From Geosiphon pyriformis uo1 (lineage: Eukaryota > Fungi > Glomeromycota): DNA of 64,000 nucleotides. Of the stretch, positions 1 to 64,000 are shown one piece after another. The number at the start of each line of letters is the position of its first letter. Positions within the stretch are counted from its first letter, which is position 1. The position numbers and the translations under genes are program-made. The notes beneath the pieces were generated by a model that did not search any database, had not been told where the DNA came from, and was given only the letters and a program-made list of their open reading frames with translations. The stretch covers positions 1 through 64,000 of the forward strand of contig JAAOMT010000480.1 in the NCBI GenBank assembly GCA_016748015.1. The letters run 5' to 3'.

Positions 1-1
1 C

Positions 2-199
2 GAAAATGTCCTACAAAACCCAATACTTCAACAAATGAAGATTCAGTATATTGGAAAACTCACAGAACTGAAATTTCAACAATTTTCAGACCAGATCACT
101 TCAATCAATTTTGACTACTATCTTAATACCACAGATAGTGCTTGGACTTTGACGGAGCTCAGTCTTGAGGAGGAGATTATGTTACCAGTAGAATTTTAG
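2..199 (+). pseudogene. 3' end of accessory ORF3 of a family C Gypsy element, running through the PPT into the LTR
   Basis: Translates ENVLQNPILQQMKIQYIGKLTELKFQQFSDQ...ELSLEEEIMLPVEF*, nearly identical to 2277-2485. The PPT GAGGAGGAG lies just before the LTR at 180. Confidence 0.8.
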
Positions 200-1720
200 C
201 TATTAATTAGCATGAAATTTCCTTTATAATTCCTATCATTAATTAGCATATATTATTATCGTTTCGAATTTCACTTATTATTTAATCAAATTAGCAATTA
301 TCATCATTTAATCAATAACCCGATTTGGACCATAGAAATTGAGATGATCAATTTACACAATACCCTGAACCATATAACATAGCCAAAATTCGCCGAAATT
401 AATGAAAATTGGCCGAAATAATTCATAGTTCAGCAAAATAACTTGTAGTTCGCCGAAATGTATCTTTAGTTCACCGAAATTCTAGAAAAGAGAAAAAGTG
501 CAAGTTCAAAGACTAGTACTACAACAAGTTGNNNNNNNNNNNNNNNNNNNNNNNNNNNNNNNNNNNNNNNNNNNNNNNNNNNNNNNNNNNNNNNNNNNNN
601 NNNNNNNNNNNNNNNNNNNNNNNNNNNNNNNNNNNNNNNNNNNNNNNNNNNNNNNNNNNNNNNNNNNNNNNNNNNNNNNNNNNNNNNNNNNNNNNNNNNN
701 NNNNNNNNNNNNNNNNNNNNNNNNNNNNNNNNNNNNNNNNNNNNNNNNNNNNNNNNNNNNNNNNNNNNNNNNNNNNNNNNNNNNNNNNNNNNNNNNNNNN
801 NNNNNNNNNNNNNNNNNNNNNNNNNNNNNNNNNNNNNNNNNNNNNNNNNNNNNNNNNNNNNNNNNNNNNNNNNNNNNNNNNNNNNNNNNNNNNNNNNNNN
901 NNNNNNNNNNNNNNNNNNNNNNNNNNNNNNNNNNNNNNNNNNNNNNNNNNNNNNNNNNNNNNNNNNNNNNNNNNNNNNNNNNNNNNNNNNNNNNNNNNNN
1001 NNNNNNNNNNNNNNNNNNNNNNNNNNNNNNNNNNNNNNNNNNNNNNNNNNNNNNNNNNNNNNNNNNNNNNNNNNNNNNNNNNNNNNNNNNNNNNNNNNNN
1101 NNNNNNNNNNNNNNNNNNNNNNNNNNNNNNNNNNNNNNNNNNNNNNNNNNNNNNNNNNNNNNNNNNNNNNNNNNNNNNNNNNNNNNNNNNNNNNNNNNNN
1201 NNNNNNNNNNNNNNNNNNNNNNNNNNNNNNNNNNNNNNNNNNNNNNNNNNNNNNNNNNNNNNNNNNNNNNNNNNNNNNNNNNNNNNNNNNNNNNNNNNNN
1301 NNNNNNNNNNNNNNNNNNNNNNNNNNNNNNNNNNNNNNNNNNNNNNNNNNNNNNNACAAAATTCTATTTCTTTACGTTTCTTTTTTTTTCTCTTTCTTTT
1401 CTTATCATAATCATTTGGGTAGCCTACAGACGAGATTCCTGTAGAAGAGTTGACTTTCACAGCAAAGTAACTACACATTTTTAGTGAGCTTCCAGACGAG
1501 CAATTCCTGGGAAAGAGTTGACATTTACTACAACGTAACTACATAAAGTAACTGGCACGGAATTGGCCATTTCACTTATAAGCCCAGTGGTTCAAATTAT
1601 AGGAGATAATTTGAAGATAAATTCAGTTATCAAAGGTTCAACTACTTCCTCTAGTCGTGAATAAACAGCAAAACAACATCAACAACCTTCAAGAAAAGAG
1701 ACCAAAAACCTTCGGTAACA
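180..1720 (+). repeat. Family C 3' LTR (spans assembly gap)
   Basis: Starts TGTTACCAG and ends CGGTAACA. Both sides of the gap align with LTRs 2454-3442 and 28904-29882. Confidence 0.8.
532..1355. other. Assembly gap (824 N)
   Basis: Run of N. Confidence 1.
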
Positions 1721-1765
1721 CCATACACCAAAAATAATTTTCTTTTATTTTCCAAATCTCTTATA

Positions 1766-2485
1766 ATGACTATTCCTCAAAACATTCAACAATTATTCCA
1801 AGAACTAATGTTAGCTTTAAAAACAATACTCAAATTATCTATTACTGTTACTAAAAACCACATTAATTATACCCAAACAGATGTAGTCACAAATGTAGCC
1901 CCAAATTCACAAAAATATCACCCATATAAGAAGAACACAAGAAGTTATTCTGAAATTCACCTGCCAGAACTTTTAAAGCTTGCTTTAAGAGAAAACTTAA
2001 TGCTCATTCTTATTAGTATTCCACCAAATGCTACTATTTAACAAAAACTTCAACTGTGTCTTAATGAAGAAAACTACGACTATACTCCAATATATAGATA
2101 TTTCTACATTGGAAAAACACTTCATGAATAAAAATGGGAGCTTACAGCAGCAAACCTTACAAAAGAAGCTATTTGGAAACAATTCCATAATGAATTCAAG
2201 ACAACAGCTGGATCTACAAACAGTCATTATAAACTAAGAGCTGCTCTTAGACTTTATGACCTATTCCACATCTGTGAAAACGTCCTACAAAACCCAATTT
2301 TACAATCTTTAAAGATTCAATACATTGGAAAGCTCACAGAACTGAAATTTCAACAATTTTCAGACCAAATTTCTTTAATAATTTTGGATTATTATCTGGA
2401 AATTACAGACAGTACTTGGACTTCGATGGAGCTCAGTCTTGAGGAGGAGGTTATGTTACCAGATGAAATTAGAGATATTATTTAA
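1766..2485 (+). pseudogene. Family C accessory ORF3 (~239 codons, two TAA stops consistent with CAA>TAA)
   Basis: One frame runs MTIPQNIQQLFQEL...YRYFYIGKTLHE*KWEL...RAALRLYDLFHIC...IGKLTELKFQQF...ELSLEEEVMLPDEIRDII*. A decayed homolog lies downstream of integrase at ~28218-28923. Confidence 0.8.
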
Positions 2486-3442
2486 CATGAAATTATTATT
2501 ATAATTTCCATCATTAATTAACATATATTATCATTTCAAATTATCACTTATTACATTAGCAAAATGTCCAAAATTATTATTTAATTAATAACCCAATTTG
2601 TATATGACACAAATGTAACCTAATTGCGATGATCAATCATGCAATACCCCAAACTATATAACATTCAAAAAATTCGCCAAAATTTGTAGAAATTCACCAA
2701 AATAATTGATAGTTCACCAAAATATCTAATAGTTTGCAGAAATAACTTGTAGTTCGCCAAAATGTATCTTTAGTTCAGTGAAATTATAGAAAATAGCAAA
2801 GTTCAAGTTCATAAAATAGTGTTACAACAAGTTGTATAAAAGAAGAGCTTCTTTCTTTAAGAAAATGTATCTTACTTCAGATTTAAAAACAATTAGAATA
2901 ATCCTCTACACCCAAAAGACAAATAAATATCAAATAATTCAAAAAGCCAAATTCTTAATTATTTCCCTTGAAATTAACCAATTCTTACTAACAGTTTGAA
3001 ATTGATTAGCTACCAATTTCAGTAGACTGTTAAAACACTTCCAGGCCTGGATCCGAAATGACTTCCATAAATCATCAGTTTTACTTTTTCTTTTACATTT
3101 CTTTTATTCTCTTTTTTTTCTTATTATAAATCATTTGGATAGTCTACAGATGAGAATTCCTGTAGAAGAGTTGACTTTCACAGCAAAGTAACTATATATT
3201 TTTTAGTGAGCTTCCAGACGAGCAATTCCTGGGAAAGAGTTGACGTTTACTGCAAAGTAACTATACAAAGTAACTGGCATGGAATTGGCCATTCCACTTA
3301 TAAGCCCAGCAGTTCAAATTATAGAAGATAATTTGAAGATAAATTCAGTTACTGGAGGTTCAACCACATCCAAAAAACGTGAATCCACAGCAAACAGACA
3401 TCAACAACAATTAAGAAAAGAGACCAAAAACCTCCAGTAACA
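2454..3442 (+). repeat. Family C 3' LTR (~990 bp)
   Basis: PPT GAGGAGGAGG at 2441-2450, termini TGTTA...TAACA, internal TTCGCCGAAAT-like repeats. Followed directly by family A gag sequence. Confidence 0.9.
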
Positions 3443-4357
3443 CTGTATAGGTTTCAGCTAAATGCTCATTTAGGAACCAGTTTTAAAAGTCTTAGAATTG
3501 TCTGCTGAATTGTTTTTCAATAGGAAAGCAAATCAAACAGGAGGGCAAAGAATTGAGTTCAATAAAGTCTAAATCATTTTTGTTATATGCTTCAAAGTGT
3601 TTTTCTGATTGTTATGGCAGGTATAAATAATCACTCATACAATAGGAAACAAAGTGGATTTTGATAATCTTACAAAGAGCACTACTTTTATGTTATGGGT
3701 TGGAGTAACAAGCTAATGAATAACAAGAGATAACAAGATTATAGGATGATAAAAAGAATCAAAGGGATTTTAATTTCAAAGAGCAAATTGAATAAATATG
3801 GATTTAATGTGCAAGATTAGTCTCATAAAATATTTCAGTCATTATACTTTTTAAGGATAACCAGAGAATCTGAAAGTAAAGAGATAGTCTGTACTGTCAA
3901 CAAATAATCATACACTGGTATAATTTTATGTCTTATGTCAGCATTCTTAAATTTAATATTAGGTATCAGATATACTCTTCAGTTATATTTTATTCAATAA
4001 TCTTTAAATGCTGCAATTACATGTTTCAGGAAAAGAGTAGGCAAATAACCAACAAGTAATCTTTTATCCCAAGATGTTTGGATACTTAAAGATAAGGAAA
4101 AAAAATTTAGCAATAAGAGAATAATTGAGATAAAAGTTGTTATTTTAATTATTTGATTTTTTTAATTTCTACATGTTTTTCTACAGCTAAGAGATTTATC
4201 ACTTATATAGTTATTAAAAGTGGTTAATTATTAGGTCAACAACTAGGTCAATGATTAGGTCAATGATTACTTTCTAAAAATAGAGTGGCTAATTTATATG
4301 ACATCAGTGGCTAATATATGTAATAATTAATAAGAAGTATAAGTTTCAACCATAACA
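3443..4357 (-). mobile_element. Family A Gypsy 5' remnant: 5' LTR (3691-4357), degenerate PBS and gag N-terminus
   Basis: Reverse complement matches A1 39032-39945. It is interrupted by the family C LTR ending at 3442. Confidence 0.85.
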
Positions 4358-4731
4358 ACACATTTCAGGAAAAGAGTAAGAAATAACCAACAAGTAATTT
4401 TTAATCTCAAGATGTTCAGATACTCGAAGATAGAAAAAGAGAAATTAGCAATAAGAGAATAATTAAGATAAAACTTGTTATTTTATTTATTTGATTTCCT
4501 TAATTTTTATATGCTTTTCTACAGTTAAGAGATTTATCACTTATATAGCTATCAAAAGTGGTCAATAATCAAATCAATGACTAGGTCAATGATTAGATCA
4601 ATGATCAAGTCAATAGTCAGATTATTAATCAGGTTAATAATTACTTTTTAAAAATAGAGTGGCTAATTTATATGACATTAGTGGCTAATACATGTAATAA
4701 TTAATAAGAAGTATAAGTTTCAATCATAACA
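4358..4731 (-). repeat. Partial family A LTR (U3-side half), apparently the target of the adjacent A insertion
   Basis: Repeats 4018-4357 and ends TAACA at 4731. Confidence 0.8.
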
Positions 4732-4981
4732 ATGTGTTGTCTTTACTACTTGTGTTAACACTTTCAAATGGTCTGTTAACAGTTTTAAATCTGAATGTAG
4801 GTGTAGTAGATCTTGTAGTTTCTATTGTTGTTGAAATTTGTAAAATTGTGTTATTTTTTTTCTCTTTTTTTATAATGAAGGTTTTGTTTCTTTCTACTTG
4901 GTCTTTACAGTCAGTAGTTTCTACACTTGTACTTCTTTGTATGACTGGTGTCACTTTATTGTTGATGTTGTTATCAGACAT
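4732..4981 (-). other. Unassigned ORF start (MSDNNINNKVTPVIQRSTS...), cut by the LTR at 4731
   Basis: ATG in AAAATG context. No similarity to the TE families in this window. Confidence 0.25.
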
Positions 4982-5169
4982 TTTTAAGTCTGTTGTAATA
5001 ATAATAAATTATTATGATTAAATATTTCTTTGCAAAAACTTATTTTCCAAATTTGAGGCATAGTAAATTGTGTAGTAGCAGTTAAAGAGAAAAAATCAGT
5101 TTTTTTGTTAGCTGAACCAATTAGTTTAATATCCAGAAAAGAAATAAAAGAAGTACAGAAGTTTTTTTC

Positions 5170-7925
5170 CTTGTATAAATCCAAGATTTTTCATTCAGTT
5201 TATCTCTTTCTTGATAAACTTATCATTGTGTCAATTAAATTGATAAGGTTTTAGATAGATAGAGCAAGTTTCTTTAATGATGATGGTGTGTTGTATCATA
5301 TGAGTTTGTCCAGAGATATTATTTTCTTTTGAGATAATTGGGCTATTTCTAGCCAACAAATTTTCAATGTCTACTTTTTTTTCTTCAGAAAAAAGTTTTC
5401 TTTGTTCTATTACAAGTGATTAGATCTTAAGTAGTTTATTCTCAAAGAACTTCTGTTCTTCTTTTATTTTTTTTCTGGGTATCAAACTAATTGGTTCTCA
5501 ATTTTTGTAATAGATCAGACAGAATTTGCATTCATTACTAAAAGAATACAAAGGTTTATTGCACCAGCACCAGGCACAAGAATTATTTTACCAATATCTG
5601 TATTTGGTTTTCTTGCCAGGCTTTTTGTTAAAAATTTTTCTGAGGATATCATAGTAGGACCAGCAGATTATTTTGTTATTTACAATAATTCTTTCTTTGT
5701 TAGCTTTAATATTGTCTAATGACTTGTCATTGCTGATAAAAGTGGTATAAATAAGTTCAACAGTTTTTTCTTGTTTTTTTTCTTCATCACTCTTTTTATT
5801 ACTCTTTTCATTATCTAATTTATCTAATTGTTTTTTTTTTGGTTCTGCTTGGATACTGAGGGAGTTGTCTAATGACAACACTTAATCACAATGGGCTTCT
5901 TATCACATCTGATGGTCAGTTCACATAGCTTATAGTTAAATAAAACTTTGGCTTTCTTTAACTACTCATTATCAACAATTATGGTATATGTTTTGGCTTT
6001 AAATACTTCCATGTCAGTTTTAATGCTGATGCCATTGATGCAAACAGAAATAGCTTTGGCAATACCAAGCTCTTTCTTTTTGTTATCATGCACATTGGTC
6101 ATAGATTTGATTAAGAGTTTATCAATCTTTTTACTAATGGCTTTTAGCAATAACACTCATGAAAAATTCACTGTTTAGGATCAGATCAATAAAGTAACCA
6201 GCCATTTGGGCTTTGCAAATCAGAGGGATAACATTGTTGTTGTCAGTAAGTTTAGCTTGTTAAAGACGTTTATTGGTTTTTGGTGTCTTTTTCTTTGGGA
6301 TTAAAGATTTACAAAGATTTTTTCTAAACTGTAGATGAGTCATTAACTGGCCAAAGATAATGTGAGCTGAAGTTTTCATGAGATCTTTAATAACAGAATA
6401 GAAACCAGATTTTTGTACAATTTTGGAAGTTCCAGCTTTGAAGAATTCTTAAAAACCTTAGTCTTTAGTGGCTTATTGTTATCAACAGTTAATGTTAAAA
6501 CTTTATTGAATTCTAGGGCAAAATCAATCTTGGCTTTTTTTTTTTTCTTGTTAAGTTTGAGAAGTTAATTGCTAATTCATTTATATCATCATTATTATTA
6601 GTTAAGTTAAAAGCATAAAAAGAGTTTTCTTCTGATTGGCTTGCACTTTCACTCTTTGAAGGTGTACCTACCAGTTTAAAGGCTGATAAAAAATAGCTTC
6701 AACTAAGAGATCCTCTCCAAAAAAATTGATATTGGCATGATTGGATCTTTGATTGGAGATATTGTTGTTGTTGAGTTTGTTGTTCTGATTATTATTATTT
6801 CTAAGAACTGGAGAAGGCAAAAAGAGATTGTTGTAATCTCTTGAAAAGTGTTTAATTAATCTACAACAGTAGTATACAGATGAACTGTGATTTTGCTGTC
6901 TTTGATAAGGAGGCTGCTAGGAATGATTAAAACATAATTCAAATTTGGGTCTTTGGAATTGCTGATTGTCTCTGACTGCTTGTGCCAAAGGTTTTAATAG
7001 GTGGACAAGATTAGCTATAAGTCTGTTTATTAATGGTTTATTGAAGTCTTGAGTATAAGCAGCAAAAGAAATAGTAGTCATTTGTGGAGCAAGAGTTATA
7101 ACAAAAGTAGGAGTAAAAACTGGAAGTGTGAATTCCAAATGCATTTATTGATTGTTTTCAATTCTTTGGGCGAGTTTAATGGCCATATCTATTGTAAAAT
7201 TATTTTTCAGGGCCAAAAGAGACCAAAGAGCATAAGATAAGTCAGTTCTCAATCTTTTTGTAAAGAAGTAAATCTTTTGCTCTTCTGTCTAATTTTTTCT
7301 AGAATCTACTCATTTAATTAACTTTCTTATTGCTTTGGCATATTTGGTTACAATTTCACTGAAACCTTGAGTTCTTTTTTCCAATTTCATATACTATTTT
7401 GAGATTAAGATGGGAGTTCTGAATTTGTTTTCAAACCAAGTAATAAAAGAAGTGTTGTTTTTTCTAATATTTACTGGTGCCCATCTTATGATTCTTTGCT
7501 GAGCATTGGCATTGGTTTTTTGTAAAAACCAGGTAGCAGAAGAGCCTTGGAGATAGCCACCAATAATTTGGAACTTGTATTTTTCATCATACTAATTTGC
7601 AGTAACTGCTTTTTTAAAATTGTCCAATCATTCTATTAGATCTTGGGTATTACCTTTAAATAGTGGTAATAAGATGTTATTTTTTCGTCCTAAAGCAGTT
7701 TGTATGTCTTAAATAATAGCCAAAATGTTTTGTTGTATGGAATTATTGGTTATTGGTTTAGAAATAGCTGTTTGTGTAGAATGTTTTGATTTGCTTAAGA
7801 AGAGATCAAAAACAAGAGCAGTTTGATAACTTTCTTCTTCTGTTTTAAAGAAGGTTTTAGCTAACTAGTGGACAGCAATCCAAATGTAAATTTGGTAATT
7901 TAGATATTCGAAATCAGGAGGCTGT
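5170..7925 (-). mobile_element. Family A gag-protease-RT(N-term) fragment without LTRs
   Basis: Colinear with A1 ~40050-42815, including the CCHC knuckle region, the TTTAAAC frameshift site, protease and the Cys motif CAWCWC...ECKFC. Confidence 0.85.
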
Positions 7926-10008
7926 GTTCTGTTATCAAAAACTCTTTTTTTCCTAATTTTTATGATCATAACTAGAGCTAAGAGTAAAAAAGTTGTAAAC
8001 ATTACTTTTCTTATAGTGACTAATAAAGTTTCAACATAAGAGAGTTTCTCTGTTATTAAAGCAACTAGACAAAATGTTTTGGCTATATTTCCTTTAAAAA
8101 ATATTAGTGAAAAGCTGTCTTTAGCAGTTTCTGGTTCATTTTCTTTACTTTTAACTGGTAATTCTTCTCCAGTCAAAGTTTTTTCCAAAAAACACTCAGA
8201 TTAGTTTAAGAGCCCAAAGATTTTTAATAATAGACCAGTTAACAAGTTGGTCTTTTCTGCTCTTATCACTTCTATAACTATTATTATTAGTTTTCACAAA
8301 TGGTCATAAAAGCCAAAAATTCTAAAAAACAGCAGCTGGCACTTGCAACTGCTATGGTTACACCAAACTCTTTTGTGGTTCCAGATGAGATCTTGGATAA
8401 GATCTTTACAGCAGCCAGTTTTTTTCTTGATATGAATGGCAACAACAGTGACACATCTCTTAAAATAGGCCAAGATTAACCACTGACTGTGTTGTTTGAT
8501 GTAATACTCTTTAGCAGATTATTACCAATTCCAAAAGCAAAACAGTCTATCATTTCAGATGATTTTAAAGATTGGATTAATCAGATGAAAATGAAATTAA
8601 CTACTCTTTCTCCAGTTTCTGGTACTGCTAATGGTAGTGCTTGAAAGAATATGAATAATCATCAAAGGTTTTCAAGAAAATCTAAATGGTACTATTAAAG
8701 TAGTTATTGGTGATGAAGTTTTTCTAACCACTCTTAAGATTGCATGGTCTTCTGGTGTGATCTCTATTTTTTCTCTTTCTTTGTTAGTTGTATTTCATAA
8801 TGTATCTTTAAGTACTTTTTCTAATGACATCAAAATCTTTTTTGGCATTTTTGGTGTTGTTACTTTAGTTAAGTTAAAGCCTGCTGGCTTGTGGCAATAT
8901 GCTGTGGTTTAATTTAAAGACTCTTTTTTTGCTGCTGCTGTTCTTACTCACTGGTTAGTGCTGGTTAGAAAAAACTGTGTTAGAATTTTACTTTTAGTCA
9001 ACCAAAAAAAGATTATTATCTCAAGAGATGTTTTTAAAGCTAAGTTGGTCAATTTTTTTTTGGCTGTATTGTCTTTAAGATTAGTGATTTGGTCTTTTAA
9101 GTTGGTGGTCATATTTGTTTTATTTTCTGTTTTCCTAAGTCATACTAACATGAACATTTTGCTGTAATTACTTTTGATTTTTTAGAATTTTTGAACATTG
9201 CTGTATCAAAAACTGGTACTTTATGTGGCTGCTACATCTGGTGAAAAACTTCTAAATATTGCTACTGCTACAGATATCAAGATTTAGATTATTTGGCTGT
9301 GGATTACAAGGTGTTACCACCTTTTTTTTTCAAATTTCCTTCTAATTCTGCTGGTGGTTTCAAAGTTTTCAAGTCATCTCTTGTTGGAATTAAATCTTAT
9401 GCCAAAGCTGCTGTTTTTGTGGTTTCTTCTGTTGCTGCTGTTGTTAATGTAAATTTGGCTTTTGGTGCCATTTCTAAAGCCTTAATACTTCTGTTGTCTG
9501 TTGTCTTTTCTGGTTCAAATACTATTGTTAATGCTAAGTTGGCTTCTCTGAAAACACATCTTAATGAACTGTCTTTATTGATAAAATCTATAGTTGAGCC
9601 TGTGGGCTCTCTAGTAGTACTGGTTATTAAATTACTGTTTATTCTGTCTGTGGCTTCTTTGCTGCAAAAAAAAATAGTGGACTTTAAGAAGAGAAGTAAG
9701 AAAGTTTGCTTTATTGATGTATCTAAAGATAAAAATATAAATAATAATAATAACAATAATGATGATTTTAAAGATTTTCAGTCTATAATAACATATTTGA
9801 TGCAATAATAGAATTATGAAAGGGTCAATCTTCTAGTATCAAATCTAATCCTGATCAGACTACTAAGTGAATAAATAGTCTTATTAAGAATAGTCATAAG
9901 CTTGTTTGCATTATGAGTAAGATATATAAATTAGACCTGTTTAATACATTAAGTAGTATAAGTAATACTAGTATATAATTAGAGCTTTCTACTTGTGGTT
10001 AGCCATAT
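7926..10008 (+). mobile_element. LINE (non-LTR retrotransposon) 5' part with decayed ORF1 (~7962-9978)
   Basis: Long decayed frame with a Ser/Pro-rich N-terminus, RRM-like segments, a CCHC-knuckle relic near 9255-9310 and a coiled-coil (LASLKTHLNELSLLIKS). Same layout as the ORF1 at 29883-31264, which is linked to an APE endonuclease. Confidence 0.65.
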
Positions 10009-11368
10009 TGTTATAATTAAAACCCATACTTTTTATTAATTATTACATGTATTAGCCACTGATGTCATATAATTAGCCACCCTATTTTTAAATAGTAATT
10101 ATTGATCTAATCAATAAGCTGACTATTGACCTAATCATTAACCTGATTATTGACCATTTTTAATAGCTATATAAGCAATGAGTTTCTTAGCTGTAGAAAG
10201 ACATGATCAAAGTAATGAAATAAAACCTACTATTAATTACTTTCTCTTATATTGCTTATTCTTTTTTCTCTACTTTCAAGTATTTGAACATCTTAGAATA
10301 AAAGATTACTTGTTGACATTCACATATCTTATCTTTTTTTTTTCTTGATTTGTATTATTAGAATTAGTCTGAGAAGTGATTGCTTGCTTCTGTGATTCAT
10401 TGAATAAAAAAACAATTGAAAAACACAATAATATCTATTATTGATTCTAAAAATCACTAAGTTGAGACATAGAATAATAGCAGTAGTATTATTTTGTTAA
10501 CAATCATGAACTATTTTTCTATCTTCAGATTTCCAGAAAAAATTTGCAACTGTGATTTTTATAAGACTGATCATGTACATTGAATCCTTATTTATTTAAT
10601 TCGCTTTCTTATTGTAATTTTCTCTTTGATTATTTCCATCACTCTACAATCCTGTTTTTCCTTGCTTGTTACTCCAATCTGTAACATAAAAGTAGTACTT
10701 TCTGTAAGATTGTCAAAATTTACTTTGTTTTCTATTGTATGGGTGATTATTTATATCTGCCATAACAATCAGAAGAACACTTTGAAGCACACAACAAAAA
10801 TGATCTAGACTTTATTGAACTTAATCTTTTGCCCTCCTGTTTGATTTGCTTCTCTATTGAAAAACAATCCAGTAGACAATTCTAAGACTTTTAGAACTGG
10901 TGCTTGAATGAGTATTCAGCTAAAACTTATACAGCTTATACAACTTATTACTTTAACCAAGCTTATTTTGAAGACAACTTTGAAAAAAGAAACAACAGTA
11001 TCAATCAGCTTTTATATTCCACAACTTTTGAACAACAGATCTCTGATTCTAAATACCTAAATTACCAAATTCACATTTGAATTGCTGCCCATTAGTTAGT
11101 TAAAACACTTTTTAAAACAGAAGAAGAAAGCTATCAAACTGCTCTTGTTTTTAATCTCTTTTTAAGTGAATCAAAACATTTTACACAAACAGCTACTTCT
11201 AAACCAATGGCTAATAATCCTATACAACAAAACATTCTGGCCACCCTTCAAGACATACAAACTGCTTTAGGGTGAAGAAACAATATCCCATTACTTTTAT
11301 TCAAAGGTGATACACAAAACCCAATTGAATGGTTAGATGATTTTGAAAGAGCAGTCATTGACAATCAA
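10009..11368 (+). mobile_element. Family A 5' fragment: LTR 10009-10686, degenerate PBS, gag from 10739, truncated
   Basis: TGTTA...TAACA termini. Gag is colinear with A1 and switches abruptly to minus-strand pol at ~11369. Confidence 0.85.
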
Positions 11369-13572
11369 GATGGTATAAGCAAGTTCAGCAGTTTTTTCTT
11401 GTTTTTCTTGATTTTCTTCTTCATTGTTCTCTTCATCATCTGATTCATCTGATTGCTCATTTTTTTGATTCTGTTTGAGTACTAGAGAAGTTGTCTAATA
11501 GCAATATTTAACCACAATAGGTTTTTTACCACATTTAATAGTTAGCTCACAAAGTTTATAATCAAACAAGACTTTTGCCTTCTTAAGCCATTTATTGCCA
11601 ACAATAATAGTGTATTTTTTTGCTTTGAATACTTTTATGTCAGTCTTAATGCTGATGCTATTGATGTAAACAGAAATAGCTTTGGTTATACCAAGCCCTT
11701 TTTTTTTGTTACTGTGCACATTAGTTATTGGTTTGGTTGAGAGTTCATCAATCTTTCTACCAATGGCTTTCAGAAAGTGTTTGGCAATTACACTTACAGA
11801 TGATCTACTGTCTAGGATCAAGTCAATAAAATAACCAGCCATTTGGGCTTTGCAAATTAGAGAGATGACATTACTATTGTTAGTGAATTCAACTTGTCAA
11901 GAGCATTTATTAGTTTTTGGTGTCTTTTTTTTTAGGATTAAGGATTTGCAAAGATTTTTTTTGAATTGTGAATGGGTTATTAATTGGCCAAAGATAATGT
12001 GAACTGAAGTTTCTATAAGATCTTTAACAATGAAATAGGGACCAGATTTTTGTACAATTTTTGGAGATTCCAACTTTGAAGAATTTTTAAAAACTTTAGC
12101 CTTTGATGGCTCATTGTTATTAGTAGTTAATATAGATGTTTTGTTTGGGTTCAGAACTAATTCAATCTTGGCTTTTTTTTTTCTTGTTGATTTAGAGATA
12201 TTAATTGCTAATTCATCTATTTTATAGTCATTATTAGTTAAGTTAAAAACATAAAAGAGGTTTTTTTCTGGTTGGCTTGCACTTTTACCTTTTAAAGGTG
12301 CACCTACCAGTTTAAAGACTGATAAACAGTAGCTTTAACTAAAAGATTCTCTTCAAAAAAATTGATGTTAGTATAATTGGGTTTTTAATTAAAGACACTA
12401 TTGTTGTTGATTCTGTTGTCCTAATTATTATTATTTTTAGAAGCTAAAGGAAACAGAGAAGAATTGTTGCAATTTCTGAAAAAATGTCCAGTTAATCCAC
12501 AGCAATAACACACAAGTGGAACATGATTTTGTTGTTTTTAATAAGGGAGTTGCTAGGACTGATTAAAACAGAGTTCATATTTGGGTCTTTGGAGTTGTTG
12601 ATTCTCTTTAACTGCTTGAGCTAAAGGTTCTAATAGCCAGACAAGATTGGCTGTGAGTCTATCTATCAATTGTTCATTGGAATTTAGAATTTGAGCAGTA
12701 AAAGAAATGACAGCTATTTGAGAAGCAAAAACCATAACAGAAGCAAGAACAAAAACTGAAAGTGTGAATTCCAAGTACATTCTTTAATTGTTTTCAATTT
12801 GTTGGGCTGGTTCAATGGCCATATCTATTGTAGAATTGTCTTTCAGGGCCAAAAAAGACTAAAGAGCATATAAGAGATCAATTCTCAATTTTTTTGTAAA
12901 AGAATAAATTTTCTGTTCTTCTGTCCAGTTTTTTTCAGAGTTTATCTGCTTAATTAACTTTTTAATTGCTTTGGCATATTCAGTTACAACTTTACCAAAA
13001 TCTTGGGTTTTTTTTTCTAATTTCATGTACCATTTGAATATTAAGATAAAAATTCTAAATTTCATTTTAAATTAGGTAGTAAAAGAGGTATTGTTTTCTT
13101 CAGTATTTGCTGATGTCTATTTAATGATTCTTTGCTAAGCATTGGCATTGGTTTTTTGTAAGAACCAAGTAGCAAAAGAGTCTTGAAGGTAGCCACCAAT
13201 GATTTAAAACTTGTATTTATTATCATATTGGTTAACTGTAATAGCTTTTTCAAAGTCATTTAACCATTTAATTGAATCTTGTACATTATCTTTGAATAAT
13301 AATAATAAGATATTGTTTCTTTGCCTTAAAGCAGTTTGTATGCTTTAGAGAATGACCAGAATGTTTTATTGTATAGGGTCATTAGTCATTGGTTTAGAAA
13401 TAGCTGTTTGTGTGAAATGTTTTGATTTACTTAAAAAGAGATCAAAAACAAGAGCAGTTTGATAGCTTTTTTCTTCTGTTTTAAAGGGTGTTTTAGCTAG
13501 CTAATAAGTAGCAATCCAAATGTGAACTTGGTAATTTAAGTATTTAAAATCAGAAGACTGTTTTTTAAATAT

Positions 13573-16500
13573 TGTTACAGGTTGAAATAACAAGCTAATG
13601 GATAACAAGGAAGAATAAGATTGTAGGGTGATGGAAATAATCAAAAGAGAATTCAACTTTAAAGAGCAAATTGAATGAGTATAGATTCAATGTGTGAGAT
13701 CAATCTCATAAAATATCTCAGTCGCTATTCTTTTCAAAGGTAACTGGAGAATCTGAAGGTAGAGGGATAGTCTATACTGTTAACAATTGATCACCACTGG
13801 TATAATTCTATGTCTCATGTTGGCGCTCTTAAAATTCAATATTAGGTATCAACTTGTGCTTTTCAGTTATGTTTATTCAAATAATCTTCAAATGCTACAA
13901 TTATATATGTCAGGAAAAGGCCAACAAGTAATTTTTTATCCTAAGATGTTTGGATACTTGAAGGTAGAGAAAGGGAAATTAGCGATAAGAGAGTGATTGA
14001 GATGAAAGTTGTTATTTTTATTTATTTGATTCTTGTCTGAGAGATAATTTTCTATAGCTAAAAGACTTATTATTTATATAGCTATTGAAAGTGGTCAACA
14101 ACTAGGTCAATGATCACTATCTAAAAATAGAGTGACTAATTATATGTTATCAGTGGCTAATACATGTGATAATTAATAAAAATTATGAGTTTTAACTATA
14201 ACATTATTCTCTTCAAAAAGATTGAGCTTTGGCAAAATCAAGCTATTTATAGGGTATTCTAATTAAAGGGTTTTGTCTAACTCAAAACTAACTAGTTTGT
14301 TGAAGTCTTTTGTGGATAGAGTATATAGTACTTGAGGCGAAATAAGCTTTGTATCCAAGAAACCAAATCTTTGTATAAGAGTTTTGGCTCTTCTTGCAAT
14401 GGTCAAAACTCTTAGAACATCTAAACGTATAATGCCCAAAATTTCCACTTGTATCTCTGAAGTTGTTTTTTTCATGAGCTTCATTTCTTCTATAATTTCA
14501 CCAAGACAACCATAGAATTTTAGTTGTCTTTCATATAACAAGTTTTTGTCTATGGGCAAGATTTTCTTAATCGTTCTTCCAATTGTCATGGAAAGTGTAA
14601 GTATTGCTGCTGTTATGCTTTCCAGCAAATACTTATCCATTTTGCTACCAATTCTTTCTTTTCTGGTAGTGGTTTTCTTTGGTCTAATAACAGTATGTGT
14701 TCCATTGTTATTAGTTATGATGGTTTGTTTTCCAATGGTCAGAGTAGCATTTGGATAATTTTTGATCCAGTACTCATAGAGAGTATAGAAAGCATTTTGA
14801 ATGTTTTGATCTAGGAAATAATTGTTCATGTTGATTGAAGATACCTCTGTTTTGGGAATGGTACATTTATTTATATCTGATTTTTGTTGATCATTTGGAT
14901 TGGTATTACCACAACAGGTAACCAATCAGGTCGTTTGTAATATTTCTTGAGTCATGTGCCATAAACAGGGCGATCATTGAAGATTGTTTCATATTGATCT
15001 TATAAGATATAAGAACCATTGTTCAAAACTTTGTTAACTATAAAGGGTCTTTTCCACTGGCTAGAAAATTTATTACCATAGACATTGTTTTTGTCTGAAT
15101 GGTATTCTAAAACTAAGTCACCAACACTTAAGGAAAGTGTTTTATATGTTTTCTTTTTTTTAAGCTTCTCTTGAAATTGTTTTATCTTTTTAAAGGCAAT
15201 TATTCATGCTTCTATTAATGAGTCAAGAATGGTACTAAGTCTTCTTTGCAAAGTGTCTTTGTAATTCCCTATTGTTATTTCTTCAAAGGGTATTATCTCA
15301 ATGTCAGTTTCTATTGGTAGGATTGCCATTCATCTATAGAGTAGATAAAAGGATTCATAACTTGTTATGTCATGATTCACAGTTCTATAAGCGAACAAAG
15401 CTGAAGACAGTACTTTGTCCCATAAGTTTATTTCTTCACTGGTTTTGGCTAGGATTTCACATAGAGTTCTATTGAAATGTTCTACTAGGCCATTTGTTTA
15501 GGGGTGATAAGGAGAGGAAAGTTTGTGACATATTCCCATTTTTTTGCAAAGTTCTTCAACAAGTGTACTGAGAAAAGCTCTTCCTCTGTCAAATAAAAGT
15601 TCTTTGGGGCAGCCATGGTGACAAATAATATCTTCATAAATGAAATTGGCTATTGAGACTGCTGTTTGGTCTGAAGTGGCTTTTGCTTCTATCCACTTTG
15701 TAAAATAATCGGTAGCTGTGATAATGTATCTGTTGCCATTAGGAGTTATTGTTAAAGGTTCAACAACATCTATACCAATTCTGTCAAAGGGTTGACCAAC
15801 AGAGATTAGATGGATATCTTCTTTGCGATTGGGTTTTCCTCTTCTTTGGCAGATATTACAGGTTTTAATGTATTCAGCAATGTCTTTTTCCAAGGTAGGC
15901 CAATAATAACGAGCTAGAGTTTTCTGAATTGTTTTTGTTTTTCCAAAGTGTCTAGCTAATGGATCAGTGTGCATATTGTAGATCACAATTTTTCTTTCTT
16001 CAAATCTAATAACTCTCTGGGAGTGGTCAGGATCTTTTCTATTTCTTTTATAAAGTTGGTTTTAGCGAATCAAATAGAAATTTGATTGTTTGCACAAATG
16101 TTCTCTTTGTTGTTGTGTGTATTTTGGTGGGTATTGTTCTTTACCCAAAAATTTCATTAAGACAGAGTAGTTGTCCAAGTTCATTATCGTGTTTGTCAAA
16201 AAGGGGAATTACTAATAATTAAGTTGGTTTGGTTTGAGAGGGTTGTTCTGTCACTGAATGGTAAGTCTGGAGAGAGTGTCAGTGTTTTGATGATTAGCTT
16301 CTTTGTGATGTTGAATATCATAGTCGAATTCATCCAAGTGGAGTATTCAGCAAATTATCTATTTGTGTTCTAGCCTCTTTTTGTTGCACAGCCAAACCAA
16401 AGCTTGGTGATCTGTTACCACCAAAAACTTCACACCAAGAAGATACTTATGCAAAAGAAGTAGCAGCCACTTGAGGAGTGGAAGCCATGACAGGAGCAGG

Positions 16501-18302
16501 AGCAAAAATTGGAAGTGTGAATCTCAGATGCATCCTTTGGTTATTTTCAATCTTTTGGGCGAGTTCAATAGCCATATTCATTGTAGAGTTGTCTTTTAGA
16601 GCCAAGAGAGGCCAAAGAGCATATAAATTAGTTCTCAATCTTTTTGTAAAGGAATAAATTTTTTGCTTTTCAGTCCAGTTTCTACCAGAGTCTACACACT
16701 TAATGAGTTTTCTGATTGCTTTGGCATATTCAGTCACAATTTCACCAGGATTTTGGGTTCTTCTTTCTAATTCCATATGCCATTTGGATATTAAGATGGG
16801 GGTTCTGAATTTGTTTTCAAACCGGGTAGTAAAAGAGGTATTGTTTTCTCTAATATTTGCTAGGGTCCATTTAACAATTCTTTGTTGAGCACCAGTATTG
16901 GTTTTTTGTGAAAACCAGATAGCAGGGAAGCCTTGAAGGTAGCCATCAATGATTTAGAACTTGTATTCATTATCATACTGGTTTGCAATGGCTGCTCTTT
17001 TAAAATCATCCAACCATTCAATTGGATCTTGGGCATCACTTCTGAATAGAGGTAGTGGGGTGTTGTTTCTTCATCCCAAAGCAGTTTGTATGCTTTGGAG
17101 GGCAGCCAGGATGTTTACTTGCATTGGATCTTGGGCCATTGGTTCAGGAGTTACTGTTTGTGTGGAGTGCTCTGATTCACTTAAGAAGAAATCAAAAATA
17201 GGGGCTGTTTGGTAGCTTTCTTCTTTTGTTTCAAGAGGAGTTACTGTTGATTGATGGGCAGCAATCCAAATATGGATTTGATGATTCAGATATTCAAAAT
17301 CAGGGGGCTGTTGTTCAAAGATTGTAAAATATAAGAGCTGATTGATACTGTTATTTCTTTCTTCAAAGTCATTTTCAAAATAAGCTTGATCAAAGTAATA
17401 GGTTGTATAAGTTGTATAGATTTCAGCTAAATGCTCATTCAGGAACCAGTTCCAAAAGTCTTGGAATTGTCTGCTAGATTGTTTTTCAATGGGAAAGCAG
17501 ATTAAGCAGGAGGGCAGAGGATTAAGTTCAATGAAATCTAGATTGTTTCTGTTGTATGCTGTAAAGTGTTCTTCTGATTGCTGTGACAGATATGAGTAAT
17601 CACCCATATAATGAGGAAATAAGTGAATTTTGACAACCTCACAGGAAGCACCACTTTTATGTTATGGATTGAAGTAACAAGCTAACAGATAGCAAGGGAG
17701 AACAAGATTGTAGGATGATGGAAATAATCAAAGGGGAATTCAACTTTAAAGAGCAAATTGAATGAGTATGGATTCAATGTGCGAGATCAGTCTCATAAAA
17801 TATCTCAGTTGCTATTCTTTTCAAAGGTAACTGGGGAATCTGAAGGTAGAGGGATAGTCCGTACTGTCAACAATTGATCACCACTGGTATAATTTTATGT
17901 CTTATATCGGTGCTTTTAGAATTCAATATTAGGTATCAACTTGTGCTTTTCAGTTACATTTATTCAAATAATCTTCAAATACTACCATTATATACATCAG
18001 GAAAAGGCCAACAAGTAATCTTTTATCTTAAAATGTTTAGATACTTGAAGGTAGGGAAAGAGAAATTAGCAATAAGAGAGTGATTGAGATAAAAGTTGTT
18101 ATTTTTATTTATCTGATTCTTGTCTAAGAGATAATTTTCTACAGCTAAGAGACTTATTGCTTATATAGCTATTGAAAGTGGTCAATGACCAGGTCAACGA
18201 CTAGGTCAATGATTACTATATAAAAATAGAGTGGCTAATTATATGACATTAGTGGCTAATACATGTGATAATTAATAAAAATTATGGGTTTCAATTGTAA
18301 CA
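13573..18302 (-). mobile_element. Family A element A4, internally deleted (lacks gag C-terminus, PR, RT and most RNase H)
   Basis: LTRs at 13573-14203 and 17660-18302, TSD ATAT on both sides. Gag (...AATSFA) is joined to the RNase H end at ~16448. Integrase ORF 15498-15986 has HHCC and catalytic-core motifs. Confidence 0.92.
14174..14829 (-). pseudogene. Family A accessory ORF3 (best-preserved copy)
   Basis: Open from MNNYFLDQNIQNAF to ...FELDKTL (stop at 14263, CAA in A1). The reconstructed end lies inside the 3' LTR. Confidence 0.8.
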
Positions 18303-19346
18303 ATATTGTGGAATATAAAAGCTGATTGATGCTGTTGTTTTTTTCTTCAAAGTTGTTTTCAAAATAAGCTTGGTTAAAGTAATAAGTTGTATATTCTGTG
18401 TAAGTTTCAGCTGAATGCTCATTCAGAAACCAGTTCCAAAAGTTTTGATATTGTTTACTGAATTGTTTTTCAATAGAAAAGCAAATTAAGCAAAAAGACA
18501 AAAAATTGAGTTCAATAAAATCTAGATTATTTTTGTTGTGTGCTTTAAAGTGTTCTTTTAATTGTTGTAACAAGTATGAATAATCACTCATACAATAAGA
18601 AACAAAGTGGATTTTGACAATTTCACAGGGAGCACTACTTTTATGTTATAGGTTGGAGTAACAAGCTAACAGATAACAAGAAAAAACAGGATTGTAAAGT
18701 AATGAAAAAAATCAAAGAGAATTTAACTTCAAAGAGCAAATTGAATGAGTATGGATTCAATGTATAAAATCAGTCTTATAAAATATCTCAGTCATTATAC
18801 TTTTTAAAAGATAACTGAGGAATTTGAAAGTAGAAGGATAGTCTGTACTGTCAACAAATAATTACACACTGGTATAATTCTATGTCTTATGTTAGCACTC
18901 TTATAATTTAATATTAAGTATTAAATGTACTTTTCAGTCACGTTTTATTTAATAATTTTTAAATACTACAATTACATGTTTCAAAAAAAAGGTAGAAAAT
19001 AACCAACAAGTAATCTTTTATTTCAAGATGTTTGAATACTTGAAGATAAGGAAAAAGAAATTAGCAATAAGAGAAAGATTGAAATAAAAGTTGTTATTTT
19101 ATTTATTTGATTTCCTTATTTTTTGACATACTTTTCTACAGCTAAGAGATTTATTGCTTATATAACTATCAAAAGTAGTCAATGATTAGGTCAACAATTA
19201 GATTAATAATCAGATTAATAATCAGATCAATAGTTAGGTTATTGATCAAATTAATAATTACTATCTAAAAATAAAGTGGCTAATTATATAATATCAATAG
19301 TTAATATATGTAATAACTAAAAAAAATATGAATTTCAACCATAATA

Positions 19347-22300
19347 ATATTAAATCTTTTTTTGGATAATAATTCACCTAGTTTTTTGGTTATTTTATTA
19401 CAAAAAATAGAATTTTTTCTAATCCAGCCAAAGTTGAAAAAGTCAAAAACATTAAACAATTAATAAATATTTATAAACTATGCTCTTTCTTTGAATTGAT
19501 CTCCTATTATTGCAAATTCATTAAAGATTTCTCTAAAATCACTTTTCTTTTTAATCAGCTATTCAAAAAAAATGTCAATTATTATTGGAGTATATATCAA
19601 CAAAAGCATTTGAAACTTTGAAGAAAAAATTAGTTACAGAACCTACTTTTATGCAATCTGATCTGAATCAATTTTTAATTTTTTATACTAATATATTCAG
19701 CTATAGACTTGGTACTGTTTTCTTACAGAAAAATAAAAATGGCAAGGAACATACTATAGCATATACAAGTAGAATACTCTTACCAGCAAAACAAAATTAT
19801 TTAATTATTAAGCAAGAATGCTTAACAGTAATTTAGACAACTAGTTATTGGAATAAATATTTTTTTGGTATAAAATTTCTAATGATAACAGATTATCAAG
19901 CCTTAGTTTGGTTATGTAACAAAAAAAAACTTAATCACAAAAAAATAATTCACTAGATACTCCACTTGGATGAATTTAACCATAACATTCAACATTACAA
20001 AAGAACAAATTATCAAAATACCAATGCTTTTTCCAGACTTATCACTTAGTAATAATACAATTTTTACAAACCAAACCAACCTAATTATTAGTAACTCCTT
20101 CTTAACCAAACATGATAATAGACTTGGACAACTACTCTGTACTAATAAAATTTTTGGATAAAGAACAATACTCATCAGATTACACTTAACAGCAAAGAAA
20201 ATATTTGTGCAAACAATCAAATTTCTATTTAATTTGCCAGAACCAACTTTATAAAAGAAATAAAAAAGATTTTAACTATTTTCAAAGAGTTATTAAATTT
20301 AAAGAAAGAAAAATTGTGATTTATAACATATACATTAATCCATTAGTTAAACACTTTGAAAAAACAAAAACAATTCAGAAAACTTTAACTTGCTATTATT
20401 GGTCTATCTTGAAAAAAGACATTGCTAAATACATCAAAATCTGTAATACTTGTCAAAAAAAAAGAAAACCCAATTACAAAAAAATATACACCCCATTTCT
20501 GTTAGTTAATTATTTGACAGAATTGATATAAATGTTGTTAGATTTTTAACAGTAACTTCTAATGACAACAGATACAGTATATTATTATAGTTATTAACTA
20601 TTTTACAAAATAGGTAGAAGCAAAAGCCATTTCAAATCAAATAGCAGTTTTTATAGCCAATTTTATTTATAAAGATATTATCTGTCATTATGGCTGTTTC
20701 AAAGAACTTTTATTTGACAAAGAAAGAGCTTTTCTTAATATACTGGTTAAAAAACTTTGTAGAAAAATGAAAATACATTATAAACTTTTTTTTTCTTACT
20801 ATTTTTAAACAAATGGCTTAGTAGAATGTTTTAACAGAATATTATATAAAATCTTAACCAAAACCAGTAAAAAAACAAACTTATAAAACAAAGTACTGCT
20901 TTCAGCTTTGTTTGTTTATAGAACTGTAAATTATAACATAACAAGTTATAAACCTTTTTATTTATTTTATGAATGAATGGCAACTTTACTAATAGAAATT
21001 AATATTAAGACAATATCTTTTAAAAAAATTACAATAAAAAATTACAAAAACATTTTGTAGAGAAAATTTGGTATCATTTTTGATTCCTTGGTAGAGGCAC
21101 AAATAATTGCTTTTAAAAAGATAAAACAGTTTCAAAAAAAGCTTAAAAAAAAATCTATAAAACACTTTCTTTAAGTATTGATAACTTAATTTAGAATATC
21201 ACTTAAACAGAAACAAGATCTATAGTAATAAGTTTTTTAGCCAATAAAAAAGATTCTTTTTAGTCAAAAAAGTTTTAAATAATGGTTTTTATATCTTACA
21301 AAATCAATATAAAACAATTTTTAATAATTACTTTTTTTATGGTACATGACTCAAAAAATATTACAAATGACTTAATTGGTTACCTGTTGTAGTAATACCA
21401 ACCCAAATAATTAACAAAAATCAAGTATAAATAAATGCATCATTTCTAAAACATAGGTATTTTTAATCAACATAAACAATTATTTTTTGGATCAAAATAT
21501 TTAAAACATTTTTTATATTCTCTATAAGTATTGGATCAAAAACTATCCAAATGCTACTTTAATTATTAGAAAACAGATCACCATAACTGATAACAATAGA
21601 ACACATACTGTTATTAGACCAAAAAAAATTACTACTAGAAGAGAAAAAACTGGCAACAAAATAAATAAATATCTGTTGAAAAGCATAACAGCAGTAATAC
21701 TTTTACCTTCTAGTACAATTGAAAATACAATCTAAAAAATTCTACTTATAGATAAAAATTTGTTATATAAAAGACAATTAGAATTTTATGATTGTTTTAG
21801 TAAAATTATAGAAGATATAAAGCTCATAAAGAAAACAACTTCAGAAATACAAATAAAAATTTTGGGCATTAAATAATTAGATATTCCAAGAGTTTTAACT
21901 ATTGCTAAAAAAGCCAAAACTCTTATATAAAGATTTGGTCTCTTAAATACAAAACTTATTTTGTCTTAAATATTATATATTTTATTCACAAAAAACTTTA
22001 ATAAACTATTTAGTTTTAAGCTAAACAAAACTTTTCAAATAAATTATTCTATAAATAGCTTGATTTTGTTGAAGCTCAATTTCTTTGAAAAGAATAATAT
22101 TATAATTGAAACTCATATTTTTTATTAGTTATTACATGTATTAGCTACTAATATTATATAATTAGCCACCCTATTTTTAGATAGTAATCATTGATCTAAT
22201 TAATAACCTAACTGTTGATTTGATCATTGATCTAATTATTGACTTAGTTATTAATCTGATTATTGATTATTTTCAATAGCTATATAAGTAATGAATTTTT

Positions 22301-22781
22301 TTGCTGTAGAAAAGTATGTAAAAATCAAAGAAAGCAAAAAAATAAAATAACAACTTTATCTTAATTTTTTTTTTTTGCTAATTTTTCTTTCTTTATTTTA
22401 AAGTATCTAAACATATTAAAATAAAAGATTATTTGTTGGCATTTACTTATTTTTTTTCTAACTTGAATAATTATTGAATAAAACATAACTGAAAAAACAT
22501 TTAATATCTGATATCAAATTTTAAGAGTGTTAATATAAGACATAAAATTATACTAGTGTATTATTATTTGTTAACAGTATGAACTGTTTTTTTACATTCA
22601 AATTTTCCAGTTATTTTTTGAAAAAAATAATAACTGAGATATTTTATAAGATTGATCTCATATATTGAATCCATACTTATTTAATTTGCTTATTAAAGTT
22701 GAATTTTCTTTGATTAATTTCATTATCTTACAATTTTGTTCTCTCTTGTTATCTGTTAATTTATTATTACAACTTATAATA
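19347..22781 (+). mobile_element. Family A element A6, 3' half (RT end, RNase H, IN, ORF3, 3' LTR 22098-22781), heavily decayed
   Basis: Colinear with A1 43280-46708. Confidence 0.85.
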
Positions 22782-25700
22782 ATGTCATAATAAGACCAAC
22801 AAATTAGCTTGTCATTTACAATAATTTTTTCTTTGTTAGCTTTAATATTGTCTAGTGACTTGTCATTGCTGGTAAAGATGGTGTAGACAAGTTCAATAGT
22901 TTTTTTTTGTTCTTTTTTATTTTTTTATTTTTTACTTTTTTTATCTAGTTCATTTGATTGTTTTTCTTCTGGATTTTGCTTGGGTACTAAAAAAATTGTT
23001 CAATAATAACACTTAACTATAATAGGCTTCTTATTATATCTGATGATTAGTTTACAGAATTTATAGTTAAGTAAGATTTTTGCTTTTTTAAGTCATTTAT
23101 TGTTAACAATAATAGTGTATTCTTTAGCTTTAAAAATTTTCATGTTAATTTTAATGCTAATACTATTAATGTAAACAGAAACAGCTTTGGTTATACTAAG
23201 TTTTTTTTTTTTGTCACCATGCATATTGGTTATTAGTCTAGTTAAGGATTTATTAATTTTTTTATCAATGGCTTTTAGAAAATGTTTGGCAATAATACTT
23301 ACAAATAATCTACTGTCTAAAATCAAGTCAATAAAATAACTAGTTATTTGGGTTTTGTAAATTAGAGAAATAACATTGCTATTGTTAGCAAGTTTAACTT
23401 GACAAGAGTGCTTGTTGGTTTTTGGTGTTTTTTTTTTTAGAATTAAGAATTTGTAAAGATTTTTTTTAAACTGTGAATGGGTTATTAATTGGCCAAAAGT
23501 TATATGCACTAGGGTTTTTATAGGATCTTTAATAACAAAATAAAGACCAGATTTTTGTACTATCTTTGGAGATTTCAATTTTGGAAGATTCTTAAAAACT
23601 TTAGTTTTTGGTGGCTCATTGTTATTAGCAATTAATGTAGAAGCTTTATTAGAGTTCAGAACAAAATCAATCTTGGTTTTTTTTTTCTTGTTGAATTAGA
23701 AAAGTTAATTGTCAGTTCATCCATATTATAATTATTATTAGTTAAGTTAAAAATATAAAAGGGGTTTTTTTTTGGTTGGCTTGTATTCTTATTCTTTGAA
23801 AATATGCTTACCAGTTTAAAGACTAATAAATAGTAGCTTTAACCAAAAAATTCTTTTCAAAAAAATTAATGTTGGCATAATTAGGTCTTTAATTAGTGAT
23901 ATTATTATTGTTAAATTTGTTGTTTTAAGTATTATTGTTTTTAAAAACTGGAGAGAGCAATGAATAATTGTTGCAATCTTTGGAAAAATGTTTAGTTAAT
24001 CTACAATAATAGTACACAGATATTCTATAATTTTGCTGTCTTTAATAAGAAGACTGCTGGGACTAATTAAAATAAACTTCAAATTTAGGTTTTTGAAATT
24101 GTTGATTCTCTCTAACTGCTTAAATTAAAGACTCTAATAGCTAAGCAAAATTGGTTGTAAGTCTATCTATTAGTTGTTTATTGAAATTTGAAGTTTGAAC
24201 AGCAAAAGAGATAGCTGTTATTTGAAAAGCAAAAGCCATAATAAGAGCAAAAGCAAAAATTAAAAATATGAATTTCAAATACATTTTTTGGTTATTTTCA
24301 ATTCTTTAAGCAAGTTCAATAGTCATATTTATGATGGAATTATTTTTTAAAGCCAAGAAAGACCAAAAAGCATACAAAAAATTAATTTTCAATCCTTTTA
24401 TAAAAGAATAAATCTTTTGCTCTTTTGTTTAATTTCTTTTAAAGTCTATCTATTTGATAAGTTTTTTGATTGTTTTGACATATTTGGTTACAACTTTACC
24501 AGAATCTTGAATTTTTTTTTAATTCCATATACTATTTGGATATTAAGATTGGAATTTTAAATTTGTTTTTAAACTAAATAGTAAAAGAAATATTGTTTTC
24601 TCTGGTATTTGCTAATGTCTATTTAAAAATTTTTTGTTGGGTATTAACATTAGTTTTTTGTGAAAACCAAATGACAAAAGAGCCTTGAAGATATTCACCA
24701 ATGATTTAAAACTTGTAATTAGCATTATATTGATTGGCTGTAATAGCTTTTTTAAAATCATCTAACTATTTAATTGAATTTTGTGTATTGTTTCTAAATA
24801 ATAATAATAAGATGTTGTTTTTTGTCTTAGAGCAGTTTGTATATCTTAAAGAGCAACCAGAATATTTGTTTGCATAAAATCAACAGCCATTGGTTCAAAA
24901 ATAGCTGTTTAAGTAAAATAATTTAATTTATTTAAAAAGATATTAAAAACAAAAGCAGTTTAATAACTTCTTTTTTCTGTTTTAAAAAAAATTTTAGCTA
25001 ATTAATAAGCAGTAAACCAGATATGGATTTAATAGTTTAGATGTTTGAAATCAGAAAGCTGTTGTTCAAAGATTGTTGAATATAAAAGCTAATTAATATT
25101 GTTGTTATTTTTTTTAAGAGTTTTTTCAAAGTAAATTTGATCAAAAATATAAATTGTATAGGCTGTATAGATTTTAGCTAAATGCTTATTTAAGAACTAG
25201 TTTCAGAAGTTTTGGAATTGTTTACTGGATTGTTTTTCAAGAAAAAAACAAATTAAGCAAAAGAGCAGAGAATTAAATATAATAAAATCTAGATTGTTTC
25301 TGTTGTGTACTGTAAAATATTCTTCTAATTGTTGTAACAAGTATGAATAATCACTTATTCAATAAGAAAATAAGTAGATTTTAACAATCTTACAAAAAGC
25401 ACTATTTTTATATTACAGGTTGTAATAACAAGCTAATAGATAGTAAGAAAAAACAGAATTATAGAATAATAGAATTAATCAAAGGAGATTCAACTTTAAA
25501 GAACAAATTGAATAAATATGGATTTATGTATAAAATCAATCTTATTAAATATCTCAGTTACTATTTTTTTCAAAAAATAACTGGAGAATTTGAAGGTAAA
25601 AAAATAGTTTGTACTGTTAACAAATAATAACACACTAGTATAATTCTATGCTTTACATTAGCACTCTTAAAATTTGATATTAAATATCAGATATACTCTT

Positions 25701-26061
25701 CAGTTACATTTTATTTAATAGTCTTTAAATGCTATAATTATACAAGTTAGAAAAAAAGTAAGTAAATGCCAACAAATAATTTTTTATCCTAAGATGTTTG
25801 AATACTTAAAAGTAAAAAAAAAGAAATAAGCAATAAGAAAAAAATTAAGATAATAGTTGTTATTTTATTTATTCTTGATCAATTGCTATATGTTTTTCTG
25901 CATTTGAGAGACTTATTGCTTATATAGCTATTAAAAATGGTTAATAATTAAGTTAATAACTAAATCAATAATTATTATTTAAAAATAGGTTGGTTAATTA
26001 TATAATATTAATGGTTAATATATGTAATAACTAATAAAAACTATAAGTTTTAACTATAACA
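22782..26061 (-). mobile_element. Family A element A7, 5' half (5' LTR 25411-26061, gag, protease)
   Basis: Colinear with A1 39032-42340. Protease relic in ORF 23093-23578. Confidence 0.85.
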
Positions 26062-29000
26062 ATAGAGTTAATCTCTTATTACTAAAAAATTATCAAAAAA
26101 TTTTCTGAAATCACCAAATCATTCAACTATTTAACCAACAAAGATGTGAAATATCAATAAATATAGACTCAATAACAAGCTTTAACACTCTTAAAAAAAA
26201 ACTTACTACTGCTTTAATTTTTGTCAATTCCGACTTTAATAAAAGATTTTAGTTAGTTATTAATGCTTTACATATAGTTTTTGGTGTTATTTTATTACTA
26301 TTAGATAACAATAGCAATAAACAAGTGATTGTATATGCTAGTAAAACACTTAAGCCAATAAAACTCAAATATAACTTAACTAAATTAGAAAAAGCAGCTA
26401 TTATCTAAGTTTTTAAATACTTTCAGCAATATTTTAGAAATATATTCCAATTTGATATTATTATTGATAATATTGGCTTTAAATAATTTAACAAAAAAGT
26501 TATAAACTTAGTGTAAAATAATTCTAATAGATTGATTTTCTTATTAATTACAAATATATTATATACTACAAATTAGAAAAACTACATACCAATATAAATA
26601 GTCTCTTAAAAATAAGACAGAATTAATACTAACTCCAACTTCACCACAATTTACTAGCTCAACAACAACAAATAATTAACAAACAATAAATTCCAAAAAT
26701 TACAACAACATCAAAAATTATTTGAAAATTTTTACTATACCAAAAAACTGGTTTCTAATCAAAAGCAGTAATTATATTAATTAAAACAATATTTTCTATA
26801 TCATAACAAAATCTATTATTGAAACTATAAAAATCCAACAAATTTACTCAGATTAATTCAAGAAAATAAAAAAAAAACCATTTTTTACAATATGTATACA
26901 GACTTATCATTAGTATATCTAAAAAGAAATAATACAATTCAAAAAACATTAGAATATTATTTTTGGTCTTATATTCAAAAAAACATTCAACAATATGTAA
27001 AATTATGTAATAGTTGTTAAAGAAAAGAAGAAATTTATTTTACTAAACCTCTAAATCCAATTAAAGTTGGATAATTTTTTAACAAAGTCAGTATTAATTT
27101 AATCGAACTATTACTTATTATTATTTAAAAAGAACTATTATATAACAACTATAGTAGATTATCTTACCAAATAGCCCAAAGCCAAAGCTATTCAAAAAGC
27201 AAATGCAAAATTAGTAGCAAATTTCATTTATAAAAACATTATTTGTAGACATAAATGTTTAATTAAACTCTTATCTAATTAAGGAACACACTTTGTAAAC
27301 AATTTGATGTTAAAAAACCTTTATTATTACTTTATTACTCCTAAATAAATAAATAAATTAGTAAAATGTTTCAACCAAATATTGTGTGAATTATTAGCCC
27401 AAATCTCAACCAATTTTGAACAAAAATGAGATATTTTTATTTTATTAGTGTTACTAGCATACAGAACACTAAAACAAGATACTACAAAACACATACTCTT
27501 TGATTTAACTTATAAAAAAACAGTAATATTACTAATTAACTTCATAGTAAAAACATATTTAATATAGTTAATTAACAAAAAAAACTTTTAAGAAACACTT
27601 TAATAAAAAACCTATATTTTGCTTAATACTTTGAAATAAATAAATAAATAGTAACCATTTATATTAAATACTTTCAAGCTTAACAAAAAAAACAGCATGA
27701 CAACAAATTACTGCCAATCACTAATAAATTCAAAATTAAAAACAAAGTTTTTTTATATAAAATTAAGATTAAAAAATAATAGAATAGAAAATTTGAACAT
27801 AAATAGAATAAACTATTTTATATTTACAAAATCTTAGACAATAAATCATATAAATTAAGACTTAATAACAAAGTTTTAGTCAAAATTACACTTAAAAATC
27901 AATTGAAACACTATTATTCTAAAAACAATTTTAAATTATTAATTTTACAAATTGGTATACATTCCTTTTTAATTAATTCCAAAAATATTTTTTGACATTT
28001 AGAACCAATAGTTATAATAAAACAACAATTAAACTTGAATATTTAATTTACTATTATTATAATATTTTTTTAATAATATACAAATGTAAAAACAAAAATA
28101 GTAAATAATTACAAAAAAAACCCAAAACCAAAAAGATATAAAAAATTCTATATCTAAAATATTTCTTTATTTTTCAAAGCATTTTCAAATTTTAGTTTTA
28201 ATTTAATTATTTTTATCATAATTATTCTCTAAAACATTCAAAAAAGATCACAAAAATTAATAATAGCATTAAAAACACTCTTTAATTTATCTATAATAAT
28301 CAATAAAAGTCAAATTAATTACACTCAAAAAGAAACTACAATGTCAGTAATAAATAATTCTCAAAATTATTACTCTTATAGAAAAAATACAAGAAGTTTT
28401 TCTGGAATTCAATTGTCAGAACTTTTGAAGCAAGCTTTAAAAAAAACCTTTTATTTATTTTTATTGATATTTTACCAAATACCACAACTCAAAAAAAGCT
28501 TTAATTATGACTTAATAAACAAAGTCATGAATACATATCTATTTTTAGATATTTTATATTGAAAAAACACTTTATAAACAAAAACTAGAACTTAAAGCAA
28601 CAAATCTTACTTTTGAAGCTATACAAAAACAAATTTACAATAAATTTAAAACAGCAGCTGAATCAATAAATACTTATTACAAACTTAAAGCAGCTTTTAG
28701 ACTCTATAATCTATTTAATATTTGTGAAAATATTCTACAGAATTCAATACTCCAACCAATAAAGATTCAATACATTGACAAACTTACAAAACTGAAATTT
28801 CAACAATTTTTAGACCAAATTACTTCAATTATTTTGGATAATTATTTTGAAATCACAAATAATGCTTAGACTTTAATAGAGCTTAGTCTTGAGGAAAAAA
28901 TTATATTATTAGTAAAATTTTAGCCATTAATTAACATAAAGTTATTTTTATAATTTTTATTATTAATTAGTATATATTAATATTATTTCAATTATTACTT

Positions 29001-29882
29001 ATTATTTAATCAAATTATCAAATATTACTATTTAATTAATAATCCAATTTGTACAATAAAAATTCAAATGATTAAATTACACAATACTCTGAATTATATA
29101 ATATTCAAAAATTTGCTGAAATTTGTAGAAATTTACCAAAATAATGAATAGTTTATTGAAATAATTAATAGTTTGTCGAAATAACTTATAATTTATTAAA
29201 ATGTATTTTTAGTTTGTCTAAATTATAACAAAAAGAAAAGTTCAAGTTTATAAACTAATATTATAACAAGTTGTATAAAAGAAAAGCTTCTCTTTTTGAA
29301 AAAATATATCTCATTATGAATATTTTATCATAGATATCTTACTTTAAATTTATTCTTATTAGTACAATTCAAAATAAAAATTTACTTTAAAAAACCAAAT
29401 TTTGAAATAATTACACTTGATATTTCTCAAAACCTAACTAACATTTTAAAATTAATTAACTACTAATTTTAATAATTTGTTAGTAACTCTAAGCCTAAAT
29501 AAAAACGATTTTTTTAAACAAAATTCTAATTCTTTAATATTTCTTTTATTTTTTCCTTCTTTTTTTATTATAATCATTAAGATAGCCTATAGATAAAATT
29601 TCTGTAAAAGAGTTGACTTTTACAATAAAATAACTACACATTTTAGTAAACTTTTAAATAAGCAATTTCTAAGAAAAAATTGACTTTTACTACAAAGTAA
29701 TTACATATAGTAACTAGTACAAAATTGGCTATTCCACTTATAAGTCCAGCTGTTCAAATTATAGAAGATAATTTGAAAATAAATTCAGTTATTGAAAGTT
29801 TATTAACTTTCAATAAATATGAATTAACAGTAAACAGATATTAATAATATTTAAAAAAAGAGACCAAAAACCTCCAGTAATA
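26062..29882 (+). mobile_element. Family C element C1, 3' half (RNase H, IN, ORF3 ~28218-28923, 3' LTR 28904-29882)
   Basis: Decayed RNase H and integrase motifs, followed by ORF3 and an LTR homologous to 1766-3442. Confidence 0.8.
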
Positions 29883-31264
29883 ATAAATACAGATGAAAAT
29901 ACTTTTAAGATGGTCGTTTTTAATAATAATAATGATTATGAGGCAAGTAGTAAAGATAAAAAGCAGTTTAACTTTAAAACAAATATTCTTAAGACCAAGC
30001 AAGTCAATATTGGTGTTGTTTTTAATTTTCTAATTGGTTCTTTTAATTACAATATGAATAATAATAAGATTTTTTTTTTCTAATTATTTATTTTTTTGGA
30101 CAAAAAATAAATTAATCTTAAAATTACCAAAACTTAAGTAGAAGTGTCTGTTAAGAAGTTTTTTGTCTTGGATATTAATATTTTAACAGTTAAGAACAAA
30201 TTAGTAACAGCAAAAACTCAATATATTAGGAAAATATTTTTATCAATCAATAATTTAAAAAAACTACTATTTTTTTAAAATTTAAAAAGATCATTAAATC
30301 AATATTTACATTAGAGAAGAGCATAAAAAAGACTACATTATTGACTAAAAAAAAAGAAATTATTGTAAACAACAATATCAAAAAACAAAGAATTAAGTCA
30401 GATTAAACTATGGTAATTAAGAAAATTCTTATAAACATGCCAAAAAAAATGATTATTACTACAGTTTTTGCATTTGGTTAACATATGTCAATTTATTTAC
30501 AATTAATTAGGCTGTAACAAAAAGCTGTAATAAAATTTGCTAAATTGAATCAGACAGATCAGTTGGTAACTAAATAGTTATTTTTAATTAAAAAAAATTC
30601 AATGCATATGGTAAAGACTAAAAGATTGTAATATTTGAATGTTTAAAAATTGATTTAAAGCATTTTTGTTTACTTTGTCTGTAAAAACAGCTGTTTATGA
30701 TTTTAGTACTTTATTAGAAAAGATTGATAAGAAAACTTGTATTATAAATTAATTATTTAAAAATGGCAACAAAGTTTACTGTGCTCTAATTGGTTTTAAA
30801 TTAAATAAAAAGCTAGAATTTGCTCTTTACATAAAGCCAATTTTTGGTGGTTTAAAACTTTTTTAAACTAGAATGGATTTGGTTTGATATAAGAAATATA
30901 GACATTTTGGTTATTTTGTTTTGGAGTACAGTATATTTGGTTTTCTTACTTCTTTATTTTTAAAAGTATTTAAAAAGTTTTTTTCAAATGAAAATTGTCT
31001 TTAGCTAGCCAAGTTGTATGCCAAAAAAAATGTTTTTATCTTTTACCTTATTGTTTTTGGTAATAAGTTATGGGCTTAAATAGTTTTAGTGGCTTCTGTT
31101 TTTAATAATTTACTCTTTGGTTTGGGCTCTTTTTTTTTAGTGCTTCAAATTTTAATAAAAAAAATTCATCTACTTTATTAGATAACTTTTTTTTGAATAC
31201 TTATTTGGTTACTTTAAAATGTTTTTTGAAACTGCTGACTGATTAAGTATTAAGTATTGCATAT
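29883..31264 (+). mobile_element. LINE ORF1 remnant (left part of the LINE split by B1)
   Basis: Decayed frame with RRM-like segments and a CCHC-knuckle relic near 30890-30930. It continues at 63016 across TSD ATAT. Confidence 0.7.
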
Positions 31265-32059
31265 TGTTATAGGTAATTATTTGGGATGTTAAAACACATA
31301 ACAAACTTGTAACTTGATGCTTAATAGCTGGTAATATTGATAATATCTGAAAATTTTGTAATTTAAAGATTTTAGTTAAGTCTTTTGTATAATAAACAAA
31401 AATTCAATTAATGGTTTCTTCTGTGAATTTTATTTTTTAGCATGATAACCAGTTTATTTTAACAGTTATGTACTTTTGATAAGCTATTCTGAAATTTTTA
31501 CTCTTATTTTCAGATCTTTTACCAGGCTATTCTTAATATTAAATACTTAGTACTTAATTTCTTTAATTAATTAATAATAATAAAAAAATAAAACAAAAGA
31601 AAAAAAAATAAAATAAAAATAAAAAAAAAATAAAAAAAAAAATAAAAAATTAGTATTTTGTTAATAGCCATAATTAAGAGCTATTAATTTAGTGTAATTA
31701 AGTATTAGATTTTATTAATATAGAGTGTTAATAATAGAAAAGTGATTAATATTCTTAATTAAATAATGATAACATAGATTGAATGATAATTAGATATTTA
31801 TTTAATATTTAATGTGTTTCTACTTTAAGTTATAGAAACTATTTTTTAAAGAAAGAGTATTGGGTTCTGAACTTTATTAAATTCTGAATACTTTTTTGTT
31901 TTTAACACTCTTGCTATATATACATAATTTATGTTATACAAGATTCTTGAAAAATTCTGCAATTCTCTAAGAGAATTCTGGAATTTTCCATTTTACTATG
32001 CCTATTTTTGATTGGCTATTTTATCTATTATTATAATTTCTAATTTCTATGAATAATAT

Positions 32060-32722
32060 TATTCTTTTTTTTTTAATATTGAGCTTTATTAAGATCTCTT
32101 AAATCTCCTAAATTTTTCTTTTAGATTAACTTTATAATTTTTTTTTTGAGAATTACTTGGGCAATATTGGTCTGTAATTTTTTAAATTGGGTATTAGTAA
32201 TTTTCTCTAATTGGTTAATGATTACTATATTTATTGTTGAGTATAACAGTATTTTTGGACAGTTTTGAAACTTTGTTTGTAATCAGTATATTATTTATGC
32301 TTGGGTGAATAGATTGTTTTTTTCCACAAATTGTTTAAATTGTTATAATATAGTTGTATTAAATATATATTTTGTTTTATCTGTATATAAGTTCTAAATA
32401 TTGAGCTTTTGTTCCAAATAATAATAGCAAAAGTTTCTTGAAAATTGTTGTATTTACCATTTCCAATTTTTTTTGTTAACTCTTTATATAATACTATTAT
32501 TTTTAATGTTTCTATAATTATTTTTACTTTAGCTATTATATCTTCTACTATACTTTTATATTTTTTGTATACTTTATGTTGTATCTTATATTAAAGTTTC
32601 TGTTTTTTTTTTGTATATTAAATAATTTGTTAGTTGATTGTGATTTCCATGTTCAGTTTTTAATATTTGATTAACTGAAATAATTATTAGACTAACAAGT
32701 AAATATTATTAGTAATTTCCAT
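32060..32722 (-). pseudogene. Family B accessory ORF3 relic
   Basis: Manual translation gives MEITNNIYLLV**LFQLIKY*KLNMEITIN*QII...FCYYYLEQKL...FKQFVEKNNLFTQA*IIY*LQTKFQNCPKIL...NQLEKITNTQFKKLQTNI, which aligns by eye with family C and A ORF3. Confidence 0.6.
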
Positions 32723-35700
32723 CTTTCTATTTGTTTTTATTACTTGTATTGGTTTTTTATATATTATTCTTGTAGATTAATTTGACATGTTTGTGTCAAT
32801 GATAATAATTGGTTTCAAATTTCATGAAATTTTATTTAATTGAACTAATATTTATTGTATCTCTTGTTGTAAAATAATATTGGTAAATGATAATGTTATA
32901 TTGTAATATGATTTTAGTTGATTTCTATGTGCTACTTTAGCTAAAATTTTGTTGTTTTATCTTAATTTATAAGCTTTATTTCCAAAAAATTTTTCAATAT
33001 GAAATAGTCTATTCCATTTGAGATTGAATTTTTTACTTCATTGTTTTTTTACTTTGATATAATATAAAAGTACTTTGTTTTTAATCCTGAATTTGACTGG
33101 TTTATCTGGTAATTAGTTGGCATGTTATTTTTTTTGATTTGCTTGTAACTTTTGAATATTATCAGCTGTTTTTTGTCTTTTGTTTTCTAATGTTTTTATT
33201 ATGTCATATTTTTTTTTGAAAGTTGGCTTCTGTTATTGATTTTGTTGGATATGTATTAATATCTATCTTAACTAATAATGTTGCTGTTTTATCATAAATA
33301 AGTTCAAATAATGTTGTTTGTATGGTATTTTGTTTTATTGTTTAATAAGCAAATAATACTAATAATATAAACAAATCTCATTTATCCTGGTTTTTTTGGC
33401 TGATCTTAACTGTCACTTTACACAATATTCTGTTGAATTTTTTGACTAAGCCATTTGTTTATGAATAATATTGTTATGGATTGAAGTAACAAGCTAATAG
33501 ATAGCAAAAGAAAACAAAATTGTAGAATAATAGAAATAATTAAAGAGAGAATTACAATAGAAGAGCAAATTAAATGAGTAAGAATTCAATACACATAATT
33601 AGTTTCATAAAAATTACAGTTGCAAATCTTTTCTGAAAATTTGAAAGTAGAGAAATAGTCTGTAATTGTCAACAAGATAACACTATTGCTATTATTCTAT
33701 GTCTTAACTTAGTAATTCTTAGAATCAATAACAGATATTATTGTGCTTTTCAATTGTTTTTTTATTTAATGAATTACAAAAGCAAGCAATTGCTCTTAGG
33801 CTAATTTTAACAATACAAATCAAAAAAAAGAAAAAATATGATATGTGAATGCCAACAAGTAATCTTTTATTTTAATATATTCAAATACTTGAAAGTAAAG
33901 AAAAGAGAATAAGCAATATAAAAAGAAGTAATTGATAGTGGATTTTATTTTGTTACTTTAATTATGTCTTTCTATAGCTAAAAGACTTATTATTTATATA
34001 GCTATTGAAAGTAGTCAATAACCAAATTAACAGTCAAGTCAATGATCAGATCAATAATTACTATCTAAAAATAAGATAACTAATTATATGACATCAGTGG
34101 CTAATATATGTGATAATTAATAAAAAGTATGAGTTTCAACTATAATATCATCCTCTTCAAAAAGATTGAGCTTTAGCAAAATCAAGTTATTTATGGAATA
34201 ATCTAATTAAAGAGTTTTGTTTAATTCAAAGCTAACTAGTTTGTTGAAATTTTTTGTAAATAGAGTATATAATACTTAAGGCAAAATAAGTTTTGTATTC
34301 AAGAGATCAAATCTTTGTATAAGAATTTTGGCTCTTTTAACAATAGTCAAAACTCTTGAAACATTTAATCATATAATGCCCAAAATTTTTATTTGTATCT
34401 CTGAAGTTGTTTTTTTTATAAGTTTCATATTTTTTATGATTTTACCAAAGCAATTGTAGAGTTTTATTTGTCTTTTATATGACAAGTTTTTGTTAATATA
34501 TAAGATTTTTTTAATTGTAATAGAAGGTAAAAGTATTGCAAATGTTATACTTTCCAACAGATATTTATCCATTTTGTTACCAATTTTTTCTTTTCTGGTA
34601 GTGGTTTTCTTTGGTCTAATAACAGTATGTGTTCTACTGTTATCAGTTATGGTGGTCTGTTTTTCAATAGTCAAAGTAGCATTTGGATAGTTTTTGATCC
34701 AATACTCATGAAGAATATAGAAAACATTTTGAATGTTTTGATTCAGGAAATAATTGTTCATATTGATTGAAAATATCTCTGTTTTGGGAATGATGCATTT
34801 ATTTATATTTGATTTTTGTTGATCATTTGAATTAGTATTACCACAACAGATAATCAATTAGGTTGTTTGTAATATTTCTTGAGTTGTGTACCATAAACAG
34901 AGTAATCATTAAAAATTGTTCTATTTTGAACTTATAAGATATAAAAACTATTATTCAAGACTTTGTTAACTAAAAAGAGTCCTTTTTACCAGCTAGAAAA
35001 TTTATCACTATAGACATTGTCTCTGTTTAAGCAGTATTCTAATACTAAGTTATCAATACTTAAAGAAAGTGTTTTATAAGTTTTTTTTTCTTAAGCTTTT
35101 CTTGGAACTGTTTTATTATTTTAAAGGCAATTTTTTGTGCTTTTACCAATGAGTCAAGAATAGTAATAAGTCTTCTTTGCAAAATATCTTTATAATTTTC
35201 TATTGTGATTTCTTCAAAAGATATTGTTTTAATATTAGTTTCTATTAGTAATATTGTTATGCATCTATAGAGCAGATAAAAAGATTCATAACTTATTATG
35301 TTATGATTTACAGTTTTATAAGCAAACAAAGCTGAAGGCAGTACTTTGTCTTATAAGTTTGTTTCTTTACTGGTTTTGGCTAAAATTTTACATAGTGTTT
35401 TATTAAAACGTTTCATTAAGCCATTTGTTTAGGGGTGATAAAAAGAAGAAAGTTTATGATGTATTTCCATTTTTCTACAAAGTTTTTTAACCAGTATACT
35501 AAAAAAAGCTCTTTCTTTATTAGATAAAAGTTTTTTGGGGCAGTTATAACAGCAGATAATATCTTCATAAATAAAATTGGCTATTAAGACTGCTGTTTAG
35601 TCTGGAGTGGCTCTTGTTTCTACTCACTTTGTAAAATAGTCAGTAGTTGTAATAATGTATCTATTGCTATTAAGAGTTATTGTTAAAGATCTAACAACAT

Positions 35701-38700
35701 TTATACCAATTTTGTCAAATAGTTGGCCAACAAAGATTGGATAAATATCTTTTTTTCGATTGGGTTTGCTTTTTTTTTAACAAGTATTACAGGTTTTAGT
35801 ATATTTAGCAATGTTTTTTCCCAAGGTAAGCCAATAATAGTGAGTTAAAGTTTTCTAAATTGTTTTTGTTTTTCCAAAGTATTTAGCTAATAAATCAGTA
35901 TATATGTTGTATATTAAAATTTCTCTTTCTTCAAATCTGATAACTCTCTAAGAGTAATTAGAATTTTTTCTATTTCTTTTGTAAAGTTGGTTCTGGTAGA
36001 TCAAATAAAAATTTAATTGTTTGCACAAATGTTTTTTTTGCTACTGAGTGTAATCTGGTAGATATTGTCTTTTACCCAAAAATCTCATTAATGCAAAGTA
36101 GTTATCTAAGTCTATTATCATGTTTGTTTATAAGAAAGTTACTAATAATTAGGTTCGTTTGGTATAAAAAGATTGTACTGTTACTGAATAGTAAGTCTAG
36201 AAAGAGCATCAGTGTTTTAATAATTAATTCTTTTGTGATGTTAAATATCATAGTCAAATTTATTCAAGTAAAGTATTCAGCAAGTTATTTGTTTGTGTTC
36301 CAGCTTTTTTTTATTGCACAGCTAAACCAAGGCTTAATGATCTATTATTACTAGAAATTTCATGCCAAAAAAATATTGATCCCAGTAACTAATAATCCAA
36401 ACTATTGTTAAGCATTCTTGTTCAGTAACTGAATAGTTTTTTTCTGCTGATGTAAAAATTTTATTGACATATACTATAACATGTTTCTTACCATTTTCAT
36501 CTTTTTGTGAGAAAATAGCACCAAGTTTATAGCCAAATACATCAGTATGTAAGATAAAAGATTGATTCAGATTAGGTTGTTTAAGAATTGGTTTAGTAAC
36601 AAGTTTTTTCTTTAGAGTTCAAAAGCTTTTTGTTGATAAATGTTCCAGTAATAATTGACATTTTTCCTGAGTAGCTAATTGAAAAGAAAAACAATTTTGG
36701 AGAAATCCTTAATAAATTTGTGATAATAAAAAGCCAAACCAAAGAAAGAGTGTAATTCAGAAATATTCATTAGTTGTTTAATGTTCTGAACTTTTTCAAC
36801 TTTATCTTGAGGCCAGCATTTTTAAGGAGGTCAAAAACTTTTTGCAAGTGTTTAAGATGTTTATTTTAGGTTTTTGAATATGCTATTATGTTGTCTAAAT
36901 AAACCAGAACAAAGTTTTCTTTTACTGATTCAAAAACTTTGTTCATTAGACATTGAAAGATGAGAAGAGCATTAGTGAAACCAAAAAACATGACTGTAAA
37001 TTCATAGGTACTATACTTGGTAATAAAGGCAGTTTTCTTTCTGCTTTCTGAATTTATTTTTACTTGCCAGAATTTAGTAGTTAAGTCAATAGTTAAGAAG
37101 AAAGCAGCACTATTGAATTTGTTTAGCATTGTATCAATTTTGAAAAGTAGATACATATCTCTTATAGTGATGGTATTTAATTAGTAATAGTCAACACAAA
37201 AGTGTAGGGTTTCATCTTTTTTGAATATTACTACAACAGAAAAAGCTCATTCACTTTTGGTTTTTTGTATAAATCCAAGATTTTTTATTCAGATTATTTC
37301 TTTCTTGATAAACTTATCATTGTGTTGATTGGATTAATAAGACTTTAAATAAATGAGACAAGTTTCTCTGATGGTAATAGTGTGTTGTATTACATGGGTT
37401 TATCCAGAAATATCATCTTTTTTTGAGATAACTGAGCTATTTCTAGCCAACAGATTTTTAATGTCTATTTTTCTTTCTTTAAAGAAGTGTTTTTTTTGTT
37501 CTATTATAAGTGATTGGATCTTAGATAATTTATTTTTAAAGAACTTTTGTACTTTTTTTAGTTCTTTTCTTGGTATTAGGCTAATAAGTTTCCAATCTTT
37601 ATAATAAATTAGGCAGGATTTGTATTCATTACTAGAAGAATACAAAGATTTATTATACCAATACCAAACACAAAGACCATGCCACCAATAATTGTATTTT
37701 GTTTTCTTGCCAGGTTTTTTATCAAAAGTTCTTCTGAGGATATTATAGTAAGATCAACAAATTAGCTTGCCATTTACAATAATTTCTTTTTTGTTTTTAA
37801 CATTGTTTAATGGCTTGTTATTGCTAATAAAGATAGTATAAACAAGTTTAGCAGTTTCTTCTTGTTCTTTTTGATCTTTTTTTTTATCATTCTCTTTATC
37901 ATTTGATTCATCTGATTGCTTATTTTTTTGATTTTACTTAAGTACTGAAGAAATTGTTTAATAATAATACTTAATTACAATAGACTTTTCAATACATCTG
38001 ATGATTACTTCACAAAGTTTATAGTCAAGTAGTGTTTTGGCTTTCTTAAACCATTTATTGCCAACAATTATGGTGTACTTTTTTGCTTTAAATACTTCCA
38101 TGTCAGTTTCAATGCTAATGCTATTAATATAAACAGAAACAACTTTGGTAATATCAAGTTTTTTTTTTTTGTCATTATGCACATTGGTTATAAGTTTGGT
38201 TAAAAGTTCATTAATTTTTTTACCAATTGCTTTAAGAAAATATTTGGCAATAACATTAACAGATGATCTACTGTTTAAAATTAGATCAATAAAGTAGCCA
38301 GCCATTTGGGCTTTGCAAATTAAAGGAGTAACATTGCTGTTGTTAGTAAGTTTAGCTTGGTAAGAATGCTTGTTGGTTTTTGGTTTTTTTTTCTTTGGGA
38401 TTAAGAATTTGCAAAGGTTTTTTCTGAATTGTGAATGAGTTATTAATTGGCCAAAAGTAATGTAAACTAGAGTTTTCATGAGATTTTTGATAATAATATA
38501 GAGACCAGATTTCTGTACAATTTTTGAAGGTTTCAGCTTTAAAAAATTCTTAAAAACTTTAATCTTTAGTGGTTTATTGTTATTAGCAGTTGATATAAAT
38601 GTTTTGTTTAAGTCTAGAACAAAATCAATCTTGGCTTTTTTTTTTGTTAATTCAGAGATGTTGTTTGCTAGTTCATCCATATTATGATTATCATTAGTTA

Positions 38701-39031
38701 GGTTAAAAACATAAAAGAAGTTTTTTTTTGGTTGGCTTGCACTTTTATCCTTTGGAGATGTACTTACTAGTTTAAAGACTAATAAATAGTAACTTCAATT
38801 AAGGAATTCTTTTCAAAAAAATTGATATTGGCATAATTAGATCTTTGATTGGAAACATTATTATTAATAATTCTGTTGTTTTAATTGTCATTGTTTTTAG
38901 AAACTGAAAAAAACAGAGAAGAATTGTTGCAATCTTTGGAAAAATATTCAGTTATTTCACAATAATAATACACAGGTGGGCTATGATTTTGTTGTTTTTG
39001 ATAAAGAAGTTGCTGGAGCTAATTAAAATAG

Positions 39032-39697
39032 TGTTATGGTTGAAACCCATAATTTTTATTAGTTATCACATGTATTAGCCACTGATGTTATATAATTAGC
39101 CACTCTATTTTTAGATAGTGATCAATGACCTGATCATTGACCTGATCATTAATCTGATCATTGACCTAGTCATTGACTACTTTCATTAGTTATATAAGCG
39201 ATGAGTCTCTTAGCTGTAGAAAATCATCTCTCAGACAAGAATCAAATAAATAAAAATAACAACTTTCATCTCAATCACTTTTTTATCGTTAATTTCCCTT
39301 TCCTTATCTTCAAGTATTCGAATATTTTAGGATAAAAGATTACTTGTTGGTCTTTTCCTGACATATATAATTGTAGCATTTGAAGATTATTTAAATAAAC
39401 GTGACTGAAAAGCACAAGTTGATATCTGATATTGAATTCTAAAAGTGCCGACATGAGGCATAGAATTATACCAGTGGTGATCAATTGTTAACAGTATAAA
39501 CTATCCCTCTACCTTCAGATTTCCCAGTTATCTTTGAAAAGAATAGCAACTAAGATATTTTATAAGACTGATCTCACATATTGAATCCATACTCATTCAA
39601 TTCACTCTTTGAAGTTGAATCCCCTTTGATTATTTCCATCACCCTACAATCTTGTTCTCTCTTGCTATCCATTAGCTTGTTACTCCAACCTGTAACA
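39032..39697 (+). repeat. A1 5' LTR
   Basis: TGTTA...TAACA termini, 12-bp tandem repeats at 39120-39180, TATA-like TATATAAG at 39191. Confidence 0.95.
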
Positions 39698-39703
39698 TAA
39701 AAG

Positions 39704-39720
39704 TGGTGCTCCCTGTGAGG
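39704..39720 (+). promoter_or_regulatory. Primer-binding site, probably elongator tRNA-Met
   Basis: TGGTGCTCCCTGTGAGG is the complement of CCTCACAGGGAGCACCA, which resembles eukaryotic elongator tRNA-Met 3' ends. The same PBS occurs in family B (55293-55308, minus strand). Confidence 0.8.
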
Positions 39721-39749
39721 TTGTCAAAATTCACTTATTCCCTTATTGT

Positions 39750-41306
39750 ATGGATGATTACTCACATCTGCCACAGCAATCAGAAGAACACTTTGCAGCA
39801 CACAACAGAAACAACTTAGATTTCATTGAACTTAATTTTCTGCCCTCCTGCTTGATCTGCTTTTCCCTTGAAAAACAATCTAGTTGACAATTCTAAGACT
39901 TTTGGAACTGGTTCTTGAACAAGCATTCAGCTGAAACCTATACAGCTTATACAACCTATTACTTTGACCAAGCTTATTTTGAAAATGACTTTGAAGAAAG
40001 AAACAACAGTATCAATCAGCTCTTATATTCTGCAACCTTTGAACAACAGCCCTCTGATTTCGAATATCTGAATCATCAAATTCACATTTGGATTGCTGCC
40101 CATCAAACAACTGAAACTCCCTTTGAAACAGAAGAAGAAAGCTATCAAACTGTCTCTGTTTTTGATCTTTTATTAAGCAAATTAGACTCGTCTACACAAA
40201 CAGTTACCCCTGAACCAATGGCTAATGACCCCATGCAAACAAACATTCTGGCCGCCCTCCAAGGTATACAAATTGCTCTAGGAAGAAGAAACAATACCCC
40301 ACTACCACTATTTAGAGGTGATGCACAAGATCCAATTGAATGGTTGGATGATTTTGAGAAAGCTGCCACAGCCAACCAGTATGATAAAGAATACAAGTTC
40401 CAAATTGTTGGTGGTTATCTCCAAGGCTTTTCTGCTATCTGGTTTTCACAAGAAACAGATGCCAATGCTCAACACAAAATAATCAGATGGACACCAATCA
40501 ATGCTAGAGAAGAAAATACCTCTTTTACTACCCAATTTGAGGCCAAGTTCAGAACCCCAATATTAATATCCAAATGGCGCATGGAATTGAAAAGAAGAAC
40601 CCAAGGCCCTGGAGAAGTAGTGACTAAATATGCTAAAGCTATTAGAAAGCTAATCAAATGTGTAGACTCTGGGAGAAACTGGACAGAAGAACAAAAGATT
40701 CATTCCTTCACAAAAAGATTGAGAACTGATTTATCTTATGCTCTTTGGCCTCTCTTGGCCCTAAAAGACAACCCTACAATGGACATGGCCATTGAACTTG
40801 CCCAACGAATTGAAGATAACCAAAGAATACATTTGGGATCTACACTTCCAGTTTTTGCTCCTGCTCCTGTCATGGCTCCTGCCCCTCAAATGGCTGCTGC
40901 TTCTTTTGCTGCCCAAACTCAAGATCCAAATGAACAATTAATTAATAAACTCACAGCCAATTTTGCCTGGTTATTAAAACCTTTGGCACAAGCAGTCAAA
41001 GATAACCAGCAACCACCAAGACTTAGATACAAACCTTGTTTTAACCAACCCCAGCAATCTCCCTATCAAAGACAGCAAAATTGTGGCCCACCTGTGTGCT
41101 ATTATTGTGGATTAACTGGACATTATTCAAGAGATTGTAACAATCCTTCACTGCCTTCTCTAGCTTTCAGAAACAATGACAACCAAAACAACAGACCCAA
41201 TAACAACAACAATGTCCCCAATTAAAGACCCAATCATGTCAACATCAATTTCTTTGGAGAGGATCTCCTAGTTGAAGCCACTGTTTATTAGCCTTTAAAC
41301 TGGTAG
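39750..41306 (+). pseudogene. gag: A1 gag (N-terminal HHCC-like domain, capsid, CCHC knuckle)
   Basis: ORF 39915-41225 contains DPIEWLDDFEKAA and CYYCGLTGHYSRDC. The TAA at 41223 is CAA in the copy near 6750, so the true stop is probably TAG 41304-41306. Confidence 0.9.
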
Positions 41307-41342
41307 GCGCACCTCCAAAGGGTGAGAGTGCAAGCCAACCAG
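41294..41342 (+). promoter_or_regulatory. Putative -1 programmed ribosomal frameshift signal
   Basis: T TTA AAC in the gag frame, with pol in the -1 frame. CTGGTAGGC pairs with GCCAACCAG and inner GCAC pairs with GTGC. Confidence 0.8.
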
Positions 41343-44300
41343 AAGAAAACCCCTTTTACACTTTTAACTTAACTGATGATGACCATGACATAGATGAACT
41401 AGCAATCAACCCCTCTGAATCCACAAGAAAGAAGAAAAAAGCCAAAGTTGATTTCGTTTTAGACCCCAATAAAGCTTCTACATCAACTGCTGACAACAAT
41501 AAGCCCCCAAAAGCCAAAGTTTTCAAGAACTCTTCAAAGTTAAAACCCCCAGAAATAGTACAAAAATCCGGCTCCTATTCTGTTGTCAAAAACCTCATGG
41601 AAACTCCAGCACATATAACCTTTGGCCAATTGATGACCCATCCACAATTCAGAAAAGATCTTTGCAAATCTCTGATTCCAAAAAAAAAGATACCCAAAAC
41701 CAACAAACGCTCTTGCCAAGCTGGACTTGCTGACAATAGCAATGTCACTCCTCTAATTTGCAAAGCCCAAGTGGCTGGCTACTTTATCGATTTGATCCTA
41801 GACAGTGGATTATCTGTTAGTGTTATTGTTAAACACTTTCTTGAAGCAATTGGCAGAAAAATTGATAAACCATCCACATGACCAATGACCAATGTGCATA
41901 GTAATAAGAAGAAAGGGCTTGGCATAGCCAAAGCTATTCCTGTCCGCATCAATGGCATCAGCATTGAAACTGATATGGAAGTATCTAAAGTGAAAGAATA
42001 CATCATCATTGTTGGCAATAAATGACTTAAGAAAGCAAAAGCTTTGCTTGATTATGAACTCTGTAAACTAACCATCAGATGTGGTGAGAAACCCATTGTG
42101 GTTAAATGTCGCCATTGGACAACTCCCCCAGTACCCAAACAGAGCCCAGAAGAAAATGAATCAGACGAATCAGATGATAAAGAAAGTGAGAAAGAAGAAG
42201 AACAAGAAAAACAAAAAGAAACTGCTGAACTCGCCTATACCATCTTCATCAGCAATAGCAAACCACTGGATAATGTCAAGGCAGATAAAAAAAAAATCAT
42301 TGTCAATGGCAAGCTGATCTGCTGGCCTTATTATGACATGCTCAGAAGAACCTTTAACAGAAAGCCAGGCAAGAAAGCCAAATACAGTTATTGGTGGCAT
42401 GATCCTTGTGCCTGGTGCTGGTGTGACAAACCATTGTATTCTCCTAGTGATAAATACATATCCTGCTTGATCTATTACAAAGATTGGGAACCAATCAGCT
42501 TGATACCCCATAAGGAAATAAAAGAAGTCCAAAAGTTCTTTGAAAATGAACCACCTGAAATCCAATCACTGGTTGTAGAACAAAAAAAACTCTCTCTAGA
42601 AGAAAGAAAGATAGACATTGAAAACCTGCTGGCTAAAAACAGCCCAGTTATCTCAAAAGAAGGTGAACCTCCTGGATGTACACATGTAATACAACACACC
42701 ATCATCACCAGAGAAACTTGTCCCATCCATTTGAAGCCCTATCAATCCAACTGGCACAATGATGAGTTTATCAAAAAGAAAATAACCCGAATAAAAAACC
42801 TTGGATTCATATAGGAAACCAAGAGTGAATGGACATTCCCGGTTGTAGTGGTATCCAAGAAAGAAGGAACTCTACACTTTTGTATTGACTATTGCCAATT
42901 AAATGCCATTACTGAAAGAGACATGTACCCACTTCCCAAGATTGATGCAATGCTAGACCAATTCCATGGTGCTGCTTTCTTCTCAACCATTGACTTGACT
43001 ACTGGATTCTGGCAAGTAGAGATGGATCCAGAAAGCAGAAAGAAAACTGCCTTCATCACCAAGTATGATATCTACAAATTCACAGTTATGCCTTTTGGTC
43101 TCATAAATGCTCTTTCCACCTTTTAATGCTTAATGGACAAAGTATTTGAATCAGTAAAAGAAAACTTTGTTCTAGTCTACTTGAATGACATAATGATATA
43201 CTCAAAAACCTGGGATGAACACCTTGAACATTTGTAAAAGGTTTTTGACCTTCTTAGAAATGCTGGTCTCAAGATCAATCCAATCAAATCATTCTTTGGA
43301 CGTCAATCCACCCAGTTCCTTGGCCATTTTATTACAAAAGATGGAATCTTCCCTGATCTAGCCAAAATTGAAAAAGTTCAAAACATTAGACAACCAATGA
43401 ATGTTCATGAACTATGCTCTTTTCTTGGTTTGGTCTCTTATTATCACAAGTTTGTCAAGGATTTCTCTAAAATCACCACTCCTCTCAATCAGCTACTTAG
43501 GAAAAACATCAATTATTACTGGGGCACTCATCAACAAAAAACATTTGAAATTTTGAAGGAAAAACTGGTTACAGAACCCATCCTCATGCAATCTAATCTG
43601 GATCGATCTTTTATTTTCCATACTGATGCATCTGGCTATGGACTTGGTGCTGTTCTTTCCCAGAAAAATAAAGATGGCAAAGAACATGCTGTAGCATATG
43701 CCAGTAAAACTCTCACACCAGCAAAAAGAAATTACTCAGTCACTGAGCAAGAATGCTTAGCAGTAGTTTGGGCTACCAGCTACTGGGACAAATATCTTAA
43801 GGGTGTGAAATTTTTGGTGGTAACAGATCACCAAGCTTTGGTTTGGCTACACAACAAAAGAAACCTGGAACATAAATAGATAACTTGCTGGATACTCCAC
43901 TTGGATGAATTTGACTATGAAATTCAACACTGCAAAGGAGCTAATCATCAAAACGCCGACGCTCTCTCCAGACTTACCATCCAGTGATAGTAAAACCCTC
44001 TCAAACCAAACCAACTTAATTATTTGTAACTCCTCTACAAACAAACACGATAATGGACTTGGACAACTACTCTGCCTTAATAGAATTTTTGGGTAAAGGA
44101 CAATACCCACCAAAATACACATAACAACAAAGAGAACATTTGCGCAAACAATAAAATTTCTATTTGATTTGTCAGAACCAACTTTATAAAAGAAATAAAA
44201 AAGATTCTGACTGCCCCCAGAGAGTCATCAGATTTGAAGAAAGAGAAATTGTGATCTACAATATGCACACTGATCTATTAGCTAGACACTTTGGAAAAAC

Positions 44301-45366
44301 AAAAACAATTCAGAAAACTCTAGCTTGTTATTATTGGCCTATCTTGGAAAAAAACATTGCTAAATACATCAAAATCTGTGATATCTGCCAAAGAAGAAAA
44401 AAACCCAATCACAAAGAAGATATCCATCCAATCTCTGTTGGTCAACCTTTTGATAGAATTGGTATAGATGTTGTTGGACCTTTAACAATAACTTCTAATG
44501 GCAACAGATACATTATCACAGCTACCGACTATCTTACAAAGTGGGTAGAAACAAGAGCCACTCTAGACCAAACAGCAGCCTCAATAGCCAATTTCATTTA
44601 TGAAGATATCATTTGTCACTACGGCTGCCCCAAAGAACTTTTATCTGATAGAGAAAGAGCTTTTCTTAGTACACTGGTTGAAAAACTTTGCAGAAAAATG
44701 GGAATACGTCACAAACTTTCCTCTCCTTATTACCCCCAAACAAATAACCTAGTAGAATGTTTTAATAGAACACTATGTGAAACCCTAGCCAAAACCAGTG
44801 AAGAAACCAACTTATGGGACAAAGTATTGTCTTTAGCTTTGTTTGCCTACAGAACTGTGAATTATGACATAACAAGTTATGAACCTTTTTATCTGCTTTA
44901 TGGACGAATGGCAACTCTACCAATAGAAATGAATATAGAAACAATACCTTTTGAAGAAATAACAATAGAAGATTATAAGAACATTTTGCAAAGAAGACTT
45001 GGTATCATTTTTGACTCATTGGTAGAAGCACAGATAATTGCCTTTAAAAAAATAAAACAATTCTAAGAAAAGCTTAAGAAAAAGAAAACATATAAAACAC
45101 TTTCTTTAAGTATTAGTGACTTAGTTTTAAAATATTATTCAGACAGAGACAATGTCTATGGTAATAAATTCTCTAGCCGGTGGAAAGAACTCTTTATAGT
45201 CAACAAAGTTTTGAACAATGGTTCTTATATCTTATAAGATCAATATGAAACAATCTTTAATAATCGCCCTGTTTATAGCACACAACTCAAAAAATATCAC
45301 AAACGACCTAATTGGTTACCTGTTGTGGTAATACCAACCCAAATAATCAGCAAAAATTAGATATAA
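41300..45366 (+). pseudogene. pol: A1 pol: aspartic protease, Cys-rich spacer, RT, RNase H, integrase (several nonsense changes)
   Basis: Motifs LILDSG; FCIDY...MPFGL...YLND (from YLDD); HTDASGYGLGAVL...TDHQAL; HHCC; GIDVVGPL...SDR...PQTN; C-terminal GPF/Y-type module. Confidence 0.93.
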
Positions 45367-45407
45367 ATAAATGCACTATTCCCAAAACAGAAATATCTTC
45401 AATCGAC

Positions 45408-46063
45408 ATGAACAATTATTTCCTGGATTAAAACATTCAAAACGCTTTCTATACTTTCCATGAGTATTGGATCAAGAACTATCCAAATGCTACTCTAACT
45501 ATCGGAAAACAAACCACCATAACAGACAACAGTAGAACTCACACTGTTATCAGACCAAAGAAAACAACTACCAGAAGAGAAAGAATTGGTGGCAAAATAG
45601 ATAAATACCTGCTGGAAAGCATAACAGCAGTGATACTTTTACCTTCTAGCACAATTGGAAAAATGATACAAGAAATCTTGCCCATAGACAAAAACTTGTC
45701 ATATGGAAGACAACTAGAACTCTATGGTTGTCTTGATGAAATCATAGAAGACATGAAGTTCATAAAGAAAACAACTTCAGAGATACAAGTGAAAATTTTG
45801 GGCATTATACGATTAGATGTTCCAAGAATTTTAATCATTGCTAAAAGAGCCAAACTCTTATACAAAGATTTGGTCTCTTGAATACAAAGCTTATTTTGCC
45901 TCAAGTACTATATACTCTATCCACAAAAGACTTCAACAAACTAGTTAGTTTTGAGTTAGACAAAACCCTTCAATTAGAATACCCTATAAATAGCTTGATT
46001 TCACCAGAGCTCAATCTCTTTGGAGAGGATGATATTACAGTTGAAACCCATAATTTTTATTAG
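45408..46063 (+). pseudogene. A1 accessory ORF3 (stops plus one frameshift), terminating inside the 3' LTR
   Basis: ATG at 45408. ORFs 45630-45881 and 45878-46063 are pieces of it. Homologous to 14174-14829. Confidence 0.8.
46022..46032 (+). promoter_or_regulatory. Polypurine tract of A1
   Basis: GGAGAGGATGA abutting the 3' LTR. Confidence 0.85.
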
Positions 46064-46708
46064 TTATTACATGTATTAGCCACTGATGTCATATAATTAG
46101 CTACTCTATTTTTAGATAGTGATCAATGACCTGATTGTTGACCTGATCATTGACCTGATCATTGACCTAGTCGTTGACCTGGTCATTGATCACTTTCATT
46201 AGCTATATAAGTGATGAGTCTCTTAGCTGTAGAAAATCATCTCTTAGACAAGAATCAAATAAATAAAAATAACAACTTTCATCTCAATCACTCTCTTATC
46301 GCTAATTTCCTTTTCTCTACTTTCAAGTATCTGAACATCTTAGGATAAAAGATTACTTGTTGGCCTTTTCCTGACATATATAATTGTAGTATTTGAAGAT
46401 TATTTGAATAAACGTGACTGAAAAGCACAAGTTGATACCTGATATTGAATTCTAAGAGTGCCCGTGAGGCATAGAATTATACCAGTGGTGATCAATTGTT
46501 GACAGTATAGATTATCCCTCTACCTTCAAATTCCCCAGTTACCTTTAAAAAGAATAGCAACTAAGATATTTTATAAGACTGATCTCGCACATTGAATCCA
46601 TACTCATTCAATTTGCTCTTTGAAGTTGAATTCTCTTTGATTATTTCCATCACCCTACAATTCTGTTCTCCCTTACTATCCATTAGCTTGTTACTCCAAC
46701 CTGTAACA
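46033..46708 (+). repeat. A1 3' LTR
   Basis: Direct repeat of 39032-39697 with one extra 12-bp unit. Confidence 0.95.
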
Positions 46709-49371
46709 ATAGAGTTCAAATTTGGGTCTTTGAGATTATTAATTCTTTCTAACTGCTTGGGCTAAGAGCTCTAATAGCTGGGCAAGATTGGCTGTAAGTT
46801 TATCTATTAATTGTTTATTAAAATATAAAGTCTGGACAGCAAAAGAAGTAGCAACTATTTAAGAAGCAGAAGCCATAACAGAAACAGAAACAAAAACTAA
46901 AAGTGTAAATTTTAAGTGCATTCTTTGGTTGTTTTTAATTTATTGGACAAATTCAATAGTAATATTCATTATAAAATTGTCTTTTAAAGCCAAAAGAAAC
47001 CAAAGAGCATATAAAAAATTAGTTCTTAATCTTTTTGTAAAGGAGTAAATTTTCTGCTCTTTTGTCTAGTTTCTTCTAGAGTTTACTTGTTTGATTAATT
47101 TTCTAATGGCTTTGGCATATTTAATCACAATTTCACCAGAACTTTGGGTTTTTTTTTTAATTCTATACACTATTTAGATATTAAGATAGAAGTTCTAAAT
47201 TTTGTTTCAAACCAGGTAATAAAAGAGGTGTTGTTTTTTTCAGTATTTGCTAGTGTCTATCTAATAATTTTTTGCTGAGCATTGGCATTGGTTTTTTGTA
47301 AAAACCAAGTAGCAAAAGAGTTTTAAAGGTAGCCACCAATGATTTAGAACTTGTATTCATTATCATATTGATTGGCTGTAGCAGCTTTTTTAAAGTCATT
47401 CAACTATTTAATTAAATTTTGTATATTGCCTTTGAATAATAATAATAGGGTGTTGTTTCTTCACTTTAGAGTAGTTTGTATACCCTAAAAAGCAGCCAGA
47501 ATATTTTGTTGTATAGGGTCATTAGCTATTGGTTCAAGAGTAGCTGTTTGTGTAGAGTGTTCTGATTTACTTGAAAAAAGATTAAAAACAGAGGTGGTTT
47601 GATAACTTTTTTTTTCTGTTTCAAAAAAAGTTTTAGCTAATTGGTGAACAGTAATCCAGATGTGAATTTGGTAATTCAGATATTCGAAATCAAGAGACTG
47701 TTGTTTAAAGATTGTGGAATATAAAAGCTAATTAATGCTGTTGTTTTTTTCTTCAAAGTTGTTTTCAAGATAAACTTGGTCAAAGTAATAAGTTGTATAG
47801 ACTGTGTAAATTTCAGCTGAATGCTCATTTAAAAACCAGTTCCAAAAGTCTTAGAATTGTCTACTAAATTGTTTTTCAATAGGGAACAAATTAAGCAGAA
47901 GGGCAAAAAATTAAGTTCAATAAAGTTTAGATCATTTTTGTTGTGTGCTTTAAAGTATTCTTTTGTTTATTATGACAGATATAAATAATCACCCATACAA
48001 TAGAAAACAAAGTAGATTTTAACAACTTTACAGAAAGCACCACTTTTATGTTATGGATTGGAGTAACAAGCTAATAGATAACAAAAAAGAACAGAATTGT
48101 AAGGTGATGGAAATAATCAAAGAAAAAATTACAATAAAGAAGTGAATTGAATAAATAAAGATTTAATGTGTATAATTAGTTTCATAAAAATCACAGTTGT
48201 AAATCTTTTTTGGAAATCTGAAAATAGAAAAATAGTCCATAATTATCAACAAGATAATACTACTGCTATTATTTTATGTCTTAATTTAACAATTTATAGA
48301 ATCAATAACAGATATTATTGTGCTTTTTAATCATTTCTTTATTTAATGAATTACAAGAACAAGCAGTTGCTTTTCAGACTAATTTTAACAATACAAATCA
48401 AGAAAGAGAAAAGATAAGATATGTAAATGCCAACAAGTAATTTTTTATCCCAAAATGTTTAGATACTTGAAGATAAAAAAAAAGGAATAAATAATATGAA
48501 AAGAAGTAATTAATAGTGGGTTTTATTTTATTACTTTAATCATGTCTTTCTATAATTAAGAAACTTATTGCTTATATAGCTATTAAAAGTGATCAACAAC
48601 CAAGTCAACAGTTAGGTTATTAATCAGATCAATGATTACTATCTAAAAATAGAGTGGCTAATTATATAATATTAGTGGCTAATACATGTAATAAACCAAT
48701 AAAAAATATGAGTTTTAACTATAACAATATGGTAATGATAATTCTAAATTTTTGACTTAATTCTGTCAATATTCTGTTTACAAAATAAGTTTTTTGGTCT
48801 AATAATAATTTTTTTAGACATTTATGTTGACAAATTAAATCTTGGTGAATAAATTTGGCTATGAATTTTACATCTACTTTTTGAATTGCTTTTGCTTTTG
48901 GCCATTTTGTAAGATAGTTTATGACTACTACTATATATTAATTGTCTCTGCTGGTTATTATTAATAGTCTAACTAAGTCAATTCCAATTTGATCAAATAG
49001 TTGTTTTACTTTAATTGGTCTTAATGGTTTGCTGAATCTTGTTTCTTTTTTTCTTTAACAAGTATCACAATTTTGAAAATATTAGATAATGTTTAGATAT
49101 ATAAACAGCCAATAATATCTTTTTTTGGTTTTTTCTATGGTTGTTTTTTTATAAAAATATCTTGCTGTCAGGTCTAAATATATGTTGAACAGTATTGTTT
49201 CTTTTTCTGGTTTTGTAATTACTTTAAGTGACTGATCTGGATCTTTTCTGTTTTTCTGATATAGTATATTTTAATAAGTGATAAAGTATTTTGATTATTG
49301 TTTTATGTTGTTTTGTTTTTTTTGAAATAATTTCTTAATATAATATTAGAGTTGTTGATATTTTTGTATGT

Positions 49372-52300
49372 TGTTACAGGTGATTATTTGGGGTCTCAAA
49401 TCAAATAACAAATTTGTAACTTGGTACTCAATAGCTAATATAATAATATTGGTCTCTGAAAGTTTAGGTTGTCTAAAGATTTATGTTGACTGAAGATTTA
49501 GGTTAAGTTCTTTGTATAATAGACAAAGATTCAATAGTTGTTTTCAGTAGTCTCCCAAAATCGCAGTTTTGTCAATTTTTTTCTTGGTTTAGTGGCTGGC
49601 AATCCTCTGGTAAGCAATCCATATTTCTTACATGTTTTACTCATTTGCAGGGGTCTTTTATCAGACAATCTTTGATGTCAATAACTCAGTGCTTTAATCT
49701 CTAATCAATTAACCAACAACAAAAAATAACAAAATAAAATAAAATAAAATAAAAGAAAAAAATAAGCCAAGACAATAAATATTAGTATCCCATCAATAGT
49801 CATGATCAAGAGCTATTGTTTCAATATGGTTTAAGTATCAATTACTATTAACATGAAGTATTAATAGTAGAGAGTGAATTGAAATAACAAATAATTATTT
49901 ATTGATATTTGTGAATTAGAAGGTTGCTTAGATAAAATCTAAACTAAGAGGTCTGTTTTTTCTGTTTCTAATATTACTATTATATATACATATTTGAAAT
50001 TTCTTAATTTCTCTATTCTTCCCACCAAAAATTCTGGAATTCTGAAATTTCTCGAGAGGAATTCTGAAATTCTAGAATTCTGCAATTTCTTGTATGAGAA
50101 TTCTGTAATTTCTGAAATCTTATAATTTATTTGAGAGGAATCCTGGAATTCTCTATTTTACTATATTTATTTCTAATTGACTAATATATACTACTATGAT
50201 TCCTATTTTTTATAAGTAACATTAATCTTTTCTTTTTAATATTGAGCTCCATTAAGATTTCTGAACTCTCCTAATTCTTCTTTTGTTACTCTATTAAGTT
50301 TTCAGTAATTCACACAAAAACAAATTTTCTCATTTTTTTTCCAAACCAATACAACTGGTGAAGACCATGGACTCATTAATAATTAAATTAACCTGTTGTC
50401 CAGCATTCTATTAATTTCTTGATAGATGATCTCATAACTGGCTGGTGGTACTTTGTATGCTCTCTGTTTAATTGGCATTACATCTCCAGTTTTGATTTAA
50501 TGCTAAATTATGTCAGTTCTACCAAATTTGTTTTCACTGACAAAGATGTCACTGAAGTTGTTAAGTAATATTTTAAGCTGCATATATTGTAGTGAATTTA
50601 GATTTCTCAAGTTTATCTGTTCTAATTGTTCTGATTGGAACAGATAACATTTTTCTCATTTATATATTGTTTGTGATGTGATATCCACATATCTACACAG
50701 TTGTGGAAAGTTTGGAATGGGGTTTGGTGGTTGTTTTTCAACTTTAGTGCTTAAATATCTAATGGTGATTTTTTTTGGTATCTTCAGAACATTTCCTGTT
50801 GTGTTGTAGATGAGAATTTTGATATGTTTTGGGCTCTTAGCTGGTATGTAAAGATTGGTAAGTCCAATCTTTCCTAATTTGCAAATAGTAGTTTTTACTT
50901 CAAAAATTTAGGCTTGATTCTTTACTTTTCTTTCTATGGCTAATATGTATTGGTTATATGGTAGAATGGAAATTGATTGATGGGTGAAGATAATTTCTTT
51001 CTTGTCAATAACCTCTTTCTTTGCTATATTAATTAGTACATTTATTCTACTCGTGAATTCAAATCCACTAATCTCTTTTACTGTTATTTCTAATTCCTCC
51101 CTTTTTTCTACTGACATTAATTGAGCTATTTTAATCAAAAACAAAAATATTGTCTGTGCTATCTTTTCATTTGGCTCTATGATATAGGCTTTTTCTAAGT
51201 TATTTTGTAGTATTGTAATAATATTTTCTACATATCCTGCATCAATTATTTCTCCTCTGATATTGATTCCTTTTTTTTGCTAAATTACTTTTAGATGCTA
51301 ATTGAACCATTGTTGTTGCTGGGATTTCCAGTGCTATTTTGAGATTAATACAGATATGCAAATATGGTCCCAATTTGATGGCTTTTTTTTCTGGATATTT
51401 CAGATTAAACTCTGCATCAATATTATGTGTGTATTTAGACATAATATTTTTATCATTATTACTGAACCATTTAAGTTCTTGTTTTTTAGAGAGATCAGAA
51501 AGCACAATATATTGTTCTGGGTTTGAATTGGAGTCTAAACTGTTGTTATTTTCATTGCCATTTTAAATAGAGCTAGAACCATTATTTTCATTGTCATTAT
51601 TGTCAGAGTTTGAATTAGAATTGAATGTTGATTCTGATTCTGATGCACAGTTGCTGATTGGTTTTTTTTCCTCTGGAATTATGTAGATCATGCATAGTAG
51701 TAGATTGTAGATGAAATTACACTCATTACAATACTAGAAGTTACATAGAATCAAATAGTAGTCACATAATTGGGTGTTTATTTCTTCTAAATGCTGCTTT
51801 TGCTCTTTTTTTGTTGGTGTCAAATTCTGGTAATGCTTGTAGAATTTCTTTGGACCTGTCTCAATATCTAAAAATGTGTCTGAATTGGGGATAAGAATGA
51901 TATCAACTGGTTCTGGAGGATTGTTTTTTATCTTTAGGATCTTACTAAGTAAAGCATTTTCTATCTTGGCATTGGCCATTCACCAGATCTTATTTTTGTC
52001 ATGTGAATAGCCATCCAAGCAAAAGATTGCTCAATGCCATACAGCAATAATAAATGTGCCATAACTGATCCAGTTACTTATAAGGATTGTGTACTGGCAC
52101 AAAATATCACATGTTTCTCCTTGACCAGGAATATTGTTCCATATTTCTTTATTAAGCAGCTGTTCTCTACAAGTAAAACATGGTTTGTTGTTCTACTTGT
52201 CTTGTTATTTTAAATAGCCATACTGTTTTCTATAACATAATTTACAATAATAGTGAATTTGTGTCCAGTAGTCTTCATTGGGTGCAATCTAAGCTCCTAT

Positions 52301-55300
52301 GGAAGAAAATTTCTTGACACAATCTTGGCATTTGAGTGAAATATATGGCAGTTGCTTTAGTGGCTCATGTGCATAAAATTTTTCCCAGCCACTAGTTATT
52401 TTTTCTGTGATAATGTCTTTTTCTGGTGCATTTTTTTTCTTTTTCTTCCCTTTGTCATCTCAAAAAAATACTGGTGATAACTCATTGTGTTTGGTATTGG
52501 TCCAGAAAACTTGGTAGGCTTTTCAGGTAGGTTTTTCTTCTTCTTCATTGAACTTGATAAGTGGTGCTGTTATGTTGGTGTTGGGTTTAAAATTACCACA
52601 AATAGCTGGTACTTGTGTATGTCTATCATTTTGGCTGAGTTGTAATTCTTGGGTGGTCTAATCGAATACAGCATTTGCTTTAGTTAACCAATCATTACTA
52701 ATAAGAGCTTGGTATTGAGTGGCTTTTATAATTAAGACTTTGATGGGTATAATAATACTGTTGATTTCAAATGAGAAGTCATTAATTTTACTGATTAGGG
52801 TTTTGGTTGTGTCATTGGTGGTGATGATCTTAGTACTGGCAGTTTGATTAACTCATCAACCTAATTGGTCTATGAATTGTCATATGATAATACTATCTGC
52901 TAACCCACTATCAAGAATTAGTTTAATGGACCAATTATCAGCTTTGGTATCAGTGTATATTGTGGTGATAGGTTTGATATCAAAAATGATTCCACTCAGT
53001 AATAGAACTGAAGCAGTTTCTTCAAGTTCAAAAGGAAATATGGTAGCAAGTATTTTATTCTCAGTACTGGTTGCTGGTAGAATGTTGCTAATAGATGGCT
53101 GTTTTTAGTTAGTTTTCTGGTTGTTGGGTGAGACATTTTCTGGGGTAACCAAAAGACTTAAATAGTGTTGGGAATTCGGGTTTTGGATGTATCCAGTTCT
53201 CAAACTTTGCTGTCATGATCTCAATAGTTGGTTGGAAGAGCTGAAGATTGGTTGATAGACAACTATCACCAATCTCTAGTTTTAGATAACTCTTAATCTG
53301 AGATTCTCTGATGTTATTTGAGCTGAGTTTGGTGGTAGGATTGGAATTGCTGGTGTCTAATAGATTAGTTGTGACTGTGGTAATTAATAGATTATGGGTG
53401 TTGTTGGTTGATATATTGGAAATATGTATATTGGTTGTTACATTATTTGGGTATAATTTGGTTGATACTGGTCTTAATTTAGGTAATAACTTGGAGTTTA
53501 AAATCAGTAATTGGGGTTTTAATATTGATTTTCTGATCATGGGTTATTGCTATAAACTTGGCAGCTAGCTCTAATATAATCTTGTTTACCATAATTATAG
53601 CAAACATGCATTTCTGATTTCCATAATTGATTGGTTAATAATAATAGATATGGCTGATTTTGGAAACAATTTGAGTTTTTTGTATTATTACATTGTTGTG
53701 GAAATTGATAAATTACCTGATTGTTAGCTAAGTATCCCTCTAATTTCTGATTAATTAAATCACTAAACTGCTTTAATTTAGAATTCAAATCAGATAATCC
53801 ATTCATTATTAAATTTATGGCTTGGGTATGGTTGGCTTCAAGTTCTACTGCTTTAAAATCTCTGGCATTTGTAACTGCAGCTTGCAGATCTGCTGGATGC
53901 AATAGGCATATGTATTGGAAGATACTACTGCACAGACCTCTAATGAACTGGTTTAAGATTTGTGATGTGATGAAATAATTAGCTTGTATTGTCTGAATTT
54001 GGTGCAAATTTCTATGAAAGCATCCTAGGTATATAATGACTGCTTTGGTGTCTCTCTGTTTGATAGTGGTAAAAGTATTGACCAGTTGGTTAATATTATT
54101 ATTGTTACTAAAGTATCACAAAAACTCAAGCTTAAATGCATTAAAGTTTTGGAGTTTGTTAACCAAGCTTTAATACTATGAGTTGGCAGTATTTTGGAGA
54201 AAATATAAAATGGCTTGTATGGCTCTGACATTATTCCATCCATTGGCTGCAATGGCTTTTTTGATATTATTTAGTTACACCTAGTTATTATCCTCTTTGC
54301 TGGTGAACTTTTTGATTTTCATTATTGGTACATATGTCATTAGAGCTATGGAGAGTTGTTGTTGCAATTGTTGTAGTTGCTGAAGTGGCTGTTGTGGTTG
54401 TTGAATTGGTTCAGCAATCAATTCAATTGGTGGCTAATTAATCACAATTACTGGAAATAAGTATTGCTAATTAATGATGTCAAAGTTTGAATTGTCCTGA
54501 TTTTTCTAAGTTTAAATATTCAGAATTTGATTTTCTAGATTTTCTGAGATCAGGTTTTGGTAATTAAATTTCTGATCTTCATTTTTTTTTTTCTGATTCT
54601 GTCACTTTCCAAAAATTTACGGTTCTGAAATCTGGTTGAAGTGGCAGTAATTGAAATCTTGATGAAGTCAGTAATCACAATTTAAATCTTTTAAAATGAT
54701 TGCTATAGGTTCCTAATAATTCTGTTTTCTTTTGTTTACTTTAAAATGGAAGTTGAACTAATAATAGTTTCACATTTGAAGTAAATGTGCCTGGTGATTA
54801 AATATTAATGGCACTTCTAGGTATATAGTAATATAATGAGTTGGTTGGAGATTCTACTCTTGTTTTCTTCCAAGTAAGTGGTTATATTTTTTGAGGTATT
54901 ACTGCTAGTGTTTATAGTTTTCTTTTGCCTTTGTTTACATAAGTGATTGGATATCTTTGTTGAGTATGATGTTCAATTTCTCTATTGATTTCAGTAAGAA
55001 TTGCTATAAAATTATGATTTGCTAGTAGGCTGGTATTTTGAATTAATTCATTGTAAAAATTTCCTCTTACAAAGTCGGATTCTATTAGTACTCCTAGCAA
55101 ATATGAGATTCTCTTATTGACATAGAAATTGAAGACTAATTCTGCTAATAGGTGATTGTTGGTTAATTCTAAGTGTTAACAGTAGTATTAAAATAAGAAT
55201 TTGGTGAATCTTAAATGGTTTGTCCTTATTCTTTTTGGTTTTGCCACTTTTGGATAGTTGTTGGTTGGTGCTGGTTTTCTGTAGGATTATATCTTACAGG

Positions 55301-56107
55301 GAGCACCAAATATTACAGGTAATTATTTGGGGTCTCAAATCAAATTACAAACTCATAACTTGGTGCTTAATAGCTGATATAATAATGTTGGTCTCTAAAA
55401 GTTTAGGTTGTCTGAGGATTTATGTTGACTAAAAGTTTAAGTTGAGTTCTTTGTATAATGGACAGAGATTCAATAGTTGTTTTCAATAGTTTTTTGGAAT
55501 CACAGTTCTGTCAATTTTTTTTTCAGCTTAATGGCTAGCAATCTTTTAGTAAGCAATCTGTATTTCTTATGTGTTTTACCTATTTGCAGAAGTCTTTTAC
55601 CAAGCAATCTTTAATATTAATAACTTAGTGTTTTAATCTCTAATCAATTAGCCAACAACAAGAAATAACAAAATAAAATAAAATAAAATAAAAAAAAGAA
55701 ATAAGTCAAGACAATAAATATTAATATCCTGTTAATAGCCGTGATCAAAAGCTATTGTTCTAGTATGATTTAAGTATCAGTTACTATCAACATAAAGTAT
55801 TAATAGTAAAGAGTGAATTGAGATAACAAATAATTATTTATTAATATTTGTGAATTAGAAGGTTGCTTAGATAAAATCTAAATTAAGAGATCTGTTTCTT
55901 CTGCTTCTAATACTACTGATATATATATTTATTTGAGATTCCTCAATTTTTTTATTCTTTTTGCCAGAAATCCTGGAATTCTAAAATCCTGTGATTTTTT
56001 ATATGAGAATTCTATAATTTCTGAAATCTTGGAATTCCCCATTTTACTATGTCTACTTCTGATTGACTAATATATACTACTATAATTCCTATCTTTTATG
56101 AGTAACA
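49372..56107 (-). mobile_element. Family B element B2, internally deleted (keeps gag, PR, Cys-rich domain, dUTPase and the RT start)
   Basis: LTRs at 49372-50221 and 55311-56107, TSD ATGT, PBS. RT ...FCVNY*KLN is joined at ~50280 to the pre-PPT sequence. Confidence 0.9.
51048..51442 (-). pseudogene. dUTPase domain in family B pol (B2)
   Basis: Relics of all five trimeric dUTPase motifs in order: DAEFNL, ASKSNLA, IIDAGYV, EKIAQ, SGFEFTS. Confidence 0.85.
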
Positions 56108-57974
56108 ATGTTTATTTTTTGTTATATTTTTGGGTTAAAATGTCTTTAGATTTGTCTCATTTATAATAAACTATTGACATTTTTATTTTTTTTTCTTTTT
56201 TATAATATACTATATAATTAAATGGTAATAGTTCTATTTTTTATTTTGTGTGATAATTATCTTCAAATTTTTGCTTCTGAATTGATGTTAATTCCTTGTA
56301 ATCTGTGTATACATTAAATTTTTGGCTTAAGTATTTTTTTTATTTGATAACAGTCTAATAGATTGCTAAATATTCCAATCCTAAGGTTTCATAGTTTTTC
56401 TTAGCTGGACTTAAACTTTAACTGGCATATGTTATTATATGTTCTTGTCCATTTGCTCTTTTTTATAACAATATGACTTTCAATGTTTAATCAAATGCAT
56501 TAGTAGTAATAATGAATAGTTTATTATGATTTGAATAGATCAATATTGGGGCTTAAATAAGCTTTCTTTTCAAAATGTTAAAAGCTTCTTATTGAGTTTT
56601 AGTTTATTTATATTTAATGTTTTTTGCTTAAAGCTGGTAGAATAGTTATGCCAATTTGAAAAAGTTTTGGATAAATATTAATAGTATTTAGCAAATTTCA
56701 AAAATGCTCTTAATTTTATCAAGTTTGTTAGTACTAAAAAGTTTTTGACTATTTCAATTTTGTTTGGATCTGTTTTAATGTCATTTTTGCTTATAATATA
56801 TTTCAAAAACTTGAATTTAGTTTTGTTAAAAAAGCATTTAGTAGTATTCAATTTTAATTTAACTCTTTTTAATCTTTTAAATATTTGCTAAAGATGGTAG
56901 AAATAGTTATTAAATATTTTAAAGAACATATTGATGTTGTCCAAATAGACTATTACTAATTTCTATAATAATTTAATATAAACAATTTTCATGAGCCATT
57001 AAAAAATGGCTGAAGTATTAGTTAAGTCAAATGACATAATATTGAATTCAAAATTCTCTTTTTTTGTAGTGAATACTATTTTTTCTTTATTGGTTGAATT
57101 CATGACTACTTACCAGTAACTACTATCTAAATTCAATGTTGAAAACCATTTCTTCTCTCCAAAAGTATTGAATAACTTCTGAATTCATAGAATTGAATAG
57201 TTGTCTTCATAAATAATATTGTTAAGTTTTTTGTAATCTACACAAAAGTAGATTTTTCTATTCTTCTTATAGATAAGTATTACTAATAATAACCATGGGC
57301 TTATTGATGATTAAATTAACCTGTTATTTAATATTCTGTTGATTTTTTGTTGGATAATCTTATGGCTAGCAGATGATATTTGGTATGCTCTTTATTTAAT
57401 TAGCATTAAATCTTTAATTTTGATTTAATGTTAAATAATGTTAGTTTTGTCAAATTCATTTTTGCTAACAAAGATGTCAGTAAAATTTTTAAGTAAAATT
57501 TTAAGTTGTATTTGTTGAAATAGGTCTAAATTTTCCAAGTTTATTTGTTTTAATTGTTTTAATTGTAACAAATAGCATTCTTTTTATTCATATATGGTTT
57601 GCAATATAATGTTCACATATTTGCAAAGCTGTGAAAAGTCTGAAATGGCAGTAAGTGCTTAATTCTCAACTTTAATACTTAAGTATCTGATAGTAGTTTC
57701 ACTTAATATCTTTATAAGGTTTTTAATTGTATTGTATATTAGAATTTTGATATGTTTGTTGTTTTTGGCTGGTATATAGAGATTGATAATAATAATCTCT
57801 TCTGATTTACAAATGTTTGTTTTAGCTTTAAAAATTTGGGGTTGGTCTTTTACTTTTCTTTCTATAACTATTATATATTAATTATATAGTAGAATGGAAA
57901 TTGATTAATAGGTGAAGATAATTTCTCTCTTATTAATTATTTTTTTTTACTATATTAATTGATATATCTATTTT

Positions 57975-58366
57975 ACTTGTAGATTCGAATTTTTTTATCA
58001 TTTTTACTAAAATTCCTAACTTTTTTTTTGTTTCTACTAACATTAACTAAGCTATTTTAATTAAAGACAGAAATATTGTCTGTGTTATCTTTTTATTTGG
58101 TTCAATTATGTATTTTTTTCTGAGTTATTTTGTAGTATTGCAATAATATTCCCCACATATTCTGCATTAATTATTTTTTTTCTGATATTAATTTTTTTCT
58201 TTATTAAATTAAATCTGAAGATTAATTGAACTATTATTATTGTTGAAATTTTCAGTATTATTTTCAGATCTATACTGATATATAAATGAGATTCCAATTA
58301 GATAGCAGTTTTTTCTGGATATCTGAAATTAAACTCTACATTAGTATCATATACACATTCTGGCAT
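57975..58366 (-). pseudogene. dUTPase domain in family B pol (B1)
   Basis: IINAEYVGNIIAILQN; colinear with the B2 dUTPase. Confidence 0.75.
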
Positions 58367-61300
58367 AATATCTTTATTATTATTGCTAAACTATTTAAGT
58401 TTTTGCTCTATTAAAATATCTAAAAATGTAATATATTGTTTGGGGTTTTTGTCAAAGTTTAGATTGTTGTTATTATTATTGTTATAATAAATAGAATTAG
58501 AACTATTGTTGTTATTATTATTAGAATTTGAATTGTAATTAAGATTTGATTCCAATTCTAATGCACATTTGCTGATTAGTTTTTTTTCTTTGGAAATTAA
58601 ATAAATCATGTTAGTGATAGATTGTAAATAAAGTCACAATTGTCACAATATTCAAAATCACTGGAAATTAGACAATATTTACAAAGTCTAGTATTTAGTT
58701 GTTTTAAATACTGCTCTTGTTTTTTTCTAGTAAGTGCTAAATCTTGGTAGTGTTTATGGAATTGTTTTGGATTGCTTAAAATGTTAATAAATACATCTGG
58801 ATTGGAAATAAAAATAGTTTCAATTAGTTTTGGTGGGTTGTTTTTGATTGTAAATATTTCATTAAACAAAGTGTCTTCAACTTTGGCATTTGCTATTTAT
58901 TAGATTTTGTTCTTATCATGTAAGTAATTATCTAAGTATAAAAGTGCTTGGTTCTATACAGTATTAAAAAATGTTTCTTGGCTTACCTAGTTATTAATAA
59001 AAATTGTGTATTAACATAAGGCATTGCACATTTCTTCTCAACCAAAAATGTTGTTCTATATTCTTTTATTAAATAGTGTTTCTCTATAAACAAGACATAA
59101 TTTGTTGTCCCACTTTTCTTGTTGTTTAGAGTAACTAAAACATTTTTTATAACATGGTTTGCAATAATAATGGGTACATATCCAGTAGTCTTTTTTAGAC
59201 AAAATCTAAGCTTTTATAGAAGAAAACTTTTTCTTATAGTTAATACATTTAAGTAAAATATATGGCAGTTTTTTTTTGTGTTCATAAAGTAAAATTGATT
59301 TCATTTACTAATTATTTTTTTAGTAATTGTGGTGGTTTCTGGTTTGTCTTTTTTTTTTTTTTTTTTTTTATTCCAAGAAAATATTGGCAGTAATTTGTTG
59401 TGCTTATCTTCAGTTCACAAAACTTGATAGGTTTCTCAAGTAAGTTTTTTTTTCTTTTTCTTTAACTTAATCAATAGTTGTTTTTTTAAAGAAAATTTAA
59501 AGTGTCTGTAAGTGACAAACATTTAAGTAAGCTAATTATCAAATGTTAACTGAAGCTTTTAAGTGTTTTAGTCAAATATAGCATTGGTTTTAAACAGCCA
59601 GTTATTATTAACAAGAGTTTGGTATTGTATGGCTTCTATTATTAACACTTTGATTAATGCTATGATGCTATTGACTTTGAACAAGAAGTCATTAATTTTG
59701 CCAATTGGAGTCTTTGTTGTTTTATCAGTGATAATAATTCTGGTGCCAACAATACAATCAACTCAGTAACTTAATTGGTCTATGAGTTGTTATGTAATAA
59801 TACTGCCCACTGAATTATTATCAAGAATTAGTTTGATAGGATGACCATCAACTTTGGCATCAGTATATATAGTTGTGATAAGTTTGGTATTAAAAGTGAC
59901 TCTATTAAATAATGGTGTTTTTGATTGGTCTTCCAATTTGAATAGAAAAATAATGGCTAATAATTTGTTCTTAGTGATGGTTGCTAATGAATATTGTTAG
60001 TAAATAGTATTTTTGGGTTGGTTTCCAAGTTGTTGAATGAGTTGGTTTTTGGAGTAACCAGAAGACTTAAATAGTTTTGAGAATTTGGATTTTAGATATA
60101 CCTATTTCTCAAACTCTGTTGACATAATCCTAATGACTGGTTGAAAAAATTGAAGATTAATTGATATATTACTATTGCCAATCTTTAATTCTGTTAGATG
60201 TGTGTAATTCTCAGTCTTTAATTTTTGGTTGACATTTGGATTAAGTTTTATGATAGTGTTTAAATAAATTGGAGTTGATAAATTACTTATAACTGTAGTT
60301 AATAAATTACTGGTGCTGAAGTCTAATAAATAAGAGGTATATATATTGGGTCTTATATTATTGGTATATAATATGATTAGTATTGTTTCTAATTCTAAAT
60401 ATAATTCAGAATTTGAAACTGGTAATTGGAGTTTTATATTGATTTTCTAATTATTAGTTATTTAACATTACATGACAGTCTAATTTTAAGTGTTTTTGTT
60501 TATTACAATAATAGTAAATATGTATTTTTTGCTGCCACAATTGATTGGCTAATAAGGATAATAGTTGTGATTAATTTTAAAAATAATTGGAGTTTCCTTA
60601 ATTGTTATGGCATTGTAGAAACTAATAAATAGCTTGATTGTTAGCTAAGTATCTCTTAATTTTTTAATTAATGACTTTACCAAATTGCTTTAATTTAGTA
60701 TTTAATTTAGATCATCTGTTTATTATTAGGTTGACAGCTTGAGTGTGATTGGCTTTGAGTTTGGCCAATTCAAAATTTTTGGCATATGCTACTATATCTT
60801 AAAGAGTATTTGAATATATTAGACATACTTATTGTAACAAGCTGTTGTATAATCTATAAATAAACTGGTTTAAAATCTGTGCTTCAGTAAAATAGTCAAC
60901 TTGAATTGTCTGAATTTGGCACAGATTTCTGTGGAAGCATTCCAAGTAAGTAATAACTGCTTTAGTATTGCCTTGTTTAATGGTAGTAAAGCTAATTAAC
61001 AGGTAATTAATGCTGTTGTGATTACTGAAATATTGTAGAAACATGGTTTTAAACATGTTAAAGGTTTGTGGTTTGTTGCTTAGATTCTGATATCATGAGT
61101 TAATGGTATTCTGTAAGAAGTATAAAATGGCTTAAAAAACTTTGGCATTTGTCCCAGTTATTGGCTGTAATTGTTTTGACTATATTATTCAATCATGTTT
61201 GGATGTTGTTTTCTTTGCCAGTAAATTTCTTAAGTCTGGTAATAGATACATATGTCATTGGTACAAGTTGTTGTTGTGGTTGTTATTAAAGCTATTGTTA

Positions 61301-63011
61301 TGGTATTATAATTAATACAATTGATACAACTGGTGGATTGATTATGATTATGAGAGATAAGTTTTGCTAAATAATAGAAACAGAGTTTGGATTGTTCAGA
61401 TCTTGTAAAGTTTAAACAATCAAAGTTTGTATTTCTTGTTTATTTAAAATTGGGTTCTGATTATTATTTTCCTAATTACTGTTTTTTTTTCTTCCAAATT
61501 GGTATTTTTCCAATAACTAATAGATCTGAAATTTGGTTGTAGTGGCAGTAATCAAAATTTTAATGGAATTGTTGATTGCAATTTAAATTTTTCAAAGAAT
61601 TTGCTATAAGTTCCTAACAATTTGGCTTTCTCTTAATTATTTTAGAACTGTATTTTTGATAATAGTGTTTTTATAGTTAATAGTAATATAGATCTTAATA
61701 ATATGTGTATAGTACTTTCTGGTATATAATAATAGAACAGATAAATAGATAAAATAACTCTTGGTTTTTTTCAAGTAAGCAGTTGTGTTTTTTTGGTGTT
61801 TCTGTTGAAGTTTGTAATTTTTCTTTGTTTGCAAAGATAATAAAAAATCTTTGTTGAATGTATTTTTCAATTTTTTTGTTTATTTCTATAATTAATAATA
61901 TAAACAAATGATTTGGTAGAAGTATAATGTTTTGAAATAATTCATTGTAGAAATTGTTGAGAGTGGTTTTTGGATTTTTTTGGTCTCCTAAATAAGATTT
62001 AATTTTTTTATTAACATAGAAATTAAAAGTTGATTCTGTTGGCCAATGGTTATTTGTTAATTCAAGGTAAATTTAGTAATATTAAAATAAAAATTTTGTA
62101 AATCTTAAATGATTTTTTCTTATGATTTCTTAGTCTGCCACTTTTTCAGATAATTAATGTTAATACTGGTTTTCTGTTAGATTATATTTCACAGAGAGCA
62201 CCAAATATTATAGGTAATTATTTAAAATGTTAAAACAAATAACAAACTTGTAACTTGGTATTTAATAACTAGTAATGTTAGTAATATTTGAAGATTTTAT
62301 GATTTGAAAATTTTGGTTAAGTCTTTTATATAATAAACAGAAATTTAGTCGATGATTTCTTTTATAAATTTTTTTTTTAATTTAGTGGCCAGTTTATTCT
62401 AATAGTTATGTTTTTCTGGTAAACTATTCTTAAATTTCTACTCTTATTTCCAGATTTTTTACCAAACTATTCTTAATGTCAAATACTCAGCACTTAATTT
62501 TTTTAATTAATTAGTAACAACAAAGAAATAAAACAAAAGAAATAAAAATAAAGAAAAATAAAAGAAAAATAAGAAAAAAAATAAGAAATTAGTATTTCAT
62601 CAATAGCTGTAATTAAGAGCTATTAGTTCAGTATAGTTAAATATTAGATTCTATTAATATGAAGTGTTAATAGTAAGAAAATAATTAATATTTTTAATTA
62701 AATAATAATAACATAGATTGAATGATAATTAGATATTTAATATTTGATGTGTTTTTACTTCAAGTTATAAAAAACTATTTTTTAAAAAAAAAGTATTGGA
62801 ATTCTGAACTCTATTAAATTCTGAATACTTTTCTGTTTTTAATACTTTCACTATATATATATAATTTGTATTATATGAAAATTTTGGAAAATCCTGCAAT
62901 TTTCTAAAAGAATTCTAAAATTCTGAAATTCTGTAATTTCTTATTTTACTATGTCTATTTCTGATTGGTTATTTTATTTATTATTATAATATCTAATTTC
63001 TATAAATAACA

Positions 63012-63942
63012 ATATAAACTCAGTAGTATAAGATTGGTGTTTTTAGTCCTATTTTTTTTGCAAGTCTTTGTAAATTTACTGGTCTCTAATATAGATTTAA
63101 ATTTGAACATAATATTAGATAATTTGCAGACCTTATTTTTACTCTTTTTTTTGGTCTTGTCTAAGACTTTGATGTTGAATTCAAGCAGTTTAAAAATCTT
63201 AACCATTAAGATAGACAGTTTAAAATCAAAATTAATGGCTTTTGAGACTTCTGTTGATTTTGTTTTAGTAAAGTTAAATTTCTTGTGTGCTGACTTAAAT
63301 TTTTCTGTATCTATTTTATTTTAATAACCAATTTAATTTAAAAAATTGCTATGTGTAATGTTCATAATATCAATGTCTTGGCTAAGCAAAAGAATGTTGT
63401 TTGTTAATATACAGAATTAAGTAACATGATTTCTATTATTACAGAAACAAAGTTAAGATTTAACATTAGACTATATATTATAAATAAGTTTGATGAGGTC
63501 CGAATTTTTACTTTTGGTTTAAATATGAGTTTTTATAATACAAAAGTGGCCATAATTATGAATAGTTTTTTGGCTCAGCATGTTTTTATAGTAAAAAAGA
63601 TTCCAAATTATTTAATCTCAATGTATCTTCTGTTTAAAGGCAAGCTTTTGGTTACAATTTTGAGTTTATATGCTAATGTTTTTTCTGAATTTAGGTTTGA
63701 GCAAGCTTTAGTGATCAACTTTTTTGTGGCCAAAGTAGTTAACTTCAGCAATTTGGTAGTTTTTAGTAAAAATTTTAATAAAAATAGATTTAAAAAAAGT
63801 GCTAGTTTTAAGAAGTGCTTAGATATGGGTCTAATTAATTTACTTTTTAAATATTCTTTAATAAAAGTTCTTACTTAGAGCAACTTTAAAAGAGCCAAGA
63901 AAATTATTGATTATATTTTTGTTAGTGAGAATTTGTTATTAG
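63012..63942 (+). mobile_element. LINE right part: end of ORF1 and start of ORF2 (APE endonuclease, from ~63324)
   Basis: Motifs IAMCNVHNIN (xNVRG), ITETKL, decayed GDFN (SKNFN) and IDYIF. Confidence 0.85.
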
Positions 63943-64000
63943 TGTTATAATTGAAACCACACTTTTTATTAATTATCATATATATTAGCTATTGATGTTA
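63943..64000 (+). repeat. Start of another family A LTR (cut by window edge)
   Basis: TGTTATAATTGAAACC...ATTAGC matches the LTR start at 39032. Confidence 0.85.

Follow-up and report, generated by a model that had tools for sequence, protein, structure and literature searches.

Fungal Ty3/gypsy retrotransposons are usually drawn as gag plus pol. Errantiviruses additionally have an env gene between pol and the 3' LTR, and the Env protein has a signal and a transmembrane segment and is about twice as long as the proteins described here. In the sections available of PMC7264820, extra ORFs in this position are described as env-like and antisense forms in plants and as one antisense form in Botrytis. 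Here, we analyzed a 64,000-nt stretch of Geosiphon pyriformis DNA (from here on, the window), in which three families of Ty3/gypsy elements (A, B, and C) have an ORF in the same position (ORF3). ORF3 proved to be a genuine accessory gene family that is distinct from env, has been kept by selection, and belongs to one lineage of fungal Ty3/gypsy elements; as far as our searches reach, it is undescribed.

ORF3 shares its position with the errantivirus env but is half as long and has no transmembrane segment. Compared to the plant aORF-3S of Athila and Bagy2, as presented in the available text of PMC7264820, ORF3 is similar in slot, orientation, presence across copies, and unknown function; however, aORF-3S often have transmembrane segments and spliced messages, whereas the fungal ORF3 lacks a hydrophobic segment and extends across the PPT into U3. 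We found no sequence match of ORF3 to plant aORF-3S. The non-envelope ORF3s of bdelloids (PMC5408684, in the part available) are also non-env third genes, and several of these lineages have a dUTPase, as do families B and C; they are, however, captured enzymes (GDSL esterase and DEDDy exonuclease) with clear Pfam matches, while ORF3 here is predicted to be helical and has no Pfam match. VANC of VANDAL elements, based on what is accessible of PMC5735166, is a fast-diverging accessory protein found beside family-specific tandem motifs. VANC comes from plant Mutator-like DNA transposons, and any likeness to ORF3 would be functional only, with no homology claimed. The accessible parts of a fungal LTR survey (PMC3248453) mention no third ORF, and those of a TE survey of arbuscular mycorrhizal fungi (PMC11952901), in which LTR elements account for 41.2% of the G. 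pyriformis genome, do not mention the ORF3 gene. In the openly accessible literature searched, we found no description of ORF3 or of an ORF3 in Glomeromycotina LTR retrotransposons.

ORF3 copies and their host elements in the window

The original prediction listed eight ORF3 copies, and all eight are present at about the predicted places (Table 1); however, all are broken by stops or frameshifts, and 0/7 full-length copies has an open frame. The complete family A element has LTRs that are 91% alike, a gag with a zinc knuckle, and the target duplication ATAG, and its gag is followed by protease, RT, RNase H, and integrase in the order of Ty3/gypsy elements. RNase H also precedes integrase in B, in C2, and in L001, a metagenome stretch described below. 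Further marks of Ty3/gypsy elements seen here are TG...CA LTRs, a tRNA primer site, a PPT, and the 4-bp target duplications ATAG and ATAT. In A and B, a primer-binding site starting with TGGTGCTC, which we take to resemble an isoleucine tRNA primer, lies few bases after the LTR (39704-39720 and 62180-62200). Nested A and B insertions interrupt the outer family B element and stretch it to 32 kb; the ATAT duplication of this element is intact. A dUTPase domain lies between protease and RT in family B (51091-51478 and 57469-58402, minus strand) and is also present in the C-type gene models P0244 and P0249, while family A had no match. Numerous family A fragments with internal deletions, in which only LTR, gag, and protease are left, at 5166-25067 and 46715-47850 sit within one another in both orientations.

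The predicted position of ORF3 between integrase and the 3' LTR holds for 4/4 A copies reaching the 3' end, for C2, for B, in which ORF3 comes after the integrase tail, and for L001, but the copy at 1766-2485 (C1) follows the LTR of another element. The LTR interiors had been described as unrelated, and self-comparison of the window gave no LTR match across families (E<1e-10, >100 bp).

Table 1. Coordinates of ORF3 copies, host elements, and associated signals in the window
Feature	Position	Strand	Remarks
ORF3 copy C0, 3' end only	2..199	+	Subfamily C-b; 97% to P0068, 74% to P0010
C-type LTR behind C0	180..1720	+	Broken by assembly gap 532-1355
Five-copy array, 20-bp period	386-480	+	In C0-side LTR
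ORF3 copy C1	1766..2485	+	Subfamily C-a; 239 codons, internal TAA at codons 92 and 122
Conserved GGAGCTCA(A/G)TCTT signal and polypurine tract (PPT)	2428..2450	+	Encodes ELSLEEE tail of ORF3; same DNA signal in A, B, C, and L001
3' LTR of C1	2454..3442	+	TGTTAC...GTAACA (GTAACA at 3437-3442)
TTCGCCGAAAT-like near-palindromes, 20-bp spacing	2669..2763	+	U3 of C1, upstream of TATAAAA at 2835-2841
ORF3 copy A1	14173..14829	-	Open for 188 codons, one internal stop
ORF3 copy A2	21472..22128	+	Decayed
ORF3 copy C2	28218..28923	+	Frameshifted; behind decayed RNase H and integrase (26127-27992)
Outer family B element	31265..63011	-	LTR, gag, dUTPase, RT, RNase H, integrase, ORF3, LTR
ORF3 of family B	32060..32722	-	Frameshifted, many stops; behind decayed integrase
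ORF3 copy A3	34117..34761	-	Decayed
Complete family A element	39032..46708	+	LTRs, gag, protease, RT, RNase H, integrase, ORF3
ORF3 copy A4	45408..46063	+	One frameshift; ~53 nt past integrase stop
12-bp TGATCATTGACC array, family A	46120-46189	+	~5-6 copies, just before TATATAA

C1 has its ATG at 1766 and its stop codon at 2483-2485, 32 nt within its 3' LTR. It is 84% identical to subfamily C-a, and many intact 239-aa Geosiphon proteins are 82-87% identical to it; C1 itself is a dead copy. Only 45 nt separate its ATG from the end of the C0-side LTR (GTAACA at 1715-1720), with no integrase before C1, and no pol is visible for C1 and C0 in the window. A primer-binding site was sought between the left C-type LTR and C1, and none was found, while the A and B LTRs have one. 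Most likely, an element of the sister subfamily is nested here and separates C1 from its own pol; a C-b element would have inserted in the C-a spacer, with pol lying outside the window. As explanations of C1, a spliced retrocopy and a tandem mini-element (LTR-ORF3-LTR) both rank below this nested insertion because C0 and C1 are from different subfamilies and the left LTR has no primer site after it. The assembly gap inside the left C-type LTR consists of 824 N; an intact LTR of ~990 bp needs just ~270 bases in this gap, and, therefore, the gap is either overestimated or hides an insert.

Relationships among ORF3 proteins and selection on ORF3

The blocks quoted in the original prediction for family C (QNIQQLF, ITVTKNHI, YFYIGKTL, ALRLYDLF, and IGKLTELKFQQF) are present, as are those for A and B. 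Intact ORF3 proteins of 218-244 aa number in the dozens among the named proteins of G. pyriformis. Of 401 candidates retrieved with C1 (stops read as X) as the query, 203 had E≤0.001, and 119 of the 120 matches listed are G. pyriformis hypothetical proteins; the A1 frame gave 126 matches among 187 candidates, and the 120 listed comprise 119 Geosiphon proteins and the query. A profile of 52 C proteins had 35 matches among 1.84 billion representative proteins, 8 of which were looked up, including P0268 (E 8.9e-16), P0270 (7.3e-12), P0271 (8.5e-10), and P0273 (5.4e-5). The looked-up matches represent two metagenome clusters (P0268 and P0270/P0275) and further Geosiphon types, i.e., P0271/P0272, and P0273/P0274, a fourth family (D) with at least 50 members listed. 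This profile is shallow, and the matches listed include no named match outside Geosiphon; relatives were sought in phage records and IMG/VR, and none were found. The family B frame of the window is 35% identical to P0271 over 100 aa (E 7e-19), and its N-terminal frame gave a weak match (E 0.075).

After removal of the PPT-encoded tails, 15/15 pairs among six non-A representatives scored above 500/500 shuffles; B, C, and D are, therefore, homologous. Based on these sequence comparisons, we consider B, C, D, and the two metagenome proteins to be one protein family, in which identity between families B, C, and D is 20-37% and conserved residues are concentrated in Y-x-(I/L)-G, G-K-T-N, and A-x-R-L-Y-x-x-F. 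The likeness that had been seen by eye among the three window families greatly exceeds chance between B and C and is only borderline for A. ORF3 is selected and pol linked, but the prediction that it is kept across a whole fungal Gypsy clade goes beyond the matches, of which the named ones are all from Geosiphon, with two metagenome clusters in addition.

Linkage of ORF3 to Gypsy pol extends beyond the window. In a metagenome scan, 1/218 candidate stretches was confirmed, i.e., L001. In this stretch, RNase H is followed by an integrase that has an SH3-like tail; after a ~320-nt spacer come ORF3, which is open over 230 aa, the PPT, and an LTR starting with TGTTAC. The L001 integrase frame has one in-frame stop (1564-1566), while ORF3 is open. 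In some gene models, ORF3 is fused to an integrase-tail motif (8/145 C-type, 15/50 D-type, and 0/119 A-type), which supports that ORF3 is linked to pol elsewhere in the genome.

Between the C subfamilies, represented by C1 and C2, transversions affected 25.5 of 93 synonymous sites and 40.5 of 597 non-synonymous sites, giving a transversion pN/pS of 0.25 (Fisher p 1e-7), and 38/66 transversions were at third positions (p 1.5e-4). The ratio is, therefore, not near 1, in agreement with the original prediction. Within subfamilies, transversions are few, and transversion pN/pS scatters from 0.14 to 1.58. Decay after insertion is mostly by transitions and near neutral (pN/pS 0.69-0.99). These sequence data support that ORF3 has been kept under purifying selection. 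C-to-T and G-to-A decay is heavy in all C contexts, with CG highest and a 5' TC favoured. Classic RIP prefers CpA, a narrower context than that of the decay seen here. In the window, CpG observed/expected is 0.10, in line with a methylation-based defence. Rhizophagus TEs are CG methylated and yield small RNAs according to the available part of a preprint (bioRxiv 10.1101/2021.03.30.436303); together with the low CpG and the C-to-T decay, this makes host silencing pressure plausible.

Family A is quite probably homologous to the ORF3 of B, C, and D based on sequence comparisons, although the tests disagree. P0125 of family A aligns end to end with P0270 (24% identity over 216 columns, E 2e-4; Z 7.4, with 0/500 shuffles as high in both modes), 17/32 A members score above the null's 99th percentile, and the A profile-profile score of 79.7 exceeds 60/60 column and block shuffles, the reversed control reaching 66.9. 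Moreover, the A and P0270 models have the same predicted order of helix, strand, strand, and then helices. Alternatively, the A ORF could be an unrelated gene in the same slot, with the shared family consisting of B, C, and D alone. In favor of this, the hhalign probability for A does not exceed 2.4%, A HMM scores lie within those of shuffles, 90/1,000 shuffles equal the A profile against P0270, A1 of the window matches P0270 only at E 0.93, 5/6 local pairwise comparisons involving A lacked significance, and A is absent from the C-profile matches among the 1.84 billion proteins. However, A is an outlier in integrase too (tail identity 28-35%, compared to 46-69% among C, D, and L001), and a greater ORF3 distance is, therefore, expected; together with the P0125-P0270 bridge, this leaves the unrelated-gene explanation unlikely.

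The PPT signal, U3 arrays, and predicted fold

A GGAGCTCAATCTT-type DNA signal lies right before the PPT not only downstream in C1 (Table 1) but also at 46006-46032 and 32063-32086 in the window and at 3088-3115 in L001, and is conserved in all families despite differing LTR interiors. Possibly, it is a plus-strand priming or packaging signal. The last ~15 residues of ORF3 are dictated by the PPT signal. Because the ELSLEEEIML tail is translated from a DNA signal and PPT common to all families, it is no evidence of protein function, and the shared C-terminal block that the original prediction had included as protein evidence has to be discounted. In family D, whose proteins end in FAGAQF, this signal seems to be translated in a different frame. 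That ORF3 of A and C traverses the PPT into U3 was borne out, and both stop ~30 nt inside the LTR.

Each family has a different tandem array before the TATA-like box of its LTR. The TTCGCCGAAAT-like motif of family C has 17 matches in the window compared to 4.9 expected, a number reached in 0/100 shuffles. The family A array has TGATCATTGACC units (Table 1), the U3 array of family B has CAGAATT-type units, and that of L001, as seen by eye, has GCCCTAG-type units.

ORF3 has no hydrophobic segment, the best 19-residue Kyte-Doolittle mean being 0.44-1.29 in 7/7 representatives, and is, therefore, not env-like, as had been predicted. In the AlphaFold2 model of P0270 (24 sequences, mean pLDDT 58.5), core residues 80-165 form four helices with a pLDDT of 76-93, and confidence is low outside this core. 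The family A model is poor (pLDDT 43). ORF3 is predicted to consist of an N-terminal helix and a beta-hairpin followed by this helical core, which in the model closes with a turn (G-K-T-N) and a helix rich in R/K/Y. The metagenome proteins are acidic (pI 5.4 and 5.9), and the Geosiphon forms have a pI of 7.7-9.7.

Consistent with the prediction that ORF3 does not match an already described family, Pfam searches with the window copies and with 52, 32, and 24 aligned members gave no ORF3 match above the cut-off, and Foldseek with the P0270 model gave no match at E≤0.001 in the PDB and viral libraries. Below the cut-off, DUF1016_N (PF17761) matched 7/52 C members (best E 0.015; 12.9 bits compared to a Pfam cut-off of 32.8), and Atlas placed it at rank 20, at 0.85, for family C; for family A residues 60-190, Atlas gave no usable match. 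The predicted ORF3 fold is helical, as is DUF1016_N/YhcG, and weak alignments place the Y-x-I-G and R-L-Y-x-x-F helices in register; however, ORF3 (218-244 aa) has no PD-(D/E)XK nuclease Pfam match, while YhcG has this domain attached, as described in the accessible part of PMC1189080. Profile-profile comparison did not support DUF1016_N, for which hhalign gave <1% against 75 YhcG N-terminal parts and 3/40 and 23-32/60 shuffles scored as high. FtsQ, the sole match in a PDB sequence search (E 0.035), was rejected, since the matched region is presumably not a helical bundle. The best PHROGs match (E 0.0012) covers a 53-residue stretch of one protein of unknown function. Using VIA-align with the P0270 model, the best Z of 5.8, which is below the noise level for helical bundles, was obtained for the PNPase helical domain (rmsd 2.0, 60 aligned) and the CHD1 C-terminal domain (rmsd 3.3, 83 aligned), and the ParB/KorB/Spo0J domains (Z 4.2-4.3, rmsd 2.6-3.0 Å, 55-59 residues, ranks 36-41) were within this noise.

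Possible roles of ORF3

ORF3 is an accessory gene in its own right, encodes a soluble protein, and has been kept by selection in one lineage of fungal Ty3/gypsy elements. We tentatively propose that it acts as an activator or anti-silencer specific to its family by binding, through its core, to the LTR of the element that encodes it. ORF3 would be expressed from its own shorter transcript, its predicted four-helix core would bind DNA with the U3 array of its own family as the target, and the promoter of the element would thereby be activated or protected. The low CpG and the weak DUF1016_N leads to DNA-binding helical domains are in favor of this proposal, and the family-specific U3 arrays give indirect support for anti-silencing or trans-activation. 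A small, soluble protein that is predicted to be helical and diverges faster than pol, next to arrays specific to its family, is reminiscent of VANC proteins and their variable tandem targets (PMC5735166). Many LTRs, however, have tandem motifs in U3, and the arrays could equally serve host factors; in addition, the metagenome proteins are acidic, and the DUF1016_N lead failed the profile-profile test. It is more doubtful that ORF3 represents a new helical DNA-binding family, i.e., a sequence-specific trans-activator or anti-silencer co-evolving with family-specific U3 arrays in early-diverging fungal Ty3/gypsy elements.

Several other roles fit part of the data. ORF3 is small, soluble, predicted to be helical, and basic in Geosiphon, and a conserved RNA/DNA signal precedes the PPT in all families, as might be expected if ORF3 were an RNA-binding accessory factor acting on element RNA in export, packaging, or particle transport in multinucleate hyphae; retroviral accessory factors like Rev act in this way (PMC7264820, in the sections available). 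We consider this unlikely, with no RNA-binding Pfam family, no arginine-rich tract conserved across families, and no support gained for the RNA trafficking role that the original prediction had listed. ORF3 could also block a host defence protein (RNAi, methyltransferase, or cytosine-deamination machinery) by protein contact and without binding nucleic acid. Host-facing proteins often diverge fast, and ORF3 is only 20-37% identical between families compared to 46-69% for the integrase tail of C, D, and L001; also, the elements show heavy C-to-T decay, and B and C carry a dUTPase. The pN/pS of 0.25, however, indicates constraint and not positive selection, and we regard such a blocker as improbable. 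An integration-targeting cofactor in place of a chromodomain, also listed originally, would fit an integrase with an SH3-like tail and no chromodomain match and the elements piled into each other in the window, but nesting is common in LTR-rich genomes, and ORF3 is separate and not fused to integrase, with nothing tying the two together physically, making this role very unlikely. Finally, the env position and the last ~15 residues set by the PPT signal could suggest that ORF3 is an env-like membrane protein or no gene at all but merely cis-acting DNA; this is largely refuted by the lack of a hydrophobic segment, the codon-position bias, the pN/pS of 0.25, and the open 230-aa frame of L001.

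Several hundred Geosiphon "hypothetical proteins" can be re-labelled as retrotransposon genes. The small soluble proteins and the short candidate target arrays of several families lend themselves to binding and reporter assays in all combinations. An accessory gene other than env that these elements have retained would show how they beat host silencing in an LTR-rich lineage. If the proposed activator/anti-silencer function is true, a fungal LTR retrotransposon would carry a regulator comparable to VANC or to those of complex retroviruses, and ORF3 would be a candidate for having caused the burst of LTR elements that make up ~41% of the Geosiphon genome.

What the first reader, a model, noticed from the sequence alone, without database searches (positions are those of the whole stretch)
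17749..17847. LTR carries a split copy of the primer tRNA-Met anticodon arm, broken at the tRNA intron position
Seen: antisense to the element, the family A LTR reads TCAGTCTCATA (17787-17797), a 40-nt spacer, then ATCTGAAGGT (17838-17847), with AAGAGC(G) upstream at 17749. Known (from memory): eukaryotic elongator tRNA-Met contains ...GCG-TCAGTCTCATA-ATCTGAAGGT..., and tRNA introns sit between positions 37 and 38, exactly where the spacer falls. The PBS matches the same tRNA. The two blocks persist in LTR subtypes whose spacer differs in length and sequence (10521-10570, 33598-33648, 39511-39571, 3817-3877). Inference: the element RNA has extra tRNA-pairing boxes ~130-190 nt upstream of the PBS. 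This would be an extended PBS analogous to Ty1/Ty3 boxes and HIV-1 tRNA-Lys3 contacts, and may derive from a captured intron-containing tRNA gene.
Basis: partly seen in the sequence, partly recalled or inferred. Interest (0 to 1): 0.75.

Follow-up and report, generated by a model that had tools for sequence, protein, structure and literature searches.

The report
Retrotransposon LTR mirrors primer tRNA arm
A fungal-type jumping gene carries in its end repeat two short blocks that together are the exact complement of the anticodon arm of a eukaryotic methionine tRNA, likely the tRNA that primes its copying, so they probably give that primer a second grip, though the host's own tRNA could not be checked.

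Summary
In the 5' LTR of a Ty3/Gypsy element (minus strand), 17787-17797 and 17838-17847 equal positions 27-47 of eukaryotic elongator tRNA-Met genes fetched here, split by 40 nt; 0 of 20,000 LTR shuffles reach this. The PBS (17636-17653) fits Met(CAT)-type 3' ends. Across 11 copies in three subtypes the blocks show no subtype difference (LTR 27%, spacer 45%), each inside its own conserved island, but the LTR has 13 such islands. A distant Gypsy family in the window with a PBS of the same type has a decayed block-2-like 9-mer but no block 1. Best reading (0.5): U5 contacts with the primer's anticodon arm, the spacer looped out, like HIV-1 U5 contacts rather than Ty1 boxes. Against: the host tRNA was not seen, the block-2 core TGAAGGT recurs at 18046 and in relatives with other PBS types, and tests in 17 relatives are only suggestive. 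A captured intron-bearing tRNA gene is poorly supported: no D-arm or T-arm sequence flanks the blocks, and the break fits three registers. The scan's earlier notes hold no such finding.

The parts
17660..18302 (-). 5' LTR (family A, subtype A) of a Ty3/Gypsy element; TGT..ACA ends
   Evidence: 4-bp target duplication ATAT around 13573-18302
17636..17653 (-). primer-binding site, 18 nt, 6 nt from the LTR end; fits Met(CAT)-type tRNA 3' ends
   Evidence: copy at 39704-39721 reads GGG where this copy has GGA; X1 contigs read G at 17646 in about 75% of depth
17787..17797 (-). block 1: on the element strand the complement of tRNA-Met 27-37 (5' anticodon stem and loop)
   Evidence: no subtype difference in 11 columns; conserved run 17785-17800
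17798..17837 (-). 40-nt spacer (29 nt in subtype B); weak predicted hairpin
   Evidence: 18 of 40 columns differ between subtypes; -3.8 kcal/mol, z -1.4
17838..17847 (-). block 2: on the element strand the complement of tRNA-Met 38-47 (3' anticodon stem and variable loop)
   Evidence: no subtype difference in 10 columns; conserved run 17837-17851
17749..17755 (-).
18046..18052 (-). second TGAAGGT (plus-strand reading), inside a conserved run 18040-18053
18161..18167 (-). candidate TATA box; with AATAAA at 18104-18109 or 17959-17964 it places the blocks in U5 (inferred)
13573..14208 (-). 3' LTR of the same element, blocks at 13700-13710 and 13751-13760; the element keeps gag and integrase but lacks protease and RT
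39033..46706 (+). most complete family A copy: gag (zf-CCHC), protease-like ORF, RT, RNase H, integrase, extra ORF; blocks at 39511-39571 and 46522-46582
55293..55308 (-). PBS of family B (unrelated LTR), same type as family A; second copy 62188-62203
49459..49504 (-). 17-nt tandem units in the family B LTR with a decayed block-2-like core; also 55395-55445

Best explanation
The two blocks are conserved LTR sequences complementary to positions 27-47 of eukaryotic elongator tRNA-Met, and they likely pair with the anticodon arm of the primer tRNA in the element's RNA, the 40-nt spacer being predicted to loop out as a hairpin. Shown: sequence match, strand, position upstream of the PBS, conservation across subtypes. 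Inferred: that the primer is the host's elongator tRNA-Met with this arm; that the blocks lie in U5 and so only at the RNA's 5' end; that, with the tRNA's 3' 18 nt on the PBS, the Gag zinc-knuckle protein opens the anticodon arm onto the blocks as a 21-bp duplex that helps select or hold the primer or paces initiation. The two duplexes cross (not nested), as HIV-1's U5 contacts do, so a second tRNA molecule binding the blocks is an equal possibility.
For: 0 of 20,000 shuffles reach the 21-nt two-block match; the opposite strand scores 10. 7 of 7 eukaryote-type Met genes from genome contigs have TCAGT before the searched core, and L016's 3' end agrees with the family PBS at 12 of 15. 0 of 21 block columns differ between subtypes against 177 of 648 in the LTR and 18 of 40 in the spacer; 9 of 580 equally spaced column pairs are as clean, 5 of them this site; the conserved runs (16 and 15 columns) track the blocks. 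25 of 27 changes in the blocks over 11 copies are C>T or G>A, as decay gives. Cofold of the U5 with tRNA 1-58 chooses the 21-bp duplex with the spacer hairpin, 4 of 200 shuffles as good; of 16 anticodon arms Met-e pairs best with this U5 (z -3.5, next -1.7). Family B (RT about 33% identical, same PBS type) has a decay-blind 9-nt match to the arm, 38 of 5,000 column shuffles. L023, with a Met-like PBS, has the first 8 nt of block 1.
Against: The host's tRNA-Met was not seen; no genome is held. Phage Met tRNAs with exactly this 3' end have other anticodon arms, and Ile(TAT) genes have similar ends. The LTR holds 13 conserved runs of 10 or more columns, and the U5 flanks are themselves conserved (5 of 32, 12 of 53, 16 of 89 columns differ). 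TGAAGGT recurs at 18046 and in 3 of 17 relatives, none with a Met-like PBS. Family B lacks block 1, no single copy exceeds 7 exact nt, and its duplex test is negative (p 0.49, 0.75). L023's duplex test gives p 0.076. TCAG and CTGA in the blocks can pair with each other, so an internal stem would explain 4 of the 21 nt. The spacer hairpin is not better than shuffles in any of 10 folds (z -1.5 to +0.9). With the PBS included and a non-host tRNA, the nested cofold uses the PBS only (the program cannot draw both).
Confidence: 0.5

Rival explanations
1. Coincidence on top of ordinary LTR constraint: the blocks are conserved for another job (a local stem, a packaging or processing motif with a TGAAGGT core) and their likeness to tRNA-Met is chance, picked out among the many LTRs that such a scan reads.
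For: TGAAGGT is conserved a second time in the same LTR (18040-18053) and occurs in L037, L040 and L063, there 11-21 nt from a poly(A)-signal-like hexamer. 13 conserved runs cover 220 of 641 columns. The blocks are partly self-complementary. The primer's identity is unproven.
Against: 0 of 20,000 shuffles; no other tRNA of 133 scores above 16; correct strand, and the tRNA type that the PBS suggests; island edges follow block edges.
Confidence: 0.33
2. Relic of a captured intron-containing tRNA-Met gene lying antisense in the LTR, the spacer being the old intron.
For: A eukaryotic Met gene with a 17-nt intron at this place exists (L015, ARAGORN i(38,17)). The spacer ends in purines that could pair with C32-C34, as L015's intron does (sequence). 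A tRNA-gene-like stretch in HIV-1 U3-R is in print (title seen).
Against: No likeness to tRNA 1-26 upstream (3 or 5 of 26) or 48-73 downstream (8 or 10 of 26); local alignments are matched by 500, 180 and 435 of 500 shuffles. ARAGORN and Rfam find no tRNA in the window. The break fits after 36, 37 or 38, so hitting the intron site is about a 1 in 4 event (my estimate).
Confidence: 0.09
3. A piece of mature primer tRNA was once copied into the element during reverse transcription and later split by an insertion or local duplication; it is now kept passively inside a conserved U5.
For: The match is to the mature, abutting arm and on the strand that copying of the primer gives; the spacer repeats part of block 1 (TCTCAGT next to TCAGTCTC).
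Against: Read-through would carry the T arm between PBS and block 2, which is absent; passive carriage does not explain the clean blocks beside a variable spacer.
Confidence: 0.08

Closest known systems
HIV-1 U5 extended primer contacts (A-rich loop with the tRNA-Lys3 anticodon loop; upstream sequence with the 3' anticodon stem and variable loop; PAS), PMC3185550
   Same: Template sequence upstream of an 18-nt PBS complementary to the primer's anticodon loop and to its 3' anticodon stem and variable loop.
   Different: Here one predicted 21-bp complement of the whole arm, 134-194 nt from the PBS (the HIV A-stretch is 10 nt upstream), split by a spacer, in a fungal-type Ty3/Gypsy element with a Met-type primer; nothing probed.
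Ty1 and Ty3 bipartite PBS (tRNA-iMet), PMC5371799, PMC11381356
   Same: LTR retrotransposon RNA pairing with the primer beyond the PBS; Ty1's segments are separated by a loop.
   Different: Ty3's second part is in U3 about 4,800 nt away and binds T and D arms of initiator tRNA; here the target is the anticodon arm of an elongator-type tRNA, the 18-nt PBS is complete, and the blocks are inferred to be in U5.
tRNA-Lys3-gene-like sequence in HIV-1 U3-R (Piekna-Przybylska et al. 2010)
   Same: Primer-complementary sequence inside the LTR; as I recall, interrupted where a tRNA intron would lie.
   Different: There most of the tRNA is said to be matched and the role is strand transfer from U3-R; here only 27-47 is matched. 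Only the title was seen; the paper is not held; details are recalled.
Helenus TRIMs with tRNA-derived LTRs, PMC10886601
   Same: tRNA-like sequence in an LTR, also in fungi.
   Different: Helenus are short non-coding elements that keep boxes A and B as a polymerase III promoter; here an autonomous-type Gypsy keeps only the anticodon arm, antisense, without boxes A and B.

Membership tests
Ty3/Gypsy LTR retrotransposon | gag, then RT, RNase H, integrase in that order between two LTRs | tested here: met
   Pfam hits in 39897-45066: Retrotrans_gag/zf-CCHC, RVT_1, RT_RNaseH, Integrase_H2C2/rve
Ty3/Gypsy LTR retrotransposon | TG..CA ends, target-site duplication, PBS next to the 5' LTR | tested here: met
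   (4-bp duplications for 2 of 2 elements checked; PBS 6 nt from the LTR)
Extended primer-template contact (HIV-1 U5, Ty1/Ty3 type) | complementarity to a tRNA outside the PBS on the RNA strand, beyond chance | tested here: met
   using non-host Met genes
Extended primer-template contact (HIV-1 U5, Ty1/Ty3 type) | the matched tRNA is the host tRNA that binds the PBS | not testable with these tools
   no genome held; proxies agree at 12 of 15 PBS bases but other tRNAs share such ends
Extended primer-template contact (HIV-1 U5, Ty1/Ty3 type) | conserved above background | tested here: inconclusive
   0 of 21 columns differ, but flanks are conserved too and 13 such runs exist; contig table gave no rows over most of the blocks
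Extended primer-template contact (HIV-1 U5, Ty1/Ty3 type) | boxes change with the primer tRNA | tested here: inconclusive
   Val-like PBS group pairs best with a Val(IAC) arm (mean z -1.53) but a Lys(CTT) arm is close (-1.38) among 16 arms
Extended primer-template contact (HIV-1 U5, Ty1/Ty3 type) | physical pairing and an effect on reverse transcription | not testable with these tools
   needs probing and mutants
tRNA-gene-derived LTR (Helenus, or captured pre-tRNA gene) | collinear tRNA body with D arm/box A and T arm/box B around the anticodon arm | tested here: not met
Half-tRNA priming (copia, Ty5) | anticodon-arm complement directly after the 5' LTR, in place of a 3'-end PBS | tested here: not met
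   a TGG-type 18-nt PBS is present and the blocks are inside the LTR

The most novel reading that the evidence does not exclude
Gypsy elements of this fungal lineage capture the whole anticodon arm of their primer tRNA with a split U5 element of up to 21 nt, and rewrite that element when they switch primer (Met arm in family A, an inosine-read Val loop in part of the Val-like group, a T-arm box in L037): a natural series of primer switches with matching second sites.
Probability: 0.25. Interest if true: 0.7.

Novelty: new variant of a known kind. Interest (0 to 1): 0.45.

Why it matters
Contacts between template and primer tRNA outside the PBS are described from a few models (HIV, RSV, FIV, Ty1, Ty3) and their role is argued over. 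A 21-nt complement of a whole anticodon arm would be a long case, easy to probe, in a very high-copy family of a little-studied fungal lineage, where relatives with at least five PBS types allow a test of whether second sites follow the primer. If chance, it is an ordinary decayed Gypsy LTR.

Tried and rejected
Host genome: none held. No tRNA or Rfam family in the window. Viral contigs: no related element, no split-block LTR (one unrelated match), no PBS-plus-LTR match, no tRNA naming the Val-like PBS (3 matches, one phage Phe). No RNA holder listed. Contig laying on 17765-17870: rows appear only for 17804-17840, and the known C>T variant in block 1 is missing, so the table says nothing on block conservation; depth peaks over block 1 were not used, depth being a poor measure. 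AAGAGC(G) as a D-arm box: rejected. Block 2 as this LTR's poly(A) site: unlikely, 112 nt from the nearest AATAAA. T-arm (PAS-like) box in family A: none (5 nt, p 0.84); over 19 elements only L037 (10 nt, p 0.002) and L024 (9 nt, p 0.006) stand out. Family B 'CTCATAA' at the LTR end: 1 of 4 copies, the others read TTGTAA, so not counted. The first family B figure (10 nt, 24 of 5,000) rested on a tied column and was replaced by 9 nt, 38 of 5,000. Window LTRs do not align with relatives' LTRs. Folding of 17630-17900 is no better than shuffles (z 0.39).

Full report
Setting. The window (27% GC) is a nest of decayed LTR retrotransposons. The most complete copy, 39033-46706 on the plus strand, has gag, a protease-like ORF without Pfam hit, RT, RNase H and integrase in Ty3/Gypsy order. 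The named integrase relatives are from Rhizophagus at 45-47% identity; the closest (60-68%) are unnamed. I infer an arbuscular-mycorrhizal-type fungus; no genome is held. Contigs of run X1 laid on this LTR number 11,834, so the family is very abundant. Eleven LTR copies were aligned and fall by eye into three subtypes (A 4, B 3, C 4). The finding lies in the 5' LTR (17660-18302) of a minus-strand copy that lacks protease and RT.

Observation. Both blocks are exact at the stated places. Against eukaryote-type tRNA-Met genes fetched from genome contigs (L011-L017) the left block matches 12 nt (27-38) and the right 11 nt (37-47), so 21 contiguous tRNA bases are covered and the break may be set after 36, 37 or 38. 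The search pattern forced most of this arm; the unforced TCAGT was present in 7 of 7. None of 20,000 dinucleotide shuffles of the LTR reached 21 (3 reached 18). Only this copy scores 21; the other ten score 7-17. Of 133 distinct tRNAs, only the Met genes fetched with the motifs exceed 16; that top group is circular, the rest is the control. Allowing for about a hundred tRNA-strand choices still leaves roughly 1e-3 (my estimate); the number of LTR families read by the whole scan is unknown to me and weakens this further.

Primer. The PBS is 18 nt, 6 nt from the LTR. It agrees with L016's 3' end at 12 of 15 bases. Among 120 viral loci with a compatible T arm and acceptor end, 79 were typed Met(CAT) alone and 4 more Met beside another tRNA, 21 Leu, 8 Ile(TAT), 5 others, 3 untyped; every typed gene with this PBS's end was Met, but all of these are phage-type with other anticodon arms. 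So a Met primer is likely, and that it carries this arm is inferred. The host gene, and whether it has an intron, remain open.

Conservation. Scoring columns blind to C>T and G>A decay, the subtypes differ at 177 of 648 LTR columns, at 0 of 21 block columns, 18 of 40 spacer columns, and 5 of 32, 12 of 53 and 16 of 89 flank columns. The blocks sit in runs 17785-17800 and 17837-17851, two of 13 runs of 10 or more clean columns; 9 of 580 equally spaced pairs are clean. Over 231 cells there are 27 changes, 25 of decay type. Subtype B has lost 11 spacer bases and kept both blocks. This is modest support, about 1-2 in 100 by these counts, with few and related copies. The contig table could not add to it.

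Structure. A candidate TATA box (18161-18167) and AATAAA at 18104-18109 or 17959-17964 put the blocks in U5 (inferred). Cofolding this U5 with tRNA 1-58 gives the 21-bp duplex with the spacer as a hairpin (-15.5 kcal/mol over the separate folds; 4 of 200 shuffles as good); the other eight sequences folded gave -3.5 to -12.3. The hairpin alone is weak. Block duplex and PBS duplex cross, so the program cannot draw both. That geometry is the one of HIV-1's contacts upstream of the PBS (PMC3185550, passages) and not that of Ty3's U3 segment (PMC5371799, passages).

Second family in the window. Family B has an unrelated LTR, RT about 33% identical in the copy that keeps it, and a PBS of the same type in 2 copies. 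Its four LTRs give a decay-blind 9-nt match to tRNA 39-47, 38 of 5,000 column shuffles, partly in 17-nt tandem units. No copy has more than 7 exact bases, block 1 is absent, and the duplex test on two copies is negative.

Relatives. Of 80 metagenome loci, I kept 17 that show an LTR end followed by a TGG site, chosen by eye from the lists; 63 were dropped. Their LTRs do not align with the window's. One, L023, has a Met-like PBS and the first 8 nt of block 1 about 45 nt from it (duplex p 0.076). Seven share a PBS whose nearest fetched 3' ends are Val genes (L227, L241; label inferred, as are the labels Gly and Phe, which are recalled). Three of these 7 and 0 of the other 10 have GACACG, the Val loop with inosine read as G. 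Duplex p-values of the seven against two viral Val arms combine to 0.003 and 0.0005, against 0.59 and 0.51 for 12 other rows, but I saw the motif in these same sequences first, they are related, and among 16 arms a Lys arm does nearly as well as the best Val arm while three other Val arms do not stand out. L037, nested among Val-like elements (100/99), has a different PBS and a 10-nt U5 match to the T arm predicted from it (p 0.002, 1 of 19 tested). These are leads only. Against the reading, TGAAGGT occurs in L037, L040 and L063 and again at 18046 in family A; it also matches the variable loop shared by many tRNAs (a Val gene, L241, has GAAGGT), so it may be a general tRNA contact or an unrelated motif.

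Origin. A captured tRNA gene should leave D-arm and T-arm sequence beside the blocks; there is none. An intron at this site exists in a eukaryotic Met gene (L015), but the coincidence of position is cheap given three registers.

Literature. Seen as passages: PMC6468702, PMC5371799, PMC11381356, PMC10886601, PMC3185550; one reference line in PMC11241228. Piekna-Przybylska 2010: title only; its content is recalled. Searches for a like case in Gypsy or fungal elements gave 0 papers, 2 unrelated, and listings on Ty3, HIV, TRIMs, AM fungal transposons and mammalian tRNA-Met (17, 28, 59, 61, 62, 70; listings only). The library lacks most subscription papers, and no supplements were read; Repbase-type annotations could bear on novelty. 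Earlier scan notes returned half-tRNA priming cases only and nothing by sequence or place.

Verdict. A real and unlikely match, best read as a second primer contact in U5 (0.5), with chance on other constraint the main rival (0.33). New variant of a known kind; interest 0.45.

Noticed in passing
window 50908-51279 (-), in family B element 49374-56107: Decayed dUTPase ORF (Pfam dUTPase, E 8.7e-5) inside a Gypsy family whose PBS is of the same type as family A's.
   Followed up: partly
window 45432-45881 (+), 14263-14925 (-), 34369-34857 (-); L023:1441-2103, L024:3553-4215, L037:5842-6330, L040:1548-2039, L048:6576-7061, L049:8165-8638, L073:8713-9447: An extra ORF of about 150-245 aa between integrase and the 3' LTR in family A and many relatives; no credible Pfam hit; the window's and L023's do not align.
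   Followed up: partly
L037:6733 region against L045 and L049: Apparent recent primer switch: close integrase relatives with a different PBS; U5 holds a 10-nt match to the T arm predicted from the new PBS. The three PBS differences from the window's PBS are all of decay type, so its tRNA is uncertain.
   Followed up: partly
L033, L037, L040, L045, L048, L049, L063, about 45-60 nt upstream of the PBS: CAGGGA (read antisense) is kept in all 7 aligned U5 regions although the rest barely aligns; it resembles part of the PBS.
   Followed up: no
window 13569-13572/18303-18306 and 39029-39032/46707-46710: Target-site duplications of 4 bp (ATAT, ATAG) and a 6-nt gap between LTR and PBS in family A.
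   Followed up: no
whole window: Heavy C>T and G>A decay on both strands of all copies, not confined to CpG by eye; many nested insertions of family A into itself; 12-nt tandem units of variable number in U3.
   Followed up: no
window 532-1355: Run of 824 N; the long 'ORFs' listed at 466-1538 are artefacts of it.
   Followed up: yes
L011-L017, L234-L241 (G001-G005): Eukaryote-type tRNA genes sit in contigs filed under bacterial genomes, so these assemblies carry eukaryotic contamination.
   Followed up: no
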